Source: a bacterium
Lineage (GTDB): Bacteria > Patescibacteriota > Minisyncoccia > Minisyncoccales > JANBVM01
Assembly (NCBI GenBank): GCA_030588745.1
Contig: JAUUXB010000003.1
Coordinates: forward strand, 9,358-73,357
DNA length: 64,000 nucleotides
Reading direction: 5' to 3'
Of this stretch, positions 1 through 64,000 are shown piece after piece. Position numbers and translations under genes: made by a program. How positions within the stretch are numbered: position 1 is the stretch's first letter; each line of letters starts with the position of its first letter. Below the pieces are notes generated by a model. It made no database searches. It was given only the letters and a program-made list of their open reading frames with translations, and was not told where the DNA came from.

Positions 1-312
1 AATGCATTAGAGGAAATTGTTATTGAAGGCGTACCAACAACCATCCCCTTTTTCAAGATTCTTGTAGAAGATAAAAGTTTTTTAAAAGGTGATTTTACTA
101 CTAATTTTATTGAAGAAAGCAATATTTTAGATAAATTATCTCCCCAACCATCCTGTATTCATGTTGAACAAAAAACAATGACAGAAAAAGAAATTGCTGA
201 GTTTGTTTTTCAGATTTATAAAAATATTGAACAATCTAAAAAGACATCAATTCAAGAACAGCAAATTGCAACAAGCTGGCAGATGAGTGAAAGATTAAAA
301 ATGCTTGAATAA
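1..312 (+). CDS. Biotin carboxylase subunit (acyl-CoA/pyruvate carboxylase type), C-terminal fragment entering from the left edge
   Basis: Frame 1 is open from base 1 to TAA at 310-312. The translation NALEEIVIEGVPTTIPFFKILVEDKSFLKGDFTTNFIEE resembles the conserved biotin carboxylase C-terminal domain. It is followed by BCCP, BirA and carboxyltransferase genes. Confidence 0.7.
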   Translation, partial: NALEEIVIEGVPTTIPFFKILVEDKSFLKGDFTTNFIEESNILDKLSPQPSCIHVEQKTMTEKEIAEFVFQIYKNIEQSKKTSIQEQQIATSWQMSERLKMLE

Positions 313-313
313 T

Positions 314-691
314 ATGAAATTAAGCTTAAATATTAAAGGCAAAAAATATGACATTGAAATTTCCAAAGAAAATGAAAATATAGTTAAGATTAAAGTAAAT
401 AATAAAGATTTTACTTTTAAAGACAAAAAACGGGAAATTTCAATTGCCAAGACAAGTTTGCCAAAAAGAGATTTTTTAAAAAAAGAAATTAAGGCCCCTA
501 TTTCAGGAGAGGTCTCAGAAATATTTGTTAAAACAGGAGAATTTATTAAAAAAGATAAAAAAGTGCTTCTTCTTTCTGCAATGAAAATGGAAAATGAAAT
601 AATTTCTGATTTTGAAGGAAAAATCAAGCAAATTTTAATAACTAAAAATCAGAAGGTAAATAATGGCGATACTTTAATAATTTTAGAATAA
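314..691 (+). CDS. Biotin carboxyl carrier protein-like (biotinyl/lipoyl domain)
   Basis: The C-terminal half carries the biotinylation motif SAMKMENEI (AMKM) in a hammerhead-like domain. I prefer the ATG at 314 over the TTG at 305 given in the ORF track. The stop overlaps the birA start (TAATG). Confidence 0.8.
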   Translation: MKLSLNIKGKKYDIEISKENENIVKIKVNNKDFTFKDKKREISIAKTSLPKRDFLKKEIKAPISGEVSEIFVKTGEFIKKDKKVLLLSAMKMENEIISDFEGKIKQILITKNQKVNNGDTLIILE

Positions 692-1209
692 TGAAAATTA
701 TAAAACATAAAAAAGTTAATTCAACCAGTGCTATCGCTAAAGAATTAAGATTAGAACCTTGGACAGTTATCTGGGCTGAAGAACAAAGCTCTGGTTATGG
801 GAGAAAAAAAGATTATTGGTTTTCTCCTAAAGGAGGTTTATACTTTTCAGTAATTCTTCCAAAAAGTAACATTGAAGACTTGCAGACTTTAACAATTTTA
901 GCAGCTTTTATTATAGCTAAAATAATAAAAGATAATTTTAAAATTGAACCATTTATTAAATTGCCAAATGATGTATATGTTAATCAAAAAAAGATTGCTG
1001 GCGTTTTAACTGAAAACGTAATATCAGGCAATATTAAGTTTTCAGTAATGGGAATTGGTTTAAATACAAATATTGATAAATTTCCTAAGGATTTGGAAAA
1101 TACTGCCACATCACTTAAAATAAAGTTGAATAAAGATGTTGACAATGAAGATATTTTAAAGCAAATTATTAAAGGTTTAAAAGAACAACTAAAAAGCATT
1201 AGCCAATAA
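691..1209 (+). CDS. birA: Biotin--[acetyl-CoA-carboxylase] ligase, minimal catalytic-core form (172 aa)
   Basis: Motifs GRKKDYWFSPKGGLYFSV (GRGRxxRxWxSPxGxLYxS type) and KLPNDVYVNQKKIAGVLTE (KWPNDxxxxxKKxxGILxE type). There is no N-terminal HTH, and the C-terminus is very short. Confidence 0.75.
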   Translation: MKIIKHKKVNSTSAIAKELRLEPWTVIWAEEQSSGYGRKKDYWFSPKGGLYFSVILPKSNIEDLQTLTILAAFIIAKIIKDNFKIEPFIKLPNDVYVNQKKIAGVLTENVISGNIKFSVMGIGLNTNIDKFPKDLENTATSLKIKLNKDVDNEDILKQIIKGLKEQLKSISQ

Positions 1210-1210
1210 T

Positions 1211-2761
1211 ATGAAATTCAAAAAAGAAATTGAAGAACTTAATAAAAGGCTAAAAGATTTAAACAATAAAGAGCTTGATGAAAAACAGCATCAAAAAGGA
1301 AAACTAACTGCCAAAGAACGTATTGGTTTGCTTTTAGATTCAGATAGCTTTATAGAACTTGATGCTTTTGTTGAAACTCGTTTTAATCAGCTGGGCTTGG
1401 ATAAAAAAAGAATCCCTGGAGATGCAGTTATCACTGGCTTTGGAACAATAAATAACAGACAGGTATATATTTACAGCCAAGATTTCTCAAAAATTGGAGG
1501 ATCTTTAGGAGAAATGCATGCTAAAAAAATTGTCAAAGTAATTAACTTAGCTAGAAAAACAGGCTCTCCTGTAATTGGCATTATTGATTCTGGTGGAGCT
1601 AGGATTCAAGAAGGCATATCAAGCTTAGATGGTTATGCAGCAATTTTTAGGGCCATGATTAAATGCTCTGGTTTGATTCCGCAAATCTCTGTGATTGTAG
1701 GACCTTCTGCTGGTGGAGCTTGTTATGCACCAGGACTCTCAGATTTCATTTTTATGGTTAATGGAATTTCACAAATGTATATTACAGGACCTCAGGTTAT
1801 TAAAAAAGTAACAGGAGAAACTATTTCTTTTGAAGATTTAGGAGGAGCATCAGTACATGCTTCAAAAAGCGGATGTGCTCATTTTATATATGAAAATGAA
1901 AAAGATTGTTTTTCAGCAGTTAAAAAACTTTTGTCTTATTTGCCGTCAAATAATCTTGAAAATCCTCCAGTAGAAAGAAGCTTATTAGCTGAAATTTTTG
2001 AAAAAGAAGAAAGTTTAAAGCTTACTGAAATTGTACCTGAAAAAGAAGAAAAAGGTTATGACATGAAGCAGGTAATTAAAGAAGTTTTTGACAAAGGGAC
2101 ATTTTTTGAAATTCAGGAAAACTTTGCAATGAATGTTCTCGTAGGTTTTGCTAAATTAGAAGGCAATGTAATTGGAATCATTGCCAACCAGACAAAACAT
2201 ATGGCAGGAACATTAGATGTTGATTCATCTGATAAAATCGCACGCTTTGTTAGATTTGCTGATGCATTTAATATTCCTTTAATTAACTTGGTTGATACAC
2301 CAGGATACCTTCCTGGCACCGCTCAAGAAACAAAAGGTATAATACGGCATGGAGCAAAGGTTCTTTATGCTTTTTCTGAAGCCAGTGTTCCAAAAATAAG
2401 TTTAATTTTAAGAAAAGCATATGGGGGTGCATATATTGCGCTTTGTTCACGCAAGCTTGGTTATGATAAAGTTATTGCCTGGCCATCAGCTCAAATTGCG
2501 GTCATGGGACCTAAACAAGCAGTAAAAATCATTTTTAAAAGAGATTTAGCTAAAAGCAAGAATCCTGAGAAACTAGAAAAAGAAAAAATAGAAGAACTAA
2601 AAAAAGTTTTCTTAAATCCTTATCAAGCAGCTAAACTTGGTCAGATTGACATGATAATTAATCCAAAGGATACAAGAATAGTTCTAATTAAGTGTCTAAA
2701 ATCACTACTAAACAAACGAGAAAGCAGAATTCCAAAAAAACACGGAAATATTCCCTTATGA
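1211..2761 (+). CDS. Acyl-CoA carboxylase carboxyltransferase subunit (propionyl-CoA carboxylase beta / methylmalonyl-CoA decarboxylase alpha family)
   Basis: 516 aa with a typical two-lobed crotonase-like carboxyltransferase sequence (GKLTAKERI, DSGGARIQEG, GPSAGGACY, VDTPGYLPG, RKAYGGAYI). Confidence 0.85.
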   Translation: MKFKKEIEELNKRLKDLNNKELDEKQHQKGKLTAKERIGLLLDSDSFIELDAFVETRFNQLGLDKKRIPGDAVITGFGTINNRQVYIYSQDFSKIGGSLGEMHAKKIVKVINLARKTGSPVIGIIDSGGARIQEGISSLDGYAAIFRAMIKCSGLIPQISVIVGPSAGGACYAPGLSDFIFMVNGISQMYITGPQVIKKVTGETISFEDLGGASVHASKSGCAHFIYENEKDCFSAVKKLLSYLPSNNLENPPVERSLLAEIFEKEESLKLTEIVPEKEEKGYDMKQVIKEVFDKGTFFEIQENFAMNVLVGFAKLEGNVIGIIANQTKHMAGTLDVDSSDKIARFVRFADAFNIPLINLVDTPGYLPGTAQETKGIIRHGAKVLYAFSEASVPKISLILRKAYGGAYIALCSRKLGYDKVIAWPSAQIAVMGPKQAVKIIFKRDLAKSKNPEKLEKEKIEELKKVFLNPYQAAKLGQIDMIINPKDTRIVLIKCLKSLLNKRESRIPKKHGNIPL

Positions 2762-3441
2762 GCTGTATGTTAATCAATAATTATTTTAGCTTTTTATGGA
2801 TAATTGCTTCATATATCCTGGGATCTTTCCCTTCTGGACATATATTTACAAAGCTCTCTGTTAAAAAAGATATTTTACAAATTGGTTGGCGAAAAACCTC
2901 TGGCTCAAATGTTTTTAAAAACATTGGTATCTGGCAAGGAACACTCACTGGTGTTTTAGATATTGGTAAAGGATATTTGGCAGTTTATCTTGCTCAGTAT
3001 TTTGGCCTGGCAGTTTACTTTCAAGCACTTGCCGGAGTAGCTGCAGTTACTGGGCATAATTGGTCTTGTTTTTTAAAATTTTCTGGTGGAAGAGGCATAG
3101 GGACTTTGATTGGTGCTTTCTTGGCTCTATCTCTCAAACTTCTTTGGCCTTCAGTCATTGTTTTAATTGTCTTGGCAATTATATGGAATGCTTCAATTGG
3201 AACAATTGTTTTTTTAATGGTTTCTTTAACTTTAGCAGTACAATCCAACCAGTTTGAAACAATAGGAGTGTTAATATTAGGTTCTTTAGTTCCAATATTT
3301 ATAAAAAGACTTAGCCCAATAAACGAAATTAAAAGTGCAGAGAATAAATCTCTTTTAATACGAAACCGGCTTATTTTTGATGACGATAAAATATCTGGCC
3401 TGAGAATTAAGAGGATAATAAAGGGTTTGGGCTGGTGGTAG
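2758..3441 (+). CDS. plsY: Glycerol-3-phosphate acyltransferase PlsY-like membrane protein
   Basis: SYILGSFPSGHIF, GSGNVF-like SGSNVFKN and GHNWSCFLKFSGGRGIGT match PlsY motifs. I prefer the ATG at 2758, which overlaps the upstream TGA (ATGA coupling), over the 2692 start in the track. Confidence 0.8.
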   Translation: MSCMLINNYFSFLWIIASYILGSFPSGHIFTKLSVKKDILQIGWRKTSGSNVFKNIGIWQGTLTGVLDIGKGYLAVYLAQYFGLAVYFQALAGVAAVTGHNWSCFLKFSGGRGIGTLIGAFLALSLKLLWPSVIVLIVLAIIWNASIGTIVFLMVSLTLAVQSNQFETIGVLILGSLVPIFIKRLSPINEIKSAENKSLLIRNRLIFDDDKISGLRIKRIIKGLGWW

Positions 3442-3480
3442 GGTTGACAGACTAATATTTATTTGGCAAAATAGGAATTA

Positions 3481-3505
3481 GTCCGTCAAAACGCGGACAT
3501 TTTTA
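3481..3505 (+). terminator. Intrinsic terminator after plsY
   Basis: GTCCGT-caaaac-GCGGAC hairpin followed by ATTTTTATT. Confidence 0.5.
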
Positions 3506-3536
3506 TTAAAAACACTATAATTTCTCAATTCAGTTT

Positions 3537-4757
3537 ATGGACATGAAAAACTTCACTTCAGCCATTAGTCAGATTGCTGAAGAAAAAGGAATTTCTTCAG
3601 AAAAAGTTTTAGAAACTATTGAACAGGCCTTGGCTGCAGCTTATAAAAAGGATTACGGAAAAAAGGGACAGATTATAAAGGCAGAACTTGATGAAAAATC
3701 AGGTCAAGTTAAATTTTGGCAGGAAAAAACAGTGGTAAATGAAAAAATGATTTATTCAGAAAAAGAACTGGAAGAATTGCAAAAGTCCCCTAAAACCACT
3801 GAGGATAAAGAAAAGCTTCGCTTTAATCCAGAAAAGCATATTATGATTGAAGAAGCAAAAAAAATAAATCCTAAAATCAAAATAAATGAAGAGTTGATTA
3901 TATCTTTAAAATCCAAAGAGGAATATGGAAGGATTGCTGCTCAAACAGCCAAGCAGGTAATCATGCAAAGAATCAGAGAGGCTGAAAAAGAAAGTATTTT
4001 TGATGAATATAAGTCAAAAGAAGATAACATTATTTCTGGTATTGTTCAAAGAATAGAAGGTAAAAATGTGTTTTTTGATATTGGAAAAACTTTAGGAGTT
4101 TTACCTAGAGAAGAGCAAGTGCTGGGAGAATTTTACAGACCAGGCCAAAGATTAAAACTCTATATCTTAAAGGTTGAAACAACTTCTAAGGGCCCTAAGA
4201 TTTTTCTTTCCCGCGCTTATCCAAAATTAGTTTCAAAACTTTTTGAACTAGAAGTTCCAGAGATTTCTGCTGGTACAGTATTGATAAAATCAATAGCAAG
4301 AGAGTCTGGCTCAAGAACAAAGATTGCAGTTGCTTCACTTGAAGAAGGAATTGACCCAATTGGAGCAGTTGTTGGTCAGCGCGGAACCAGGGTTCAAGTA
4401 GTAATCAATGAGCTTGGTGGAGAGAAAATTGATATTATTGAATATTCTGATGATCCCAAAATATATATATCTAATGCTTTAAGTCCAGCTAAGGTTGAAG
4501 AAGTTAAGATTATGCCAAAAAACACAGCTTTAGCTATTGTTCCTTATAATCAGTTATCTCTGGCCATAGGAAAAAATGGTCAAAATGTAAGATTAGCTGC
4601 TAAATTAACTGGATGGAAAATTGATGTCAGAAGTTCTTCTCAAGAAACAGAAGAAATAAAAGAAAAAAAGCAGGAAAAAGAACCAAAGCCAGCTCCTGCT
4701 AAGAAACCAGAGGTCAAAGAAAAAAAGAAAGAGAAAAAAAGAAAAAAGAAAAAATAA
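3537..4757 (+). CDS. nusA: Transcription termination/antitermination factor NusA with a Lys-rich C-terminal tail
   Basis: N-terminal domain, S1 and two KH modules are recognisable (GIVQRIEGKNVFFDIG, DPIGAVVGQRGTRVQ, LAIGKNGQNVRLAAKLTGWKIDV). It ends in KKKEKKRKKKK rather than AR repeats. Confidence 0.9.
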   Translation: MDMKNFTSAISQIAEEKGISSEKVLETIEQALAAAYKKDYGKKGQIIKAELDEKSGQVKFWQEKTVVNEKMIYSEKELEELQKSPKTTEDKEKLRFNPEKHIMIEEAKKINPKIKINEELIISLKSKEEYGRIAAQTAKQVIMQRIREAEKESIFDEYKSKEDNIISGIVQRIEGKNVFFDIGKTLGVLPREEQVLGEFYRPGQRLKLYILKVETTSKGPKIFLSRAYPKLVSKLFELEVPEISAGTVLIKSIARESGSRTKIAVASLEEGIDPIGAVVGQRGTRVQVVINELGGEKIDIIEYSDDPKIYISNALSPAKVEEVKIMPKNTALAIVPYNQLSLAIGKNGQNVRLAAKLTGWKIDVRSSSQETEEIKEKKQEKEPKPAPAKKPEVKEKKKEKKRKKKK

Positions 4758-4776
4758 TTAGTTAAAATATATCATT

Positions 4777-5364
4777 ATGAACTTAATTCCCACTGTTATT
4801 GAAAAAACAAAATACGGAGAAAGGGCCTATGACATTTATTCACGGCTACTCAAAGAAAGAATTATTTTCTTAGGAGGACCCATTGTTGATGCAGTGGCTA
4901 ATTCTATTATTGCCCAAATGCTTTTTTTAGCTTCTCAAGACCCAAAGAAAAGTATTCAACTTTATATTAACTCACCAGGCGGAGTTTTAACTGCAGCTTT
5001 GGCAATTTATGATACTATGCAGTATGTAAAATGTCCTGTTTCAACTGTTTGTGTCGGCTCTGCTGCTTCAGGGGCTGCAGTGCTTTTAGGAGCAGGAGCA
5101 AAAGGAAAAAGATTTGCCTTGCCTAATTCCCAGATTTTGCTTCATCAGGTGGCTGTAAGCGGCATAAGCGGCCAGGCAATTGAAGTTGAAATTGCTGCCA
5201 AACAAATTGTCAGGTTAAAACAGCAGGTAAATAAAATCCTAGCAAAACATACTGGTCAGAAATTAGAAAAAATTGAAAAAGATACTGATAGAGATTTTTA
5301 CCTTTCTGCTGACGATGCCAAAGATTACGGACTTATTGACCAGGTAATTAAAACAAAAAAATAA
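4777..5364 (+). CDS. clpP: ATP-dependent Clp protease proteolytic subunit
   Basis: [30 protein letters not shown] and the catalytic-Ser context [11 protein letters not shown] are typical ClpP sequence. Confidence 0.92.
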
Positions 5365-5371
5365 TTTTAAA

Positions 5372-6433
5372 ATGAGATTTTTAAAATCAAAAAGGTTTTG
5401 GTTAATTATACTAACCCTTATTATAATAGGGGTTTTAATTTATTTTATTTTTTTTAAAAAAGATATAATTGAAAACGGCGCTATTCCTTCAAATGGACAA
5501 GGTGAAGAAAAAAAAGACAAAACAGAGCCTGCTTCCCAGATCAAATTACCTTTTAGCAATTCCTGGCACAGCGAAGCCTTTATTTTAAGTGTTTTAGACG
5601 AAGATTTAGAATCAAAAATAGATAATAATTCTTGTGAAATTAAGGTTGTAACCTATGATAATGAAGAAGAATATTCTACTGGTTGGATTAAAAGAAAATG
5701 CAATTATGATTTAAGTATTTCTGTTGGAAAAAGAGAACTATGCGGCTTTGAAGGAAAACAAGCTTGCTGGGTATTTATACGCTCAAAAGACAATGCTAAT
5801 AACTGGCACAGTCCTAGTTTAGAAAACAAATCCATTGCTTATTTCAACATTGATTGGACTAAACCTTTAATCAGTAAAGTATTTACTGCCAACAGCCAGC
5901 AAGAACAAATTTATCCTATTAATGTAGAAGAAAATAACACTTATAATTTTAAAACAAAAGTGTCTGATAACTTTAAAGTTACAGGATGCAATCTTTATAT
6001 CAATAATCAAGACCAAGGAATGATGTCATCGTCAGGTTCTTGTGGAAAAGGATGCATTTTAGAAAAAGAATTTACTCCAGTTGAAACCGGCTTTTATCGA
6101 GTTTATGCCGCCTGCAAAGATGCTGCCGGAAACATTTCAAAAAGTGAAACTATCAATGCAAAAACAAATTTAGCTCCAGAAATAACGTCTTGTAGGGTTA
6201 GTCCAGTAGAAGGAAATATAAACACTGAATTTAATTTTTTCGTTGAAGTGTCAAATCCAGATGATGATATTCTTAGTTTTAATTGGAACATTGATGATAA
6301 TGAAATTTCAAATACTAAAAACCCAAGTCATTATTTTACGAGCCCTGGCACTTATAAACCGCAGGTAATTGTTTCTGATGATCAAGGCGCTAGTGATTCT
6401 TGCGCTACTGCTTGGGTTAGCGTCCAAAATTAA
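5372..6433 (+). CDS. Membrane-anchored surface protein with a C-terminal PKD-like domain
   Basis: N-terminal TM/signal anchor (FWLIILTLIIIGVLIYFIFF). The C-terminus FNFFVEVSNPDDDILSFNWNIDDNE...PSHYFTSPGTYKPQVIVSDDQGAS fits the PKD consensus. Confidence 0.6.
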   Translation: MRFLKSKRFWLIILTLIIIGVLIYFIFFKKDIIENGAIPSNGQGEEKKDKTEPASQIKLPFSNSWHSEAFILSVLDEDLESKIDNNSCEIKVVTYDNEEEYSTGWIKRKCNYDLSISVGKRELCGFEGKQACWVFIRSKDNANNWHSPSLENKSIAYFNIDWTKPLISKVFTANSQQEQIYPINVEENNTYNFKTKVSDNFKVTGCNLYINNQDQGMMSSSGSCGKGCILEKEFTPVETGFYRVYAACKDAAGNISKSETINAKTNLAPEITSCRVSPVEGNINTEFNFFVEVSNPDDDILSFNWNIDDNEISNTKNPSHYFTSPGTYKPQVIVSDDQGASDSCATAWVSVQN

Positions 6434-6436
6434 AAT

Positions 6437-7114
6437 ATGAGAAAAAATATTATTATTTTCTTAGCTATAATTTCAGGGTTTATTATTTTCAAAGCTGATT
6501 TTTGCCTGGCACTAAATAATCCAGAAAATCCTAGTGTGTCAGACATTGGCGAAGCCAAAGCTACCCTTAAATGGTCTTGGTCTGAAAATGGCGGCACTAT
6601 TAAACAATTTAAGGTTTTATATAAAGAAGAAGGGGCACTTGTTTGGACGACAAGATACCCCATGGCAGGCAATGGCAATATTGAATACAAACTAATGGGA
6701 TTGTTTGAAAACACTACTTATCACTGGAGAATTAAGGCTGAAGCACAGAACCCGGCAAATGATAGTAATTTTGTTGATGGTCCAGACTTTGCAACAATTC
6801 AAGCTCAAGCCCCCCCTCCCCCGCCTGAAGAAAACGGTGGAGTTTTAAAATTTTTCACATCATTAGAAAATCCTTTAGGCCAAGACAATTTTTGGGACGC
6901 AATGAATGCTGCTTCAAATTTTCTTGTTTTAGCTGCTTTTATTATTGCTCCGATTTTAATAATTTACTCTGCTTTTTTAATGATTTTTGCTACTGGAGAT
7001 GCAGCTAAAATTAATAAAGCTAAATCCATAATTACCTGGACTCTTGTAGCTTTAGCGCTTACTTTATCTGCTAAAATGCTGCCTGGAATAATTAAAGAAA
7101 TATTTATCAATTAA
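6437..7114 (+). CDS. Secreted FN3-like domain protein fused to a C-terminal VirB2/TrbC-like (T4SS-pilin-like) two-helix hairpin, copy 1
   Basis: Signal peptide, then an FN3-like block (ATLKWSW...YKVLYK...TTYHWRIKA) and a PPPPP linker. The C-terminus is NPLGQDNFWD...FLVLAAFIIAPILIIYSAFLMIFATGDAAKINKAKSIITWTLVALALTL, two TM helices joined by a short basic loop. Confidence 0.6.
   Translation: MRKNIIIFLAIISGFIIFKADFCLALNNPENPSVSDIGEAKATLKWSWSENGGTIKQFKVLYKEEGALVWTTRYPMAGNGNIEYKLMGLFENTTYHWRIKAEAQNPANDSNFVDGPDFATIQAQAPPPPPEENGGVLKFFTSLENPLGQDNFWDAMNAASNFLVLAAFIIAPILIIYSAFLMIFATGDAAKINKAKSIITWTLVALALTLSAKMLPGIIKEIFIN
6944..7056 (+). repeat. Near-identical 113-nt segment shared by the tandem FN3-pilin paralogs (copy A)
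   Basis: By-eye alignment to 7698-7810 gives about 108/113 identical bases. The 5' halves of the two genes are much more diverged. Confidence 0.8.
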
Positions 7115-7178
7115 AAACAATGGCTTTATTGTCTAGATAGCTATTTCAACAGAGTAAAAAGTGTTAATATATTAAAAT

Positions 7179-7868
7179 ATGAATAAAAAAGATCTTCTTA
7201 TTCTCTTTGTTGTTATTTTACGACTAATCACTTTAAAACCTGATTTTTGTCTTGCATTATTAGACAAGCCAATAAATCCCGAAACATTAGAGCCCGTTGG
7301 TGAAGGCAGTGCCATTCTTCAATGGGAATGGTATGAAAATGAAGATGGTGATACGCTTAAGCAGTTTAAAATTCTATACAAAGACATAGAGTCAACAGTA
7401 TGGACACCAAGGTATCCTATTGAAGATAGTGGTATTATAACATATAACTTAATGGGCTTAGTTGAAGACACTACTTATCAGTGGAGGGTTAAGGCTGAAG
7501 CACAGGACCCAGCAAATGATAGTAGTTTTACTGATGACATAGAATTCACAACAATACAAGCTCCAATTCCTCTGCCTGATGAAAATGGTAATGGCAGACC
7601 CTTGATCCCAATAACATTAGAAAATCCCTTAGACCAAGACAATATCTGGGATGCAATAGATGCAGTTTTAAACTTTCTTATTTTAATTGCTTTTGTCATT
7701 GCTCCGATTTTAATAATTTACTCTGCTTTTTTAATAATTTTTGCTACTGGAGATGCAGTTAAAATTAATAAAGCAAAATCCATAATTACCTGGACCCTTG
7801 TTGCTTTAGCAATTATTCTATTTTCCAAAGGACTGCCATCAGTTATTAAAGAAATGATGGGAGGATAG
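7179..7868 (+). CDS. Secreted FN3-like domain protein fused to a C-terminal VirB2/TrbC-like hairpin, copy 2 (tandem paralog)
   Basis: Same architecture as 6437-7114. The 3' hairpin-coding DNA is nearly identical to copy 1. Confidence 0.6.
   Translation: MNKKDLLILFVVILRLITLKPDFCLALLDKPINPETLEPVGEGSAILQWEWYENEDGDTLKQFKILYKDIESTVWTPRYPIEDSGIITYNLMGLVEDTTYQWRVKAEAQDPANDSSFTDDIEFTTIQAPIPLPDENGNGRPLIPITLENPLDQDNIWDAIDAVLNFLILIAFVIAPILIIYSAFLIIFATGDAVKINKAKSIITWTLVALAIILFSKGLPSVIKEMMGG
7698..7810 (+). repeat. Near-identical 113-nt segment shared by the tandem FN3-pilin paralogs (copy B)
   Basis: See 6944-7056. Confidence 0.8.
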
Positions 7869-7899
7869 TATTAAGTATTTAGTATTAGGTATTAAGCAC

Positions 7900-7930
7900 A
7901 ACAACGCTGGGAATTCCCAGCGTTGTTTTA
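7900..7930 (+). terminator. Intrinsic terminator after the FN3-pilin pair
   Basis: Perfect 12-bp palindrome AACAACGCTGGG-aatt-CCCAGCGTTGTT followed by TTTTA. Confidence 0.7.
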
Positions 7931-7954
7931 ATCTATTTAAAAAGCAGTGCTGGT

Positions 7955-7982
7955 TTGACTTTTGAAAAACATTTGATATAAT
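7955..7982 (+). promoter_or_regulatory. Sigma70-type promoter upstream of rny
   Basis: TTGACT, 16-nt spacer, TATAAT. Confidence 0.45.
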
Positions 7983-8105
7983 TAAATTGTATTTTAGGTA
8001 AATTAATTTTGGAATTTGGAACTATTAAAACAATGTCAGTTTTTAAAAAAATATTTTTGCAATTCGCTGAAATTGTGCTAAATAGCCAATTTCCTGTTTT
8101 AGAAT

Positions 8106-9635
8106 ATGACTCAATTAACCCTATTAATAGCAGGGATTATTTCCCTTTCAATTGGAACAGTGCTCGGTTATTACGCTCGTCAGTCAATAGCAAGAAGGGA
8201 CTGGAAGACAATTGAAGGAAAGATACAAAAAAAGATTGAAAAAACAACTCAAGAAGTTTCCAAGATTATTTCTAATGCCAAGAATAAAGCTTCTTTGGTT
8301 TTAGATGACGCAAAAAAGGAAGCGTATATAACAAGAAAAAGATTAAATAGAGGCGAACAGCTACTCCTAAAAAGAGAAGGTGTTTTAGATAAAAAAATAT
8401 CTGATTTTGAATTAAAACAAAGTGATTTTGAACAAAAAGTAGAAAAAGTAAAGCGAATCAAATCTTCTTTGGAAAAATTAAAGGAAGAAGCTACCAAAAA
8501 GCTGGAAAGTGTTGCTATGATGAACAAAAAACAAGCCAAAGAAGAGCTTTTAAAGGCAGTGGAAGATAAACATCAGTTAGATATTTTAGAAAGATTAAGA
8601 AAACTAGAAACCGAAGGTTATGAAAGATATGAGAAAAAAGCTAAGGAAGTTTTAGCTACTGCAATTCAAAAGTATGCCTTATCCCAAGCCCAAGAAACAA
8701 CCACTACTACTATTGCCCTGCCCAATGAAGATATTAAAGGAAGAATAATTGGTAAAGAGGGCAGAAACATCAAGACCCTTGAAAGATTAACAGGAGTAGA
8801 AATAATAGTTGATGAAACACCAGAAACAGTTGTAATTTCTGGTTTTGACCCAGTAAGGCGTCAAATAGCTAAAGTTGCACTGGATAAATTAATATTAGAT
8901 GGAAGAATTCAACCAGCCAGAATTGAAGAAAAAGTAAAAGAAGCTAACCAGGAAATAAACAGCCAGATTAAAAAAGCTGGAGAAGTAGCTGCCTATGAAT
9001 TTAGTCTGGTTGGGTTAAACCCAAAACTAATGCAGCTTTTAGGAAGATTAAAGTTCAGAACAAGTTATGGTCAGAATGTTTTACTCCACTCAATTGAAGT
9101 AGCATATTTATCTGCATTCTTAGCTGATGAGATTGGAGCTAATTCTTTGGTTTGTAAAAAAGCTGGTTTATTCCATGATATTGGAAAAGCAGTTGACCAT
9201 CAGATAGAAGGTTCTCATGTTGATATAGGGAGAAAAATCTTAGAGAAATTTAATATAGAAGAAGAAGTTATTAATGCAATGAAGTCTCATCATGGAGAAT
9301 ATCCAAATGAAAGCATTGAATCAATCTTAGTGCAGGTTGGAGACCAGATTTCAGGCACCAGACCAGGAGCAAGAAAAGATACTTTAGAAAACTATCTTAA
9401 AAGACTGTCTAGTTTGGAAAATATAGCTTTAGCTTTTAATGGAGTAGAAAAAGCCTGGGCCCTTCAAGCAGGAAGAGAAATAAGGGTTTTTGTGAAATCA
9501 GGAGAAGTTGATGATTTTGGAGCAAAGAATTTGGCTAGAGAAATTGCCAGAAAAATCCAGGACGAACTGCGCTACCCAGGAGAAATAAAAGTTAATGTAA
9601 TAAGAGAAACAAGAGTAATAGAATACGCAAAGTAA
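8106..9635 (+). CDS. rny: Ribonuclease Y
   Basis: N-terminal TM helix, long coiled coil, KH domain (IKGRIIGKEGRNIKTLERLTGVE) and HD domain (LLHSIEVA...GLFHDIGKA). Confidence 0.9.
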   Translation: MTQLTLLIAGIISLSIGTVLGYYARQSIARRDWKTIEGKIQKKIEKTTQEVSKIISNAKNKASLVLDDAKKEAYITRKRLNRGEQLLLKREGVLDKKISDFELKQSDFEQKVEKVKRIKSSLEKLKEEATKKLESVAMMNKKQAKEELLKAVEDKHQLDILERLRKLETEGYERYEKKAKEVLATAIQKYALSQAQETTTTTIALPNEDIKGRIIGKEGRNIKTLERLTGVEIIVDETPETVVISGFDPVRRQIAKVALDKLILDGRIQPARIEEKVKEANQEINSQIKKAGEVAAYEFSLVGLNPKLMQLLGRLKFRTSYGQNVLLHSIEVAYLSAFLADEIGANSLVCKKAGLFHDIGKAVDHQIEGSHVDIGRKILEKFNIEEEVINAMKSHHGEYPNESIESILVQVGDQISGTRPGARKDTLENYLKRLSSLENIALAFNGVEKAWALQAGREIRVFVKSGEVDDFGAKNLAREIARKIQDELRYPGEIKVNVIRETRVIEYAK

Positions 9636-9645
9636 AATAACTCTC

Positions 9646-9675
9646 AAAACAAAAACAGCGAAAATTCCGCTGTTT
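9646..9675 (+). terminator. Intrinsic terminator after rny
   Basis: AAAACAGCG-aaaattc-CGCTGTTTT followed by a T-rich tract. Confidence 0.6.
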
Positions 9676-9686
9676 TTGTGTTTTTG

Positions 9687-9757
9687 AGCGGGTGAAGGGA
9701 ATCGAACCCTCATTATTTGGTTGGAAACCAAAAGTTCTACCACTAAACTACACCCGC
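9687..9757 (-). tRNA. tRNA-Gly (anticodon UCC)
   Basis: The reverse complement folds as a cloverleaf. Acceptor GCGGGTG/CACCCGC, D arm GTTT/GAAC, anticodon arm TTTGG-TTTCCAA-CCAAA, T arm GAGGG-TTCGATT-CCCTT. No CCA is encoded. Confidence 0.85.
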
Positions 9758-9767
9758 TTTTGTTTAG

Positions 9768-9839
9768 TCGGGGCACCCAGACTCGAACTGGGATTAAATC
9801 CTCCCAAAGGACTCGTGCTAGCCATTACACTATGCCCCG
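9768..9839 (-). tRNA. tRNA-Pro (anticodon UGG)
   Basis: The reverse complement folds as a cloverleaf. Acceptor CGGGGCA/TGCCCCG, anticodon arm AGTCC-TTTGGGA-GGATT (G37), T arm CCCAG-TTCGAGT-CTGGG. No CCA is encoded. Confidence 0.85.
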
Positions 9840-9851
9840 TTTTGCTTTAGA

Positions 9852-9880
9852 ATTTTAGCAATTTGTTTTTGTTTGGTCAA
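9852..9880 (-). promoter_or_regulatory. Sigma70-type promoter for the tRNA-Pro/tRNA-Gly pair
   Basis: The minus strand reads TTGACC, 17 nt, TAAAAT, ending about 12 nt before the tRNA-Pro 5' end. Confidence 0.5.
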
Positions 9881-9907
9881 TGAATGTGGTAAAATAATGA
9901 AAATAAT

Positions 9908-10858
9908 ATGAATTTATTTAGAAAAATTATTTCAGAATTAAATATTTTTGCCCAGTGCAAGAAATATAATCTTTCTTTGTGGCAATGCCCTCAGTTTCTT
10001 TTTCTGGTTATGGGAACAATTATTATAGTATCTAGCTTATTTGCCTATGCACTTGGCACCCATTATATTGAAAATCCATTAATTGTTGCATTTACAATAC
10101 AGATTCTGGCAGGAATTTTGTTAATTATTGCTGTAATTATTACTCGTAGTTTTGAAAGATTGGCTGAGGCAAGCCGCTTAAAGTCAGAGTTTATAAGTAT
10201 TGTGTCCCACCAGCTACGCTCTCCTTTATCTAATTTAAAATGGACTATTGAGCTGATTATGTCTGGAAAATTAGGAAAGATTGAAGAAAAACAAACCGAA
10301 TATTTTAAAATTATAAAAGAGAACAGCAGCAGAATGCATGAGCTGATTTCTGATTTATTAACAGTATCAAGAATTGAAAGTGCTAAACTGCCTTTCAAAA
10401 AACAGGAGTTTTCAATGGAAGAATTAACAAAAACTTTAATCAATGAGTATAAGACTCTTGCAAGCGCTACCAATGTAAAAGTTATTTTAGTAAATGACAA
10501 AAACCTTCCCAAAGCTTTTTCTGATCCCTCACGCATTAAACTGGTTATGGAAAACCTTTTAGATAATGCTATTAGATATACAAAAGAAAAAGGAAAGGTT
10601 GAAATAAATCTTTCTCAAAAGAACAATAACATTCTTTTTTCAATAAAAGATAATGGCGTGGGTGTTCCAGAGAAAGATCAGAAATATATTTTTCAGAAAT
10701 TTTTCCGTTCAGAAAATATTTTAAGACACCAAACAAAAGGCTCGGGTTTGGGATTATATATTTCAAGAGAAATCGTTAAAAGAGCAAAGGGTAAAATAGG
10801 ATTTGATTCAAAAGAAGGTAAAGGGTCGACGTTTTGGTTTGCAATACCAATTAAATAA
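9908..10858 (+). CDS. Membrane-bound sensor histidine kinase (HisKA + HATPase_c)
   Basis: Two N-terminal TM helices, H-box FISIVSHQLRSPL, N-box LLDNAIRYT, and G-boxes DNGVGVP and GSGLGLYISREIV. Confidence 0.85.
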   Translation: MNLFRKIISELNIFAQCKKYNLSLWQCPQFLFLVMGTIIIVSSLFAYALGTHYIENPLIVAFTIQILAGILLIIAVIITRSFERLAEASRLKSEFISIVSHQLRSPLSNLKWTIELIMSGKLGKIEEKQTEYFKIIKENSSRMHELISDLLTVSRIESAKLPFKKQEFSMEELTKTLINEYKTLASATNVKVILVNDKNLPKAFSDPSRIKLVMENLLDNAIRYTKEKGKVEINLSQKNNNILFSIKDNGVGVPEKDQKYIFQKFFRSENILRHQTKGSGLGLYISREIVKRAKGKIGFDSKEGKGSTFWFAIPIK

Positions 10859-10909
10859 CAAACAACAAAAACAAGAAGCGGAAAACGCATTGTTTCTTAT
10901 CCCTGTAAT

Positions 10910-11275
10910 ATGAAAACTATTTTATTTATTGAAGATGAGTCTGCGCTTCAGAAGACAATTGGTGAAGTATTAAAACAAGAGGGTTATGAATTAATTTCTG
11001 CACTTAATGGAGAAATCGGATTAAGGCTGGCCAAGGAAAAAAAGCCGGATTTAATTCTTCTTGATCTTGTGCTTCCGAAAATGAATGGCTTTGATGTTCT
11101 TAAAAAACTAAAAGAAAATAGTGATACAAAAAACATTCCAGTAATTGTTTTAACAAACCTTGAGGCAATGGATGATATAGATAAGGCAATTGAACTTGGA
11201 GCCACAACTTATCTGGTAAAAGCGCAATATACTTTAGAAGAAGTAATAGAAAAAGTTAAAAAAGTTCTTGGTTAA
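10910..11275 (+). CDS. Response regulator, receiver domain only
   Basis: 121 aa CheY-like protein with FIEDE, DLILLDLVLPKMNG, VIVLTN and YLVKA. There is no output domain. Confidence 0.85.
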   Translation: MKTILFIEDESALQKTIGEVLKQEGYELISALNGEIGLRLAKEKKPDLILLDLVLPKMNGFDVLKKLKENSDTKNIPVIVLTNLEAMDDIDKAIELGATTYLVKAQYTLEEVIEKVKKVLG

Positions 11276-11308
11276 CAATATTTATTAGTTTTTAACTACT
11301 AATCATAA

Positions 11309-13054
11309 ATGAAGGTAGAACCACAACAATTAAAAGCCTTTTTAATTGACGCTAATCTGCTTACAGAAGAACAGTTTAACGAAGTACGTAAAAAAGCTAA
11401 AAAAACAAAGCATGAAATTAGTGATGTTTTAGTTTCCGAGGGCTTAATCAATCAAGACCAATTAATAAAACTAGAGGCATACATATTAGGTATTCCTTTT
11501 GTTGATTTGGAAAAAGAAACTATTGATCCTAAAGTTTTGAAAATTGTTCCAGAGCCAATTGCTCGTTCTCACAATATTGTTGCTTTCAGAAAATCAGGGA
11601 ACAATCTTGAAGTGGCAATGCTCGACCCAAAAGACTTAAGGACTATTGAATTTATTAAAAAAACAACAAATCTAAAAATTTTACCTCGATTAACTAGTAT
11701 CAAATCAATTAAAAGCGTGTTACTCCAGTATCAAAAAACATTGGAGGCTGAGTTTGGAGAAATTATTAAAAAAGAGGTTGGAGTAATCAAACCAGTTGAA
11801 GAAGAAAAACTTGAAGAAAAAGCTGAACTGGAAAAAATGGCAGAAGAACTGCCTGTTATTAGAATCGTTGATACTCTAATGAAGCATGCAATTCTACAGC
11901 GCGCTTCAGACATCCATATTGAGCTAATTGAAAAAGAGGTCTTAGTCAGGTATAGGATTGATGGAATTCTAAGAGATGCTATGACCTTGCCAAAATTAGC
12001 ATCTTCAGGAATTGTGGCGCGAATAAAAGTGCTTTCCAACCTAAAACTAGACGAACATCGTTTGCCTCAGGATGGTCGTTTTAAAATAGAGACTGAGGAT
12101 TATAAATACTCAATCAGAGTTTCAATATTACCAGTTTTTGATGGTGAAAAGGTGGTTATGAGGCTTTTAGCAGAAACCACTAAAGCTTTTACTTTAGAAC
12201 AATTAGGTTTAATTGAAGAAAATCTGGAGAAAGTTCAAGATTCTTTGCGGAAACCAGTAGGAATGATTTTAATAACGGGACCAACTGGTTCTGGAAAAAC
12301 CACTACCCTCTATTCAATGATGGATATTTTAAATAACCCAGGAATCAATATTTCTACTGTTGAAGACCCTATTGAATATAGGATGCCAAGAATCAATCAA
12401 ACTCAAGTAAGAGCAAAAATTGGTTTAACTTTTGCAAATGGTCTAAGGTCTTTGCTACGACAAGACCCAGACATTATTATGGTTGGAGAAATAAGAGACA
12501 ATGAAACAGCTAATCTTTGTATTAATGCCTCTTTAACAGGACATTTGGTTTTATCAACTTTACATACTAATTCTGCTGCTGGATCTCTGCCGCGGTTAAT
12601 GGATATGAAATGCGAGCCATTTTTAATTGCATCAACCTTAAACTGTATCTTAGCCCAACGATTAGTAAGAAGGCTTTGCGGCGAAAAAGAAAAATACAAA
12701 CTTAAAGATGCTGAATTAAAAGAAATCTCAAAATATTGTGATTTGGAAACAATCCTAAAAATCTTAAAACAAGAAAAACTCGTAGGCCAAAGAGCGACTT
12801 GGAAAAACATTCCTTTTTACAAGCCAAAACCCAGCAAAGAATGCCCTGATGGTTATAAAGGAAGAATAGGAATTTTTGAGGTTTTGCCAGTTACAGAAAC
12901 AATTAAAGAGCTGATTATAGCTAAAGCTATTTCAGACCGGATTCATCAGCAGGCAAAAAGCGAAGGAATGAGAACAATGGTTGAAGATGGTTTTATCAAA
13001 GCAGCTCAAGGAATAACTTCTATTGAAGAAGTATTAAGGGCAATAGTTGAATAA
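11309..13054 (+). CDS. pilB: Type IV pilus assembly ATPase PilB (GspE family)
   Basis: N-terminal GSPII_E_N-like domain, Walker A GPTGSGKTTT, Asp box, Walker B IIMVGEIRD, His box TGHLVLSTLHTN and the tetracysteine region. Confidence 0.9.
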   Translation: MKVEPQQLKAFLIDANLLTEEQFNEVRKKAKKTKHEISDVLVSEGLINQDQLIKLEAYILGIPFVDLEKETIDPKVLKIVPEPIARSHNIVAFRKSGNNLEVAMLDPKDLRTIEFIKKTTNLKILPRLTSIKSIKSVLLQYQKTLEAEFGEIIKKEVGVIKPVEEEKLEEKAELEKMAEELPVIRIVDTLMKHAILQRASDIHIELIEKEVLVRYRIDGILRDAMTLPKLASSGIVARIKVLSNLKLDEHRLPQDGRFKIETEDYKYSIRVSILPVFDGEKVVMRLLAETTKAFTLEQLGLIEENLEKVQDSLRKPVGMILITGPTGSGKTTTLYSMMDILNNPGINISTVEDPIEYRMPRINQTQVRAKIGLTFANGLRSLLRQDPDIIMVGEIRDNETANLCINASLTGHLVLSTLHTNSAAGSLPRLMDMKCEPFLIASTLNCILAQRLVRRLCGEKEKYKLKDAELKEISKYCDLETILKILKQEKLVGQRATWKNIPFYKPKPSKECPDGYKGRIGIFEVLPVTETIKELIIAKAISDRIHQQAKSEGMRTMVEDGFIKAAQGITSIEEVLRAIVE

Positions 13055-13073
13055 TTTCAATACCCTAATCTTA

Positions 13074-14291
13074 ATGCCAAGATATTTTTACAAAGCCAAA
13101 TCTGTTAAAGGAGAGGAAAAATCAGGATTTTTAGAAGCAAAAGATACCCATCAATTATCCCAGAAATTGCACGCTCAGGGATTTGTTTTAATTAAAGCCC
13201 AATTATCAGAAGAATTGAAAAAACAAAAACTCAATATTGACCTTCCTACTTTTGGCGGGGTGCCTTTAACAGAAAAAATGTTTTTTGTCAGAAACCTCCA
13301 GGTTATGATTGCAGCAGGGCTTCCTTTGCCTCGTGCAATCAATGCTCTGTCAAAACAAGTAAAAACTCCTGAATTTAAAAAAGCGCTTTCAGAAATTAAA
13401 GACAAGGTTGTAGAAGGAAAAAGCCTTTCTGAAGCTATGAGTTATTATCCGTCTGTTTTCCCTCAGCTTTTAAGAAGCATGGTAAAAGTGGGGGAAGAAT
13501 CAGGAACCTTAGAAAAGATTTTAGGGGTGCTAAGCGCGCAGATGGGAAAAGAACATGTTTTAAGGTCCAGAGTGCAAAGCGCCATGATTTATCCAATTAT
13601 AATCATTTGTGCCATGATTGCTGTTGGTGCGCTGATGCTTATTATGGTTGTTCCAAAATTAGCTGAAACGTTTGAAGATTTAAATATTGAACTTCCGGTT
13701 ACTACAAAGATTATTATTGGTTTTGGCACTTTTGTAGCAAATTACTGGCACTTACTGCTTTTAGGCCTGATAATATTTATTATTTTTCTAATGAGGATTT
13801 TAAAAATACAAGCAGTTAAAAAAATATCTGACAGGATTTTTCTAAGAGTTCCTGTTATATCCTCAATTATTAAAGCAACTAATTCTGCATATACAACAAG
13901 AAACTTAAGCTCTTTAATTGGAGCAGGAGTTTCTTTGCCCAGGTCTTTGGAAATTACTGCTGGCACTTTAGGTAATTTCTATTTTAAGACAGCTATGAAT
14001 GAAGCAGCAGAAAAAGTAAGAAAAGGAGGTAAATTGTCTGAGGTTTTGGCTAGCTATAAAGGTGTTTATCCTCTAATTGTTATCCAGATGGTGGCTGTGG
14101 GAGAAGAAACTGGTGAAACTTCTGCTATTTTATCAGAATTAGCAGATTTTTTTGAAGAAGAAGTATCCACCACTACAAAAAACATAGCTTCTGTGATTGA
14201 GCCCGTTCTAATGATTATTATTGGAATTACAATTGGTTTTTTTGCGGTTTCAATGGTTCAGCCAATGTATAGCATGCTTGGGAGTGTCTAA
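13074..14291 (+). CDS. pilC: Type IV pilus platform protein PilC (GspF family)
   Basis: Duplicated GspF domain with three TM segments (MIAAGLPLPRAINAL..., LIGAGVSLPRSLEI...). I prefer the ATG at 13074. Confidence 0.88.
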   Translation: MPRYFYKAKSVKGEEKSGFLEAKDTHQLSQKLHAQGFVLIKAQLSEELKKQKLNIDLPTFGGVPLTEKMFFVRNLQVMIAAGLPLPRAINALSKQVKTPEFKKALSEIKDKVVEGKSLSEAMSYYPSVFPQLLRSMVKVGEESGTLEKILGVLSAQMGKEHVLRSRVQSAMIYPIIIICAMIAVGALMLIMVVPKLAETFEDLNIELPVTTKIIIGFGTFVANYWHLLLLGLIIFIIFLMRILKIQAVKKISDRIFLRVPVISSIIKATNSAYTTRNLSSLIGAGVSLPRSLEITAGTLGNFYFKTAMNEAAEKVRKGGKLSEVLASYKGVYPLIVIQMVAVGEETGETSAILSELADFFEEEVSTTTKNIASVIEPVLMIIIGITIGFFAVSMVQPMYSMLGSV

Positions 14292-14299
14292 TAAAGAAA

Positions 14300-15190
14300 A
14301 TGTTAAAATTCAAATGTCAAAATCTAAAACATAGAGGATTCACGCTTATTGAAATTATAACAGTGGTTGGGATTCTATTGATTATAACAGCCACTGCTAT
14401 TCCAGCTTACAGGAATTTCCAAAAGCAGTCTGATTTAATAAACACAACAGAAGAAATAATTAATGTTTTAAGGCTTGCCCAAAGCAAGACCTTAGCTTCA
14501 GAACAAGCCAGTCAGTGGGGAATTCATTTCTTGGCTTCAGAATATATTTTATTTAAAGGAGCAGATTATGATTCACGTGACAGTTCTTTTGACAAGAATT
14601 ATATTGTACCTAGTTTAGTTGAAATTCACGAGGTTGATCTTAAAGGAGCTGGATTTGATGTTGTTTTTGAAAGAATTATTGGCCAGACAAATCAATTTGG
14701 AAGCATTTCTTTAAGATTAAAAGCTAATACTTTAGAAACAAGAACAATTATTGTTGAATCGTCTGGCCAGATATTCTCCCAGCAAATTGTTCCCAGTGAT
14801 ACTGAAAGAATTAAGGATTCAAGACATACTCATTTCAACTATGCCCGCCAGATTGATACTTCAATTGAAATTCTTACTCTAACTTTTACTTATGACAGTT
14901 CAAGCTTTTCAGAAGATATTAGACTTATTGACAATATCAAAGATAATCAAATCTTTTGGGAAGGTGAAGTGAATGTTAATGAAGAGATACAAAAAATCAA
15001 AATTCATACCCACAATCTTAATGATCCTGTTTTTAATACTGATTTTTGTGTGCACAGAGATAAAAGATACAATAATAAATCCTTGAAAATTGAAATCAGT
15101 GGAGATTCAACAGGAGATTTAATTAATTACGACAGCGCTGGTCAAACAATTCAAGGAAGTTCAATTTATGTTTCGGAACCTATCTGGTAA
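14300..15190 (+). CDS. Prepilin-type N-terminal cleavage/methylation domain protein (large pseudopilin, 296 aa)
   Basis: Leader MLKFKCQNLKHRG then FTLIEIITVVGILLI, giving the G/F cleavage site and Glu at +5. Confidence 0.75.
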   Translation: MLKFKCQNLKHRGFTLIEIITVVGILLIITATAIPAYRNFQKQSDLINTTEEIINVLRLAQSKTLASEQASQWGIHFLASEYILFKGADYDSRDSSFDKNYIVPSLVEIHEVDLKGAGFDVVFERIIGQTNQFGSISLRLKANTLETRTIIVESSGQIFSQQIVPSDTERIKDSRHTHFNYARQIDTSIEILTLTFTYDSSSFSEDIRLIDNIKDNQIFWEGEVNVNEEIQKIKIHTHNLNDPVFNTDFCVHRDKRYNNKSLKIEISGDSTGDLINYDSAGQTIQGSSIYVSEPIW

Positions 15191-15227
15191 TAAAACCCCC
15201 ACCAATTTTCGTTTTTTCAAACAAAAG

Positions 15228-15710
15228 ATGGTGGGGAGTAAGGGAATGTCGCTAATAGAAATATTGGTAGCTGTTTTTATTATATCTGCTGCTTTAAGCA
15301 GCGTGTTGGGCTTAACTTCTTTTTCGTTAAATGCTGTTAGTTTTACAAAACAAAGCTATGAGGCAAATATCCTGGCCCAGGAATTAATAGAGCAAGTTAG
15401 AAACTTCAGAGATCAAACAGAATGGAATATTGATGGCTTGGAAATATTAACTAATGGCATTGACTACTATGTTTCTAAAACCAGTAGTCCTGAAGAATGG
15501 CAAATAATTCAAGGTACAGAAACCATTAATGGTTTTACAAGAAAAATAGTTTTTGAAGAAGTGAAAAGAGATGGTAGCGACAACATTGTTGAAAGCGGTG
15601 GAATAATTAACCCAAACACTAAAAAGATTACAGCAACTATTTTATGGCAGGAAAGAAATAAAACACATCAGATAGAACTAATAACCTATTTAACCAACTG
15701 GAAACAATGA
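15228..15710 (+). CDS. Prepilin-type pseudopilin
   Basis: MVGSKG then MSLIEILVAVFIISAAL. I prefer the ATG at 15228 over the overlapping upstream start in the track. Confidence 0.7.
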   Translation: MVGSKGMSLIEILVAVFIISAALSSVLGLTSFSLNAVSFTKQSYEANILAQELIEQVRNFRDQTEWNIDGLEILTNGIDYYVSKTSSPEEWQIIQGTETINGFTRKIVFEEVKRDGSDNIVESGGIINPNTKKITATILWQERNKTHQIELITYLTNWKQ

Positions 15711-16222
15711 AAAAAACAAAAGGTTTTACCTTAACAGAAATGCTGGTATATATAAGTGTTTCATCAATAATTATTTTAACTATTGCTTCTTTTGTTCTTT
15801 GGGTCAATCGCTCTAGCACTAAAATTAAAGTATTAAAAGAGGTTTTAAATAACAGCAAGTCTGCCATGGAAACAATGTCTTATGAAATAAAGCATGCAAA
15901 AAGCATTTACAGCTCAACTTCTGTTTTTTCAACTCATCCTGGCCAATTATCTTTAGAAACTCCAAATTATGCTCAAAAAGATGAAGATGTAAGTTATATT
16001 GATTTTTTTGTTTGTGAGCAAAAGCTTTGTTTAAAAAAAGAAAACCAAGATCTAATTGTTTTAACTTCTGACAAAGTACAAGTTAAGAATCTGGAATTTA
16101 ATCAAGTTGCCACAAGTTCTGTTCAAATAAATTTAAAAATTGATTATCTGGCTCCATCAGATAAGCCAGAGTATCAAGCTTCAATCAACACAACTTCTAC
16201 TGTATCAATAAGAACATATTAA
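15707..16222 (+). CDS. Prepilin-type pseudopilin
   Basis: MKKTKG then FTLTEMLVYISVSSIIIL. The ATGA overlap couples it to the preceding gene. Confidence 0.75.
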   Translation: MKKTKGFTLTEMLVYISVSSIIILTIASFVLWVNRSSTKIKVLKEVLNNSKSAMETMSYEIKHAKSIYSSTSVFSTHPGQLSLETPNYAQKDEDVSYIDFFVCEQKLCLKKENQDLIVLTSDKVQVKNLEFNQVATSSVQINLKIDYLAPSDKPEYQASINTTSTVSIRTY

Positions 16223-16224
16223 TA

Positions 16225-17490
16225 ATGAATAATAAAAAAAATAAAGAAAAAGGATTTGCCCTTGTTTACGCTGCTGTTTTAGTTTTAGCAATGATTATTA
16301 CTGCAGCAACCAGTATTGCTGCTTTAACTTACAATGAACAGATTATATTCAGAGATGCTATTAAATCAACTCAAGCCTATTATGCTGCTGAATCTGGACT
16401 TGAAGACATGGTCTTAAGACTGGAAAATGATATGAACCTGCCAAGCTCTTATAGCTTTAATGTTGGTACAGCTTCTGTTAACAACACTGTCTCTACTGAA
16501 ATAGCAGGGTCAAGAATAGTTACTGCCGAGGGTAACTCTTCAGACAAAATCAGGAAACTTGAGGCAGTTTATCAAGTATCAACTCAGGAAATAGCTTTTT
16601 ATTATGGGGCTCAGATTGGAGAGGGAGGAATGGAAATGGGAAACAATTCTATAGTTGGGGGCAATATTTACTCTAACGGCACTGTTTTTGGAGATGGTAC
16701 AATTGAACATACAATTATTGTTGCAAACAATGGCAATAGAATTGAAGGAGTGAATGTTGGACAAGACGCCAAAGCTTATAGCTGTAAAGATTGTGATATT
16801 GGTGGTGATTTAACTTATGTTACAGGAGGCACGCTCGATAATTGTGATGTTAGTGGATCTACTACCCAGCAATCTGAAGAAATACAGCCAAAAAGCCTTC
16901 CCATTCCTCAGTCTGAAATTGATGAATGGAAGCAAGATGCAGAAGCAGGAGGAATAATTGAAGGTGATTACATAATTTCTGGAAGAACTACTGAAGATCT
17001 TGGACCCAAAAAAATCACTGGCCAGCTTATTGTTGATAATCTTGCCACTTTAAACATAACAGGATCTATCTGGACAGTTAATGGAATCAGAATTGATAAT
17101 GGGGCTAGAATTCAACTTGATACTCTTTCATATGGTTCTTTGAGCGGAGTACTGTTAACTGATGGCAAGGTGAAAATCAAACCAGGCACTGTTTTAACAG
17201 GAAGCGGACAATCAAGCAGCTATTTATTGGTTTTATCAACAAACCCTGAAACTGAAAGTAAAATTGATCCTGCTATTGACGTTGACAATAATAGTGATTC
17301 TGCAATTTTTTACACAACCCAAGGATTGGTTGTGCTACGAAATAACGTCACAGCTAAAGAAGTAACAGGATACAAGGTTTATCTTGACAATAATGCTGTG
17401 ATTCTTTATGAGTCAGGTTTAAGAGATGCAAGTTTTTCTTCCGGACCAGGGGGCTCCTGGAAAGTGACCAGCTGGAAAGAGATAGAATAA
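16225..17490 (+). CDS. PilX-N-like pilus-associated protein, probably beta-helical (421 aa)
   Basis: N-terminus KGFALVYAAVLVLAMIITAATSIAAL has a pilin-like hydrophobic helix but lacks Glu5. The rest is Gly/Asn/Thr-rich. Confidence 0.5.
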   Translation: MNNKKNKEKGFALVYAAVLVLAMIITAATSIAALTYNEQIIFRDAIKSTQAYYAAESGLEDMVLRLENDMNLPSSYSFNVGTASVNNTVSTEIAGSRIVTAEGNSSDKIRKLEAVYQVSTQEIAFYYGAQIGEGGMEMGNNSIVGGNIYSNGTVFGDGTIEHTIIVANNGNRIEGVNVGQDAKAYSCKDCDIGGDLTYVTGGTLDNCDVSGSTTQQSEEIQPKSLPIPQSEIDEWKQDAEAGGIIEGDYIISGRTTEDLGPKKITGQLIVDNLATLNITGSIWTVNGIRIDNGARIQLDTLSYGSLSGVLLTDGKVKIKPGTVLTGSGQSSSYLLVLSTNPETESKIDPAIDVDNNSDSAIFYTTQGLVVLRNNVTAKEVTGYKVYLDNNAVILYESGLRDASFSSGPGGSWKVTSWKEIE

Positions 17491-17636
17491 GAACCTTGTC
17501 CATCCCTTCCAATTTTTTCATTTTTAAATTTAAAATTCGATTAAAAAATAATCGTGAGCATAAAATTATTTTAGAAGAGTTGGAAAAAGCAGAGTAAAAA
17601 GGTAAAATATTTAAATAAAAACCAAAAAGAATAAAA

Positions 17637-18767
17637 ATGTTGGAATATTTTAGTATAAAACGGGAAGTATTTGGACTAGACATATCTAATTTGTCATTGA
17701 AAATTGCCCAGATTAAAAAGAAAGAAGGGAAATTAAAGCTTGTTTCTTTTGGAGAAACAAAAGTAGAACCAGGTATAATCAAAAATGGAGAAATCATTGA
17801 TGATAATAAACTAGCCAGAACAATTGAAACAGCTATCAGACAGGTAAAAGGAGAAAAAATAAACACAAAGTATGTAATTGCTTCTTTGCCAGAGGAAAAG
17901 GCATTTTTGCAAGTAATTCAAATGCCAAAAGTTCCAAAAGAAGATTTGGGTTCAGCTGTAATCTATGAAGCTGAAAACTATATACCTACTGCCCTAGAAC
18001 AAGTTTATTTAGATTTTCAAATCGTGCCGCCAATAAAGAATCATCTGGACCATTATGATGTTTTAATTGCTGCTCTGCCTAAAGAAATAGTTAATCCTTA
18101 TGCTTCATCTTTAAAATTAGCAGGATTAGAACCTGTTGTTTTGGAAATAGAATCTTTAGCTATTGTTAGAGCTTTAGTAAAAGACGAACTAACAACCTTA
18201 CCTATTCTTTTAATTGATTTTGGAGCCACAAGAACCAGCTTTATCATATTTTCAGGTCATTCTTTAAGATTTACTTCCTCAATTTCAGTCTCTTCAAATA
18301 CCCTTACTGAAATAATTATGAAAGCTCTAGATGTGAGTCAAAAAAAAGCAGAAGATCTAAAAATTAAACACGGCTTAACAGGAAAAACTAAAGCAAATAC
18401 TCGTAAGATAGCAACAAAAAAAGAAGAGGGGGAAATATTTGAGGCACTTATCCCAGCTTTAGTTGATTTAACCCAGCAAATTAAAAAACACCTGGAATAC
18501 TACCAAACTCATGCTGGTCATGAACATTTAGCGTCTGAGAATAAAAATGTTTCAAAAATTATTCTTTGCGGAGGAGGTTCAAATCTCAAAGGGCTTCCTG
18601 AATTACTTTCAATGGAATTAAAACTACCTGTTGAAATTGGGAATCCTTGGATAAATATTTTGAAAGAAGAAAATGAAGCAACCGAACTAACAAAGGAACA
18701 ATCCCTGGCATATACTACTGCGTTGGGATTAGCGCTAAAAGCAATAAAAGAAAATAATGGACTATAA
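17637..18767 (+). CDS. pilM: Type IV pilus assembly protein PilM (actin-like ATPase fold)
   Basis: VFGLDISNLSLKIAQI, LIDFGATRTSFII and CGGGSNLKGLPELLS are typical of PilM/FtsA-like proteins. Confidence 0.85.
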   Translation: MLEYFSIKREVFGLDISNLSLKIAQIKKKEGKLKLVSFGETKVEPGIIKNGEIIDDNKLARTIETAIRQVKGEKINTKYVIASLPEEKAFLQVIQMPKVPKEDLGSAVIYEAENYIPTALEQVYLDFQIVPPIKNHLDHYDVLIAALPKEIVNPYASSLKLAGLEPVVLEIESLAIVRALVKDELTTLPILLIDFGATRTSFIIFSGHSLRFTSSISVSSNTLTEIIMKALDVSQKKAEDLKIKHGLTGKTKANTRKIATKKEEGEIFEALIPALVDLTQQIKKHLEYYQTHAGHEHLASENKNVSKIILCGGGSNLKGLPELLSMELKLPVEIGNPWINILKEENEATELTKEQSLAYTTALGLALKAIKENNGL

Positions 18768-18770
18768 TAC

Positions 18771-19325
18771 ATGATTAATTTACTGCCAGAGGAGCAAAAA
18801 CAAAAGCTTTTGGAAGAAGAACATTTTAGACTGACTTTGATTTTGGGAACTCTTTTTATTTGTTTTTTAGTTTGCTTGTCTTTAATTCTTTTTCTAATAA
18901 AGAATTATACTTCGTGGGATTTGGAAGCTGAAAAAATATTGCTGTCCCAAAAAGAAAAAACTCTCTCTTTAAATCAGGACTTAGAAAAAGAAATAAAGCA
19001 GTCAAATATCTTTCTTTTTGAGCTAGACTCTTTTTATGGACAAGTAATAGGTGTAACTCAGGTTTTAGAAATTGTGGATGGAACTCTTCCTGCTAAAGTT
19101 TACTTAACGAGTTTTGATTTTATACTTCCAAGAACAAAAGGTAAAGACAAACCGCGTATATCCATAAGTGGTTTTAGTCCTGACAGAAACACCTTATTAA
19201 ACTTTCAAGAGAATCTAAAAAATGAACAATCCTTCTCTGATATTTATGTTTCTCCTGAAAGTTGGATAGAGCCAGAAAATCTTGATTTTGATATTAGTTT
19301 TAGGTTTAACAAGGAAATTCAATGA
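18771..19325 (+). CDS. pilN: PilN-like pilus assembly protein
   Basis: Starts with MINLLPEE (the INLLP motif), followed by a single TM helix. Confidence 0.7.
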   Translation: MINLLPEEQKQKLLEEEHFRLTLILGTLFICFLVCLSLILFLIKNYTSWDLEAEKILLSQKEKTLSLNQDLEKEIKQSNIFLFELDSFYGQVIGVTQVLEIVDGTLPAKVYLTSFDFILPRTKGKDKPRISISGFSPDRNTLLNFQENLKNEQSFSDIYVSPESWIEPENLDFDISFRFNKEIQ

Positions 19326-19897
19326 CTTTAAAAAACAGGGTTAAACTATCACTGGCTATCTTTGTTACTTTAAGCATTTTTATGATTGTTTTTTTAATTT
19401 ATCCTCTTTTCAAAGATATAAAAGAAAATGCTGCAGAATTATCTTTGAAAAAACAGGGTTCGCTTTACCTTGACACTAAACTGGAAAATATTGAAGAGTT
19501 TCGAAGAGGTTATAAAGAGATAAAGGCAAACTTAGAAAAAGGTGAAAATTTATTTGTTAATTCAGAGGCACCTGTTGATTTTATTGGTTTTTTAGAGGAC
19601 ATCTCAGAGGATTCTAATGTTTCTATTAAAATTTCTCCTTCTGAACCAACAAAAAAAACAGGTGATTCATGGTATTCAATTATTTTCCAAGTTAATGCTG
19701 TTTCCAGTTTCCCTAATTTGTTAAGATTTATTGAAAAAATGGAATCTGGTCCTTATTTAATTCAGATTGAGAGTATAAATATAACTCGCTTAGCTCTAGA
19801 GAATTTAAAATCAAAAGAATTACAAGCATATTCTGTTGGTGATGCTAGTGCCAGTTTTTCAATCAAAGCATTTGCTAATCAAGTTTCCAAGCTATGA
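19322..19897 (+). CDS. PilO-like bitopic membrane protein
   Basis: N-terminal TM helix, then a coiled coil and a small alpha/beta domain. Position after pilN, with overlapping stop/start. Confidence 0.5.
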   Translation: MTLKNRVKLSLAIFVTLSIFMIVFLIYPLFKDIKENAAELSLKKQGSLYLDTKLENIEEFRRGYKEIKANLEKGENLFVNSEAPVDFIGFLEDISEDSNVSIKISPSEPTKKTGDSWYSIIFQVNAVSSFPNLLRFIEKMESGPYLIQIESINITRLALENLKSKELQAYSVGDASASFSIKAFANQVSKL

Positions 19898-20196
19898 AAA
19901 AACTAAAGGCAGTTAAATTAAAACAAATAAAAGCTTTTATTAAAAAACTGCCCAAAAAGCTAGCAGGAAAAGCGTTTCTTACTTTTTTGGGACTTTTTGT
20001 GCTGTCTTTAATATTTGGCGGTCTCATATTTTACAGATATAGTATTATTCCCCAGCCAGAACCTGTAGAAGAAGGAGAGGTGGGATTAAAATTCAAATCA
20101 GAATTATATCAGAAAATTCTAGAAGTCTGGCAAAATAAAGAAGAGCGATTTGAGAAAACTGCCACCAAACAATATTTAAACCTTTTTATTAGGTAG
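19894..20196 (+). CDS. Small single-pass membrane protein, last gene of the pilus operon
   Basis: 100-aa ORF with a basic N-terminus and a TM helix (AFLTFLGLFVLSLIFGGLIFY), coupled to the upstream gene. Confidence 0.4.
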   Translation: MKKLKAVKLKQIKAFIKKLPKKLAGKAFLTFLGLFVLSLIFGGLIFYRYSIIPQPEPVEEGEVGLKFKSELYQKILEVWQNKEERFEKTATKQYLNLFIR

Positions 20197-20284
20197 CAGA
20201 ATTATTTTAAAAACAAGAAAGGGTTTGATTTTTTTTGATTTTAAGCTAAAATAATGGTATCCTTTTATCCTAAAAGTCTCCTAT

Positions 20285-20358
20285 GCCCTTGTAGCTTAAC
20301 TGGAAAAAGCAAGACCCTTCTAAGGTCGAGAGTGCAGGTCCGAGTCCTGCCAAGGGCA
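20285..20358 (+). tRNA. tRNA-Arg (anticodon UCU)
   Basis: Acceptor GCCCTTG/CAAGGGC, D arm GCTT/AAGC, anticodon arm AGACC-CTTCTAA-GGTCG, T arm GCAGG-TCCGAGT-CCTGC, discriminator A. No CCA is encoded. Confidence 0.8.
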
Positions 20359-20402
20359 CATATTTTCAGAAAGAGAAAATTGAATAAATTATTTTAAAAC
20401 TT

Positions 20403-20669
20403 ATGTTAATCCCAAAGAAAAAAGAAAAGATTATAAAAGAGCATAAAAAGCACGGACAAGATACTGGATCTAGTGAGGTTCAGATTGCTTTACTTTCTGA
20501 GCAGATTAAAGAACTTTTAGCGCATTTAAAAAAACACCCCAAAGACCTTCATTCAAAAAAGGGATTATTAAAAATGGTTTCAAAAAGAAGAAAGCTTTTA
20601 AAATTCTTAAAAAATGAAAGCACAAGAAGATATAATGCAATTATTAAAAAAGTGGGTCTTAAAAAATAG
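20403..20669 (+). CDS. rpsO: 30S ribosomal protein S15
   Basis: 88 aa with GQDTGSSEVQIALLSEQIKELLAHLKKHPKDLHSKKGLLKMVSKRRKLLKFL, which is canonical S15 sequence. Confidence 0.92.
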   Translation: MLIPKKKEKIIKEHKKHGQDTGSSEVQIALLSEQIKELLAHLKKHPKDLHSKKGLLKMVSKRRKLLKFLKNESTRRYNAIIKKVGLKK

Positions 20670-20671
20670 CT

Positions 20672-21175
20672 ATGACAATGAAACATGCTAGCCAAAGAAT
20701 AGCGCTTTTTATTGATGTTCAGAATCTTTATCATTCTGCAAAGAACCTTTATAGTTCACGGGTTAATTTTAATGAAATTTTAAAAACAGCGGTTAGCGGA
20801 AGAAGTTTAATAAGAGCTTTTGCCTATGTGGTTAGCACAAAAACTGGTGAAGAAAAGCCTTTTTTTGAAGCTTTAACAAAGCTTGGCATTGAAACAAGAG
20901 TACGTGAATTGCAGGAATTTTATGGCGGTGCGAAAAAAGCTGACTGGGATGTAGGCATGACTGTTGATGCTATCAGGATTTCTCCTACAATAGACACAAT
21001 TGTTCTGGCTTCTGGAGACGGTGATTTTCTTCAGTTAATTGAATATTTAAAAAATCGAGGTAAAAGAGTTGAAGTGATTGCTTTTGGCAGGTCAGCTTCT
21101 TCAATGCTGAAAAAAGAGGCTGATGAATTCATTGATATAGACAAAAGCCCAAGAAAATATTTATTAAAAAAGTAG
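20672..21175 (+). CDS. NYN-domain (LabA/DUF88-like) putative RNase
   Basis: RIALFIDVQNLYHSAK and LASGDGDFLQLIEYLKNRGKRVEVIAF match the NYN/LabA acidic motifs. Confidence 0.75.
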   Translation: MTMKHASQRIALFIDVQNLYHSAKNLYSSRVNFNEILKTAVSGRSLIRAFAYVVSTKTGEEKPFFEALTKLGIETRVRELQEFYGGAKKADWDVGMTVDAIRISPTIDTIVLASGDGDFLQLIEYLKNRGKRVEVIAFGRSASSMLKKEADEFIDIDKSPRKYLLKK

Positions 21176-21186
21176 TTGAATTATCT

Positions 21187-23331
21187 GTGTCTGAAAAATT
21201 TAAACTAGAAATCGCAAAAAGAAATCTAACAGCTGAAATTACAGATTTAACAGAACAAAGTAATGGTTCTGTTTTTGTTCAGTATGGAGAAACAATGCTT
21301 CTGGCAACAGCCGTAATGTCAACCAGAGAAACCAATCTTGATTACTTTCCACTTAGCGTTAACTATGAAGAGAAGTTTTATGCTGCTGGTAAGATTAAAG
21401 GCCCAAGATACATAAAGCGAGAAGGCAGACCCACAGATGAAGCAATTTGTAATTCCAGGTTAATTGACAGAGCTATCAGGCCTTTGTTTGATAAAAAGCT
21501 GAAAAGAGATATCCAGGTTATAACAACTATTCTTTCCTGGGATGGAGAAAATGATCCTGATATTTTAGGTCTTTTAGCAGCATCTTTAGCTCTTTCAATA
21601 TCTGATATTCCATGGCAGGGACCTTTAGCAACAGTAAGGATAGGAAGAGTTGAAGATAAATTTATCCTCAATCCAACTTATGAACAGCTTGAGAAAAGTG
21701 ATATGAATATTGTTTTTACTGCAGTGGAAAAAGAAAAAGAGATTTTGATTAATATGATTGAAGGAAACTTCAATGAAGTGAATGATTCTTTAATTTTAGA
21801 TGCATATAAGTCTGCAGAACCTTATCTTAAAAAAATAATTGATTTTGAGAATAAAATCATAGAAAAAAAAGGAAAAGAAAAAATTGTTATAGCAGAACCT
21901 GTAAAAGAAATTGAATTGGAAAATGAAGTTAACAAGATTTTAAAAGATAAATTAGAAAAAGCGCTTTTTCAAAAAGATAAAAAACTAAGAAAGCACGAAA
22001 TCAGTCAGTTAAAAGAAGAAGTAATTGTTTTCGCAAAAGATAATTATCCGGAGAAAATCAGTCGTGCTGTTGAGTTCTTTGACGAACAAGTCAGGAAAAT
22101 TGTTAGAACTAATATATTGGAGAAAGAAAAAAGAATTGATGGAAGAAAATTAGATGAAATAAGAAAGCTTGATTCTAGTGTGGGTCTTATTCCAAGAACT
22201 CATGGCTCTGGCATATTTTTAAGAGGGCAGACAAAATCTCTGTCAATCCTTACTTTAGGTGCTCCTGGCGACGTACAGCTGCTTGAAGGCATGGAAATTG
22301 TAGGGAAGAAACGTTTCATGCATCACTATAACTTTCCTCCTTATTCAGTAGGAGAAACAAGGCCCATCAGAGGACCAGGTAGAAGAGAGATTGGTCATGG
22401 TGTTTTAGCTGAAAAATCCTTGGCTCCTTTAATTCCTTCCTCTGATGAATTTCCTTATACAATAAGGATTGTTTCTGAGATATTGTCTTCTAATGGTTCA
22501 ACAAGCATGGCTTCTGTTTGCAGCTCCTCTTTAGCACTGATGGATGCTGGAGTTCCGATAAAAGCTCCTGTGGCTGGAATCTCCATAGGCCTGGTTGTTG
22601 AATCTGGGGTAAAATTCCTAAACAGTCAGACCAATTACAAGATTTTAACTGATATTCAGGGACCTGAAGATCATAATGGTGATATGGATTTTAAATTAGC
22701 AGGCACAAGAAAAGGAGCAACAGCAATCCAGATGGATATAAAGGTTGGAGGAATCACAGAAAAGATATTGAAAGAATCACTGGAAAAAGCAAAGAAATCA
22801 AGGATTGAGATTTTAAATGAAATGAAAAAAACTTTAGAGAAACCAAGGCCAGGGCTTTCTCCTTATGCTCCAAGAATTTTGGTTGTTCAGATTAATCCAG
22901 AGAAAATTGGAAAGGTTATTGGGCCAGGCGGAAAAGTAATAAATGAAATAATTGAAGAATGCAATGTTTCTATTGATATTGAAGAGTCAGGAAAAGTTTT
23001 CATTACCGCAGAAAAAGAAGAAGCTGCAAAAAAAGCTGTTTCCTGGATAAAGAATATTACAAGAGAAGTAAAAGTAGGAGAGGTTTTTCAGGGAAAGATA
23101 ACAAGAATTTTGGATTTTGGAGCTTTTGTTGAAATACTTCCTGGACAAGAAGGTTTAATTCATATTTCAAAACTAGCGCCCTACAGGGTGAAAAAAGTTA
23201 CAGATGTTGTTAAAATAGGAGATGTGGTAGAAGTAAAGATAATTTTTATTGATGCGCAAGGAAGAATAGATTTGTCTTTAAATAAAAAAGATAAATATAA
23301 GAAGTATGTCAAATCACATAGAAGAAAATAA
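21187..23331 (+). CDS. pnp: Polyribonucleotide nucleotidyltransferase (PNPase)
   Basis: Two RNase PH domains, a KH domain (IGKVIGPGGKVINEI) and an S1 domain (GEVFQGKITRILDFGAFVEILPGQEGLIHIS). GTG start. Confidence 0.93.
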   Translation: MSEKFKLEIAKRNLTAEITDLTEQSNGSVFVQYGETMLLATAVMSTRETNLDYFPLSVNYEEKFYAAGKIKGPRYIKREGRPTDEAICNSRLIDRAIRPLFDKKLKRDIQVITTILSWDGENDPDILGLLAASLALSISDIPWQGPLATVRIGRVEDKFILNPTYEQLEKSDMNIVFTAVEKEKEILINMIEGNFNEVNDSLILDAYKSAEPYLKKIIDFENKIIEKKGKEKIVIAEPVKEIELENEVNKILKDKLEKALFQKDKKLRKHEISQLKEEVIVFAKDNYPEKISRAVEFFDEQVRKIVRTNILEKEKRIDGRKLDEIRKLDSSVGLIPRTHGSGIFLRGQTKSLSILTLGAPGDVQLLEGMEIVGKKRFMHHYNFPPYSVGETRPIRGPGRREIGHGVLAEKSLAPLIPSSDEFPYTIRIVSEILSSNGSTSMASVCSSSLALMDAGVPIKAPVAGISIGLVVESGVKFLNSQTNYKILTDIQGPEDHNGDMDFKLAGTRKGATAIQMDIKVGGITEKILKESLEKAKKSRIEILNEMKKTLEKPRPGLSPYAPRILVVQINPEKIGKVIGPGGKVINEIIEECNVSIDIEESGKVFITAEKEEAAKKAVSWIKNITREVKVGEVFQGKITRILDFGAFVEILPGQEGLIHISKLAPYRVKKVTDVVKIGDVVEVKIIFIDAQGRIDLSLNKKDKYKKYVKSHRRK

Positions 23332-25678
23332 CAAAGAAAAAGAAAAAGAGTTAAAGTTCCTTAAAGCAAAAATTAAAACCCCTCTAGAAAGGGCTCAGGA
23401 AAAGTTAAGAAGAACTCCTCTGGATGAAACCAGCGGTTTTTCAAACCAAGAACAAAAACAAGCACCCGAACCGAAACCAGCCCAAGCACCAACACCAGAG
23501 GCAAAACCATTAGAAGAAATTCCTCCTGAGCCAATTAAAAAAGAAGAGGTTTCAGTATCACCAACGCCAGAGCCAAAACCAGAACCAAAACCAACACCAA
23601 CACCAGCACCAGAGCCAACCCCACCAGTATCAACACAACAAGCAAAAGAAGAATTAAAACAAGCTTTAGAAGAAAAACCAAGTCTAAAAGAAGCGATGCC
23701 TGAACTAAAACCACAGGAGTCAGCGCCTGAAAGAAAAGAGGAGCCTTCTTTTGAGAAACCAATAACACTCAAACCAGAAGAAGAAAAGTTAGAACGTTTG
23801 AAAAGAGAAGAAATACGAACAATGAAAAAAGATGTTAAAAGCTCAAGAGAGCTTGAAGTTAAAAAAGAAAGGGAAAGAATTGTTGGATTGCAGGCTGAAA
23901 CAAAAAAACCAGGAATCACACCTGAAACAAGGCCAGGGGTCGTACCAGAACCAACGAAAGAAGAATTGCTTATTCCTAAACCACCCAAGAGACCATCGCC
24001 ACTGAAAAAAATCTTTGTAAGGGTTGGTATTTTTGGTCTTGTTGTTTTAATTATAGGTTTTGTTTATTGGTTTCTCACTCAAAAACAGCAATTAACAATA
24101 GATGAAGAAGTTTCTCAAGAAGAACAAGAAATTCCAGAAGAGGTTGTTGAAGAACCGGAGATTGTTATACCTGAATCTTTGATTACTATTAAAGACGCCC
24201 TTACTTTTAATGCTACTGATACTGAGGGTATAAAAGATATTTACAGTCAAGTAACAAGTGAAGTTTTAGAAGAGAATGAATTTGTGCGCATTGTGATTAA
24301 AAACGAACAAGAGAAACGGGTGATGACTCTAAGCGAAATTACTGAAAGCTTTCAATTAACAATCCCAATTGATGTCTTGGAAAACTTAAAAACAGATGTA
24401 TTTAATTTATTAGTTTATCCCCAAGAGCATGGTAAAAGAGGGGTTATTATTGTTGAAATCAAAGATAAGGAAAAGTTAAACTCATCACTTCTAAATTGGG
24501 AAAATAACATAATTACAAATGGACTCCTGGTTTCTGGAAACAAGATTATTACTCTATCAACCAAATTTAAAGATTATGCTTTTGAAAACACTCCTTTCCG
24601 CTTTTTAACTCTTTCAATGAATGATTTGGGAATTTGTTATGCTATGGTTGATAATTATTTTATCCTGAGTACTTCTTTTAAAAGCATAGAAGAATCAATA
24701 AAAGCAGTGAAGGAACAAGCTATAATTGCTGATTTAAAGAATAAGGCTGGTCAAATGTTTATTGTTGGTTTTGAAGGGAAAACGCTCAGTTCCCAGCTTG
24801 AACAGTTCATAAAAAATTACAAGCCAGGAGGAGTGCTCCTTCTTTCAAAAAATATTGAAAGTCAAGAACAGTTAAAAACCTTAATTACTGAACTTCAGGA
24901 TCTTTCAAAAAAAGAAACTGGGCTGCCGCTTTTCATTGCTGTTGACCAGGAAGGGGGTTCAGTTTCAAGAATAGAATTTCTAACAGAAAAAACTGCTCAA
25001 TCAAACATCTCAACTGCTAATTATGCTTATGCAGTAGGACTAAAAAGGGGTGAAGAATTAAAGGAATTAGGAGTAAATCTTAATTTGTCACCTGTTTTAG
25101 ATAATGCCCAGGATAATGACTTTATTTATGACCGCTCATTTCAAAAAACTCTTAGTTTATCAGGAGAACTGGCTAAATCACTTATTACAGGACAAAAAGA
25201 AACTGGCATTTTAACTGCTATCAAGCATTTCCCGGGATACGTAGGTATTGATTTTAATCCAGAGGAAAAATTAGCAACCACCAACCTACCAGAAATATCT
25301 CAGTTTAAAAAAGCGGTTGAGGCAATACCTGAAATGGTTATGATATCAAATGCCATTTATCAAGATATTGATCCAGTTCTACCCTTTTCGTTTTCTTCAA
25401 CCAGTATTGAGTTTTTAAAAAGTGAGTTGGGTTCTGATATTTTAATTATTTCTGATGACTTATCTCAGAATTCTTTGCTTGATAATTTTAGTTTAAAGCA
25501 AATAGTGACTAAGCCAGTTTCAGCTGGAGTTGATATGTTGATTTTTTCTGGTTGGAGAAGTCCTGTTGAAAACGCTTTAGATGAATTCTTAAAAGCAGTA
25601 GAACAAAAACAAATTTCAGAAAGTACTATTACTAACGCTTTTTCAAAAATCAGCCAACTTAAACAAGGATTAGAATAA
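23306..25678 (+). CDS. Membrane-anchored glycoside hydrolase family 3 (NagZ-like beta-N-acetylhexosaminidase) with a long Pro/Glu/Lys-rich N-terminal region
   Basis: About 240 aa of low-complexity sequence (PEPKPEPKPTPTPAPEP), a TM helix (VGIFGLVVLIIGFVYWFL), then GH3 motifs GQMFIVGFEG, AVDQEGGSVSRI and KHFPGYV. Confidence 0.75.
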   Translation: MSNHIEENNKEKEKELKFLKAKIKTPLERAQEKLRRTPLDETSGFSNQEQKQAPEPKPAQAPTPEAKPLEEIPPEPIKKEEVSVSPTPEPKPEPKPTPTPAPEPTPPVSTQQAKEELKQALEEKPSLKEAMPELKPQESAPERKEEPSFEKPITLKPEEEKLERLKREEIRTMKKDVKSSRELEVKKERERIVGLQAETKKPGITPETRPGVVPEPTKEELLIPKPPKRPSPLKKIFVRVGIFGLVVLIIGFVYWFLTQKQQLTIDEEVSQEEQEIPEEVVEEPEIVIPESLITIKDALTFNATDTEGIKDIYSQVTSEVLEENEFVRIVIKNEQEKRVMTLSEITESFQLTIPIDVLENLKTDVFNLLVYPQEHGKRGVIIVEIKDKEKLNSSLLNWENNIITNGLLVSGNKIITLSTKFKDYAFENTPFRFLTLSMNDLGICYAMVDNYFILSTSFKSIEESIKAVKEQAIIADLKNKAGQMFIVGFEGKTLSSQLEQFIKNYKPGGVLLLSKNIESQEQLKTLITELQDLSKKETGLPLFIAVDQEGGSVSRIEFLTEKTAQSNISTANYAYAVGLKRGEELKELGVNLNLSPVLDNAQDNDFIYDRSFQKTLSLSGELAKSLITGQKETGILTAIKHFPGYVGIDFNPEEKLATTNLPEISQFKKAVEAIPEMVMISNAIYQDIDPVLPFSFSSTSIEFLKSELGSDILIISDDLSQNSLLDNFSLKQIVTKPVSAGVDMLIFSGWRSPVENALDEFLKAVEQKQISESTITNAFSKISQLKQGLE

Positions 25679-25685
25679 TAAAATT

Positions 25686-26051
25686 ATGGATAAAAAAACT
25701 ATTAAACAATTTAAAGAAAGATTAGAAAAAGAAAAAAAACAGATTGAAAAACAGTTTAAAACTTTTGCTGACAAGGATGAAAATGTAAAAGGTGATTGGG
25801 ACACCAGGTTTCCTAAATGGAATGGTGGTTCTGGCGGTTCAGCTCTAGAAACTGCAGCTGATGCAGTTGAGGAATACAGCACTCTTTTACCAATAGAGCA
25901 TACTTTAGAACTCAGGCTCCAAAATATTAATAATGCCTTAGAAAAGATAAAAAAAGGACAGTATGGAGTTTGTGAAAAATGCAAAAAAAAGATTCCTGAT
26001 AAAAGATTAGAAGTTTATCCAGAAGCAGGGGTTTGTTTGAAATGTAAATAA
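25686..26051 (+). CDS. DksA/TraR-family C4 zinc-finger protein
   Basis: Coiled-coil N-terminus and CEKCKKKIPDKRLEVYPEAGVCLKC at the C-terminus. Confidence 0.75.
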   Translation: MDKKTIKQFKERLEKEKKQIEKQFKTFADKDENVKGDWDTRFPKWNGGSGGSALETAADAVEEYSTLLPIEHTLELRLQNINNALEKIKKGQYGVCEKCKKKIPDKRLEVYPEAGVCLKCK

Positions 26052-26126
26052 AAATGGTCTCAACTCTGATTTTTCTTCTTTCTATGCAGCCTTCCAGTTT
26101 TTGTTAAAGATTTATAAATCAAAACT

Positions 26127-26146
26127 GCCCAGTAATGGGCTTTTTT
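26127..26146 (+). terminator. Intrinsic terminator after the dksA-like gene
   Basis: GCCCA-gtaa-TGGGC followed by TTTTTT. Confidence 0.55.
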
Positions 26147-26168
26147 AAATGGGAATTTTTAATTTTAT

Positions 26169-26197
26169 TTGACAATTCTTTGATAAAATATTATAGT
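26169..26197 (+). promoter_or_regulatory. Near-consensus sigma70 promoter for the hexapeptide-repeat gene
   Basis: TTGACA, 17-nt spacer, TATAGT. An AAAGAGG ribosome-binding site precedes the ATG at 26288. Confidence 0.55.
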
Positions 26198-26287
26198 ATT
26201 GACAGTACAAATAAGCCTATACTAAACTCTCAAGTACTACGCTTCAGGGATTAATCAGGCAAGTACATAAAAATTAAAGAGGCGAGA

Positions 26288-27178
26288 ATGAAATTGAAAA
26301 AAGTAGTGAAAATTGATAAAGTTAAAAATATTTATGGAAATCTATTCTTTGATGGAAAATTGGTTTTCATAAATAAGTGGGGTTGGGAAAAAGCCATAGT
26401 AACAATCACTGGCTCTTTAAATGCAAAGGGTGTGGAAACAGGAAAAAGACGGGAAGGATATGGGGGTGTCGAGATTAGAGTTTTCAAAAACTATATAGTT
26501 GCCAAAGACGATATAATCGATGGAAGCCAACTAGTAATTGGATACCAAATAGTTGGTAGAAATCAAAGAATTGAAGAAAATCAAGAAGTCCGTGGATACC
26601 AAAAAATTGAAGGAAATCAGGTTGTTGTAGTAAATCAAAGAATTGGCGACTATCAAATAGTAAATGCTGATCAAACGATAAAAGGAGATCAAGAGATTAA
26701 TCGATTACAAAGAATCACTGGAGCTCAAAAAGTTATAGGAACACAAACGATTTACGGAAATCAAATAGTAGGTCCAGGATCCCAAAAAATCCTTTCTTCT
26801 CAAACGATAAAAGGAAACCAATGGATTAAGGGAAGCCAGAAAATTTTAGGAAATCAAGATATCGAAAAGTCTCAAATAATCGATGGAGAACAAGAAATTG
26901 CTGAGACTCAAACAGTTGGAGGGTTCCAATTCATTGAAGGAAATCAGAAGATTGTCAAAGAACAAAACATTGGCACATCTCAGCTTGTTAAAGGAAATAT
27001 TAATGTTGGTCATTCTATTAACACAGGGGATATCATCATAGCTGAAAAAATCAAGTGTGGCTCAGGATATACAATTAAAGCTGGTAAAATAATCGAAGCT
27101 AACGAAATTATAGGAAAAGTAGAAAGCGGTAAAGTAAGAAGACCAAATACCAAAAAGAAAGAACTTTCCTCATTCTGA
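26288..27178 (+). CDS. Glutamine-phased hexapeptide-repeat protein (predicted beta-helix), function unknown
   Basis: 296-aa ORF with its own promoter, RBS and terminator. Residues 81 to about 237 form 26 consecutive hexads of consensus Q-x-[IV]-x-G-N. Confidence 0.7.
   Translation: MKLKKVVKIDKVKNIYGNLFFDGKLVFINKWGWEKAIVTITGSLNAKGVETGKRREGYGGVEIRVFKNYIVAKDDIIDGSQLVIGYQIVGRNQRIEENQEVRGYQKIEGNQVVVVNQRIGDYQIVNADQTIKGDQEINRLQRITGAQKVIGTQTIYGNQIVGPGSQKILSSQTIKGNQWIKGSQKILGNQDIEKSQIIDGEQEIAETQTVGGFQFIEGNQKIVKEQNIGTSQLVKGNINVGHSINTGDIIIAEKIKCGSGYTIKAGKIIEANEIIGKVESGKVRRPNTKKKELSSF
26528..26998 (+). repeat. Coding array of 26 tandem 18-nt (hexapeptide) units
   Basis: CAA/CAG recurs every 18 nt, with one 21-nt unit. 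The peptide units run QLVIGY QIVGRN QRIEEN QEVRGY QKIEGN ... QNIGTS QLVKGN. Confidence 0.85.
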
Positions 27179-27216
27179 ATTTCAAAAAACTCTTTTTTCT
27201 ACTCCCCAATATATCA

Positions 27217-27241
27217 CCCAAGAATTTTTTGGGATTTTTTT
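27217..27241 (+). terminator. Intrinsic terminator after the hexapeptide-repeat gene
   Basis: CCCAA-loop-TTGGG followed by ATTTTTTT. Confidence 0.5.
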
Positions 27242-27246
27242 ATTAG

Positions 27247-27275
27247 AAAAAATCTCTACAATATGCTTGCAGAGG
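27247..27275 (-). terminator. Intrinsic terminator after the LysM/M23 gene
   Basis: On the minus strand, CCTCTGCAA-loop-TTGTAGAG followed by ATTTTTT. Confidence 0.5.
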
Positions 27276-27302
27276 TTTTTATGTTTATAAAAATGATTAT
27301 TT

Positions 27303-28376
27303 CTAGAACCTAAATGGATTGCTGGCGCCTCGGACACTAAAATGAACATGGCAGCCAGTGGACATTCCAGCGCCTGGTGTTCCAGGCATGCCGCCCATCC
27401 TAGCAATTGTTTGACCCTGATAAACAGTATCTCCTGGACTGACAAGACTAGTAGCAATATGCCCATACATTGTTACAACACCATTAGGATGTAGAATTGT
27501 GATATGATTTCCTGCCCCAGCAAAAGCCCAACGAGAAGTAGATTGTGTTAAATTCACTCTTAAAACCTGTCCTCCTGCAGCAGCATAAATTGGTTCTCCA
27601 CACTTACCATGACTAAAGTCAATGGCATTATACCAGTGAATTCCTTGGGTAATTCTGCAAGGAGAAGATATAGGGCACATAAAATAGCTCTTGCTTAAAG
27701 GCACCCAAGTACGAACATATTGGGTTGTAACAGGCATTTTCCCATTAGGAATAATTAAAATATCACCAATAAGAATGTCAGCTTCAGATGATAATCCATT
27801 AAAGGAAACTATTTCTTCTGCTTTAGCTTTATATATTCCTGCAATTTCGCTGATTGTGTCTCCTGCTTTTACGTGATGAATAATACCTGTTACAGGAGGA
27901 ATAATTAGTTTCTGACCAGGCCTTATTAAAACAGTATGAATCAAATCATTGGCCCACATAAGAGTTTCTAAAGAAACATCAAAATTGCTTGCCACTGCCC
28001 ACAGAGTATCACCATCTTCAACAATATATTCAGTAATTTCTGTTCGCTGAATATCTTCAATATCCAAGCCTCCCACTAAAGCGCCCAATACCTTGGGTGT
28101 TATTACATAAGGAGGACTAATAGACCTAAAACTATTGTTGTTAATAGTAATGAATTCTGGAAGCTCTGGTTTAGATTTCTGGTTAGCTCCAAAAAATGTA
28201 TGTATAGCGCTGGCAGTTTCAGGTAGATCAGTTGGCAAAAAAACAATATTCTTACTTTTTTTAGAGGCAGTAATGAAAACCAATAGAATTAAAACAACCG
28301 CCACTACAAGCGGCTTTGAAGATTTCTTCCATCCTGCTTTCAGACATTTAAAAGTCTTGTCTACTATTTTAGACAT
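27303..28376 (-). CDS. Membrane-anchored LysM-LysM-M23 peptidoglycan endopeptidase
   Basis: TM anchor, two LysM repeats (YIVEDGDTLWAVASNFDVSLETLMWAN and HHVKAGDTISEIAGIYKAKAEEIVSFN), and an M23 core (HWYNAIDFS, GNHITILHPNGVVTMYGH, GCHVHFSV). Confidence 0.85.
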   Translation of the reverse strand: MSKIVDKTFKCLKAGWKKSSKPLVVAVVLILLVFITASKKSKNIVFLPTDLPETASAIHTFFGANQKSKPELPEFITINNNSFRSISPPYVITPKVLGALVGGLDIEDIQRTEITEYIVEDGDTLWAVASNFDVSLETLMWANDLIHTVLIRPGQKLIIPPVTGIIHHVKAGDTISEIAGIYKAKAEEIVSFNGLSSEADILIGDILIIPNGKMPVTTQYVRTWVPLSKSYFMCPISSPCRITQGIHWYNAIDFSHGKCGEPIYAAAGGQVLRVNLTQSTSRWAFAGAGNHITILHPNGVVTMYGHIATSLVSPGDTVYQGQTIARMGGMPGTPGAGMSTGCHVHFSVRGASNPFRF

Positions 28377-28472
28377 ATATCAGCTTAATACTATATTTTC
28401 TAATATTAAGCAGAGTTGTCAAGTAATGAAGGTAAAGCACAAACAAAAATTTTGTGGTAAAATCTGAATAAA

Positions 28473-29312
28473 ATGAGTGTAAAAAATGTGGAGAATTTGT
28501 TGAAAAATTATGGAATACGACCTTCAAAAAAATTGGGGCAGAATTTTTTAGTTGATGAAAAAACTTTTGATAAAATTCTTAAAACAGCTGATTTATCAAA
28601 AAATGATATTGTCCTAGAAATTGGTCCAGGAATCGGAAATTTGACTGCAAAATTAGCTAAAAAAGCTAAAAAAGTGCTTGCAATAGAAAAAGACAAAAAA
28701 ATGTGTGAAGTTTTAAAAAAAGAGTTAAAAAAACAAAACATTGAAAATGTTCAAATAATCAACAAAGACATACTTAAAATAAATTATGATTCTATAATTA
28801 AATGGTTTAATGGTTGTGATTATGAATTGGTAGCTAATCTACCTTATTATATTACCTCAGCTGTTATTAGAAAGTTTCTTGAATTTAAAAAACCTCCAGA
28901 ATCAATGATTTTAATGATTCAAAAAGAAGTTGCTCAAAGAATATGCGCCAAACCAGGAAAAATGAGTCTTTTAGCTGTTTCAGTTCAGTTTTATGCCAAG
29001 CCAAAAATTATTTCTTATGTTTCAAAAAAATCATTCTGGCCTGAACCAAAAGTGGATTCTTCAATCATTAGAATAATTCCATTAAAAATAAAATTTTCTA
29101 AAAAATTCACTGAAAAGTTCTTTAAAATTGTTAAAGCTGGTTTTTCTCATCCAAGAAAACAGTTAATAAATAATCTGGCAAAAGAATTAAAATTAGAAAA
29201 AGAAAAAACAAGGCAGTGGCTTTTGAAAAATAAAATTCAACCAAGCCAAAGAGCTGAAACTTTAAGTGTTGACAATTGGAAAAGATTAACAAAAAGTTTT
29301 AAAATTCAATAA
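28473..29312 (+). CDS. rsmA: 16S rRNA (adenine1518/1519-N6)-dimethyltransferase RsmA/KsgA
   Basis: KKLGQNFLVD, LEIGPGIGNLT and ANLPYYITS are canonical. Confidence 0.9.
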   Translation: MSVKNVENLLKNYGIRPSKKLGQNFLVDEKTFDKILKTADLSKNDIVLEIGPGIGNLTAKLAKKAKKVLAIEKDKKMCEVLKKELKKQNIENVQIINKDILKINYDSIIKWFNGCDYELVANLPYYITSAVIRKFLEFKKPPESMILMIQKEVAQRICAKPGKMSLLAVSVQFYAKPKIISYVSKKSFWPEPKVDSSIIRIIPLKIKFSKKFTEKFFKIVKAGFSHPRKQLINNLAKELKLEKEKTRQWLLKNKIQPSQRAETLSVDNWKRLTKSFKIQ

Positions 29313-31051
29313 TGAAGAAAATTTTAAAAATTATTTTTATTTTATTTTTTTTAATTCTTTCTCCGTTTTTAGTTCAAGCTAACTGCACTAATCCTGTTTC
29401 TCCTTCTGACGGAGAAACTGATATTGATCCCTCAGAACCAGTAACTCTTGACTGGTGCGATGATGCTAATGCTAATTCTTATTATGTTAGAATTCACGAT
29501 GCTGGAAATATTATTTTTGGGAATGGAACAACAACTGATTCTAAAATCATCGTACCAGAATGGTATGGCGTTTTTACTGGAGACACAACCTACCAGTGGG
29601 AATTTGCTGCTTGCGCTAATAATGATTTTACTAAGTGCGGAACAAACTGTAATGATGATCAATTAGTTTATGATTGTGCTGATTACAACGGAAAATGGAG
29701 TTTTGCAACAAAAGAAATGTACCTTACTCCTCCAAAACTTCTTGAGCCTTTTTATGATCCAGATCAGCCAACCCAAGTTCCTGTAGTGAATTCAGATGAT
29801 GCGTTAGAATGGGAACAGACTGAAACAGAAGCTCAATGGGCTCGTTCTTTTGTTTATGAAATAAAAAAAAATGCAAACACAATAATTGGCCCAAATGCAA
29901 CCACTTCTTATGTTGTACCCTTTGGCAATGTTTGGGATTCACTTGAATTTGATATTGAACACAATTGGCATGTTAAATCTTGTTATAACAGAGACGGCAC
30001 TAATTGTTCTAATTTCAGCGAAACCTGGTTTTTCCAGACTGGTGGAGAACCTCCAAGCAGTCTAACTGCTGATGCTGATATAATCCCAGTTGAACTTGAT
30101 TGGGATGATGTTATTAAAGCGATGTCTTACGTACATGAAGTTTCTAAAAATAATTCCTTTAGTGAGACAGATATTGTTGTCAGAGATAGTACAGTTGATT
30201 CAGAAGCCAGCGCAGACTATTATCCTGGCGAAGGTTATCCTGGCTTGGTTCAAGATACACAATATTGGTGGCGCGTAAAAACTTGTGTTGACGAGCAAAG
30301 TGATTATTGCGGGGATTGGAGCAACATTCAAACTTTTAGAACTTTTCGTCTCAGTGCTCCTTGTGTTTTTGACGGCATACTTGATGAAAACTGTCCTTCT
30401 CCTAACAATAACGGTGCTTTTTATACTTATCAGAAAAATATTTCCTGGCAGTCGGTTGAAGGAGCCAAGGCTTATAAGTATAAGATTGATTATGCTTCAA
30501 AAGACCCAGAAGAAGCTGATGAAAGTTGTGTAGCTGGTCAACCAGTGCCGATTGAAAAAGATATTGTTTTCAATAATTCTGCTCGTGTATTCTTAAGTTG
30601 TTTAGGAACATATAATTGGTGGCTTAGATCTTGTCTTGATAGAAATTGCACTGAAATAAGTATTCTAACCCCTGTATTAAGTTTTACTCTTACTCAACCT
30701 GTTCCTCCAGCTCAATTTGGTCTTGTTCCTTGTGGTAGAATTTCGGATAGTCCTGATACTCAATGGAATGAAAGAGACGATTGTGAAATAAGACATATCT
30801 TTTTGTTATTAAAAAATATTATTGACCTTATATTGTGGAGAATTGGATTGGTCGCTTTGGCAGTTTTAATAATATTTACTGCAGTGGTCTCATATTTTTC
30901 ATTAGGAACGCCAGGCACTATTGTTAATGTAAAGCAAATCTGGCAAAGAGCTGGAAAAGGATACTTAATAATGTTTTTAGCTTGGTGGATTATAAATATG
31001 ATTGTAAAAATTATAGGGTTTACAGACACTTGGTGGTCACTTCCTTTTTAA
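29312..31051 (+). CDS. Secreted cysteine-rich four-module (FN3-like) protein with a C-terminal T4SS-pilin-like two-helix hairpin
   Basis: Signal peptide, then four modules each ending in an aromatic-x-W-x-hydrophobic-(K/R/A)-x-C motif (YQWEFAAC, HNWHVKSC, YWWRVKTC, YNWWLRSC). The C-terminus has two TM helices around GTPGTIVNVKQIWQRAGKG. The start overlaps the rsmA stop (TAATG). Confidence 0.6.
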   Translation: MKKILKIIFILFFLILSPFLVQANCTNPVSPSDGETDIDPSEPVTLDWCDDANANSYYVRIHDAGNIIFGNGTTTDSKIIVPEWYGVFTGDTTYQWEFAACANNDFTKCGTNCNDDQLVYDCADYNGKWSFATKEMYLTPPKLLEPFYDPDQPTQVPVVNSDDALEWEQTETEAQWARSFVYEIKKNANTIIGPNATTSYVVPFGNVWDSLEFDIEHNWHVKSCYNRDGTNCSNFSETWFFQTGGEPPSSLTADADIIPVELDWDDVIKAMSYVHEVSKNNSFSETDIVVRDSTVDSEASADYYPGEGYPGLVQDTQYWWRVKTCVDEQSDYCGDWSNIQTFRTFRLSAPCVFDGILDENCPSPNNNGAFYTYQKNISWQSVEGAKAYKYKIDYASKDPEEADESCVAGQPVPIEKDIVFNNSARVFLSCLGTYNWWLRSCLDRNCTEISILTPVLSFTLTQPVPPAQFGLVPCGRISDSPDTQWNERDDCEIRHIFLLLKNIIDLILWRIGLVALAVLIIFTAVVSYFSLGTPGTIVNVKQIWQRAGKGYLIMFLAWWIINMIVKIIGFTDTWWSLPF

Positions 31052-31078
31052 AATTTATGGTATAATAAAAAAATTAAT

Positions 31079-34000
31079 ATGATTAAATTACCTAAATTAT
31101 TTTCTAATTTTGAAAAACGTTTTGGTTCTGTTCTTTTATATAATAAGAAAATTTTAATCCTTGGAATAAGTCTGGGTTTGTTTTTGTGTTTTTTCAGCAT
31201 TCAAACTGCTAATGCATATATACCAATAGTCAGTGAGATAAAAGATCTTATTAACTATGTTCTTTCTCTTCCTGTCCGGATTCCTTTTCTTATCTTAGTT
31301 ATTACTATAGGAGTTATAGGATTTGTATGTTCGGTTGTTTTTACATTAGTTGCCTCCCTATTAAGTTGGTTAATAGAAGCATCTTTATCAATCCAGGTAG
31401 TTCCAGGGGAGGGTGCATTTGACGTAGTTAATGTAGGGTTTGAATTCACTAAGAATTTTGCCAATATGTTTATCATTTTGATATTGGCTATTATTGGATT
31501 AGCAACTATTCTTAAGATTAGAGAGTATGAAGCACGAAAGCTCTTGCCTAAGCTCCTTATGGTTGCCCTTTTAATTAATTTTACGCCAGTTATTGTGGGG
31601 TTCATTGTTGATATTGCAAATCTTTTCACTAATTTTTTCTTTACAGAAATAATAAAAAGTGGTGCTCTTACCAGTATTAACCTCGACGATGTTTTTAATA
31701 TAATAAACGAAATAGGAACAGTAATGGATTTCAAGCTTAAGGTTTATAAGGAGAACGTTATTATTGAGACTTTAATCCCTATTATCGTTAAGGGGATTAT
31801 GATGATCCTTTTTTACAGCATTGCTACTATTGTTTATCTTTTAGTTTTCCTTTTATTTTTCGTTCGGTTTATAATGCTTTGGATTCTGGTAATTTTAGCG
31901 CCAATTGCTTTCTTTTCTCAAATCCTACCAGCATCTCCAACAGTTAAAGCACTTCTTCCTAACATACTACATTGGGATAAATGGTGGGAAACACTTATCC
32001 AGTGGGCAGTTATAGGCATACCTCTTGGTTTCTTCCTTTATCTCTCTGCTTTCATTATAACTACACTGGAAAATGGCAAAATGCCACAGGGTGTCATAAT
32101 GAGCACTGACGCTATTGGCTCTTTTAGTAATATTATAGGAGTTATCTTAGGACCTATGATTGCAATATTTATATTAATTATGGGAATAATGATTTCTATT
32201 GAGTCTGTTCCAGGAGTTGCCAAAGGAATAATAAAAAGAGCAAAAGGATTTGGAAAAGGAGTAGGAAAAAGAGCTACAGGAGTAGTGGGACAAGCAGCAA
32301 AACGCGTGACTGGAGTTGTAGCGGGGGGAATAGGTGGAACAATATCGCGCGTTCCGGGACTGAAAAAATTCTCCCCAGGCCTTCTTGGGTATAAGGAGAA
32401 AACTAGGCAAGATTGGGCAAAACAAAGAACAGCAACCCCAGAAGGATTTAAAGACTGGGATACAAAAACCCAAGTATCCTGGACAAAAGCAAAAGGAAAG
32501 AGGGGAAGTATGGGAGCCATTAAGGCTTTAGGGGCAGAAAAGGCTTCAAAAATGATGGAAGAAAACCCAGACCTCAAAGATAAATTTGTATCGGGCGCCA
32601 AATCACTGGCTGGAAGAACAAGTTATAGAGATGAGGTCAAGATGATAACGGACATCGCTCCAGAGGAATTCAGTGGAATAGAAATTGCTAAGGCACAGGG
32701 TTATAAAGAAAAAGATATAGATGACCAAGTGGAAAAAATGGAGAAAGATGGTATGTTTGAAAAATTTGGAACTGAAACAGATGATAAAAAAGAGTTCGCA
32801 ACTAAAGTATTACATATGGAAAAGGTGAAATTAGAAGAAACATCTAAAAATGCGTTAATTTCTGATGCGGGAAAGGCAGCTAGCGTGTATAGAAATGACC
32901 CTCAATTCTTTGTAAAGGCTTATGAAAAATTAGGTAAAGATAAGTTCAATAAGCTAGTAAAAGGAGGAATAAACGCCTTTGATGATGATAGCCTTTATAG
33001 AATAAGTCCCCGCTTAGTGAGAGCTTCCTATTACAATAGGCATTTCAAGGAAGTGACGGGTAGAGAACTTGGCAAGAAGGAATTTAAAGCTTTCAAAGAA
33101 AAAATGAAAAAAGAACCAGAAGTTGAAAAAGAAATTTCATTGGAAGAATTAAAGGAAAAACCAAAATCCCCGGAAAGGATGGTACAAAAGGAACTTAAAA
33201 AAACACCTGAAGATTATGGAGTATTGTCTAGAAAACATAAGCAAGACATAAAAACTCTTGAGAGAGAAGAAAAGGAGATAAAGGAATTAAAGAAAAGAAT
33301 AGATTCTCTTATGAGTCGACTAAGTCAAGGAAAGGTGCCTAAATATTTCAGACCTACTGCAGGAAAGGAAATTAACAAGAAAGGGGCAGAATTAGAGATA
33401 AAAGAAAAGAAATTTAATGAATTGAAAAAAACTGTAAAAGAATACAAAGAAAATTTTGAAAAAGCTAGAAAAGATATGGCAGAAAAAATAAAAGAAAAAA
33501 TGGAAATACAAGCAGGAATAGAAACACAAGCAGGATTGAGAGAAGATTATTCTATGCCTAAAATAAAGAAAGAATTCTTAACAGATCCCAAGATTAAGAC
33601 TTTAAAAACGAATGTAGAAAATGTTATTTCAGCACTTGATAAATATGAAAAAGAATCTGAGCCGATAAATAAATTAATAAAAGAGGCAGACTTTCATGAA
33701 GCAATGAAATCAAGCCGGTCTACAAATTTCGAAATAGATGTGATAGAAGGCGTGAAAGAGAGAAACGTAAAAAAGTTGAACAAATTATTGGGCACACAGG
33801 CGGAAAACTTAAAAGAAATAAAGGGGGTCGAAAAAGTAAAAGAGTTACAAGCCAATATAGATTCAAGTAGAGAACAGCTTAGAGATCTTAAAACTAAAAT
33901 TAAAGCCCAAATAGGCAAAATAAGATTAAAAAAAGAAATATCAGAACTAAGAGAAGAATTAGAAGAAAAACCCTCTCCGTTTCCGAAGGAAAAAAGGAAA

Positions 34001-34165
34001 GAAAGAAGGGAAAGAAGGAAGGATTTAAAGCGTGAATCTCTAGAGAAAGTGAGAAGAGATGTCGAAAGATATAAAAAAGCAAAAGAAGTAGAAGAAAAAA
34101 TGAAAAAAGATATAAAAGAAGCAGAGGAAATAGCGGAAAAACAAAGAAAGAAATTACAAGAATAA
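31079..34165 (+). CDS. Polytopic VirB6/TrbL-like membrane protein with a Gly-rich segment and a roughly 600-aa Lys/Glu-rich coiled-coil tail
   Basis: The first 390 aa or so contain many hydrophobic helices. Then comes GVAKGIIKRAKGFGKGVGKRATGVVGQAAKRVTGVVAGG, then a long charged helical region. It lies inside the VirB4/PrgI/pilin cluster. Confidence 0.5.
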   Translation: MIKLPKLFSNFEKRFGSVLLYNKKILILGISLGLFLCFFSIQTANAYIPIVSEIKDLINYVLSLPVRIPFLILVITIGVIGFVCSVVFTLVASLLSWLIEASLSIQVVPGEGAFDVVNVGFEFTKNFANMFIILILAIIGLATILKIREYEARKLLPKLLMVALLINFTPVIVGFIVDIANLFTNFFFTEIIKSGALTSINLDDVFNIINEIGTVMDFKLKVYKENVIIETLIPIIVKGIMMILFYSIATIVYLLVFLLFFVRFIMLWILVILAPIAFFSQILPASPTVKALLPNILHWDKWWETLIQWAVIGIPLGFFLYLSAFIITTLENGKMPQGVIMSTDAIGSFSNIIGVILGPMIAIFILIMGIMISIESVPGVAKGIIKRAKGFGKGVGKRATGVVGQAAKRVTGVVAGGIGGTISRVPGLKKFSPGLLGYKEKTRQDWAKQRTATPEGFKDWDTKTQVSWTKAKGKRGSMGAIKALGAEKASKMMEENPDLKDKFVSGAKSLAGRTSYRDEVKMITDIAPEEFSGIEIAKAQGYKEKDIDDQVEKMEKDGMFEKFGTETDDKKEFATKVLHMEKVKLEETSKNALISDAGKAASVYRNDPQFFVKAYEKLGKDKFNKLVKGGINAFDDDSLYRISPRLVRASYYNRHFKEVTGRELGKKEFKAFKEKMKKEPEVEKEISLEELKEKPKSPERMVQKELKKTPEDYGVLSRKHKQDIKTLEREEKEIKELKKRIDSLMSRLSQGKVPKYFRPTAGKEINKKGAELEIKEKKFNELKKTVKEYKENFEKARKDMAEKIKEKMEIQAGIETQAGLREDYSMPKIKKEFLTDPKIKTLKTNVENVISALDKYEKESEPINKLIKEADFHEAMKSSRSTNFEIDVIEGVKERNVKKLNKLLGTQAENLKEIKGVEKVKELQANIDSSREQLRDLKTKIKAQIGKIRLKKEISELREELEEKPSPFPKEKRKERRERRKDLKRESLEKVRRDVERYKKAKEVEEKMKKDIKEAEEIAEKQRKKLQE

Positions 34166-34288
34166 AAGAGAGGCTCTAAATAAGAATCTTATTTATTCAA
34201 AAAATTTATAATATATCTATCCTAATAAATTAAAAAAGACAAAAAAAATAGGGATTATAAAAATATAATGCCCTGGGCAAAACCCTTT

Positions 34289-34696
34289 TTAGAATCTTAA
34301 AAATGCCGGAATTTTAGAAAGACTCTTTAGTTCACCCTTTAAATCTTTGTCTTTAGGATATTTTTTCTTCTGCTCCAAAAGGACTAATTTTGCTTCTTTA
34401 AAAGATTTTTTCAGCGGCACCAACTGTTTCTTGCACTTATCTATATCTGCTTTTTTTCCAGCAGACTCGGCGTCCCATAGTTTTATCTGTGCTTTGAATA
34501 ACTTATCACTTTTTTCAATAACTGCCTGACATAACTTTATATGTTTCTCAGCGAAATATATAATCTTATTTGTTCTTTCTATTTCATTCAAGCTTTCTAC
34601 ATTCTTGTCAGCAACTTCTGCTTCCTTTAGGATTTCTTTCTTTTTTGATTGAACTTTTTTCAATAAATCTTCTCTTTTTTCTGTCATTTCAAACAC
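34289..34696 (-). CDS. Small Lys-rich helical protein, unknown function
   Basis: 135-aa ORF driven by a perfect consensus promoter (see 34732-34760). Confidence 0.5.
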   Translation of the reverse strand: MFEMTEKREDLLKKVQSKKKEILKEAEVADKNVESLNEIERTNKIIYFAEKHIKLCQAVIEKSDKLFKAQIKLWDAESAGKKADIDKCKKQLVPLKKSFKEAKLVLLEQKKKYPKDKDLKGELKSLSKIPAFLRF

Positions 34697-34731
34697 ATTT
34701 TCAATTTAATGTACTATATATTATTACCTAT

Positions 34732-34760
34732 ATTATATACCCTATCTTCAATCTTGTCAA
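34732..34760 (-). promoter_or_regulatory. Consensus sigma70 promoter for 34289-34696
   Basis: The minus strand reads TTGACA, 17 nt, TATAAT. Confidence 0.6.
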
Positions 34761-34764
34761 GGAC

Positions 34765-34794
34765 TTGACATAGTCTTTAGTAAAATATTATTAT
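34765..34794 (+). promoter_or_regulatory. Sigma70 promoter for 34844-35152, back to back with the minus-strand promoter
   Basis: TTGACA, 18 nt, TATTAT. The two -35 boxes form the inverted repeat TTGTCAAGGACTTGACA. A GGAGG site sits 8 nt before the ATG at 34844. Confidence 0.5.
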
Positions 34795-34843
34795 AAAGTA
34801 AAGATCGTTTAAATAAACACATATAAAAAATGGAGGACTCTTT

Positions 34844-35152
34844 ATGGATAGAAAAGAAAAAAAGGGAAAAAGAAAAGAAACGAAGAAACAAAAATGTAAA
34901 TTAATAATTGAAAAAGCAGACCTTCTTGTAGAGGTGGGTAACAAGGCTCTAGTATGTAATAAAGAAAAAGAAGAATTAGAAAGAATATTAAACGAAAATA
35001 GTGTTAATAAAAGCAATAGGAATAAAATCGATATACTTCCCTTAAAAGTAGAAGTGAGAAAATTAGACAGACGAAGCGTAAAATTAAGAAACTTCTATCT
35101 TGAAGCAAAGAAATCTTTGGAAATAGAACTCGGCAGACCTCTACTCCATTAA
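34844..35152 (+). CDS. Small Lys-rich protein, unknown function
   Basis: 102-aa ORF with a GGAGG ribosome-binding site, a promoter and a downstream terminator. Confidence 0.5.
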   Translation: MDRKEKKGKRKETKKQKCKLIIEKADLLVEVGNKALVCNKEKEELERILNENSVNKSNRNKIDILPLKVEVRKLDRRSVKLRNFYLEAKKSLEIELGRPLLH

Positions 35153-35167
35153 ATCCCATCTTTTCAA

Positions 35168-35195
35168 AAAGGCATCTATGCCTTTCTTTTTTTTA
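35168..35195 (+). terminator. Intrinsic terminator
   Basis: AAAGGCAT-ct-ATGCCTTT followed by CTTTTTTTT. Confidence 0.55.
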
Positions 35196-35241
35196 TTTAA
35201 TGAATAAATCCAAATGAAAAAAAGAGGGAAATCTCTCTGTT

Positions 35242-35784
35242 TTAAAAAATAACAGTACCAGCAAGTATTTCACCTCTTATTCTATTTGCTTTTATAGTTT
35301 GTTTTGAAAAATCTCCTTTACTCTTTTCGCCAGCAGATATCTCTTGAGTTTTAATATATTTCCCTGCCCAAATAGATTGTCCGGATTCAATCTTTTTTTC
35401 ACACGTAATCCAACTGTAAGCTATAATCGGCCCATCTGCTACTATATATCCAACGGCCGTAATACTGCCCTTTCTAGCTATAATGAATCCTCCGGTTTTA
35501 ATCCAAACGCCTGAATAAACAGACCATCCAGCTATAATAGAACCACTAACTATAATAGAGCCTTCGGCAATAATAAACTGCCGAGATTTAAGCAAGCCAT
35601 TAACAATAATTGATTCGTAAGACCGAATATTTACGGCTATCAGGGGGCCTTTTGATTTAATCTCATCTGCTTCTACATTTCCGTGTACAACACATCCTTT
35701 TTTATTTGAAAAAATTATTTTAGTACCTTTATGATACAGATTCCTATTACACTCTTTTTCTTTAATCTTTATTTCTTTTATAAT
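35242..35784 (-). CDS. Hexapeptide-repeat (beta-helix-like) protein, paralog of 26288-27178, with no canonical start codon
   Basis: The frame is open from the in-frame TGA at 35790-35788 down to 35242. Its N-terminus, IKEIKIKEKECNRNLYHKGTKIIFSNKKG, aligns with KVVKIDKVKNIYGNLFFDGKLVFINKWG of the paralog. The body has six-residue periodicity (FIIAEG SIIVSG SIIAGW ...). The only start candidates near the homologous N-terminus are ATT at 35784 or ATA at 35781, after AAGAGGA. The track calls only the TTG at 35595. Confidence 0.5.
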   Translation of the reverse strand: MIKEIKIKEKECNRNLYHKGTKIIFSNKKGCVVHGNVEADEIKSKGPLIAVNIRSYESIIVNGLLKSRQFIIAEGSIIVSGSIIAGWSVYSGVWIKTGGFIIARKGSITAVGYIVADGPIIAYSWITCEKKIESGQSIWAGKYIKTQEISAGEKSKGDFSKQTIKANRIRGEILAGTVIF

Positions 35785-36020
35785 ACCTCATCCTCTTATA
35801 ATTTTAATATTCTGTTTATATTAAACCAATTATATTTAAAATTGTCAAACAAATTTAAATCGTTCAGTTAAATTGAACTATAATACTTTTAAAAAATAAT
35901 CAATTTCTCAAACTCCAGAGGTACAACAAGTGCCTCTTTTTTATCTCTCATTTCTTTTAATTGATTGTTAAATGATATAAAATGATATAAAATTTAAATA
36001 GGATAAATAATAAAAAATAC

Positions 36021-36443
36021 ATGGCAGAAAAAATTTCTTCTGAACAATATTGGAAATTGTATAAAGGACTTCCCCAACCTCTGCAGGAAGCCCTGTCTTC
36101 AGACGAAACAGCAAATAATATACAAGATATCTGTGAAAAACATGAGATCACAGAGCATGCTTCTGATATTGTGGATCAAATAAGCCGGGTTTTATTGGGA
36201 GTCCTGCCGCCTGATGAATTTCAGGGAGTATTAGAAAAGGAAATAGGGTTGGAGAAAGAAGTGGCTAAAAAAGTGGCTCAGGAAATTAACCGATTTATCT
36301 TTTATCCTGTTAAGAGCAGTTTAGAAGAGCTTTATAGTATGGAGATTACTCCTCCAGCACAAATGAAAATACCAGGACCAGCAACAGAGAAAAAACCAAC
36401 TGCGCCTAAAAGAAAAGATGTTTACAGAGAATCTGTACAATAG
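36021..36443 (+). CDS. Hypothetical soluble helical protein, first gene of the VirB4 sub-operon
   Basis: 140-aa ORF ending directly before the PrgI-like gene. No motif was recognised. Confidence 0.5.
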   Translation: MAEKISSEQYWKLYKGLPQPLQEALSSDETANNIQDICEKHEITEHASDIVDQISRVLLGVLPPDEFQGVLEKEIGLEKEVAKKVAQEINRFIFYPVKSSLEELYSMEITPPAQMKIPGPATEKKPTAPKRKDVYRESVQ

Positions 36444-36445
36444 AC

Positions 36446-36850
36446 ATGCGATTCACTGTCCCCCAATTTATTGAGCATGAGGCAAAAATAGTAGGGCCTT
36501 TAACTTTCAAGCAGTTCATATATGTTGGCATTGGAGCAGCAATCTGTTTTATGCTTTATTTTAGTGTTCCTTTTTCAGTGTTTGTTTTGGCTTGTGTTTT
36601 TATAGGCGGAGCAGCAATAGCTCTGGCTTTTTTAAAAATTGGGGGAAGGTCACTTCCTGGTGTTATTGGAAATTTTTTAAAATTTAAACTTTCACCTAAA
36701 ATGTATCTCTGGAAGAAGAAACAAGGAACAATATCAATACTTAAAAAAGCAGAAAAAAAAGAAGTTGAGAAAGAAGAAACTCCTTTAAAGATTGCTAAAA
36801 AAAGCAAGCTTAAAAGCATTCAAACTGAAATAGAAACAAAAACAAGGTAA
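36446..36850 (+). CDS. PrgI-family (VirB3-like) small membrane protein
   Basis: MRFTVPQFIEHEAKIVGPLTFKQFIYVG followed by two TM helices. This matches the PrgI-family N-terminal pattern as I remember it. Confidence 0.55.
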   Translation: MRFTVPQFIEHEAKIVGPLTFKQFIYVGIGAAICFMLYFSVPFSVFVLACVFIGGAAIALAFLKIGGRSLPGVIGNFLKFKLSPKMYLWKKKQGTISILKKAEKKEVEKEETPLKIAKKSKLKSIQTEIETKTR

Positions 36851-36851
36851 C

Positions 36852-37484
36852 ATGGCACAAACAGCAACACAACAAATCATTGAAATAGATCAGATTAAAG
36901 AAGGGGTGGTTGTTTTAAAAAACAAGGCTTTAAGAGGAGTATTAATGGTCTCCTCGATTAATTTTGCTTTAAAGTCAGAAGACGAGCAAAATGCTATTAT
37001 TTTTCAATTTCAGAACTTTTTAAATTCTTTGGATTTTTCTATTGAAATAGTTATGCAGTCAAAAAAACTAAACATCACAGGATATTTAGAAAAACTAAAA
37101 GAATTAGAAGCAAAGGAAAGAAATGAACTTTTAAAACTCCAGATTGCTGAATATCAGAAATTCATAAGAGAATTGATTAGAGGCGGAGCAATTATGTCAA
37201 AGCAGTTTTTCGTAATAGTGCCTTTCAGCCTTATTGAACTTCATAAATTAACTGCTGAAGAGACAAAACAAAAGACCGCATCTTTAACAGAAGAAAGGTT
37301 TCAAAGAGCAAAAACCCAGCTTTGGCAGAGAATGGAATTCGCTGCTTTAGGATTAAGAAGGTGCGGGCTTCAATCTATTCCTTTAAACACTACTGAATTA
37401 ATTGAGCTTTTCTGGAGCTTATACCATCCAGAAGAAGCTGAAGTTGGTTATTACCCGGAAATACCGCCGGAACTAACCACCTAA
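36852..37484 (+). CDS. T4SS-associated soluble protein resembling the N-terminal region of Gram-positive VirB4-type ATPases
   Basis: IIEIDQIKEGVVVLKNKALRGVLMVSSINFALKSEDEQNAIIFQFQNFLNSL has the style of N-terminal segments of TcpF/Orf16-like ATPases. It is tightly packed between the PrgI-like gene and virB4. Confidence 0.45.
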   Translation: MAQTATQQIIEIDQIKEGVVVLKNKALRGVLMVSSINFALKSEDEQNAIIFQFQNFLNSLDFSIEIVMQSKKLNITGYLEKLKELEAKERNELLKLQIAEYQKFIRELIRGGAIMSKQFFVIVPFSLIELHKLTAEETKQKTASLTEERFQRAKTQLWQRMEFAALGLRRCGLQSIPLNTTELIELFWSLYHPEEAEVGYYPEIPPELTT

Positions 37485-37495
37485 TACCCTACATT

Positions 37496-39277
37496 ATGAA
37501 ATTACCATTTTTAAAAAAGAAAAAAGATGAGATGTCAGCGCAGATTTTTGAATCTCCAACAATAAATATCAAAGACATAATTGCGCCTTCTTCACTTGCT
37601 ACAACCTCAGATTATATAAAACTGGGCAGAAAGTTAGTCAAGTCCTTTTTTATTTTCTCTTATCCAAGATATTTAAGCACAGGCTGGTTTTCCCCAATTA
37701 TTAATATGGACACTCCTATGGACATTGCTATTCACGTCCATCCTGTTGACACTGGAATGGTTTTAAAACAACTAAGGAAGAAAGTTACAGAAGTAGCAGC
37801 TGAACTTGCTGAAAGATCAGAAAAAGGCTTAATTAGAGATCCAACGCTAGAGATTGCTTATCAGGACTTGGAAGGATTAAGAGATAAGCTGCAAACTGCT
37901 CAGGAAAGAATGTTTAGATTCGGTATTTATTTAACAGTGTATGGAGACACTGTTCAGCAATTAAGAGACGTTGAAACTAACTTAAGGTCAATTTTAGAAT
38001 CAAGATTAATTTATGTTAAACCTTCTCTTTATCAACAAAGAGAAGGATTCAACACTACTGCTCCTTATGGACTAGACCAGCTCCAGGTTCACACCTCTAT
38101 GAATACTGGCCCTTTATCTTCAATCTTTCCTTTCGTTTCTTTTGATCTAAGCTCAAATGACGGAATACTTTATGGAATAAACAGACACAATAATTCTTTA
38201 ATTTTGTTTGACAGGTTTAGTCTAGAAAATGCCAACGAAGTTTTATTCGGAAAATCAGGAAGCGGAAAAAGTTATTTTGCGAAAGTGGAAATCTTAAGGT
38301 CTTTAATGACAGGAATTGAAGTTATGATTTTAGATCCTGAAAATGAGTACAAATATTTAGCTGATTCAGTAGGTGGTTCTTTCTTTAATATTTCTTTGGG
38401 TTCACCAAACCACATCAATCCATTTGATTTGCCTGTTCCAAGAGAGGGAGAAAAACCAGAAGACGTTCTGCGCTCAAATGTTATTAATTTAGTTGGGCTT
38501 TTAAGAATTATGCTGAAAGGATTAACTCCTGAAGAAGATGCAATAATTGACCAGGCATTAACTGAAACTTATGCTGCAAAAGACATTACGCCTGAGAGTG
38601 ATTCATCTACCTGGCAAGAAAGAATTCCTCTAATGCAGGATTTTGAAGATGTTTTAAAACAAATGGAGGGAGCAGAATCATTGGTTAGAAGGGTTAGAAA
38701 ATTCACAAAAGGAACGTTTGCCCAATTCTTTAACCAGTCAACAAACATTTCAATGGATAAACCTCTCGTGGTTTTTGGAATAAGAGACATGGAGGATGAA
38801 CTGCGACCAATAGCATTATTTATTATTATGAGATATATCTGGAACAAAGTAAGAACTGAATTGAAAAAAAGGATTTTATTAGTTGATGAGGCATGGTGGA
38901 TAATGCAAAACGAAGATGGCGCATCATTTCTTTATGGAATTTGTAAACGAGGCAGGAAATACTGGCTGGGAGTAACTACAATAACACAGGATGTTAATGA
39001 TTTTATGAAATCTTCCTATGGACAGCCAATTATTACAAATTCATCCTTACAGGTTATAATGAAACAATCGTCAGCAACAATTGACGTAATGCAGAAAATA
39101 TTTAATCTAACAGAAGGAGAAAAATATCTGCTTTTAGAAGCAGAGGTTGGCGAAGGAATATTTTTTGCCGGCCAAAAACATGTTGCTATAAAATCAGTTG
39201 CCTCATACACTGAAGACCAGATTATTACTACTAGTCCTGAAGAAATAGCTAAAATAAAAGAAATTAAAAAGGAATAG
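37496..39277 (+). CDS. virB4: VirB4/TrsE-type type IV secretion ATPase
   Basis: N-terminal IAPSS...YIKLGRKLVKSFFIFSYPRYLSTGWFSPIINMD, Walker A GKSGSGKSYF and Walker B RILLVDEAWW. 593 aa, as in monoderm-type VirB4 homologs. Confidence 0.85.
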   Translation: MKLPFLKKKKDEMSAQIFESPTINIKDIIAPSSLATTSDYIKLGRKLVKSFFIFSYPRYLSTGWFSPIINMDTPMDIAIHVHPVDTGMVLKQLRKKVTEVAAELAERSEKGLIRDPTLEIAYQDLEGLRDKLQTAQERMFRFGIYLTVYGDTVQQLRDVETNLRSILESRLIYVKPSLYQQREGFNTTAPYGLDQLQVHTSMNTGPLSSIFPFVSFDLSSNDGILYGINRHNNSLILFDRFSLENANEVLFGKSGSGKSYFAKVEILRSLMTGIEVMILDPENEYKYLADSVGGSFFNISLGSPNHINPFDLPVPREGEKPEDVLRSNVINLVGLLRIMLKGLTPEEDAIIDQALTETYAAKDITPESDSSTWQERIPLMQDFEDVLKQMEGAESLVRRVRKFTKGTFAQFFNQSTNISMDKPLVVFGIRDMEDELRPIALFIIMRYIWNKVRTELKKRILLVDEAWWIMQNEDGASFLYGICKRGRKYWLGVTTITQDVNDFMKSSYGQPIITNSSLQVIMKQSSATIDVMQKIFNLTEGEKYLLLEAEVGEGIFFAGQKHVAIKSVASYTEDQIITTSPEEIAKIKEIKKE

Positions 39278-39282
39278 CTATT

Positions 39283-39660
39283 ATGGAGGAATCAACTGAA
39301 CAAACTCAAAGTCCCGGGAAAACAAGCTTGTTTAGCCCAGAAGCAATCGTAATGATGACTATAGGAATAACACTTGATTTTCTTAGTATAATTTGTGCTA
39401 TCTTAATTTTAGCTTTTGGAATAGGTCTCATTCTTTCTAAAATCGTTTATGCTATTGGTTTTATAATTGTTATTGCTTGGTCAATGTTCCGAGGTGGAGG
39501 CATCCAACAAGGCAAAGGAAAAATTAAAAAACAAATGTCAAAAGGAATAGATGATTTTTTAAAAAAATATAAAAAAAACTTAGTTGTAAAACTAATTCCT
39601 GCTATTGGAGACGTTCTTCCACTTTGGACATTTACTATTTACACTGAGCTTAAAAGTTAA
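39283..39660 (+). CDS. Small multi-pass membrane protein, unknown function
   Basis: 125-aa ORF with 2-3 hydrophobic helices, located in the T4SS-like operon. Confidence 0.5.
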   Translation: MEESTEQTQSPGKTSLFSPEAIVMMTIGITLDFLSIICAILILAFGIGLILSKIVYAIGFIIVIAWSMFRGGGIQQGKGKIKKQMSKGIDDFLKKYKKNLVVKLIPAIGDVLPLWTFTIYTELKS

Positions 39661-39675
39661 GTATAATGAAATAAG

Positions 39676-40074
39676 ATGTCTATTTTGAAAAATAAAACCA
39701 TATTAACTATTATTTTAGTTTCAGCATTACTACTACCAAATGTTTGTTTTGCTGATTTAAGGCTGAATTTAGAATACCCAGAGTTTGGTGGATATAAATT
39801 GGAAGAAGACACGAACATAAATGAAATAATTGCCTGGTTATATTATTTTATTATTAGCATTTCTGGAATTTCTGCTTTTGCTATGTTAGTGAAAGGAGGC
39901 TTTATGTGGTTAAGCTCAGCTGGAAACCCAAGTGCTCTTGGGGAAGCTAAAGATATAATTACTTCTGCTATTTTAGGCCTTATACTTATACTGGCCTCAT
40001 TTCTCATTTTACAAGTAATAAATCCAGAGCTAACCACTCTTAAGATAGAAGAACTGCAATCTCTTAAAAATTAA
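39676..40074 (+). CDS. T4SS pilin-like protein (VirB2/TrbC-like)
   Basis: Signal peptide, then two TM helices around GGFMWLSSAGNPSALGEAKDIITSA. Size (132 aa) and topology fit VirB2-type pilins. Confidence 0.6.
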   Translation: MSILKNKTILTIILVSALLLPNVCFADLRLNLEYPEFGGYKLEEDTNINEIIAWLYYFIISISGISAFAMLVKGGFMWLSSAGNPSALGEAKDIITSAILGLILILASFLILQVINPELTTLKIEELQSLKN

Positions 40075-40091
40075 TTTGGAGTTGAAAAAAA

Positions 40092-40119
40092 AGAACGTTT
40101 TTGAAAACGTTCTTTTTTC
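40092..40119. terminator. Bidirectional intrinsic terminator between the T4SS-like operon and jag
   Basis: AAAAAAAAGAACGTTTT-tg-AAAACGTTCTTTTTT, with A and T runs on both sides. Confidence 0.7.
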
Positions 40120-40154
40120 AAGTAAATACTGTATTACTAAATACTATATACTAG

Positions 40155-40616
40155 TCATGGATAAGGTCGTACAATAATCTTACGTTCTGGTTCCCTGCCT
40201 ATGCTATCAGTACTTATATCTCTTCTATCTGCTAACTCTACATGAATTATCCTTCTTTCATAAGCTGGCATTGAAGGAAGTATTTTTTCTTCCTTCATTA
40301 AGGCAACATCATCAGCAACTGATTTTGCCAGTTCTTTTAAATATTCAATCTTTTTCTTTTTGTAACCATTTATGTCTAAATCAATGTAGAATTCCTGGTC
40401 AATTTGTTTTCTTAAAATTGCTTTTAATAATCTTTGAATTTCGCCCAATGTTTGGCCTCTTTCACCAATTAGAATCTTAGGTTCATCGGTTTTTAAATTA
40501 ATAGGAATAATCAAGTCTTTTTGAGAAAGAAACTCAATTTCTACATTAAAACTGGTTTTTTGAAAAAACTCATTGGTAATTTGTTTAATTGTTTCTAAAT
40601 TAGCTTGACTCAACAT
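40155..40616 (-). CDS. jag: Jag/KhpB-like RNA-binding protein (KH + R3H)
   Basis: IGERGQTLGEIQRLLKAIL (KH-like) and ERRIIHVELADRRDISTDSIGREPERKIIV (R3H). I prefer the ATG at 40616, because the longer ORF in the track overlaps yidC. Confidence 0.8.
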   Translation of the reverse strand: MLSQANLETIKQITNEFFQKTSFNVEIEFLSQKDLIIPINLKTDEPKILIGERGQTLGEIQRLLKAILRKQIDQEFYIDLDINGYKKKKIEYLKELAKSVADDVALMKEEKILPSMPAYERRIIHVELADRRDISTDSIGREPERKIIVRPYP

Positions 40617-41313
40617 GATTCTTATTAATATTATATTGCTGAAATATTGAGAACAAAGAAGTAACAATCCAGTAAAGAGCAATAGCTGCTGGCAAACGAA
40701 GAAGGATTATAACGGTAAAAAACGGCAGGAAATAAAGCATTTGTTTTTGCATTATATTTGCAATCTGGTTTTTCTGTTCTTTTTTTTGTCTTGGATTCAA
40801 TGTTTTTGCCTGAATAAGCTGAACTGTGCCTGCTAATATTGCTAAAAACATACTGGCCTGGGAAAGATTCATAATTCCCAAAAAACTAGGGTTTATTTGC
40901 CCCAAAGCAGGCATAAAACTATATAAACTATTCATTGCTTCTGGCTTAAGCCCTTTCCAGAAAACCTGATAGAGAGCAATTAAAAGAGGTAATTGAATGA
41001 GCAAAGGTAAAAAACCACTGATTGGATTTACCTTTGCTTCCCTGTAAAGTTTTAATAATTCTTCGGTTTGTTTTTGCTGGTCGTTTTTAAACTTTTTCTG
41101 AATTTCTTTTATTTTTGGTTGAAGCTCTCTAAAAACTTTTTGTGATTTTAATGACTGGCTCATTAAAGGATGAAGTGCTAACCTAATTAGAATTGTTAAA
41201 ACAATTACAGCCACACCAAAATCATTACCAGGCAACCAGTGGTAAAGAAAAGCTAGCGCATTAAATAATGGCTGGTAAAGTACTGTATTGAAAATTTCAA
41301 GCAATATATTCAT
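40600..41313 (-). CDS. yidC: Membrane protein insertase YidC (short, monoderm-type)
   Basis: 237 aa with the conserved 5-TM core, FGVAVIVLTILIRLALHPL and PLLIQLPLLIALY. Located in the rnpA-yidC-jag context. Confidence 0.88.
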   Translation of the reverse strand: MNILLEIFNTVLYQPLFNALAFLYHWLPGNDFGVAVIVLTILIRLALHPLMSQSLKSQKVFRELQPKIKEIQKKFKNDQQKQTEELLKLYREAKVNPISGFLPLLIQLPLLIALYQVFWKGLKPEAMNSLYSFMPALGQINPSFLGIMNLSQASMFLAILAGTVQLIQAKTLNPRQKKEQKNQIANIMQKQMLYFLPFFTVIILLRLPAAIALYWIVTSLFSIFQQYNINKNHVESS

Positions 41314-41315
41314 AT

Positions 41316-41654
41316 TTATAAAATTCCTACTTTTTTAAATAATTTTTCTACTAATTTTTTAGTTTCTTCAAAATCTTTTGTGTCTGAACCAGGCAAAGCA
41401 ATCAACACAACATCAAATCCTTTTTTTATATCTTTAATTCTTGCCCTTATTATTTCCCGTAATCTTCTTTTAACTTTATTGCGTACAACAGCTTTTTTTG
41501 AAACCTTTAAGGAAACAATAAAACCTAAACGAGAGTTTTCCAATCCATTTCTATTAAGTTTCAATGCTATAAAACCTTGTTTTACGCCTTTGCCTAATTT
41601 AAAAACCTTTTCAAAATCCTTTTTCTTTTTTAAGCGGTTTAACTTAGGCAACAT
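41316..41654 (-). CDS. rnpA: Ribonuclease P protein component
   Basis: 112-aa basic protein, RLGFIVSLKVSKKAVVRNKVKRRLRE (RNR-like motif), directly downstream of rpmH. Confidence 0.85.
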   Translation of the reverse strand: MLPKLNRLKKKKDFEKVFKLGKGVKQGFIALKLNRNGLENSRLGFIVSLKVSKKAVVRNKVKRRLREIIRARIKDIKKGFDVVLIALPGSDTKDFEETKKLVEKLFKKVGIL

Positions 41655-41658
41655 CAGT

Positions 41659-41793
41659 CTAAACAGTAAGTTTTTTACGACCCTTTTTCCTTCTTCTTTT
41701 CAAAATCTTTTTACCTGCCTTGGTTCTGTTTCTTTTTAAAAATCCGTGTTTTCTTTTTCTTTTTCTTTTTTTTGGCTTATAAGTAATTGACAT
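41659..41793 (-). CDS. rpmH: 50S ribosomal protein L34
   Basis: Not in the ORF track because it is under 60 aa. The minus strand encodes [44 protein letters not shown], which is canonical L34. Confidence 0.9.
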
Positions 41794-42008
41794 ATTTCAT
41801 TTATATTATCTTTTAAAATGTTAAAAGTCAATATTTTAAGCTGAATCTTTATGTTTATTGAACATAATATTGCTCTTTTTGTCAAGACGAAATCCACAGT
41901 TTTTACCCAGTTTTTACTCATATTTTAAACAAAAGTTGAAATTTTATACTTATTTTACATTCGTTTGACTTATAGTTATAATGACACATTAATCTTATAC
42001 ATATAATT

Positions 42009-43358
42009 ATGACTGACGAAGAACTCTGGCAAGCAGTATTAGCTCAAATCCAACTTCAAATTTCTCCAGCCAGCTTTGCTACTTGGTTTAAAAGCACACA
42101 AATTGTCTCGCAAGAAGAAGGTCGTGTTTTTGTATCTGTCCCTAATTCATTTGCCCGGGAGTGGCTCGAACAAAAATACAATAAAACTATTTTTAAGGTC
42201 TTGCGCGGATTAGATAATAAAATAAAAGGTGTAAAATACGAAGTTGGAAAACTCAAAACAGATACTCTTAAAAAAATTGTTCCTTTTTCCATTGAAAGTG
42301 GACAATTAGAATTTCAAGAGTTCAAAGTTGATAAAAATACAAACCTTAATCCCAGATACACTTTTAATAATTTTATTGTTGGTCCGTTTAATGAATTAGC
42401 TCAGGCAGCTAGTTGGGCAGTAACAAAAAAACCAGGTCAGGTATATAATCCATTGTTTATTTATGGAAGAGTGGGTTTAGGAAAAACCCATTTACTTCAG
42501 GCAATTGGTAATGAGGTAGCTCAAAATTTTAAGGATAAGAAAATCAGATATATACCAACAGGCAAGTTTGTATCTGAGGTAATATCATCAATAAGAAATA
42601 GAGAGACTGAAAAATTAAAATCAAAATACCAAAAGATTGACGTTTTAATAATAGATGATATTCAATTTTTAACAGGAAAAGAAAAGACCCAGGAAGAGTT
42701 CTTTTATACCTTTAATACGCTTTACGAAAAAAACAAACAGATTATTATTTCTTCTGACAGACCACCAAAAGCTATCCCAGCTTTAGCTGAAAGACTGCGG
42801 TCGCGTTTTGAAGGAGGAATGATAACCGATATATCTTTTCCTGACGTAGAGACAAGAATCGCCATATTAAAATCAAAGTGTCAGGAACGGGAAGTTAATA
42901 TTTCAGATGAAATCTTAAACTATATCAGCTTAAAAGTTCAGAGGAATATAAGGGAATTAGAAGGGGCCTTGAACATTTTAATTGCTTATCAAAAACTAAA
43001 TAATAATTCTCCTGATTTAAAAATAGCCAAAACGCTGCTTAAAAATCTGACTTCATCGCCCTCGCGCACTGTTAATGCAAAAAAAATAATTCAAATTGTA
43101 GCTGATTTTTATGATTTAAAAGAAAAAGATTTGATGTCATCCTCAAGAAAAAAAGAAATAGTCAGGCCCAGACAAATTGCTATGTTTTTGTTAAGACAAG
43201 AGTTGAAAGCATCTTTCCCATTTATTGGAAGAAGACTTGGAGGTAAAGACCACACAACAGCTATTTATGCTTATGAAAAAATAATGAAAGAGGTTGATAA
43301 AAACGAAAGTTTAGATGAGGAAATAAGGTTAATAAAACAGCGTCTTTTGTGTGCCTAA
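42009..43358 (+). CDS. dnaA: Chromosomal replication initiator DnaA
   Basis: LNPRYTFNNFIVG, Walker A GRVGLGKTHLL, IIDDIQFL, sensor motifs, and the C-terminal DNA-binding domain (GGKDHTTAIYA). Confidence 0.95.
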   Translation: MTDEELWQAVLAQIQLQISPASFATWFKSTQIVSQEEGRVFVSVPNSFAREWLEQKYNKTIFKVLRGLDNKIKGVKYEVGKLKTDTLKKIVPFSIESGQLEFQEFKVDKNTNLNPRYTFNNFIVGPFNELAQAASWAVTKKPGQVYNPLFIYGRVGLGKTHLLQAIGNEVAQNFKDKKIRYIPTGKFVSEVISSIRNRETEKLKSKYQKIDVLIIDDIQFLTGKEKTQEEFFYTFNTLYEKNKQIIISSDRPPKAIPALAERLRSRFEGGMITDISFPDVETRIAILKSKCQEREVNISDEILNYISLKVQRNIRELEGALNILIAYQKLNNNSPDLKIAKTLLKNLTSSPSRTVNAKKIIQIVADFYDLKEKDLMSSSRKKEIVRPRQIAMFLLRQELKASFPFIGRRLGGKDHTTAIYAYEKIMKEVDKNESLDEEIRLIKQRLLCA

Positions 43359-43510
43359 ACAGTGGAAAAAATCTGTAAAAAACACCTTTAAAAAATTATT
43401 TCAAAAAATCCCCAAACTTTTCTTTATAAAAACCCAAACAAATACACAAGGTTTTCCCCAAATCAAATATGTTTAAAAATAATAATTAATTATTAACACC
43501 AACAACAACA

Positions 43511-44635
43511 ATGAAAATAAATATATTAAAAGAAAAATTAAAAAAAGGAGTTGGTATTGTTGAAAGAATTTCACAAAAATCACTAACCTTGCCTGTTTTG
43601 CAAAATATTCTTTTTAAAACAGAAAAAAACTTTTTAAGATTATCAACTACTAATTTAGAATCAGCTATTAATTGGTGGAGTCTGTCTAAAGTTGAAAAAC
43701 AGGGTGAGATTTGTATTCCAACAAAATTCCTTTCCAATCTTTTAAGCCTTTTACCCGATAGGTCTGTTAGTTTAAGTGTGGAAAATTTTATTATGGACTT
43801 GGTTTGTGATAATTATAAAACAAAAATTAAAGGGATAAACCCAGAGGAATTCCCTATTATTCCTCAACTAAAAGATGGGCAGATTGTTAAGGTTGATAAT
43901 TTTAGTTTTTGTCAGGCTCTATCTCAAATAATAAACATTCCTTCAACTTCTACGGCCAGACCCGAAATTTCAGGTATATATTTTGTTTTTGAAAGTAATT
44001 TAATTAAAATGGTTGCCACTGATAGTTTCAGATTGGCTGAGAAAAAGATATTTGTTGATACTAATATTTCAAAAAAACATTCTTTGATATTACCCCAGTC
44101 AGCCGCCAAAGAAGTTGTTAGTGTTTTTAGTGAAAAACAAGGAGATTTAAAAATTTGCTTTTCACAAAATCAGATTTTATTTGAGTATATGATGAGCGAG
44201 ACAGATCATCCCCAAATTCAATTTATTTCGAAATTAATTGGTGGAGAATATCCTAATTACGAGGAAATTATTCCTAAGAAGTATAAAACTGAAATAGAGG
44301 TGCAAAGAAAAGAATTTCTTAATCAGATTAAAAGCGCCAGTCTTTTCAGCGGCAAAGTAAATGAGGTTAAATTGAAAATTAATCCTAAGAATAATAGGGT
44401 TGAGGTTTTAAGTCAAAGTCCTGATCTGGGTGAGTATAAAAGTTTTTTTATTGGAGACATTAAAGGCAATGAGCTTGTTGTTTCTTTTAACCACAGGTTC
44501 TTAATTGATGGGGTGGCAGAGATTAAAAAAGACAAATTAAGTTTTAAACTGACAAACGAAGATGGTCCTGCTGCTCTAAAACCTTTAGGAGATGAGGATT
44601 ATCTCTATATTATAATGCCTATAAAGTCGGCGTAG
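43511..44635 (+). CDS. dnaN: DNA polymerase III beta sliding clamp
   Basis: 374 aa with three-domain clamp-like sequence, immediately after dnaA. Confidence 0.9.
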   Translation: MKINILKEKLKKGVGIVERISQKSLTLPVLQNILFKTEKNFLRLSTTNLESAINWWSLSKVEKQGEICIPTKFLSNLLSLLPDRSVSLSVENFIMDLVCDNYKTKIKGINPEEFPIIPQLKDGQIVKVDNFSFCQALSQIINIPSTSTARPEISGIYFVFESNLIKMVATDSFRLAEKKIFVDTNISKKHSLILPQSAAKEVVSVFSEKQGDLKICFSQNQILFEYMMSETDHPQIQFISKLIGGEYPNYEEIIPKKYKTEIEVQRKEFLNQIKSASLFSGKVNEVKLKINPKNNRVEVLSQSPDLGEYKSFFIGDIKGNELVVSFNHRFLIDGVAEIKKDKLSFKLTNEDGPAALKPLGDEDYLYIIMPIKSA

Positions 44636-46625
44636 AGGTAGAGTTGTTTTGGGGTAGTTCTGGTTCTATAAAGTCCTGTTTCGGGAATTTCCATAAAAGT
44701 TTATTCATAATTCTGTTGAAAGTTGGTCCTGCAAGAACAATTCCTGGTTCTTCTTCCATTGATTCATTATTGTTATTTCCTGCCCAAACACCAACCACAG
44801 CAGAAGGTATATAACCTATTGTCCAGGCATCACGATAGTCCTGAGTTGTACCAGTTTTAGCAGCTACATCAAAATCTCTGAAATAAAGTAGAGATGAGGA
44901 GCCAAACATTGGAGCTCTTGTATTGTTATCTGATAAGATATCATTAATCAATCTGGCCACATTCGTTTCCAAAACTCTTTTAGGAGTTTTTTTATTTTGC
45001 TCAATGATATTCCCCTTTGAGTCTTCTATTTTTAAAATTGAGACCGGAGGAACTTTTAACCCATCATTTGCAAAAACTCCATAAGCAGAAACCATTTCTA
45101 GTAGTTTTACTTCCCATCCTCCAAGTACAATTGAAGGTCCATAATGAGGTTTTAGGGTGGTGATTCCCAAGTCTTTGGCAGTTTTAACGCTTTCATTTAA
45201 TCCAGCTAAATTAAGAAGGACTTTTACTGAGGGGACATTTAGAGATTGACCCAAGGCCTGTCTTAAAGTCACCGGACCTCGGAAAAGTTCGTCATAGTTT
45301 TGAGGTGAATATTCTTCCTCTTTTCCCCAAGAGCCAAAATTAGTTGGTTCATCAATAACGGTGTATTTATCATCATAGCCTTGTTTAAAAGCAGTAGCAT
45401 AAACAAAGGGCTTAAAAGCTGAACCAGGCTGTCTACCAGGGTTTCTTTGTGTTCCTACAACCACATTAAATCTTGGGTCAAACAAACAGTCTTTTCCTGG
45501 CGTACATCCTTTAGGATATGGCGCGTCATAATAATTGCCAGTCCCTACTGTCATGGCTAAAATCTCACCGTTTTGAGGACTTATTACAACTGCTCCTACA
45601 TTATGGGCATTATATGCTTTATTTATTTCAACCCCTTGTTTGGTTATTTCTTCTACTTCTTGCTGTAATTCCCAGTCCAAAGAAGTATAAACCCTTAACC
45701 CCATTCTTCTTAAATAATCTTCTCCGTATTTTTCCTCTAATTGTTGTTTTACCCAGAGAGTGAAATAAGGAGCTTTTATTTGAACAGGTTTTTCAACAAA
45801 ACTAATTTCTTGAGCTTTTGTTGTACTTGCTGTTTCTTTGTCTATAAACCTTTCGTTGGTCATTCTATCTAAAACATAATCTTTTCTAATTAAGAGCCGG
45901 TCTTTATTTTCTCCATAAGGAGATAAGCGGGACGGAGCTTGGATTAAAGCAGCAAGTATTGCTGATTCAGATAATGAAATTTCACTTACTGATTTATTGA
46001 AATAAGTTTGACTGGCAGCTTCTGCTCCATAAGCATTTTGCCCAAAAGGCACCTGATTCAAATACCATTCAAGGATTTTATCCTTTGAATAGCGCCTGTT
46101 TAGTTCCAGGGCCATAACAATCTCTCTTATCTTTCTTTCAACTGTTTTTTTAGTTGATAGAAAGGTTGATCTTATTAGTTGCTGGGGGATTGTAGAACCA
46201 CCATAAACTGGTTGTCTAATTCTTAAATCAGCTAAAATCGCCCTTATAATCCCTTTTATATCAACCCCAAAGTGATTGTAAAAATTAGCATCCTCTGCTG
46301 CGATTACAGCTTGTTTTAAGTATTCAGGTATGAACTCTAAAGAGACCCAGGTTCTTTTTTCTTCACCATAAATTTCATAAAGAAGTGTCTGGCCTGCTCT
46401 GTCATATATTTTTGTGGATTGAGCTAACTGTCGTTCATTAAATATCTCTGGTCTTGGAAAATCTTTTACATAATAAAAAAACAAAGATAAAGAGCAGAAA
46501 ACAGCTAAAATAAATCCAAAAAAAAGAAGTTTAGCCACATTGTTGGTATCTTTTTTCTGGACTTGCCTTTCCTTTTTTTGATCCTTTCTGCTATATGTCT
46601 TCCTGTAATATTTCCTTTTTGCCAT
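44619..46625 (-). CDS. Class A penicillin-binding protein (glycosyltransferase + transpeptidase)
   Basis: GT51 motifs AAEDANFYNHFGVD, GGSTIPQQL and RKIREIVMALELNRRYSK. Transpeptidase motifs SAFKPF (SxxK) and KTGTT. Confidence 0.9.
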   Translation of the reverse strand: MAKRKYYRKTYSRKDQKKERQVQKKDTNNVAKLLFFGFILAVFCSLSLFFYYVKDFPRPEIFNERQLAQSTKIYDRAGQTLLYEIYGEEKRTWVSLEFIPEYLKQAVIAAEDANFYNHFGVDIKGIIRAILADLRIRQPVYGGSTIPQQLIRSTFLSTKKTVERKIREIVMALELNRRYSKDKILEWYLNQVPFGQNAYGAEAASQTYFNKSVSEISLSESAILAALIQAPSRLSPYGENKDRLLIRKDYVLDRMTNERFIDKETASTTKAQEISFVEKPVQIKAPYFTLWVKQQLEEKYGEDYLRRMGLRVYTSLDWELQQEVEEITKQGVEINKAYNAHNVGAVVISPQNGEILAMTVGTGNYYDAPYPKGCTPGKDCLFDPRFNVVVGTQRNPGRQPGSAFKPFVYATAFKQGYDDKYTVIDEPTNFGSWGKEEEYSPQNYDELFRGPVTLRQALGQSLNVPSVKVLLNLAGLNESVKTAKDLGITTLKPHYGPSIVLGGWEVKLLEMVSAYGVFANDGLKVPPVSILKIEDSKGNIIEQNKKTPKRVLETNVARLINDILSDNNTRAPMFGSSSLLYFRDFDVAAKTGTTQDYRDAWTIGYIPSAVVGVWAGNNNNESMEEEPGIVLAGPTFNRIMNKLLWKFPKQDFIEPELPQNNSTSTPTL

Positions 46626-46689
46626 ATATTAGTTTTTACTAATTTTAACTTATTTGTCAAAAATCTTAAATAATTATAGATTTAAGTAT

Positions 46690-47901
46690 ATGGATAAAGA
46701 TAAAAAAATTAACGAGCTTATTGCTTCCCGCTACATTGAAAGAGTTTATCCCTCAAAAGAAAAACTGAAACAGCTTTTAAAATCAAGCAAGAAATTAGCT
46801 ATCTATATTGGCATTGATCCTACAGGACCTCATTTGCATTTAGGTCATTCAACAAACTTTTTTTTGCTTAAAAAATTCCAGGAACTTGGACATAAAATAA
46901 TCTTTTTAATAGGTGATTTTACTGCTCAGATTGGAGACCCAACAGGCAAATTGGATGCCAGAAAAGTTTTAACACACGGTCAGATTTTAAAGAACAGCAA
47001 GGGTTATAAAAAACAAGCTGGAAATATTTTAGACTTTAATTCCAAGAAAAATAAAGTAGAAATTAAATTTAACAACAAATGGCTTGCAATTCTTAGATTG
47101 AGGGATGTGATAGGTTTGATGGCAAAAGCAACAGTTGGGCAGATGATAAAAAGAGACATGTTTCGTAAAAGGATAAAGAATCAAAAAGAAATTTACTTAC
47201 ATGAATTTCTATATCCTCTTTTACAGGGCTATGATTCTGTGGCAATGGAAATAGATATAGAGGTGGGAGGAAATGATCAAACCTTTAATATGATGATAGG
47301 AAGAGGTTTGGTTAAAGAATATTTAGACAGAGAAAAGTTTGTGATTACTACAAAACTTTTGATAAATAAAAAAACAAATAAAAAGTTGATGTCAAAAAGC
47401 GAAGGAAGCTTTATTGCTTTAGATGGAAAACCAGATCAGATGTATGGAAAAGTTATGGCTCTTTCTGACGAGGTGATTGAAACAATTTTTGATTTATGCA
47501 CTGAAGTGTCAGATAAAAGATTAAAAGAAATAGAAAAAAACTTAAAATTAAAAAAGATTAATCCAAGAGATATAAAGGCCAGTTTGGCAAAAGAAATTGT
47601 AAAAATTTATCATGGTGAGAAATTAGCCCAAAAAGCTGAACAAGAATTTAATAGAGTTTTCAAAGAGAGAAAACTGCCATCAGAAATTAAAAAAATGAAA
47701 ATATTAAAAAAAGAAATCAATATTCTGGATCTTTTAATAAAAACAGGTTTGGTTTTATCAAAATCAGAAGCAAAAAGATTGGTTGAACAAAATGCGGTTA
47801 AAATTGATGGTAGCTTGAAAAATGATTGGAAAGAAATCATTAAAATAAAAAAGGGGATGGTGATTAAGGTTGGAAAAAGAAAATTTGTGAAAGTAAACTA
47901 A
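46690..47901 (+). CDS. tyrS: Tyrosyl-tRNA synthetase
   Basis: HIGH-type HLHLGH, KMSKS-type KLMSKS and a C-terminal S4 domain (SKSEAKRLVEQNAVKIDG). I prefer the ATG at 46690. Confidence 0.85.
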   Translation: MDKDKKINELIASRYIERVYPSKEKLKQLLKSSKKLAIYIGIDPTGPHLHLGHSTNFFLLKKFQELGHKIIFLIGDFTAQIGDPTGKLDARKVLTHGQILKNSKGYKKQAGNILDFNSKKNKVEIKFNNKWLAILRLRDVIGLMAKATVGQMIKRDMFRKRIKNQKEIYLHEFLYPLLQGYDSVAMEIDIEVGGNDQTFNMMIGRGLVKEYLDREKFVITTKLLINKKTNKKLMSKSEGSFIALDGKPDQMYGKVMALSDEVIETIFDLCTEVSDKRLKEIEKNLKLKKINPRDIKASLAKEIVKIYHGEKLAQKAEQEFNRVFKERKLPSEIKKMKILKKEINILDLLIKTGLVLSKSEAKRLVEQNAVKIDGSLKNDWKEIIKIKKGMVIKVGKRKFVKVN

Positions 47902-47918
47902 ACCTTTTGTTTATACAC

Positions 47919-47944
47919 AAAAACCGCACCTAGTGCGGTTTTTG
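47919..47944. terminator. Bidirectional intrinsic terminator
   Basis: AAAAACCGCAC-cta-GTGCGGTTTTT. Confidence 0.7.
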
Positions 47945-47965
47945 CTTTGTTTTTATAAATGTGTT

Positions 47966-48112
47966 TTATTCTTCGTCAAATTCGTCATTAAAATTTTCTC
48001 CTTCATCATCCTTAGATTCCTCATCATCATACAATCCAACTTCTGATTCTTTGTCTTTTTCTGTTTCTTCATCATTAGTGAAAAGAGTGGAGAATTTCTC
48101 TTTGTAGACCAT
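47966..48112 (-). CDS. Possible 48-aa highly acidic small protein (alternatively a non-coding transcript)
   Basis: The minus strand encodes MVYKEKFSTLFTNDEETEKDKESEVGLYDDEESKDDEGENFNDEFDEE. It is bracketed by a consensus promoter (48179-48206) and the terminator at 47919-47944. No clear Shine-Dalgarno site is present. Confidence 0.35.
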   Translation of the reverse strand: MVYKEKFSTLFTNDEETEKDKESEVGLYDDEESKDDEGENFNDEFDEE

Positions 48113-48178
48113 AACTTATATGAAGATCAATTTATAGTCCGCGACCTTTGATTTCGTTTTTTTGAAATCTTAAAGAGT

Positions 48179-48206
48179 ATTATAAATCGCGGGACATCCT
48201 TGTCAA
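48179..48206 (-). promoter_or_regulatory. Consensus sigma70 promoter downstream of ruvC
   Basis: The minus strand reads TTGACA, 16 nt, TATAAT. Confidence 0.55.
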
Positions 48207-48215
48207 GTGCAAAAA

Positions 48216-48683
48216 TCAGATCTCTTTTAAAAGATAAGTAGCGGCAATAGCTAAAGCATCAGCAGCATCATCTGGCTTGGGAATTTCTTTAAGCCTAAGC
48301 ATTTTTTGAATGCTTTTTTGAACCTCTTTTTTATCTGCCCTTCCATTACCAGTAATAGTTAATTTAACCTGAAGAGGAGTATATTCGCACACAGGTAGTT
48401 TTTTCTTTGCTGCTGTTAAAAGTATTGAGCCTTTTGCCTGAGAAACTGGAATAGCAGTTTTTAAGTTTTTAAAAAAATACAGCTTTTCTATTACTAAAAT
48501 ATCTGGCTGATATTTTTTAATAACTTTTGAAAGTTCATTATTTATTATTCTTAATCTTTCACCTGCCTCTATGCCAGGAGCAGTACGTATTACATTATAA
48601 CCCAAACACTTAAAAGGTTTTGCTTTTTTAATGATTCCATAACCTGTACTTGCTGTTCCTGGGTCAATACCTAGAATAATCAC
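48216..48683 (-). CDS. ruvC: Holliday junction resolvase RuvC
   Basis: MIILGIDPGTASTGYGII plus the C-terminal acidic DAADALAIA motif. Confidence 0.9.
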   Translation of the reverse strand: MIILGIDPGTASTGYGIIKKAKPFKCLGYNVIRTAPGIEAGERLRIINNELSKVIKKYQPDILVIEKLYFFKNLKTAIPVSQAKGSILLTAAKKKLPVCEYTPLQVKLTITGNGRADKKEVQKSIQKMLRLKEIPKPDDAADALAIAATYLLKEI

Positions 48684-48713
48684 AAATACTTTTACAAATT
48701 AGTTGTTATTGAA

Positions 48714-49448
48714 TTAAACTTTTAAATTGGAATATATATCCTGGACATTATCATTTTCATCTAAGGCCTCAAAAAGCTTTTGACAGCTTTGTTTTTGTTT
48801 TTCATCAAGCTTTATTTCTTCTTTTGGCCTCCATTCCAGGCCAGAGGATTCTATTTTTATTCCTTTTTCTTCTAAGTTCTTTTTAACTTTTTCCAGATTT
48901 TCAACACTAATATAGATATCTAAATTATTATTATTCCAGACAACATCTTCGGCTTCAGCTTCAATAGCTGTAAGCTCTAACTTTTCTTTATCTTTTAATT
49001 CTTCGTTTTGCGCTTCGAGCTCAATAGTTGCATACCCTCTTCTTTTAAACATCCATTTAATTGCTCCTTCTTGAACTAGCTTGCCATTGTATTGACTTAA
49101 GATTTTTTTCACCTCACCCAGAGCCCTGTTTTTATTATTAGTAATTCCTTCAATTAAAAGAGCAGTGTTTCCAGGGCCATAAGCTTCAAAGACAAATTCT
49201 TCTAATTTTTCGCCTTCTCTTTCGCCAGAAGCTTTTTTTATCGCTCTTTCAATATTGTCATTGGGCATATTAAAAGAACGGGCAGATTCAATTGCCATCC
49301 TTAGTTTGGAATTTGTTTCAGGATTTGGACCTCCACCTCTTACAGCAACAGTAATTAAACGGTTCATTTTAGAGAAAATCTGACTTCTTTGCTTGGCCCC
49401 TGCCTCTTTTTTGCTTTTTACAGTTTTAGCATGCGAATGACCTGACAT
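48714..49448 (-). CDS. yebC: YebC/PmpR-family transcriptional regulator
   Basis: MSGHSHAKTVKSKKEAGAKQRSQIFSK...AIESARSFNMPNDNIERAIKKASG is canonical. Confidence 0.9.
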   Translation of the reverse strand: MSGHSHAKTVKSKKEAGAKQRSQIFSKMNRLITVAVRGGGPNPETNSKLRMAIESARSFNMPNDNIERAIKKASGEREGEKLEEFVFEAYGPGNTALLIEGITNNKNRALGEVKKILSQYNGKLVQEGAIKWMFKRRGYATIELEAQNEELKDKEKLELTAIEAEAEDVVWNNNNLDIYISVENLEKVKKNLEEKGIKIESSGLEWRPKEEIKLDEKQKQSCQKLFEALDENDNVQDIYSNLKV

Positions 49449-49497
49449 AATATTGTTCTACAATCTCATTTAGAGGTTAGTATTCTTAAATATTAGC

Positions 49498-50727
49498 TCA
49501 TTTTTCTTTAAAAATCAATCCAGTTTTTTTAATTGTTCTTTTTAAAACCAGTATTATTATTCCTGAAAACAGGGCTAAAACTAGAGCAATTAAATAAATA
49601 TTAGAAAATTCATTAGGTTCAGACACTTGTTTTTTAACAGCTGCCAGTATTTTTTCATCATCTTTCAGAATATCGTTTTTCTCTGTTTTATTATCAGGGC
49701 TTTTTAGGATGAGTTTTTCAAAACCTTGCTCTTGGCTTTGTTCGATAATATTAGGAGCTTCAGGAGTTAATTTTTCGCTCCAACTCCATCCAGAATTTAT
49801 TAGGTTGAATGACTGGTTTCTTGGGGCTTTGTTGTAGCTTACAGTATCAATTACTGTTCCATTGGGCTGAATCAAGTTTAAAATATCAGTATCATTATTC
49901 AATGTAATTTTTGTTTCTGGTCTTGAAAGCACCAAATAACCTTGCGCTTTGATTATTTCTTTAGGAAAAGTGTAAGTTGTAATACTACCAATATTGTCTT
50001 TTATTTTCCAATCCGATAAATCAATATCAAAATCATTTTCATTAAAGACTTCAATCCATTCGTTTTCTGAATCTGGTCCTTCTGGCGAAGGAAGGATTTC
50101 GCTAAATATTATTCCTACATCATAAGTTTTTTCTTCAGTTTGTTGTTCAACTTCTTGTTCAATTACTTGTTCTGATTCAGGCATTGATTCAGACTCCTGT
50201 TTGGTAAAAACGCTATTTTTTGATTTCGGAGTTCCTTCTGGATTTTTGCCTGTCTTCCAAATTGATAAAGCCGGATCGGTTCTTTCCATTGTTTGTTTAG
50301 TTTCATTGTTACCAGCAAACCAAGAGCTAGCACAATTTACTTCATCAATTAGATTGTTTTGATTATCAAAAAACTGTAAGTGTTCACCATTATTGCTTAA
50401 AGCTCCAGTATATATTTGGTCAGCAGTAATATTTGGCACACTATTATCATCAGTTCTTTCTAAAAGAAAAAAGCCATTGGCTTGAATTGTACCAGAAAGA
50501 ATTATTTCTGGTTTTCCATCAACAGCTTTAAGGATCCAATTATCAAGATTAACTGGATTATTAGTATTGTTATATAATTCAATCCATTCGTCGCTATAAG
50601 AAGTGTTTGTTCCCATCCAGGCAATTTCGTTGATTATAATACTTAATGATTCAGTGGCTAAGGCTGAACAAGGGAGGAACAAGGCGAATAGGAATATAAT
50701 AGTTATTCTCAGAACTTTACTTGTCAT
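49498..50727 (-). CDS. Secreted protein with two lamin-tail (LTD) domains and a C-terminal membrane anchor
   Basis: Signal peptide, two LTD-like blocks (IIINEIAWMG...SDEWIELYNNTNNPVNLDNW and IIFSEILPSP...ENEWIEVFNENDFDIDLSDW), and a C-terminal TM helix IYLIALVLALFSGIIILVL. Confidence 0.7.
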   Translation of the reverse strand: MTSKVLRITIIFLFALFLPCSALATESLSIIINEIAWMGTNTSYSDEWIELYNNTNNPVNLDNWILKAVDGKPEIILSGTIQANGFFLLERTDDNSVPNITADQIYTGALSNNGEHLQFFDNQNNLIDEVNCASSWFAGNNETKQTMERTDPALSIWKTGKNPEGTPKSKNSVFTKQESESMPESEQVIEQEVEQQTEEKTYDVGIIFSEILPSPEGPDSENEWIEVFNENDFDIDLSDWKIKDNIGSITTYTFPKEIIKAQGYLVLSRPETKITLNNDTDILNLIQPNGTVIDTVSYNKAPRNQSFNLINSGWSWSEKLTPEAPNIIEQSQEQGFEKLILKSPDNKTEKNDILKDDEKILAAVKKQVSEPNEFSNIYLIALVLALFSGIIILVLKRTIKKTGLIFKEK

Positions 50728-50831
50728 ATTGTCTGAATTTTATCAGAACAAAAGATTAAGAGAAAGTCTTGGGTGTAATAGCTAAAGCACTTTCACAGGA
50801 TTTAATCCGCCTGATATAATGAAGAAAACTT

Positions 50832-51788
50832 ATGTTAATCACAGAACGGAATATTAAGCTTAAGGCTGGGAATGGCGGGAATGGAATAGTTTCTTTTTAT
50901 AAAAGAAGAAAAGGCCCAGACGGAGGCAATGGAGGAAAGGGCGGCAGTATTTTTATTGTTTCTACTTCAGACATTTACGCTCTTTCTGATCTTTCAAGAA
51001 GAGCCAAAATCAAAGCAGGAGACGGGCAACATGGGATGACAAATAGAAAAGTCGGTAAGTCTGCTGAGGATTTAGAAATTAAAGTTCCCATTGGGACTAT
51101 TATCACTGATAAAGATTCTAAAGAAGTCTTTGAAGTGATTGACAAAGACAATCGTTTTCTCTTGTGTAGGGGGGGACGGGGTGGTAAAGGCAATTGGGAG
51201 TATCGTTCTTCTAAAAATGTTACGCCAATGTATGCCCAAAAGGGTTTTAAAGGCCAGGAAAGAAGTTTATATATTAATCTTAAGCTTATTGCTGATTATG
51301 GGCTTATTGGCCTTCCTAATGCTGGTAAAAGCAGTTTGCTTAAAGAGATAACAAATGCTAATCCAAAAATCGGTGACTACCCCTTTACTACTCTTGAGCC
51401 TAACTTAGGAGAATTAGGGGGTAAAATTATTGCTGATATTCCAGGACTTATAGAAGGGGCTTCTAAGGGAAAAGGATTAGGGATCAAATTTTTAAAACAT
51501 ATTGAAAAAGTTTCACTCTTATTTCATTGTATTTCTTGTGAACTTAAAGAGCCTGAAAAAAGCTATCAACAAGTCAGGAACGAACTAAAGAATTACAATC
51601 CAAAATTATTAAAGATACCGGAAATTATTCTTCTTACCAAAACAGATTTAAAATCAGAGAAAGAAGTTAAGTTAAGTCTTAAGATTTTGAAAAAGCTGAA
51701 AAGACAAATATTGCCCGTTTCTATTCATAACTGGGATAGTTTGGAAAAACTAAGAATCCTTGTTTTAAAATCTTTTGCCGTTAAATAA
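50832..51788 (+). CDS. obg: GTPase Obg/CgtA (short form)
   Basis: Gly-rich Obg fold (GNGGNGIVSF, GGNGGKGGSIF) and G domain (GLPNAGKSSL, DIPGLIEGA, TKTD). Confidence 0.9.
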   Translation: MLITERNIKLKAGNGGNGIVSFYKRRKGPDGGNGGKGGSIFIVSTSDIYALSDLSRRAKIKAGDGQHGMTNRKVGKSAEDLEIKVPIGTIITDKDSKEVFEVIDKDNRFLLCRGGRGGKGNWEYRSSKNVTPMYAQKGFKGQERSLYINLKLIADYGLIGLPNAGKSSLLKEITNANPKIGDYPFTTLEPNLGELGGKIIADIPGLIEGASKGKGLGIKFLKHIEKVSLLFHCISCELKEPEKSYQQVRNELKNYNPKLLKIPEIILLTKTDLKSEKEVKLSLKILKKLKRQILPVSIHNWDSLEKLRILVLKSFAVK

Positions 51789-51915
51789 TAAACAATAGAG
51801 TTTTTAGCTTCATAGCCTTATTTAAATCTAACAAATCTCAAAATTCTTGTGAAACAAGTTTTAATTGAATCCGTCTTTAATAACAGGGGCCTATTAGCAA
51901 GTCTTGTTTAAAAAC

Positions 51916-51944
51916 TTGACAAATTTAATTACATATATTAAAAT
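51916..51944 (+). promoter_or_regulatory. Near-consensus sigma70 promoter with no downstream ORF
   Basis: TTGACA (51916-51921), exactly 17 nt, TAAAAT (51939-51944). Confidence 0.5.
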
Positions 51945-51949
51945 AATAA

Positions 51950-52088
51950 AATAGAGACTCAAAAACCCCGGAGGTGGGGGTTAGGAATTTTTCTTAGCCG
52001 GACAGGTTGGCTTTGGCGAACCTGTTCCTCGGAAAAAATCTGAGCTTATGTTGAAAACCTAAGTAACCCCCTCCTTCGGGGTTTTTAT
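51950..52088 (+). ncRNA. Candidate structured small RNA, about 135 nt, unclassified
   Basis: AAAACCCCGGAGGTGGGGGTTAGG (from 51962) pairs with CCTAAGTAACCCCCTCCTTCGGGGTTTT (to about 52085). This encloses CTTAG/CTGAG, CCG/CGG and a perfect 7-bp hairpin ACAGGTT-GGCTTTGGCG-AACCTGT. It ends in a T run. There is no ORF in the interval. Confidence 0.4.
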
Positions 52089-53413
52089 TGTCCTGTTGTT
52101 TTTTCTACTTCTTCAATCGTTGTTATTCCCTCTAAAACCTTTATTAAGCCGTCTTGATACATTGTTGTCATACCTTTTTCAATTGCTTTTTCTCTTAATG
52201 CAGCAATTGAAGGTGAAGCAAGAATGAATTTCTCCATTTCATCATCAATTAAGAACGCTTCATAAATACCTGTTCTTCCTTTATAGCCAGTATTATTACA
52301 ATCCTTGCAGCCTATAGCAGTGGGAATCTCTAAATCTTTACCAATTTTGCTCACTTTTATATTTTTTGGCAGTTTTTTAAATTCTTGTTTGAATTTTTCA
52401 AGCTCTTGAAGAGAAGCTTTTTTTATTTTAGCGCACTTTTTACAAACTCTTCTGATTAACCTTTGAGCTATAGCCATATTAATTGCAGGAGCAATGTTTA
52501 CTGCCTTTTCCCCTAATGCCTGCATCCTGGCCACTGTTCCAGCGGCATCATTTGTATGAAGGGTTGTGAAAACCAGATGTCCTGTTAAAGCAGCTTGGAG
52601 CGCTATGCTTGCAGTTTCTAAATCCCTTACTTCTCCTACCAATACTACGTCAGGATCTTGTCTCATAATAGAGCGTAGCCCATTAGCAAAACCATATCCT
52701 TTTTTAGGATTAACCTGGGTTTGAGAAATACCACCTAAATGATATTCAATTGGGTCTTCAATGGTAATAATCTTTGTTTCTGGACTTTGAATCTTTTTTA
52801 AAAACGCATATAAGGTTGTAGTCTTACCAGAACCAGTGGGTCCGGTAATAATAATCATTCCATTTGGCTTTTTAATTTCTTTTTGAAATAAATCAAAAAG
52901 GTCTTTCCTTAGCCCCAAAGCTTCAAGATTAATCAAGCTTTTTGGGTTTAGAATCCTTAATACTATTGTTTCTCCATATTCAGATGGAAGAATTGAAGTT
53001 CTAACCTCTATGAGTAAAGGTTTTTCTTCTGTCTTGTCAGGTGGCGTTAAAATAGAAAACCGACCATCTTGAGGTCGATCTGTAATATTTAATTGCAGCT
53101 TTGAAAGAAGCTTTACTCTTGATATTATTGACTGGTATGTTTTTTTATCTAAAGACAAAACATTCTGCAAAAGCCCATCTATTCTTATACGAAGATTAGT
53201 ACTCTCTTCTTTTGGTTCAAAGTGAATATCAGAGGCCTTTAAGTATATTGTTCCTCCTAGAATAATCTCTAATATTTCTGTTAATTTTCCTTTAAGCGAA
53301 ACCTCAATTTTCTTTTTAAAGTCAGAGATGTTTTTTACCTCTTTTTTAATTTCAGAAAAAATGTCTTTTGTTATTTCTGTTTCTCCAGTTATTTTTTTTG
53401 AAATTTCTTGCAT
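52085..53413 (-). CDS. Second GspE/PilB-family secretion ATPase, N-terminally short (442 aa)
   Basis: Walker A GPTGSGKTTT, VVLVGEVRD, TGHLVFTTLHTN, and Cys motifs CKKCAK ... CKDCNNTGYKGRTGIYE. Confidence 0.85.
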   Translation of the reverse strand: MQEISKKITGETEITKDIFSEIKKEVKNISDFKKKIEVSLKGKLTEILEIILGGTIYLKASDIHFEPKEESTNLRIRIDGLLQNVLSLDKKTYQSIISRVKLLSKLQLNITDRPQDGRFSILTPPDKTEEKPLLIEVRTSILPSEYGETIVLRILNPKSLINLEALGLRKDLFDLFQKEIKKPNGMIIITGPTGSGKTTTLYAFLKKIQSPETKIITIEDPIEYHLGGISQTQVNPKKGYGFANGLRSIMRQDPDVVLVGEVRDLETASIALQAALTGHLVFTTLHTNDAAGTVARMQALGEKAVNIAPAINMAIAQRLIRRVCKKCAKIKKASLQELEKFKQEFKKLPKNIKVSKIGKDLEIPTAIGCKDCNNTGYKGRTGIYEAFLIDDEMEKFILASPSIAALREKAIEKGMTTMYQDGLIKVLEGITTIEEVEKTTGQ

Positions 53414-53516
53414 AAAAATCTAAAATAGATAAAGTGAGAAATAATTGATAATCAGTATTAGTTGAACTTATCTTATCTTCATTAAAAAGTCAATTTCACT
53501 GATTTTTAATTCAAAA

Positions 53517-53984
53517 ATGAAACCTCAATATATTACTAATACTGCCAGAGAAACAAGAAGTTTAGGCAAGGATCTGGCAGAAAAAATTCTAAAAACAAAA
53601 ATCAAAACAAAAACCCAGGTTTTAGCTTTAAGGGGTGAATTAGGCGGAGGAAAAACAACATTTCTACAAGGTTTTGCTAAAGGATTGGGAATAAGACAAA
53701 AGATTTTAAGCCCAACCTTTGTTATTTTGAAAAAGTTTAAGATTAAACATACAAACTTTAAACTCTTTTTTCATATTGATTGCTACCGTATTAAAAAACC
53801 CAAAGAGATTTTAGATTTAGGATTTAAAGAAATTGTTTCTGATTTTAAAAACATTGTTGTTGTTGAGTGGGCTAAACGTATTGAAAAAATACTGCCTCCA
53901 AATACAATTTTTATTGATTTTGAGTTTCACAATAAAAATAAAAGAAAAATAATAATTCAATGGCCAAAGAAAAAAAACGCTTAA
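53517..53984 (+). CDS. tsaE: tRNA t6A biosynthesis ATPase TsaE
   Basis: LALRGELGGGKTTFLQGFAKGLGI and SPTFVIL are characteristic. Confidence 0.8.
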   Translation: MKPQYITNTARETRSLGKDLAEKILKTKIKTKTQVLALRGELGGGKTTFLQGFAKGLGIRQKILSPTFVILKKFKIKHTNFKLFFHIDCYRIKKPKEILDLGFKEIVSDFKNIVVVEWAKRIEKILPPNTIFIDFEFHNKNKRKIIIQWPKKKNA

Positions 53985-54919
53985 TTATTCTTGATAGTAA
54001 TTCAATAATTCACAGAGCTTTTCATGCTTTACCTCCTTTAACAACTAAAAAAGGAGAAATAGTTAATGCTGTTTATGGTTTTTTACTTGTATTTTTAAAA
54101 GCAATTAAAGAATTTAAACCAGACTATATTGCAGCTTGTTTTGATTTTCCTGCTCCTACTTTTCGTCATAAGAAATTCAAAAAATACAAGGCAAAAAGAC
54201 CAAAAGCGCCGGACGAGCTTTATGAACAAATCCCAAAAGTAAAACAAGTTCTAAAAGCTTTTGATGTTGAAGTTTTAGAAAAGGAGGGGTTTGAGGCAGA
54301 TGATATTATTGGAACAATTAGTAAAAAGTTTCCTAAAAAACAAATTCTGCCTGAAGTTGAGACAATTATTTTAAGTGGAGATTTAGATATTCTTCAACTA
54401 GTTGATAAACATACAAAAGTTTATTTTCTAAAAAGAGGAGTTAAAAATACTGTGCTTTATGACGAGGATTTAGTTAGGGAAAGATATGAAGGTTTAAGCT
54501 TTGACCAGTTGATTGATTTAAGAGCTTTAAGAGGTGATCCTTCAGATAATATTCCAGGAATAACAGGAATAGGAGAAAAAACTGCAATTAAGCTCTTAAA
54601 AGAATTTGCCACACTGGAAAAATTATACAAGCACCTGGAGGGCAGAACAAAAGAATCAGAGCAAATAAAGCCAAGAATAAAAGAGCTTTTAATCAAGCAT
54701 AAGGAACAAGCCTTTTTCAGCCAGGAATTAGCCACGATCTATAAGAACGTGCCAATTGAAGTTAGTCCTAAGGCCTATAGGTGGGATAAATATGATAAAA
54801 GCAAAGCAATTAAAGTTTTAGAAGAATTTGGGTTCAGTAGCTTGATAAAAAGATTATCAGAAAAGCCAGAAAAAGAGAAAAAACAGGAAAAAAGTGCCAG
54901 GGAATTAACATTGTGGTAA
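53960..54919 (+). CDS. Stand-alone 5'-3' exonuclease (Pol I N-terminal / FEN-like domain)
   Basis: LIILDSNSIIHRAFHA, FEADDIIGT, LSGDLDILQLV and LRGDPSDNIPGITGIGEKTA. There is no polymerase domain. Confidence 0.85.
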   Translation: MAKEKKRLIILDSNSIIHRAFHALPPLTTKKGEIVNAVYGFLLVFLKAIKEFKPDYIAACFDFPAPTFRHKKFKKYKAKRPKAPDELYEQIPKVKQVLKAFDVEVLEKEGFEADDIIGTISKKFPKKQILPEVETIILSGDLDILQLVDKHTKVYFLKRGVKNTVLYDEDLVRERYEGLSFDQLIDLRALRGDPSDNIPGITGIGEKTAIKLLKEFATLEKLYKHLEGRTKESEQIKPRIKELLIKHKEQAFFSQELATIYKNVPIEVSPKAYRWDKYDKSKAIKVLEEFGFSSLIKRLSEKPEKEKKQEKSARELTLW

Positions 54920-54937
54920 AATATTTAAAAGAAAGAT

Positions 54938-55828
54938 ATGAATAATAAGAACATAGAAATTTTATTGAAAAAAGTGATCTGGGCCATTATTTCAGTAATA
55001 ATCACCTTAGCAATTTTTCTTGTTGTTTTGCTTATTTTAAAATATGTTTTTGAAGTTCCGCTTCCTATTGAAGTTTTTTTCTGGCTAATTTTCTGGATAG
55101 CAGCTTTATTGGCTTTTCGTTTTTATATAGAGAGAAAAAAAGATATTCATGTTATTAATAGAGCTCATTTTAGGTTTTTTATTATCCACGTTTTAATTCT
55201 AACGATGATTGTTTATTATCTTGGAGGAATAGAATCTTTTGTTCCTCTTTCATATGCTACGATAATAATTTATTCAGTTTTTCTTTTGTCTGAAAAAAGA
55301 AGTTTTATCATAACCTTTTTATCCATATTATCGTTTTCAACTCTGGTTGCTTTAGAATATTTTAATATTATTCCTCATATAGCGCCTTTTGGAACTACTG
55401 GAGTTTATAAAGACCCATATCATATTTTTTCAAGAGTTATTACAATTTTTATAACCTTTATATTGTTAGCATTAGTCGCAAATCGCTATTCGAAAATAAT
55501 AAGAAAACAAAGCAGTGATATATTAACAACACAAGCTGAGTTGGAAAAAACCAACAAAGATTTAAAACAAAAAGTAAAAGAGCTAGAAAACACGCGAGCT
55601 ATTCTAGAAGATACTAAAAAAACTTTAGAAGTAAGAGTAGCGGCTAGAGTCAAAGAATTAGAAGAATTAACTCAAAGCCTTGAAGAGAAAGTTAAAAAAA
55701 GAACAAAAGAAATTCAAAAAAATGTTCAGGAGCTGGAAAAATTTCAAAAGTTTGCTGTAGGTAGAGAATTAAAAATGATAGAATTAAAAAAGAAGATAAA
55801 AGAAATAAAAAATAATAATAAAAAATAA
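54938..55828 (+). CDS. Multi-pass membrane protein with a C-terminal coiled coil (possible sensor module without a kinase domain)
   Basis: About 6 TM helices, then coiled coil containing RAILEDTKKTLE and FAVGRELKMIELKKKIKE. No H-box or ATPase motifs. Confidence 0.5.
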   Translation: MNNKNIEILLKKVIWAIISVIITLAIFLVVLLILKYVFEVPLPIEVFFWLIFWIAALLAFRFYIERKKDIHVINRAHFRFFIIHVLILTMIVYYLGGIESFVPLSYATIIIYSVFLLSEKRSFIITFLSILSFSTLVALEYFNIIPHIAPFGTTGVYKDPYHIFSRVITIFITFILLALVANRYSKIIRKQSSDILTTQAELEKTNKDLKQKVKELENTRAILEDTKKTLEVRVAARVKELEELTQSLEEKVKKRTKEIQKNVQELEKFQKFAVGRELKMIELKKKIKEIKNNNKK

Positions 55829-55851
55829 TAACTAATCTTATTCTAAAATAT

Positions 55852-56457
55852 ATGAACAATACTATCAACAAAGAAACAGTTAATGACTTAATGAAAATAA
55901 AAGGTGAAGTAAGGGGTGTGGTCTTAAAAACAGATGAAGAATATATTCTTAAGGAAAAAGGAAAAGAAGGATTAGAAAAAGTAGAACAAAAATTAAAAGA
56001 ATTAGGTCATCCTATAAAATATGAAGAAATCAGAACAATGGATTTTTATCCAGTAGGATTAAGAGTACTTTCCCTTTTAGCAGTCAGAGAAGTGTTTAAT
56101 TTTAGTGATGAGGAGATTAGAAAGATAGGGACTTTTGCAACAAAAATGTCTTTAATTATCCGACTGTTTACCAAGTATTTTCTTTCTGTGAGAAGGGTTG
56201 TGATGAAGGAATCCCCTAGAATATGGAGCAAGCACTGGACAGTTGGAAAACTGGTTCCAGTAGAGCTTAATGAAAAACAGAAATACGCTGTTATAAGAGT
56301 AGAGGGGTTTGATCTTCATCCTATATATTGCATTTATTTAGAAGGATATTTTGCAGGAATCCTTCAGATGCTGGTTAAATCTCCTAAGGTAGATACTAAA
56401 GAAACAAAATGCGCTTTTAAAGGAGAGCCCTATCACGAATTTTTAATAAAATGGTAG
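55852..56457 (+). CDS. Small soluble putative ligand-binding protein (DUF2378/V4R-like by recollection)
   Basis: 201-aa ORF whose stop overlaps the start of the PAS kinase gene. The family assignment is tentative. Confidence 0.4.
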   Translation: MNNTINKETVNDLMKIKGEVRGVVLKTDEEYILKEKGKEGLEKVEQKLKELGHPIKYEEIRTMDFYPVGLRVLSLLAVREVFNFSDEEIRKIGTFATKMSLIIRLFTKYFLSVRRVVMKESPRIWSKHWTVGKLVPVELNEKQKYAVIRVEGFDLHPIYCIYLEGYFAGILQMLVKSPKVDTKETKCAFKGEPYHEFLIKW

Positions 56458-58007
56458 CAACAGAATCATCAGAAGAAAAAAAGCTATCTCTTTTAGCTGA
56501 TGACTTAGCGTCACTTGAAAACTATATTCATGATCTTTTTAGTTTTTCTCCCTTGCCAATTTGTTTTATTAGCCCAATTGGTGTAGTTTTAGAAGTTAAT
56601 CCTGCTTTTGAAAATATTTCAGGATTTAAATCTTATGAGATTATTGGAGAATCTATTGAAAAAGTATTTAAAAAAGATGAAGCAGAGAGTTTAACAAAGA
56701 ATACATTGGAAAAAAGGGTTATTGAAGGAAAAGAAATGACCCTTTCTCCTAAAGGAAAAGAAAAGATATTTATCCAAGCCTTTACAAGAGTAAGGAAAGA
56801 TGAAAAAGGAAAAATAGTTGGTTATTTTTTAGGTCTTTTTGATTTAACAAAAATCAAGGAAACTGAAAGTGAATTGAGGGAAGCTCAATTAGCTTTAATG
56901 AATATTTTAGAAGACACTGAAGGCGCAAGAAAAATAGCTGAGGAAGAAAGAAGTAAGACTCAGGAAATCATCAATAGTCTTGCTGATGGTTTGTTGGTTT
57001 TTGATAAAACAAACTATTTGGCCTTAATGAATCCACGAGCTGAAAAACTCCTAACAGTTAAAAGAGAAGAGTTAATTGGACAAAGAGCTGTAGATTTTTT
57101 CAAATTTGAATCATTAAAGAATCTAGCAGATTTAATTGGCGGAGAAATAAAAGAAGACTTGTTTAGAAGAGAACTGAAATTAACAAAGAATTTTATCCTG
57201 GAAGTTTCTACAGTTCCTTTAGTGGCTAATGGGACAAGGATTGGTTCGTTGGTAATACTCCATGATGTTAGCCGCGAGAAAATAGTTGAGCGCATGAAAA
57301 CTGAATTTGTTTCTATTGCTGCTCATCAGTTAAGAACTCCTCTTTCTGCAATAAAGTGGACATTGAAAATGATGCTGGACGGAGATTTAGGAGAGATATC
57401 AATAGAGCAACGTGAGTTTTTAAATAAAACCTATCGTTCAAACGAAAGAATGATAACTTTAATCAATGACCTTTTAAATGTAACAAGAATTGAAGAAGGA
57501 AGATATTTGTACAGACCTATTTTAAGCGACATTGCGCTAGTTCTTAAATTTGTGATTAATTCTTATCAGGAAGAAGCAAAAAAAAGACAAATTACTCTTA
57601 AATTCAAACAAGTTAAAAAAATAATTCCAAAGGTTTTATTAGATATTGAGAAAATGAAACTAGCTTTTCAGAATCTTATAGATAATGCTTTAAAATACAC
57701 TTTTGCCAAAGGTAAAGTAGTGGTTACTTTAGATAGCAATGGCAAAGAAGTTGTTGTTTCAGTAAAGGATAGTGGGGTGGGTATTGCAGAGGAGCAGAAA
57801 AAAAGGGTGTTTACAAAATTCTTCAGAGGAACAAATGTTATAAAAATGGAAACCGATGGTTCAGGTCTTGGTCTTTTTATTACCAAAAACATTATTGTAT
57901 CCCATGACGGTAGAATTTGGTTTGAATCCAAGCCAGGTAAAGGTACTACTTTTTACTTTGCTATTCCAATCAGAAATCAAACCAATAAGCGTTTGAAGAA
58001 AGCCTAG
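56451..58007 (+). CDS. Cytoplasmic PAS-PAS histidine kinase
   Basis: No TM helices. Two PAS-like regions, a coiled coil with LALMNILEDTE, H-box FVSIAAHQLRTPL, N-box LIDNALKYT, and G-boxes DSGVGIA and GSGLGLFITKNI. Confidence 0.85.
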   Translation: MVATESSEEKKLSLLADDLASLENYIHDLFSFSPLPICFISPIGVVLEVNPAFENISGFKSYEIIGESIEKVFKKDEAESLTKNTLEKRVIEGKEMTLSPKGKEKIFIQAFTRVRKDEKGKIVGYFLGLFDLTKIKETESELREAQLALMNILEDTEGARKIAEEERSKTQEIINSLADGLLVFDKTNYLALMNPRAEKLLTVKREELIGQRAVDFFKFESLKNLADLIGGEIKEDLFRRELKLTKNFILEVSTVPLVANGTRIGSLVILHDVSREKIVERMKTEFVSIAAHQLRTPLSAIKWTLKMMLDGDLGEISIEQREFLNKTYRSNERMITLINDLLNVTRIEEGRYLYRPILSDIALVLKFVINSYQEEAKKRQITLKFKQVKKIIPKVLLDIEKMKLAFQNLIDNALKYTFAKGKVVVTLDSNGKEVVVSVKDSGVGIAEEQKKRVFTKFFRGTNVIKMETDGSGLGLFITKNIIVSHDGRIWFESKPGKGTTFYFAIPIRNQTNKRLKKA

Positions 58008-58077
58008 TTTGACATTGGTTTCTTTTTACTAGTTTGTTATAATAAAATCATTAATCAACACTAATATAATTATAACC

Positions 58078-58446
58078 ATGAAAAAAGTTTTAATAGTTGA
58101 AGATGAAGACATAATAATTGATCTTCTTAAAAAAAAGCTGCTCCAGGAAGGATACGATGTTTCAATAGCTCATGATGGAGAAGAAGGGTTGAAGTCCTTA
58201 AGAGAGATAAAACCAGACATTGTTTTGTTAGATATTGTTATGCCTAAGAAAAGTGGTTATGAGGTGATGGAAGAGATGGGCAAAGACCCAGAGTTGAGTA
58301 AGATACCAATTATTATTATTTCTAATTCAGGCCAACCAGTAGAGCTTGATAAAGCCAAAGATTTAGGAGCAAAAGATTGGTTGATTAAAACAGAGTTTGA
58401 CCCGCAGGAAGTTGCTGACAAGGTAAAAAAACAAATCGGTCAGTAA
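58078..58446 (+). CDS. Response regulator, receiver domain only
   Basis: CheY-like protein with VEDED, DIVLLDIVMPKKSG, IIIISN and WLIK. Confidence 0.85.
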   Translation: MKKVLIVEDEDIIIDLLKKKLLQEGYDVSIAHDGEEGLKSLREIKPDIVLLDIVMPKKSGYEVMEEMGKDPELSKIPIIIISNSGQPVELDKAKDLGAKDWLIKTEFDPQEVADKVKKQIGQ

Positions 58447-58466
58447 TATCATAATTGCTAGTTAAT

Positions 58467-58877
58467 ATGGCAAAAAAAAATTTAAATTCAAAGAATCAAG
58501 GTTCTTCTTCAGGAAAGAAAATTCTTATAATTGAAGATGATAGGTTTTTAAGAGAACTTATTTCCCGCAAACTTTCAGATGATGGTTTTAAAACAGTTGA
58601 GGCAGTGGATGGAGAAGAAGGAATCAAAAAAGTTAAAGAAGAAAAACCTGATTTGATTCTGCTTGACTTGATCCTGCCAAGCATCGATGGGTTTGAGGTT
58701 TTATCCCGGATAAAAAAAGATGAGAGTGTAAAATCCATTCCAGTAATTATATTATCTAATCTCGGCCAAAAAGAAGAGGTTGAGAAAGGTTTGAAGATGG
58801 GAGCTCTTGATTATTTAATTAAGGCTCACTTTACTCCTGGAGAAATTATTTCAAAGATTAAGAATAATTTAAAATAG
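58467..58877 (+). CDS. Response regulator, receiver domain only
   Basis: CheY-like protein with IEDD, DLILLDLILPSIDG, VIILSN and YLIKA. I prefer the ATG at 58467. Confidence 0.8.
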   Translation: MAKKNLNSKNQGSSSGKKILIIEDDRFLRELISRKLSDDGFKTVEAVDGEEGIKKVKEEKPDLILLDLILPSIDGFEVLSRIKKDESVKSIPVIILSNLGQKEEVEKGLKMGALDYLIKAHFTPGEIISKIKNNLK

Positions 58878-59003
58878 TTAATTTTGTAAAAAGCCACCCT
58901 TTAAGCTGTTCATGCTTTATTATCCAGCCCAGAAGGTGGTTTTTTGGTTGACAGAGGCGTTAGTCTTTTTATTTAAGGATAATTGTGTTAATAAAAAAGT
59001 ATT

Positions 59004-59144
59004 ATACCAGAATTACCAGAAGTAGAATCAACTGTTAGAGATTTGCGAAAGAAAATTATTGACAAGAAAACGGTAAAGCTATCAAAAAGTTTTAATAGTT
59101 TCAAAAATTATGATTATTTTTCTTTACGGTCAGGACAATTATAG
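59004..59144 (+). pseudogene. Relic of the N-terminus of formamidopyrimidine-DNA glycosylase (fpg/mutM)
   Basis: The frame reads (ATA)-PELPEVESTVRDLRKKIIDKKTVKL..., matching the invariant Fpg/Nei start MPELPEVET-R-L with ATG replaced by ATA. It stops after 46 codons and overlaps the holA start. Confidence 0.45.
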
Positions 59145-60033
59145 GTCTAGACAGAAACTAAAAGAATTAATTGAGCATTACAAAAAAATCCATAAAATTG
59201 GGCTTAGTTTAAAATATATTGATGCTAGAAAATTAAGCTTTAAAGATTTAGAAGATGAGCTCAAACAAATTTCAATATTTAAAGAAAAGAAATTGCTGAT
59301 ATTAACAAATGTTTTTTCAAACATTGAATTTAAAAAAATCTTTGTGAAAAAAGGAAAAAAATTCATTGAATCCGACAACACAATCTTATTTTATGAGCAA
59401 GATAAAGTTGATAAAAGAGATGCCATGCTTAAATTTTTAAACAAGCATGCCAAGAGCCAGGAGTTTCAACTACTTGAAGGTTCAAGACTAAGAAACTGGT
59501 TAAAAAAAGAATTTCAAGAGCGAAAAGCTAAAATCAAAGGACAGGCCTTGGATAAGTTTATAAGTTTTGTTGACAACAACTCCTGGCAGATGATAAACGA
59601 AGTTCAAAAACTGGCTCATTTTAAGAATGGCAAGGAAATAGAAGTAAGGGACATTGAGCTTTTAATAAAGCCCCATGTTGAGCCAAACATCTTTAACACT
59701 ATTGATGCCATAGCTTCAAAAGATAAAAAAAGAGCCTTAAAACTCTTAAGGGATCATATAAAAAAAGGAGACAATCCCTTTTATTTGTTTTCAATGATTA
59801 ACTATCAATTCAGGAACTTGTTAATTATTAAGGATTTACTTATTAAAAATCTTTCTCCTTATTCTTCAGGACTTCATCCTTTTGTCATTAAAAAAAGCTC
59901 TGTTCTGGCAAGAAAGTTTGATTTTTTAGAACTTAAAAAGATCTATCAGAAAATATTTGAGATAGATCTTAGTATTAAGACAGGGAAATCTGACGCTGAA
60001 ACAGCTTTAGATTTGTTAATTACCGGGATTTAG
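59110..60033 (+). CDS. holA: DNA polymerase III delta subunit
   Basis: 307 aa with an N-terminus MIIFLYGQDNY, and helical domain patterns (NIFNTIDAIASKDKKRALKLL) typical of HolA. Confidence 0.75.
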   Translation: MIIFLYGQDNYRSRQKLKELIEHYKKIHKIGLSLKYIDARKLSFKDLEDELKQISIFKEKKLLILTNVFSNIEFKKIFVKKGKKFIESDNTILFYEQDKVDKRDAMLKFLNKHAKSQEFQLLEGSRLRNWLKKEFQERKAKIKGQALDKFISFVDNNSWQMINEVQKLAHFKNGKEIEVRDIELLIKPHVEPNIFNTIDAIASKDKKRALKLLRDHIKKGDNPFYLFSMINYQFRNLLIIKDLLIKNLSPYSSGLHPFVIKKSSVLARKFDFLELKKIYQKIFEIDLSIKTGKSDAETALDLLITGI

Positions 60034-60283
60034 CAAGAGCTTTTGTTAGTCTTGATTTTATTCTTGAGGCGGTATTTTCTTTCATTAAACCAACCTTAGC
60101 TGCTTTATCCAGGGCTTTATACACTTTTGGTAAAGCCTTTTTTGCTTCGCTGATTTTATTCTCTGAAATAAAACCCTTCACTTCTTTTAAAAGGGTTCTG
60201 ATTTTTTGTTTTTGAGCTCTGTTTCTTGTTCTTCTTTTTTTACTTTGCCTCAGGGCTTTTTTTGCAGATTTTTTAATTGGCAT
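60020..60283 (-). CDS. rpsT: 30S ribosomal protein S20
   Basis: MPIKKSAKKALRQSKKRRTRNRAQKQKIRTLLKEV is canonical S20. Confidence 0.9.
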   Translation of the reverse strand: MPIKKSAKKALRQSKKRRTRNRAQKQKIRTLLKEVKGFISENKISEAKKALPKVYKALDKAAKVGLMKENTASRIKSRLTKALAKSR

Positions 60284-60372
60284 AATATTAGAGTATGTGT
60301 ATTCTAAATTATTTTTATTATTAAATCAAGAACTTTTCATAATTTCCTGAATTTATGTAAAAATAAGAGATA

Positions 60373-61641
60373 ATGAAGCAAATTATTAAAAAAGTCATTC
60401 CCTATTTCTTACTGGACTGGTATCATTTTTTATGGTCTTTTTTAGGAGCCTTGATTTATGGTTTTCCATCTAAGAAACTAAAGATAATTGGAGTTACAGG
60501 AACTAACGGCAAATCAACTGTAATTGAAATGATATCAGTGATTTTAGAAGAAGCTGGTTTTAAAATAGCTGTTTTATCTTCGATTAAGTTCAAAATAGCT
60601 GATAAAGAAGAACCAAACATGCTTAAAATGACAATGCCAGGGCGTTTTACTCTGCAAAGATTTTTAAAGCAAGCAGTTAACTCAAAATGCCAGTATGCTG
60701 TTATAGAGGTTACTTCAGAGGGTATAAAACAGCACCGTCATAGATTTGTTGATTTTAGCTTGGCAGTTTTTACAAACCTCAGCCCTGAGCACATTGAGGC
60801 GCATGGTTCTTTTGAAAAATATAGGGAGGCAAAAGAAGAGCTTTTCAAAATTACAAAAGGCGTTCATGTCTTAAATACTGACGATGAGAATGTTAGTTAT
60901 TTTTTGAAATATCAGGCTGATAAAAAATATGGTTATGGTTTGACAGCCAGTAAAGATACTAACTACCAACTATTGGCTACTAGCTACGAAAGTAATGCCA
61001 ATGGTATAGTTTTTGAAATAAACAATAAAGTATTTAGACTAAACTTGTTTGCTCAATTCAACATCTACAATGCTTTAGCAGCAATCTCTGTCGGCCTATC
61101 AGAAGGTATTAGCTTAGAAACCTGTAAAAAAGCTTTGGAGAAAATAAAACAAGTGCCAGGCAGGATGGAAATAGTTATATCAGCTCCTTTTAAAGTTATT
61201 GTTGATTATGCCTTTACCCCCAATGCTCTTGAAAAGGTTTATAGTTCAATTAAAGATGACTTTAATCCTTCTAGAATGATATGTGTTTTAGGTGCAGCTG
61301 GAGGAGGAAGAGATAAATGGAAAAGACCTGTTTTAGGAAAAATAGCAAAAGAATATTGTGATAAAATTATTATTACCAATGAAGATCCTTATGATGAAGA
61401 TCCAATGGAAATTATAAATCAAATAGCAGAAGGCGCTGAGAATAGCACCCAAAAGATACTGGATAGAAGAGAAGCTATAAGAGATTCCTTAAAGCAGGCA
61501 AAAAAACAAGACTTAGTTATAATTACAGGAAAAGGATGCGAGCCATGGATATGTGTTGAGAATGGAAAAAAGATTCCTTGGGACGATAGAAAAATAGTAA
61601 AACAAGAGTTTGAAAAACTAAATTATGGTATCAAAAAATAA
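60373..61641 (+). CDS. Mur ligase family protein (MurE-like, short N-terminus)
   Basis: P-loop GVTGTNGKST at about residue 42, DYAFTPNALEKV and GAAGGGRDKWKRPVLG. The segment equivalent to the MurE DNPR motif reads NEDPY. Confidence 0.75.
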   Translation: MKQIIKKVIPYFLLDWYHFLWSFLGALIYGFPSKKLKIIGVTGTNGKSTVIEMISVILEEAGFKIAVLSSIKFKIADKEEPNMLKMTMPGRFTLQRFLKQAVNSKCQYAVIEVTSEGIKQHRHRFVDFSLAVFTNLSPEHIEAHGSFEKYREAKEELFKITKGVHVLNTDDENVSYFLKYQADKKYGYGLTASKDTNYQLLATSYESNANGIVFEINNKVFRLNLFAQFNIYNALAAISVGLSEGISLETCKKALEKIKQVPGRMEIVISAPFKVIVDYAFTPNALEKVYSSIKDDFNPSRMICVLGAAGGGRDKWKRPVLGKIAKEYCDKIIITNEDPYDEDPMEIINQIAEGAENSTQKILDRREAIRDSLKQAKKQDLVIITGKGCEPWICVENGKKIPWDDRKIVKQEFEKLNYGIKK

Positions 61642-63064
61642 TTTTAAAAAAATATCTAATTGGTTGTGGGAAATACCTAAAAGTTTTAGGTCTGATATGC
61701 GTGTTCCGGCTAGAATTTATACTTCAGAAAGAATCTTGGAAACTATAGAGCCTGGTGCTTTAGAACAAGTTATTAATGTAGCTTCTTTACCCGGAATTGT
61801 TAAATACTCTTTAGCCATGCCAGATATTCATACAGGCTATGGATTTGTTATTGGCGGTGTGGCTGCAACCAAGTTTCCAGACGGAGTAATCTCGCCATCT
61901 GGAATTGGTTTTGATCAGAATTGCGGTGTTAGATTATTGAAATCCAACTCAACTTATGGAGAAATAAAAGGTCATTTAGAGAAGCTTGCTGCAGAAATTC
62001 AAACGCAAATTCCATCAGGACTGGGAAGAGGAAGGAAGATTAAATTAAGCATTGCTCAAATCAATGAAATCTTAGAAGGAGGAGTTCAATACTTGGTTGA
62101 ACAAGGATATGGTAATAAAGAAGACATTGAAAATTGTGAATCTAAGGGAAAATTAGAGCAGGCAGATCCTTCTTTTGTTTCAGATAAAGCAAAAAATAGG
62201 GGAAGGAACCAGGTCGGTAGTCTTGGGAGCGGAAATCATTTTATGGAAATTCAAAAAGTAGATACTATCTTCGACGAAGACATAGCTAAAATCTTTGGTT
62301 TATTTAAAGGGCAAGTTGTGATAATGGTGCACACTGGTTCTCGTGGACTTGGCCATCAAAATTGTTCAGATTATTTAAGAGTAACAGCTCAAGCCATGTT
62401 AAAGTATAAAATTAAGGTTCCAGATAGAGAATTATCGTGCGTTCCTTTTAATTCTGAGGAAGGAGAAAGATTTTTCCAAGCAATGTCTGCCGGCGCAAAC
62501 TATGCTTGGGCTAATCGTCAAATGATAACTTTCTACATAAGAAAAGTATGGAAAAAAATATTAGGAGAAAAACAAAATCTGCATCTTCTTTATGATGTTG
62601 CTCACAATATTGCTAAAGTTGAAGAACACGAAGTTAATGGTAAAAAAATAAAATTAATTATGCATCGGAAAGGAGCAACTAGAGCTTTTCCCCCTAATCA
62701 TGTTGAAATCCCTGAACATTATCAGAAAAGCGGACAACCAGTGTTAGTGCCTGGAAGCATGGGAACAGCTTCATATGTTCTAGCGGGGACCGAGGAGTCT
62801 AAGGAATCTTGGTATACAGTTTGTCATGGTGCTGGAAGAACAATGTCAAGAAGGCAGGCAATTAGAACTATTTCTGGACAAAATGTAGTAAAAGAGTTAA
62901 AACAAAAAGGAATTACTGTTAAATGCTGGAGTTCAAGAGGAGTTGCTGAAGAAGCTCCCCAAGCATACAAGGACATTGAAAGTGTGGTTGATGTGGTTCA
63001 TAGTGCCAAGTTATCAAAAAAAGTGGCAAAATTAGTGCCTTTAGCTGTAATTAAAGGCGAGTAA
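61625..63064 (+). CDS. rtcB: RNA 3'-phosphate/5'-OH ligase RtcB
   Basis: PDIHTGYGFVIGGV, GSGNHFMEIQ, HTGSRGLGHQ, HRKGATRA and CHGAGR are canonical. Confidence 0.92.
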   Translation: MVSKNNFKKISNWLWEIPKSFRSDMRVPARIYTSERILETIEPGALEQVINVASLPGIVKYSLAMPDIHTGYGFVIGGVAATKFPDGVISPSGIGFDQNCGVRLLKSNSTYGEIKGHLEKLAAEIQTQIPSGLGRGRKIKLSIAQINEILEGGVQYLVEQGYGNKEDIENCESKGKLEQADPSFVSDKAKNRGRNQVGSLGSGNHFMEIQKVDTIFDEDIAKIFGLFKGQVVIMVHTGSRGLGHQNCSDYLRVTAQAMLKYKIKVPDRELSCVPFNSEEGERFFQAMSAGANYAWANRQMITFYIRKVWKKILGEKQNLHLLYDVAHNIAKVEEHEVNGKKIKLIMHRKGATRAFPPNHVEIPEHYQKSGQPVLVPGSMGTASYVLAGTEESKESWYTVCHGAGRTMSRRQAIRTISGQNVVKELKQKGITVKCWSSRGVAEEAPQAYKDIESVVDVVHSAKLSKKVAKLVPLAVIKGE

Positions 63065-63121
63065 CTAAAATGAAAAAATCATTAAATTGCTACAATTTTG
63101 AACTAAATTGTTTTTTAGTTT

Positions 63122-63292
63122 ATGAAGAAAAGACTGCCAAAATCAGTAAAGAAATATATTCGGAGGGAAAAAGCCAGAATCAGGCGTGAATTTTTAGATG
63201 CTAAAAAACAAGAAGAATTAATCCAAGAATTATATCAGAAATTTTTCAAAGAAAATGACAATTCAAGAAATCTACAATCTAGCAATAAATAA
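63122..63292 (+). CDS. Possible 56-aa basic small protein
   Basis: ATG at 63122 encodes MKKRLPKSVKKYIRREKARIRREFLDAKKQEELIQELYQKFFKENDNSRNLQSSNK. It overlaps the start of the NIF3-like gene. There is no other support. Confidence 0.3.
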   Translation: MKKRLPKSVKKYIRREKARIRREFLDAKKQEELIQELYQKFFKENDNSRNLQSSNK

Positions 63293-64000
63293 AGGAATTG
63301 AGGCTGATTTCAGGGAAAAAGAGTTTATTGAAAAACTTCTTCAAAGAAGAAGAAAAAAATATGAAAAACTATCTGAAAAAGAAAAGCAGTTTTTTGATAA
63401 AGAAACCTTAAAAAACCCTTATTCTGATTCTCAGATTTTACATATTGCTCAAGACAAAGAGATTAAAAGAGTTTTAATTGGTATTGATATTGAACCAGCT
63501 GAAATTCTATTAGCCAAAGAGCTTGGAAACATTGATTTAATTATTTCTCACCATCCATTAGGTAAAGCTTTGGCTAATTTACACGATGTAATGGATCTTC
63601 AGTGTGATATTTTAAACATGTATGGAGTACCAATAAATATTGCTGAAGGTTTAATGAAAGAAAAAATCTCAGAAGTAGCCCGTGGTGTTAATAAACTAAA
63701 TCATCAAAGAACAATTGATACAGCAAAGCTATTGGGCTTTAATTTAATATGCCTTCATACAACTTGTGATAATTTAGCAGCTAAATTTCTAAAAGATAAA
63801 GTTGAAGAAAAAAAGCATGATTTAGTAAGAATTGAAGATTTAATTGAGCTTTTAAAAACAATTCCAGAGTATAAACAAGCAATGAGAATTGGAGCAGGAC
63901 CTAAAATTTTTGCTGGAAATAAAGAAAATCGCTGCGGCAAAATAGCCTTAACAGAAATAACTGGTGGAACTGAGGGTTCCTCAAAGCTTTATGAGAAAAT
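63255..64000 (+). CDS. NIF3-family (dinuclear metal centre / GTP cyclohydrolase I type 2-like) protein, 3' end beyond the window
   Basis: Open frame from the ATG at 63255 to the window edge. MTIQEIYNLAINKG..., LIISHHPLGKAL and LICLHTTCDN resemble NIF3 motifs. Confidence 0.75.
   Translation, partial: MTIQEIYNLAINKGIEADFREKEFIEKLLQRRRKKYEKLSEKEKQFFDKETLKNPYSDSQILHIAQDKEIKRVLIGIDIEPAEILLAKELGNIDLIISHHPLGKALANLHDVMDLQCDILNMYGVPINIAEGLMKEKISEVARGVNKLNHQRTIDTAKLLGFNLICLHTTCDNLAAKFLKDKVEEKKHDLVRIEDLIELLKTIPEYKQAMRIGAGPKIFAGNKENRCGKIALTEITGGTEGSSKLYEK

What the first reader, a model, noticed from the sequence alone, without database searches (positions are those of the whole stretch)
26288..27178. 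Protein with 26 consecutive glutamine-phased hexapeptide repeats (Q-x-[IV]-x-G-N)
From residue 81 the protein reads QLVIGY QIVGRN QRIEEN QEVRGY QKIEGN QVVVVN QRIGDY QIVNAD QTIKGD QEINRL QRITGA QKVIGT QTIYGN QIVGPGS QKILSS QTIKGN QWIKGS QKILGN QDIEKS QIIDGE QEIAET QTVGGF QFIEGN QKIVKE QNIGTS QLVKGN. A Gln falls every sixth residue, with a single one-residue insertion.

Six-residue periodicity with an aliphatic residue at a fixed position is the hallmark of left-handed beta-helices. The strictly conserved Gln, which could form a Gln ladder, is not the classic acyltransferase hexapeptide signature ([LIV]-G-x4), and I see no catalytic or cofactor motif.

The gene is a stand-alone unit with a near-consensus promoter (TTGACA-17-TATAGT), a good RBS and its own terminator. 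It sits about 2 kb upstream of the T4SS-like cluster (separated by the LysM/M23 and rsmA genes) and has a paralog inside the cluster (35242-35784). Possible roles are a filament, spike, scaffold or surface-recognition element. All of these are speculative.
Basis: partly seen in the sequence, partly recalled or inferred. Interest (0 to 1): 0.65.

Follow-up and report, generated by a model that had tools for sequence, protein, structure and literature searches.

The report
Glutamine-core hexapeptide beta-solenoid rod protein
A small accessory gene of an ultra-small (Patescibacteria) bacterium encodes a non-enzymatic rod protein built from 26 six-residue repeats, each with an invariant glutamine where related beta-helix proteins have a small buried residue; the family is rare, mostly phage-linked and unnamed, its function is unknown, and its half-polar core would be structurally unusual.

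Summary
ORF 26288-27178 (+) encodes 296 aa. All 26 of its Gln lie at residues 81-232, spaced every six residues, with one 7-residue unit.

The gene is real. It has its own promoter, RBS and terminator, and a syntenic ortholog in one congener keeps all 26 aligned Gln (dN/dS 0.43).

AlphaFold2 gives a regular solenoid: pLDDT 95.6 for residues 58-165, with a Q-x-[IV] strand every six residues. An 18-residue super-period and a 36-residue (2x18) ortholog indel point to three sides per turn.

The nearest named relatives are YdcK-type hexapeptide proteins (N-A-x-V-x-G). The Gln aligns with their Ala, a position that my own knowledge of these folds places in the core. No Pfam model matches. PHROG families 5070 and 7964 (function unknown) do match. 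No solved structure matches well by sequence or fold, and handedness is unresolved.

The gene is a 1.2-kb accessory cassette, absent from two congeners that keep both flanking genes and the start of the T4SS-like cluster. It is therefore not a T4SS component. The claimed paralog is only a loose relative.

Best reading: a capped, cytoplasmic, non-catalytic rod of phage-type lineage, acting as a spacer or binding module. I rate it a new variant of a known kind, of moderate interest.

The parts
26052..27245 (.). Accessory cassette between the convergent dksA/traR-like gene and the LysM-M23 gene. It is absent from two congeners. The right-hand boundary is approximate.
   Evidence: In G001 and G003 the two flanking genes are 97 and 59 bp apart. 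In G000 and G002 the Q-hexad gene lies between them. The M23-side terminator (AGAAAAA.CTCTAC...GAGGTTTT) is shared by the G001 and window spacers.
26127..26140 (+). Terminator-like hairpin downstream of the dksA-like gene and upstream of the cassette promoter.
26169..26197 (+). Sigma-70-type promoter TTGACA-17-TATAGT (11/12).
   Evidence: The same sequence is conserved upstream of the G002 ortholog.
26277..26282 (+). Ribosome-binding site AAGAGG, 5 nt before the ATG.
   Evidence: sequence
26288..27178 (+). CDS, 296 aa, pI 9.6, net charge +12.6, no hydrophobic segment.
26288..26527 (+). N-terminal cap, residues 1-80, all-beta. The last turn places R63, Y69 and D75 at the Gln position.
   Evidence: AF2 strands with pLDDT 72-89. 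The subfamily shares this cap, with invariant F27, I40, G42, L44, V65, Y69 and V71.
26528..26998 (+). 26 Gln-phased hexapeptides, Q-x-[IV]-x-G-[N/x], residues 81-237. There is one conserved single-residue bulge (GPGS).
26999..27136 (+). C-terminal cap, residues 238-283. Hexad-like units continue with Ile (I238, I244, I250) at the Gln position. This is the best-conserved part between orthologs.
   Evidence: Sequence, ortholog alignment and dN 0.083. AF2 confidence is low here.
27137..27175 (+). Basic C-terminal tail, RRPNTKKKELSSF.
27217..27233 (+). Intrinsic terminator of the gene.
35242..35784 (-). Loose relative: a 180-codon open frame with I-x-[AST]-x-G-type hexads, no phased Gln and no canonical start before 35595.
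   Evidence: (FapA PF03961 E=8e-4, below cut-off)

Best explanation
**What it is.** The gene encodes a soluble, cytoplasmic, non-catalytic rod. It is a single-chain, three-sided beta-solenoid with 18 residues (three hexads) per turn.

**How the repeat is built.** In each hexad, Q-x-[IV] is the beta-strand and x-G-N is the corner. Position 3 (Ile/Val) and position 1 (Gln) point into the core. Gly at position 5 makes room, and positions 2, 4 and 6 are exposed and free to vary. The 26 Gln would therefore form three stacked, hydrogen-bonded ladders of 9, 9 and 8 rungs inside the rod.

**How the ladders end.** One turn of Ile (I238, I244, I250) closes them at the C-terminal end. One turn of R63, Y69 and D75 in a folded N-terminal cap closes the other end.

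**Lineage.** By descent it is a variant of the YdcK-type hexapeptide repeat (N-A-x-V-x-G) in which Gln replaces the Ala. That Ala sits at the small, inward-facing position of hexapeptide beta-helices (established knowledge, not tested here). Rod length changes in whole turns: the ortholog is two turns longer.

**Genomic status.** The gene is a self-contained accessory cassette. Its repeat lineage is otherwise found mostly on phage-like DNA.

**Function.** It most likely acts as a rigid spacer or binding module. Candidate surfaces are its exposed faces (one face carries a conserved, partly hydrophobic stripe) and its basic ends. It is not an enzyme and not a T4SS part.

**Shown versus inferred.** Shown: the repeat, conservation, periodicity, solenoid prediction, lineage and accessory status. 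Inferred: inward Gln ladders, monomeric state, handedness and cellular role.
For: **Repeat and its conservation**
- All 26 Gln are in phase.
- The G002 ortholog keeps 26/26 aligned Gln, while positions 2-6 keep only 13-19/26. dN/dS is 0.43.

**Fold**
- AF2 on the full protein gives pLDDT 74, with values above 90 for residues 81-150.
- AF2 on residues 58-165 gives pLDDT 95.6 and pTM 0.85. Strands fall on Q-x-[IV] every six residues, and a 4-3-4 strand-length pattern repeats every 18 residues.

**Three hexads per turn**
- Similarity at the exposed positions is significant only at lags of 3 and 6 hexads. p=0.011 and 0.004 for the target; p=0.03 and 0.03 for the ortholog.
- The only large ortholog indel is exactly 36 residues.

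**Lineage**
- An exhaustive phmmer search of 1.84 billion representatives gave 135 hits. 31 of them have Q-phased runs of 7 or more.
- Of 36 non-Q hits scanned, 25 match PF18836 (YdcK solenoid repeat) and 25 match PF00132.
- A gap-free alignment over about 200 residues places every Gln on the Ala of N-A-x-V.

**Subfamily with shared caps**
- P0013, P0028, P0029, P0056 and P0129 share the N- and C-caps but carry far shorter unbroken runs of Gln-phased hexads, 8-13.

**Not an enzyme, not exported**
- No Pfam hit, no His conserved across the subfamily, no hydrophobic segment, and a zinc-ribbon fusion in P0013.

**Accessory status and phage link**
- The gene is absent from G001 and G003 at the same site.
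- It was found in 3 of about 460 Patescibacteria genomes.
- It matches phrog_5070 (1.5e-11) and phrog_7964 (7e-10).
- Relatives lie on phage-like contigs.

**Possible interface**
- Position 2 on face 2 reads I-K-I-R-I-W-I-F-L and is conserved in the ortholog.
Against: - No coordinates were available to me. The inward orientation of Gln rests on strand alternation, the DSSP register and the alignment to Ala, not on inspection of the model.
- Foldseek finds no convincing solved analogue. The best E is 0.06, and left-handed hexapeptide enzymes superpose poorly (TMq <= 0.23). Right-handed three-sided helices do somewhat better but still stay below 0.5 (IBP 6bg8 0.49, bactofilin 0.28-0.41). Fold class and handedness are therefore unsettled.
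- The C-terminal 50 residues are modelled with low confidence.
- The same repeat occurs in YadA-anchored trimeric adhesins and fibre-like proteins, so a trimeric assembly is not excluded.
- There is no conserved gene neighbourhood and no expression data. Only DNA metagenome runs were found. The cellular role is therefore a weak inference.
Confidence: 0.55

Rival explanations
1. Homotrimeric fibre. Three chains would intertwine or pack into a triple beta-helix, like phage tail-fibre or needle segments or adhesin stalks, with the Gln at the trimer axis. The rod would then be up to three times longer.
For: - Q-x-V-x-G-[ND] runs occur inside YadA-anchor trimeric autotransporters P0001 and P0004.
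- They also occur in P0088, which looks like a fibre with a C-terminal globular domain.
- tblastn hits a Synechococcus phage S-CRM01 tail-fibre gene (E=4e-4).
- Relatives of the target weakly hit tail-fibre PHROGs (about 3e-5).
- Foldseek against viral models hits proteins with the S74 fibre-chaperone domain (E=3.5e-5).
Against: - The AF2 monomer folds into a compact solenoid at pLDDT 95.6.
- Folded caps at both ends are conserved.
- The protein is small, has no signal peptide and sits among housekeeping genes.
- The tail-fibre hits are weak and limited to the repeats.
Confidence: 0.12
2. Bactofilin- or FapA-like cytoskeletal polymer. The solenoid would polymerise end-to-end into filaments that organise the small cell.
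For: - It is a beta-solenoid with basic termini.
- 21 of 36 non-Q relatives and one Q-member (P0077) score sub-threshold on Pfam Bactofilin.
- The loose paralog scores sub-threshold on FapA.
- Foldseek TM to bactofilins is 0.28-0.41.
Against: - The target has no Pfam hit to bactofilin or FapA even at E<=10.
- Folded caps at both ends argue against end-to-end growth.
- The gene is dispensable: it is absent from 2 of 3 congeners and from about 99% of sampled Patescibacteria.
- Its lineage is phage-linked.
Confidence: 0.1
3. Divergent left-handed beta-helix acyl- or acetyl-transferase (LpxA/GlmU/NeuD-like).
For: NCBIfam sub-threshold hits to Arch_glmU, NeuD and LpxA (E 5e-4 to 9e-3, 15-19 bits). 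LpxA chains are the best genuine PDB sequence hits (E 0.3-0.8).
Against: - The scores are more than ten-fold below the curated cut-offs, and Pfam Hexapep does not match.
- There is no conserved His or other catalytic motif in the subfamily.
- There is no substrate-binding loop or extra domain.
- Repeat number varies freely.
- Foldseek TM to LbH enzymes is <= 0.23.
Confidence: 0.03
4. Phage-derived host-takeover or counter-defence protein (a decoy or inhibitor acting through its exposed faces). It would be retained as a moron or remnant in the bacterial chromosome, possibly now serving the bacterium in phage exclusion.
For: - The repeat matches phage families phrog_5070 and phrog_7964.
- Related solenoid proteins with other caps sit in the early region of a T7-like Aeromonas phage, upstream of the RNA polymerase gene.
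- Related proteins also occur in a 12-gene tandem array on a phage-like contig.
- The target is a single-gene indel with its own promoter and terminator.
Against: - There are no other phage genes around it and no PADLOC match.
- The protein is basic, so it is not a DNA mimic.
- The target's cap subfamily was seen only on apparently cellular contigs.
- This rival concerns the biological role only and is compatible with the structural explanation.
Confidence: 0.2

Closest known systems
YdcK-type beta-solenoid / bacterial hexapeptide-repeat proteins (Pfam PF18836, PF00132; HEXAPEP clan)
   Same: Six-residue period. The register x-[VI]-x-G-N is the same. Alignments run gap-free over about 200 residues. 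YdcK-type proteins are the only named families among the remote hits. There are three hexads per turn.
   Different: Gln replaces the small residue (Ala) in 26/26 units. No Pfam model scores at all. The predicted model does not superpose on solved left-handed helices (TMq <= 0.23). The N- and C-caps are different.
PHROG families phrog_5070 and phrog_7964 (phage proteins of unknown function)
   Same: HMM matches of E=1.5e-11 and 7e-10 over the repeat region. The Q-hexad proteins on contigs L011 and L012 hit the same families.
   Different: The matches cover the repeats only. The target's caps are shared only with a handful of metagenomic or Patescibacterial proteins. The target is chromosomal, among housekeeping genes.
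Bactofilin (PF04519) and FapA/DUF342 (PF03961) solenoids
   Same: Small, non-enzymatic, three-sided beta-solenoids of about 18 residues per turn. Weak fold similarity (TM 0.28-0.41). Sub-threshold profile hits in relatives.
   Different: No profile hit for the target. Those cores are hydrophobic rather than Gln-containing. Bactofilin ends are open for polymerisation, whereas this protein is capped.
Asn/Gln ladders of amyloids and modelled beta-helices (HET-s fibrils, PMC7556116; ice-nucleation protein model, PMC3196904; polyGln beta-helix models, from my own knowledge)
   Same: Stacked amide side chains running along the helix axis, one per rung.
   Different: Those are intermolecular fibrils, short ladders or theoretical models. 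Here the ladder would be intramolecular, three-fold, 8-9 rungs long, and in a capped soluble protein. This is predicted, not observed.

Membership tests
Hexapeptide-repeat (LbH) superfamily, YdcK-type | Six-residue periodicity with an aliphatic residue at position i | tested here: met
   I or V in 24/24 regular units.
Hexapeptide-repeat (LbH) superfamily, YdcK-type | Small residue [STAV] at i+4 (= i-2), packed in the core | tested here: not met
   Gln in 26/26 units. It aligns with the Ala of N-A-x-V repeats.
Hexapeptide-repeat (LbH) superfamily, YdcK-type | Profile match above the curated cut-off (PF00132, PF14602, PF18836) | tested here: not met
   No Pfam family at E<=10.
Hexapeptide-repeat (LbH) superfamily, YdcK-type | Significant sequence similarity to accepted members | tested here: met
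   phmmer E=2e-6 to 1e-3, calculated for a library of 1.84 billion proteins. Of 36 non-Q hits scanned, 25 match PF18836 and 25 match PF00132. Repeat composition may inflate these scores.
Hexapeptide-repeat (LbH) superfamily, YdcK-type | Three-sided coil of 18 residues | tested here: met
   4-3-4 strand pattern. Lag-3 and lag-6 periodicity. A 36-residue ortholog indel.
Hexapeptide-repeat (LbH) superfamily, YdcK-type | Left-handed winding | tested here: inconclusive
   Foldseek gives TMq 0.11-0.23 to LpxD, PglD, GlmU and gamma-CA, against 0.3-0.49 to right-handed helices. None is significant.
LbH acyl/acetyltransferases | Conserved catalytic His or active site at a trimer interface | tested here: not met
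   The single His (H242) is not among the invariant columns of the subfamily. NCBIfam scores are 15-19 bits against cut-offs of 160-292.
Bactofilin (PF04519) | Profile match; polymerisation through open solenoid ends | tested here: not met
   No Pfam hit. Folded caps are predicted at both ends. Polymerisation itself cannot be tested with these tools.
FapA / DUF342 (PF03961) | Profile match to the FapA solenoid domain | tested here: not met
   The target has no hit. The loose paralog scores 19.6 bits against a cut-off of 31. One of 37 Q-hexad proteins hits at E=0.003.
phrog_5070 / phrog_7964 | HMM match | tested here: met
   E=1.5e-11 (residues 143-240) and E=7.2e-10 (residues 63-155), repeats only.
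phrog_5070 / phrog_7964 | Encoded by a phage or prophage | tested here: not met
   The flanking genes are PNPase, GH3, dksA-like, M23 and rsmA. The site is syntenic in congeners.
T4SS-like cluster of Patescibacteria | Co-occurrence with the cluster | tested here: not met
   G001 and G003 keep rsmA, the Cys-rich protein and the VirB6-like gene but lack this gene.
Trimeric autotransporter / phage fibre repeats | Signal peptide plus anchor, or a fibre/chaperone domain; obligate trimer | tested here: not met
   No hydrophobic N-terminus and no YadA anchor or S74 domain. The oligomeric state cannot be tested here.

The most novel reading that the evidence does not exclude
This would be a natural, soluble, single-chain beta-solenoid whose core is half polar.

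- Three continuous, buried, hydrogen-bonded Gln ladders (9, 9 and 8 rungs here; up to 16 per ladder in the 48-unit relative on contig L011).
- Each ladder plugged by one turn of Ile at one end and a Tyr/Asp/Arg turn at the other.
- Rod length tunable in 18-residue steps.

It would be the first natural, monomeric counterpart of the triangular polyGln/amyloid-type ladder models. It would also be a new, designable solenoid core chemistry, and one that phages have multiplied into length-variable gene arrays.
Probability: 0.4. Interest if true: 0.7.

Novelty: new variant of a known kind. Interest (0 to 1): 0.5.

Why it matters
- **Core chemistry.** Beta-solenoid cores are normally aliphatic. If Gln really fills one of the two core positions in every rung, this family shows how a polar amide ladder can replace hydrophobic packing in a soluble protein. 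That bears on polyGln and amyloid structural models and on repeat-protein design.
- **Annotation.** The work defines an unnamed repeat class, Q-x-[IV]-x-G-x. Pfam misses it entirely and PHROGs lists it only as 'unknown function'. It occurs in small capped proteins, phage gene arrays and adhesin stalks.
- **This genome.** The result removes the gene from the T4SS-like system. It is a sporadic, probably horizontally acquired cassette.

Tried and rejected
- **Word-indexed homology search.** It found nothing. The exhaustive search was needed.
- **hhalign of the subfamily against YdcK-like hits.** It returned an uninformative 8-column match.
- **Profile search of PDB sequences.** It gave only chance ribosomal S11 hits. 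The single-sequence search gave a compositional hit to an 'ATETVEA' repeat protein and marginal LpxA hits.
- **Foldseek against PDB, whole model and high-confidence fragment.** Nothing better than E=0.06, so fold class and handedness could not be assigned.
- **DivIVA fusion as a cytoskeletal clue.** Rejected. P0130's 'Q-hexads' are an acidic QYADGD/QYIDES low-complexity linker, not the same repeat.
- **Conserved gene neighbourhood.** None exists. G042 has HtrA and ClpB beside its copy, and P0013 sits among housekeeping genes.
- **Defence-system membership.** No PADLOC hit.
- **Annotated phage genomes.** They hold no close relative of the target itself.
- **Literature.** Searches for Gln ladders, hexapeptide helices and YdcK found no description of this family.
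- **Expression.** Only DNA metagenome runs hold the locus.
Full report
**1. The observation**

The ORF at 26288-27178 (+) starts with ATG, is preceded by AAGAGG, and encodes 296 aa. All 26 glutamines of the protein sit at residues 81-232. They are spaced exactly six apart, apart from one spacing of seven at QIVGPGS, and there is no Gln anywhere else. Among the 24 six-residue units tallied, position 3 is Ile (17) or Val (7), position 5 is Gly in 13, and position 6 is Asn in 8. Positions 2 and 4 vary.

The array is old at the DNA level. Tandem Repeats Finder sees only a 2.5-copy, 72%-match, 36-bp stretch, and both Gln codons are used (22 CAA, 4 CAG). The phasing is therefore maintained by selection on the protein.

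**2. The gene is real but dispensable**

A search of 60 related genomes found one clear ortholog, in a congener (G002). It lies at the same place, between the dksA/traR-type zinc-finger gene and the LysM-M23 peptidase gene. The ortholog has 32 Gln-phased units instead of 26.

The two proteins align with a single large indel of exactly 36 residues. All 26 aligned Gln are identical, while the other hexad positions keep 13-19 of 26. Overall identity is 72% and dN/dS is 0.43. The C-terminal 59 residues are the best conserved (dN 0.083).

Two other congeners (G001, G003) lack the gene. There the dksA-like and M23 genes are only 97 and 59 bp apart, and the M23-side terminator is recognisably the same as in the window. 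Both still carry rsmA, the Cys-rich surface protein and the VirB6-like gene that open the T4SS-like cluster. The gene is therefore a 1.2-kb accessory cassette and not part of that system.

Among 400 further Patescibacteria genomes, no additional Gln-phased member appeared. One hit was a YdcK-type Ala protein and one was a spurious low-complexity match. Together with G042 (239 aa, identical in length to P0029, flanked by HtrA and ClpB), the subfamily occurs in 3 of about 460 genomes sampled.

**3. Relatives**

Pfam gives no hit even at E<=10. NCBIfam gives only far-sub-threshold hits to left-handed-helix acetyltransferases (15-19 bits against cut-offs of 160-292). The word-indexed search found nothing.

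The exhaustive phmmer search of 1.84 billion representatives gave 135 hits, the best at 3.6e-22 and 30-40% identity. Of these, 31 carry the same Gln-phased hexads in runs of 7 to 26. They fall into groups with different ends:

- **(a) The target's own subfamily** (P0013, P0028, P0029, P0056, P0129). These share the N-cap (I.GD..FDGKVIF.N.I.ITGSL.VK.V...I.V...YIV..DD.V.G.Q) and the C-cap. Their longest unbroken Gln-phased runs are 8-13 units. P0013 adds N-terminal zinc ribbons and lies among housekeeping genes.
- **(b) A group with an 'IIDENYEGVKK' N-cap and an 'IKIGC...W..F.D..I..MD' C-domain.** One 26-kb metagenomic contig (L011) carries 12 of these side by side, with 10 to 48 consecutive Gln-phased units. 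Their C-domain is shared with phage pentapeptide-repeat proteins.
- **(c) Repeats embedded in YadA-anchored trimeric adhesins and in membrane or fibre-like proteins**.

None of the Gln-phased proteins has a Pfam family covering the repeat. Cluster look-ups show they are rare and unnamed. PHROGs does hold matching families of unknown function: phrog_5070 (1.5e-11) and phrog_7964 (7e-10). Contigs L011 and L012 carry other phage-family genes.

**4. What the repeat derives from**

Of 36 hits without phased Gln that I scanned, 25 match PF18836 (YdcK beta-solenoid repeat) and 25 match PF00132 (Hexapep). Their consensus is G-N-A-x-V-x. In gap-free alignments of about 200 residues, every Gln of the target falls on the Ala of that motif.

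In hexapeptide beta-helices this position (i+4, equivalently i-2) is the small residue that packs inward next to the aliphatic residue. That is established knowledge of LpxA-type folds, not something tested here. The Gln-phased repeat is therefore an Ala-to-Gln variant of the YdcK-type hexapeptide.

**5. Fold**

AF2 with a 29-sequence alignment gave pLDDT 74.3 overall. Values exceed 90 for residues 81-150, there is a dip at the GPGS bulge, and confidence is low after residue 246. Residues 58-165 alone gave pLDDT 95.6 and pTM 0.85. A three-residue strand falls on each Q-x-[IV], and in the second half a 4-3-4 strand-length pattern repeats every 18 residues.

Independent sequence evidence supports three hexads per turn:

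- Similarity at the exposed positions 2, 4 and 6 is significant only at lags of 3 and 6 hexads. The permutation p-values are 0.011 and 0.004 for the target and 0.03 and 0.03 for the ortholog.
- The ortholog indel is two 18-residue turns.

Written three per row, the faces differ. Face 1 stacks Y/Y/Y/L..F at position 6. Face 2 has I-K-I-R-I-W-I-F-L at position 2, conserved in the ortholog, which makes it a candidate interface.

Gln (position 1) and Ile/Val (position 3) lie on the same side of one strand, and the invariant aliphatic residue must be buried. The Gln should therefore point inward, giving three ladders of 9, 9 and 8 rungs. The hexad register continues beyond the array. I238, I244 and I250 occupy the Gln position in the next turn. 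R63, Y69 and D75 occupy it in the preceding turn, and Y69 is invariant in the subfamily. I read these as ladder caps. That reading is an inference.

**6. What could not be settled**

Foldseek against the PDB found no convincing analogue for either model (best E 0.1 and 0.06). Left-handed hexapeptide enzymes (LpxD, PglD, GlmU, gamma-carbonic anhydrases, CcmM/CcmN) rank by E-value but superpose badly (TMq 0.11-0.23, rmsd 11-14 Å). Right-handed three-sided helices do better but stay below 0.5 (ice-binding proteins up to 0.49, TPS domains 0.41-0.44, bactofilins 0.28-0.41).

I had no access to coordinates. Handedness and the exact cross-section therefore remain open, and membership of the left-handed fold class is 'inconclusive' despite the sequence link. 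PDB sequence searches also found nothing.

**7. Function**

The protein has no signal peptide or hydrophobic segment (maximum KD19 0.64). It is basic (pI 9.6, net +12.6), with the charge in the caps and tail and a neutral repeat region. It has no conserved catalytic residue, no defence-system match and no conserved neighbours.

I conclude that it is a capped, non-catalytic rod of roughly 12 turns. That count is 36 hexad-like units including the caps; at about 4.8 Å per turn the rod would be nearly 6 nm long. This length is an estimate. It would be used as a spacer or binding module.

The lineage is phage-linked. A related Ala-type protein sits in the early region of a T7-like Aeromonas phage, just upstream of the RNA polymerase gene. 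A host-takeover or exclusion role is therefore a reasonable but untested guess for the family. The target itself may be a domesticated or stranded copy.

**8. The 'paralog'**

The frame 35242-35784 (-) is open but has no ATG, GTG or TTG before 35595. It carries I-x-[AST]-x-G-type hexads without phased Gln and hits FapA below threshold. It resembles the target only weakly: BLASTP E=0.007, and N-terminal z=4.3 against the target but not significant against the target's ortholog. It is found in only one other related genome and in none of the congeners. It is a second sporadic solenoid gene, not a demonstrable paralog and not a conserved T4SS part.

**9. Verdict**

It is wrong on the T4SS association and weak on the paralog.

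The finding is a new variant of a known kind. It is a hexapeptide solenoid whose small core residue is replaced throughout by Gln, in a family that is unnamed in Pfam and absent from the searchable literature. I re-derived the three-sided periodicity and the phage link independently, and could not confirm a specific FapA relationship.

Noticed in passing
L011:2532-14005 (ENA ERZ23486553 scaffold_212): There are 12 tandem same-strand paralogs with a shared N-cap (IIDENYEGVKK..W). Most also share a C-domain (IKIGCKEFTP.QWE.F.D.QI..MD). They are separated by 10 to 48 consecutive Gln-phased hexapeptides. No Pfam hit occurs anywhere on the fetched part of the contig. Two neighbouring genes hit PHROGs of unknown function.
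   Followed up: partly
L021:3263-3913 (Aeromonas phage Aer_P220, ON624112.1): GenBank annotates a 102-aa 'putative MFS-type transporter' at 3417-3725, whose product reads MLGCLAMLGCLA... A 216-aa ORF at 3263-3913 in another frame encodes a YdcK-type GNARVSGDARV hexapeptide protein. Its 'IKAGCQLH...EMDG' C-domain was hit by the Q-hexad protein P0019 (tblastn residues 24-174). The deposited CDS is probably in the wrong frame. The gene lies in the early region, upstream of the RNA polymerase gene.
   Followed up: partly
L006:11271-11299 (G002, spacer between the Q-hexad gene and the dksA-like gene): A 29-bp segment (26/29 identical) duplicates the 3' end of the LysM-M23 gene, which lies on the other side of the cassette. 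This may be a scar of the event that inserted the cassette. The window's copy of the spacer lacks it.
   Followed up: partly
window 25962-27253 versus a 19-kb contig in sediment metagenome run X3: A diverged copy of the cassette (under 95% similarity by the tool's own bins) in another sediment metagenome has about 100 extra bases inside the repeat region. It is either a third length variant or the G002-like form.
   Followed up: no
window 35242-35784 (-): A solenoid ORF whose conserved-looking first 60 codons have no ATG, GTG or TTG start. It is absent from all three congeners and was found in only one other genome of the family (G005, 37% identity).
   Followed up: partly
P0009 (KAJ6645272.1, Pseudolycoriella hygida, 'Translation initiation factor IF-2, partial'): An insect-assembly protein of 810 aa contains two identical runs of 26 Gln-phased hexads. 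It could be contamination, a horizontal transfer or an unrelated low-complexity repeat.
   Followed up: no
P0001, P0004 (YadA-anchor proteins): Trimeric autotransporter adhesins whose passenger or stalk regions contain G-[DN]-Q-x-V-x hexapeptide runs. I do not know this as a named adhesin repeat type.
   Followed up: no

Follow-up and report, generated by a model that had tools for sequence, protein, structure and literature searches.

A probable Patescibacteria-type, non-conjugative type IV secretion cluster with a split VirB4 and FN3-pilin fusions beside dnaA

Gene content of the locus

We analysed a 64,000-nucleotide stretch of Patescibacteria DNA (the window), in which a tightly packed gene cluster lies between rsmA and the dnaA region. 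Its parts are a split VirB4 (TrsD plus VirB4), PrgI/VirB3, an extended VirB6-like membrane protein and a short VirB2-like pilin, together with three FN3-pilin fusion proteins, two small conserved proteins (p140 and p125) and an adjoining wall hydrolase. The features are as follows.

6437-7114 and 7179-7868, plus strand: two FN3 plus C-terminal pilin-hairpin genes, 22 kb from the cluster
27303-28376, minus strand: hydrolase with two LysM domains and peptidase M23, divergent from rsmA; candidate VirB1 analogue
28473-29312, plus strand: rsmA/ksgA 16S rRNA methyltransferase, housekeeping, first gene of the first operon
29312-31051, plus strand: FN3-pilin, 579 aa, secreted; signal peptide, four FN3 domains, C-terminal VirB2-like hairpin
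31079-34165, plus strand: probable extended VirB6/TrbL-like polytopic membrane protein, 1028 aa (TrbL_3; transitive and structural matches)
34166-36020: genome-specific 1.86-kb insert with three small ORFs, 34289-34696 (minus), 34844-35152 (plus) and 35242-35595 (minus)
36021-36443, plus strand: p140, soluble accessory protein, conserved, always just 5' of PrgI
36446-36850, plus strand: PrgI/VirB3-like protein with two TM segments (PF12666)
36852-37484, plus strand: TrsD, free-standing VirB4 N-terminal domain, 210 aa (HMM matches below curated cut-offs)
37496-39277, plus strand: VirB4 ATPase, comprising the C-terminal three-quarters with the P-loop domain (NF045971, P-loop_TraG)
39283-39660, plus strand: p125, small membrane protein of a conserved family next to VirB4
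39676-40074, plus strand: short VirB2/TrbC-like pilin, 132 aa; signal peptide and helical hairpin
41659-41793, minus strand: rpmH

All ORFs named in an earlier sequence-only reading of this DNA are present where it had placed them. That reading described a single plus-strand block; strand and position hold for its genes, but the insert, with its two minus-strand ORFs, interrupts the block. The TAATG stop-start overlap behind the proposed translational coupling of rsmA to the first cluster gene is present (29308-29314), and the last gene abuts jag-yidC-rnpA-dnaA-dnaN, as had been described for jag-yidC-rnpA-rpmH/dnaA. The cluster is chromosomal and near dnaA, dnaN, rnpA, rpmH and ksgA, the neighbourhood reported for the T4SS of Paceibacteria, where KsgA lies close to virB4 (PMC12102498). 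The same paper describes the system across Patescibacteria.

For comparison, 304 relatives were found and 80 fetched (Nealsonbacteria, Wildermuthbacteria and other Paceibacteria, all Patescibacteria MAGs). The 1.86-kb insert has no homologue in any of these 80 loci. It carries back-to-back near-consensus promoters (34732-34794) and terminator-like hairpins (35168-35185 and 35917-35937), divides the cluster into two transcription units and is probably not part of the machine. In relatives, this gap between virB6 and p140 is filled by either an SPFH/Band_7 gene or a transposase of the rve type.

A VirB4 ATPase split into two proteins

The predicted monoderm-type VirB4 is borne out by a match to NCBIfam NF045971 ('VirB4-like conjugal transfer ATPase, CD1110 family') above its curated cut-off (371.4 bits versus 325, E 8.7e-111, model positions 172-735) and by a Pfam P-loop_TraG match (3.6e-28). 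The translation contains both the Walker A motif GKSGSGKS and the Walker B motif LLVDEAWW. VirB4 is 67-91% identical to its best 80 genome matches, all of them Patescibacteria MAGs, and the best plasmid matches, from the monoderms Streptomyces, Bacillales and Clostridia, reach 30-34% identity.

The 210-aa protein just upstream had been left unassigned. Three models pick it up below their curated cut-offs: VirB4 of the CD1110 family (3.1e-7, over model positions 1-171), VirB4 of the Mbov_0397 type (1.8e-9, over 103-234) and TrsD/TraD NF041427 (8.2e-7). On the CD1110 model, TrsD (1-171) and VirB4 (172-735) occupy complementary, non-overlapping stretches, and all 80 of the 80 loci encode TrsD as an ORF of its own. 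Judged by these profile matches, the protein is TrsD, the VirB4 N-terminal domain, indicating that VirB4 is split. TrsD is the commonest component of the Patescibacteria systems (PMC12102498).

We give practically no credence to the idea that there is no T4SS here and that a HerA/FtsK-type ATPase sits among unrelated membrane proteins. It can draw on a local 63-residue P-loop match of VirB4 residues 251-313 to DUF87, the HerA central domain (2.8e-8, Pfam), and on weak CedB and CedD matches; against it, the CD1110 equivalog is matched full-length above its curated cut-off, the neighbouring PrgI and T4SS_pilin exceed their gathering scores, and TrsD resembles VirB4 N-termini. The HMM scores of the 593-aa ATPase and its neighbours refute a HerA/FtsK identity.

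Membrane components, accessory proteins and wall hydrolase

PrgI matches PF12666 at 36.4 bits against a gathering threshold (GA) of 27, in line with the earlier PrgI/VirB3-like call. It lies two ORFs 5' of virB4 and is found in 73 of the 80 loci.

The 1028-aa ORF, which had been called VirB6/TrbL-like, exists as described, and its VirB6 identity stands on weaker evidence. The protein consists of a helical membrane domain of about 420 aa and a charged coiled-coil tail of about 600 aa. Our Pfam scans gave no direct match for it; its precomputed database match is PF19590 TrbL_3, and 6 of 50 homologues match Pfam TrbL (PF04610; best 7.8e-7). Using an AF2 model (pLDDT 81), we found that the top PDB matches in Foldseek are TrwI/VirB6 chains (8rtd_L, 8rt9_F, 7o3v_F/G), which are weak (prob 0.75-0.89, E 0.08-1.1, TM-score 0.32-0.47 on target), and that the tail matches coiled-coil proteins only. 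These weak structural matches and transitive hits suggest that the protein is probably a VirB6/TrbL member.

Two conserved proteins accompany these components. p140 occurs in 67 of 80 loci with an invariant C-terminal motif, D-x-Y-R-E, in the alignment; it has no Pfam or PDB family and no TM segment. p125, detected by iterated HMM in 44 of 80 loci and nearly always directly 3' of virB4, ends in the motif GE-L-I-P-x-x-G-x-x-P-F-W-T and has no Pfam family. No ORF in the 26-41 kb region matches the VirB8/PrgL families, and no VirB8-like (PrgL/TraM) bitopic protein was identified there; VirB8 is rare outside class ABY1 (PMC12102498).

The wall hydrolase was correctly recognized as a LysM-M23 protein (Pfam LysM 2.5e-23, Peptidase_M23 5.6e-19). 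The gene in this slot is found in 28 related loci, and in five relatives (L011, L012, L018, L029 and L061) the slot holds LysM plus CHAP in place of M23. This CHAP domain is homologous to the one that provides catalysis in PrgK, the T4SS hydrolase of pCF10, and the swap strengthens the suggested VirB1 role, for which the LysM-M23 protein remains a candidate. Hydrolases of the LysM/M23 type have been proposed as VirB1 substitutes (PMC12102498, PMC10633639).

Pilins and pilin fusions

The short protein at 39676-40074 matches PF18895 T4SS_pilin at 34.3 bits (GA 26.6) and the Mbov_0395 pilin-like model NF045849 (1.2e-5). In the 579-aa protein, the excised C-terminus scores E 0.054 against PF18895, and hhalign pairs a profile of orthologue C-termini with that of the short pilins (probability 96%, E 3.5e-9). 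Its AF2 model (pLDDT 87) ends in a two-helix hairpin at 493-567 (helices 493-529 and 534-567), its ectodomain resembles the four FN3 domains of LAR (6tpw, Foldseek E 1.3e-14), and a 52%-identical homologue is called 'pilin' by NCBI. Both hairpin proteins of the sequence-only reading are thereby confirmed. Two further FN3-pilin genes lie at 6437-7868 (fn3 6e-9 and 5.5e-6; T4SS_pilin 28.7 and 26.8 bits versus GA 26.6) and are likely extra subunits.

Fusion is the prevailing layout. Of 121 ORFs with a pilin domain in the window and its related loci, 105 carry additional domains, as a C-terminal extension (80), an N-terminal ectodomain (19) or in other layouts (6).

Conservation of the cluster and absence of mobility genes

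Across the 80 related genomes the gene order is conserved as rsmA, pilin, VirB6, p140, PrgI, TrsD, VirB4 and jag-yidC-rnpA-dnaA. Where the sequence 3' of virB4 is long enough (54 loci), jag(-)-yidC-dnaA follows in 47, with 668 bp as the median distance, and rsmA(+) lies 5' of virB4 in 32 of the 47 loci with at least 9 kb upstream. Divergence of the cytoplasmic core keeps pace with that of DnaA (Spearman correlation with DnaA identity: TrsD 0.76, PrgI 0.71, VirB4 0.58), median identity is 71.6% for VirB4 versus 66.4% for DnaA, and the surface components are hypervariable. The locus shows which parts face diversifying and which face purifying pressure.

Among all window ORFs of at least 150 aa, we found no relaxase, T4CP (VirD4), integrase or VirB11-sized ATPase, as the sequence-only reading had stated. 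About 18 kb beyond the window (some 82 kb of contig in total) contain housekeeping genes and no relaxase, T4CP or integrase. tblastn with pCF10 PcfC, pCF10 PcfG and Tn916 Int returned 0 matches in 1.45 Mb of related loci, and PrgJ returned 81 in the same sequence. Apart from AT-rich chance matches there are no flanking direct repeats, again as described; the GC content of the cluster equals that of its flanks, and the nearest tRNA is 9 kb off. The relatives' contigs of about 0.64-0.69 Mb look like whole genomes, which agrees with the suggestion of a reduced, probably host-attached bacterium.

The missing mobility genes, the conserved order and a VirB4 more conserved than DnaA together indicate a vertically inherited core apparatus that is not mobile. 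Synteny in dozens of species-level relatives and DnaA-paced divergence likewise uphold the earlier view that the apparatus belongs to the core chromosome and is no conjugative element. A standard integrative conjugative element, or what is left of one, with relaxase, coupling protein and integrase outside the window, would suit a VirB4 family defined on conjugative elements and the presence of relaxases in a minority of Patescibacteria genomes (PMC12102498), but we consider it very improbable: the same housekeeping genes flank the cluster in dozens of species, the 18 kb or so past the window is housekeeping, GC deviation and flanking repeats are lacking, the PcfC, PcfG and Int searches came back empty where PrgJ did not, and VirB4 conservation exceeds that of DnaA. 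The conserved housekeeping context and missing mobility genes largely refute such an element. Another part of the genome could still encode a T4CP; in most Patescibacteria, T4CP-like genes are reported far from virB4 (PMC12102498).

Proposed mechanism and possible functions

Patescibacteria, which live attached to other microbes, may account for a quarter of the diversity of bacteria. The role of their T4SS has been described as 'completely unknown' (PMC11665869), and the system is essential in the one species tested. We conclude that the cluster is very probably a Patescibacteria-clade T4SS with a non-conjugative role in host contact, related to the conjugation machines of monoderms (MPF-FATA) and now fixed as a vertically inherited chromosomal organelle without a conjugation role. 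In the mechanism we propose, PrgI and VirB6 would anchor a VirB4 hexamer at the membrane, and the hexamer would extract pilin hairpins from the bilayer. The hairpins would stack into a pilus or stalk, a structure we infer from pilin homology only, and this could cross the wall via a hole cut by the LysM hydrolase. Pilin-domain proteins with FN3 or other ectodomains may join or cap the structure and bind the host cell, and the hypervariable surface parts may set host specificity.

For the transport step, import of host DNA or other macromolecules is a tentative reading by analogy, as the parts list (VirB4, VirB3, VirB6 and VirB2-like pilins, with neither T4CP nor relaxase) parallels the ComB and Ced importers; we hold it as a possibility that may well prove wrong. 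To our knowledge, DNA import has been shown for no Patescibacteria T4SS. Injection of effector proteins that subvert or lyse the host bacterium appears unlikely, given that the cluster and its immediate neighbours include no gene for a coupling protein, a chaperone or a candidate effector and that exporters of the Ptl type depend on a periplasm, which monoderms do not have. Hypervariable surface components would nevertheless fit an arms race with the host, effector export has been speculated for Saccharibacteria (PMC11665869, PMC10633639), and T4CP-less exporters exist in Bordetella Ptl and Brucella VirB (PMC12102498). We likewise think it unlikely that the cluster builds an adhesin-display pilus only, that is, a VirB4-built filament that presents ectodomains on pilin hairpins and has no substrate. 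The preponderance of fusions (105 of 121 pilin-domain ORFs), the four FN3 domains plus hairpin of the 579-aa protein and the lack of a T4CP all speak for such a pilus, with a precedent in the Agrobacterium T-pilus, whose formation requires VirB4 but not VirD4. However, a separate type IV pilus system, complete in the window at 11.3-19.9 kb, could already cover adhesion as well as DNA uptake. Moreover, the extended VirB6-like protein and PrgI are kept, as in translocating systems, and both systems are essential in S. epibionticum, which argues for non-redundant roles. A transport step other than import, export or display seems distinctly improbable.

A more specific proposal, which we regard as rather unlikely, is that in Nealsonbacteria/Paceibacteria the VirB2-type hairpin, which has fusions on either side, mainly anchors large ectodomains that evolve fast and can itself polymerise. 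Host range would then be set by a modular filament that VirB4 drives and that displays adhesins, with p140 and p125 as lineage-specific assembly factors and the SPFH protein as a membrane scaffold. If true, T4SS pili would have a functional variant not described before, since the available portions of the published accounts (PMC12102498, PMC10633639) do not discuss pilin fusions.

Comparison with known systems

The MPF-FATA systems (pCF10 Prg/Pcf, pGO1/pSK41 Trs and CTn2 CD1110) share with the window a CD1110-family VirB4 and the absence of an outer-membrane core. They also share PrgI just 5' of VirB4, with TrsD between the two in the window. The TrsD-type split is found in pGO1, and the CHAP wall hydrolase PrgK of pCF10 has its counterpart in the window's relatives. 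Unlike these systems, the window locus has no PcfC T4CP, PcfG relaxase, PrgB-type LPXTG adhesin or recognisable VirB8-like PrgL, it is chromosomal and vertically inherited, and it has VirB2-like pilins, which the Gram-positive systems lack. Profile-versus-sequence comparison of PrgC through PcfA with the window gave nothing significant. R388 TrwI/VirB6 (7o3v, 8rt9, 8rtd), a helical bundle of similar size, is the best but weak match for the membrane domain of the 1028-aa protein, which is about four times longer than TrwI and carries the 600-aa coiled-coil tail ('extended VirB6').

The Ced system of archaea (CedA/A1/A2/B) and ComB of Helicobacter share the minimal set of VirB4-like ATPase, VirB6-like polytopic protein and VirB2-like pilins, have no relaxase or T4CP, as in the window, and show that transport into the cell has a precedent. 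ComB, which includes VirB7-10, is a diderm system. Membership in Ced was rejected (CedB NF041017 51.8 bits versus a cut-off of 700, CedD 23.5 versus 600), and the likeness is in the parts list only.

The closest comparison is the Patescibacteria-clade T4SS itself. The system, its missing relaxase and its dnaA-side location have already been described in papers from 2023-2025 (Quinonero-Coronel et al. 2025, PMC12102498; Wang et al. 2023, PMC10633639). The window locus is a clean, compact Nealsonbacteria-group example that confirms this published pattern and alone opens no new question; incremental here are the mostly fused pilin-domain genes, the two conserved unnamed components, the M23/CHAP swap and the hypervariable surface parts. 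p140, p125 and the SPFH/insertion slot between virB6 and p140, like the fusions, are not discussed in the available portions of the two accounts. The locus can serve as a minimal parts list for structural and genetic work on the two unnamed proteins, the pilin fusions and the swappable hydrolase domain. S. epibionticum cannot grow as an epibiont without the T4SS and its pilin array, and comEC is dispensable (PMC10633639, PMC12857230). That array has six genes, whereas the window has no array, only one short pilin and three FN3-pilins. The clade's T4SS (PMC12102498; S. epibionticum SEML1_0006-0019, PMC10633639) shares VirB4, TrsD, PrgI/VirB3, probably VirB6, and VirB2-like pilins with the window locus and is likewise chromosomal and without a relaxase. 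The two do not differ in kind.

The T4SS motor and its membrane partners

The cluster at 29312-40119 encodes recognizable T4SS motor components together with a pilin. The ORF coordinates in the sequence-only reading proved exact on ORF calling and translation, and three of the four roles that it had named (VirB4, PrgI/VirB3 and pilin) exceed the curated thresholds of the profile libraries:

36446-36850 (+): PrgI/VirB3 (PF12666, 36.4 against a threshold of 27)
37496-39277 (+): VirB4 ATPase, monoderm CD1110 family (NCBIfam NF045971, 371 bits against a cut-off of 325; Pfam P-loop_TraG, 3.6e-28)
39676-40074 (+): T4SS pilin (PF18895, 34.3 against a threshold of 26.6)

A HerA-type ATPase, raised in that reading as the alternative to VirB4, was rejected because its match is limited to a 63-residue P-loop stretch. 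Using the NCBIfam profile, we found that two ORFs share the CD1110 VirB4 model: the 210-aa protein (36852-37484, +) corresponds to positions 1-171 and the 593-aa protein to positions 172-735; by profile, the 210-aa protein is TrsD, a free-standing VirB4 N-terminal domain. TrsD is its own ORF in 80/80 related loci, so the split is a genuine architecture rather than a frameshift. The genes from p140 to the pilin are separated by gaps of 1-15 nt, and a TAATG overlap joins the rsmA stop to the start of the first cluster gene.

The fourth role, VirB6/TrbL for the 1028-aa protein (31079-34165, +), is upheld in part. Direct Pfam scans of the full length and of the N-terminal 474 aa gave no match, and a search of PDB sequences with the family profile picked up nothing but coiled-coil noise caused by the tail. 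In its favor, a precomputed TrbL_3 match is stored for the protein in the protein database, 6 of 50 homologues match Pfam TrbL (best 7.8e-7), and an AlphaFold model of residues 1-460 (pLDDT 81) finds TrwI/VirB6 of R388 as its top PDB matches, which are weak (probability 0.75-0.89, E 0.08-1.1, TM-score 0.32-0.47). Homologues and fold thus make the protein a probable VirB6-like component. Its last ~600 residues form a charged coiled coil, and we refer to the whole as an "extended VirB6".

A vertically inherited core with variable surface parts

The sequence-only reading took the cluster for a core chromosomal apparatus, noting no relaxase, coupling protein, integrase or flanking repeats. ORF profiles, a repeat search and tblastn all bear this out. 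The remaining 40 ORFs of at least 150 aa in the window are housekeeping, type IV pilus or unassigned, with no relaxase, VirD4/TcpA/FtsK-type coupling or integrase family among them. AT-rich chance matches aside, no direct repeats flank the cluster, and there is no compositional island; GC is ~32% throughout the window, and housekeeping genes flank the cluster on both sides. Beyond the window, the contig (127,745 bp; JGI sample 3300022538) carries 8 kb of fatty-acid synthesis genes upstream and 10 kb of housekeeping genes downstream. In tblastn searches of the window and 83 loci (1.45 Mb), the coupling protein and relaxase of the monoderm conjugative plasmid pCF10 and the Tn916 integrase gave 0 matches, and pCF10 VirB4 matched 81 of the 84 sequences.

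To place the cluster among its relatives, one genome per species was scanned, yielding 304 VirB4 relatives, 80 of which were fetched and compared. All 80 come from Patescibacteria MAGs (Nealsonbacteria, Wildermuthbacteria, Paceibacterota, Parcubacteria), with VirB4 identities of 67-91%. The conserved order runs from a minus-strand hydrolase through rsmA, a pilin-domain protein, the VirB6-like gene, a variable slot, p140, PrgI and TrsD to VirB4, followed by a p125-like gene, pilin(s), jag(-), yidC(-), rnpA(-), dnaA, dnaN, PBP1(-) and tyrS. Of the 54 loci whose downstream sequence reaches 9 kb or more, 47 have jag/yidC/dnaA after virB4 (median distance 668 bp). Of the 47 loci whose upstream sequence reaches that length, 32 have rsmA. 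Median identity is 71.6% for VirB4 against 66.4% for DnaA. Across loci, identity tracks that of DnaA for TrsD, PrgI and VirB4 (Spearman 0.76, 0.71 and 0.58) and not for the VirB6-like protein (0.13) or the pilin (-0.05). Likewise, the closest relative has 91% identity in VirB4 and 86% in DnaA, yet its VirB6-like and pilin-domain proteins are only ~31-38% identical to those of the window. By these identities, the cytoplasmic motor is inherited vertically under strong constraint, whereas the parts exposed at the surface are either hypervariable or have been replaced. An ordinary integrative conjugative element is ruled out by the conserved synteny and the vertically inherited motor, and synteny and DnaA-tracking identities both support a core apparatus.

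Many of the nearest relatives carry the record title "uncultured Candidatus Saccharibacteria bacterium". By synteny and VirB4 identity they group with Nealsonbacteria/Paceibacteria MAGs, and the titles are probably blanket labels of a bulk MAG submission.

The cluster adjoins dnaA, and the genes to the left of dnaA are oriented toward it. For virB4, a dosage argument based on proximity to the origin has been published (PMC12102498). The window gives it no backing: GC skew does not change sign at dnaA (40000-44000), and DnaA boxes are not clustered, with 25 matches at up to one mismatch against 18 expected and 0 in the rpmH-dnaA or dnaA-dnaN spacers. An oriC at dnaA is thus unsupported in the window; oriC may lie elsewhere, or skew and box rules may differ in this lineage.

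A lipid-synthesis run extends into the window from the flanking part of the contig:

L081/L082 (same-contig flank just upstream) 800-9900 and window 691-3441: BioY, short-chain dehydrogenase (FabG-like), FabA-domain protein, NMO (FabK-like), two acyltransferases, biotin carboxylase, BCCP, BirA, carboxyltransferase and PlsY

The run stands out because Patescibacteria are, to our knowledge, generally described as lacking fatty-acid synthesis.

Pilin fusions

The first cluster gene encodes a 579-aa protein (29312-31051, +) that had been read as ending in a pilin-like hairpin. The excised C-terminus alone scores E 0.054 against T4SS_pilin. A profile of orthologue C-termini aligns with the short-pilin profile at 96% probability (hhalign, E 3.5e-9), and the structural model (pLDDT 87) starts with a signal helix, continues through four beta-sandwich domains and ends in a two-helix hairpin; profile alignment and model together bear out the hairpin end. 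The four domains are tandem FN3 (Foldseek: LAR FN3 1-4, E 1.3e-14). Two similar genes, preceded by one for a PKD-domain protein, occur 22 kb from the cluster:

5372-6433 (+): PKD-domain surface protein, upstream of the paired FN3-pilin genes
6437-7114 (+): FN3 protein with C-terminal T4SS-pilin hairpin
7179-7868 (+): paralogue with the same layout

The paired genes probably supply additional pilus or adhesin subunits from a site far from virB4.

Calling ORFs naively, from the first start codon of each stop-to-stop frame, we counted 121 pilin-domain ORFs across the window and 80 loci, among which fusions dominate: 105 are fusions and only 16 short classical pilins. A domain-position check shows that in 80 of the 121 the hairpin comes straight after the signal peptide, with a long extension C-terminal to it; another 19 place an ectodomain at the N-terminus and the hairpin at the C-terminus, the layout of all three window fusions, and 6 have other layouts.

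Wall hydrolase and variable slot

The hydrolase divergent from rsmA (27303-28376, -) had been proposed as a VirB1 candidate. Across loci it keeps two LysM domains and exchanges its catalytic module at a fixed position, M23 in the window and in the closest relative, L001, and CHAP in five other loci:

L011:3698-4726, L012:3339-4370, L018:4033-4995, L029:2581-3558, L061:5128-6219: LysM + CHAP hydrolases in the slot upstream of rsmA

CHAP is also the domain of pCF10 PrgK, a bona fide T4SS hydrolase, which by domain content strengthens the suggested VirB1 role of the LysM-M23 candidate. Between dksA and the hydrolase lies a gene for a 296-aa degenerate short-repeat protein (26288-27178, +), beta-solenoid-like with weak hexapeptide-transferase matches only, which is 79% identical in L001 and absent from the other loci.

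The slot between the VirB6-like gene and p140 also varies. In at least 15 related loci it holds a minus-strand SPFH/Band_7 (stomatin/flotillin-like) gene of 330-420 aa:

L020, L022, L028, L029, L030, L033, L035, L037, L039, L040, L042, L046 and others (-): SPFH/Band_7 gene in the slot

The L022 slot additionally carries an rve-family transposase, and further loci hold short coiled-coil ORFs. The SPFH gene may encode a membrane-scaffold partner, or the slot may simply tolerate insertions. In the window, the slot is occupied by a 1.86-kb insert (34166-36020) unique to this genome, which splits the cluster and contains three small ORFs:

34289-34696 (-): coiled-coil ORF
34844-35152 (+): basic ORF
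35242-35595 (-): third ORF, overlapping a FapA-like beta-solenoid fragment at 35245-35787 (-)

Back-to-back near-consensus promoters predicted at 34732-34794 (12/12 and 11/12 consensus matches) serve the first two. The FapA-like fragment may be a pseudogene, since its open frame exceeds any start-codon ORF. Hairpins resembling terminators occur at 35168-35185 and 35917-35937; three tRNAs were the sole Rfam matches in the whole window, with no RNA element inside the 1.86-kb insert.

Two small conserved proteins

p140 (36021-36443, +) is present in 67 of 80 loci, invariably upstream of PrgI. The soluble protein has a ~105-aa helical domain followed by a variable disordered linker; its C-terminus carries the invariant motif D-x-Y-R-E-(P)-x-E (p140 alignment, A3), which looks like a docking peptide. 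p125 (39283-39660, +), a small membrane protein found in 44 of 80 loci, nearly always directly follows VirB4 and ends in GE(L/I)IPFxGxxPFWT (p125 alignment, A4). Neither found a family in Pfam or PDB. When profiles of the pilin, p125, p140, the VirB6-like protein and the 579-aa C-terminus were aligned by hhalign with single sequences of pCF10 PrgC, D, E, F, G, H, I, J, L, M and PcfA, no probability exceeded 2%, and p140 and p125 thus cannot be equated with PrgF, PrgG or PrgL.

Proposed mechanism and comparison with known systems

In the mechanism that we propose, VirB4, docked through VirB3 and VirB6, would pull pilins from the membrane and polymerize them, and the wall hydrolase would open the peptidoglycan. 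In VirB2-type pili both hairpin termini face outward, so domains fused to either side would be displayed on the filament exterior. The parts list, the tight coupling and the pilin signal peptide and hairpin topology come from sequence; the remainder follows established T4SS biology.

A complete type IV pilus cluster (11309-19897, +) is also encoded, comprising a PilB-like T2SSE with MshEN, PilC/T2SSF, several pseudopilins with N-methylation motifs and PilM, so that two filament systems coexist within 40 kb. Downstream in it, 18771-19325 and 19322-19897 resemble PilN/PilO by eye, without a Pfam match. A second T2SSE ATPase (442 aa) lies at 52085-53413 (-).

As a discovery, the cluster is already published (PMC12102498, PMC10633639). 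Quinonero-Coronel et al. (2025) surveyed 3,035 Patescibacteria genomes and found VirB4 in 2,417, forming a clade of Patescibacteria alone nested within the monoderm MPF-FATA class; just 103 genomes had relaxases (PMC12102498). They also reported TrsD, PrgI/VirB3, VirB6 and VirB2-like pilins close by, VirB1 candidates containing LysM/M23, and, in Paceibacteria and Microgenomatia, dnaA, dnaN, rnpA, rpmH and ksgA adjoining virB4 (PMC12102498). By Tn-seq, Wang et al. (2023) showed that epibiotic growth requires the T4SS and pilin array in Southlakia epibionticum, whose cluster has no recognizable coupling protein or relaxase (PMC10633639). A 2025 review describes these as the first T4SSs essential to their bearer and the sole monoderm systems with pilins (PMC12857230). 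The system is biologically important, and the window contributes details only; the pilin fusions, p140/p125, the M23/CHAP swap and the variable slot are undiscussed in the cited Patescibacteria T4SS literature.

What the apparatus would transport can be weighed against these systems. A 2024 perspective calls the role "completely unknown" and speculates on effector delivery or nucleotide/DNA uptake (PMC11665869). We consider effector export rather unlikely, and are similarly doubtful of a filament serving display or adhesion only. Import of host macromolecules is, tentatively, the single most likely option: in S. epibionticum comEC is dispensable while the T4SS is essential (PMC10633639, PMC12857230), and the composition of the window cluster mirrors that of the ComB and Ced importers.
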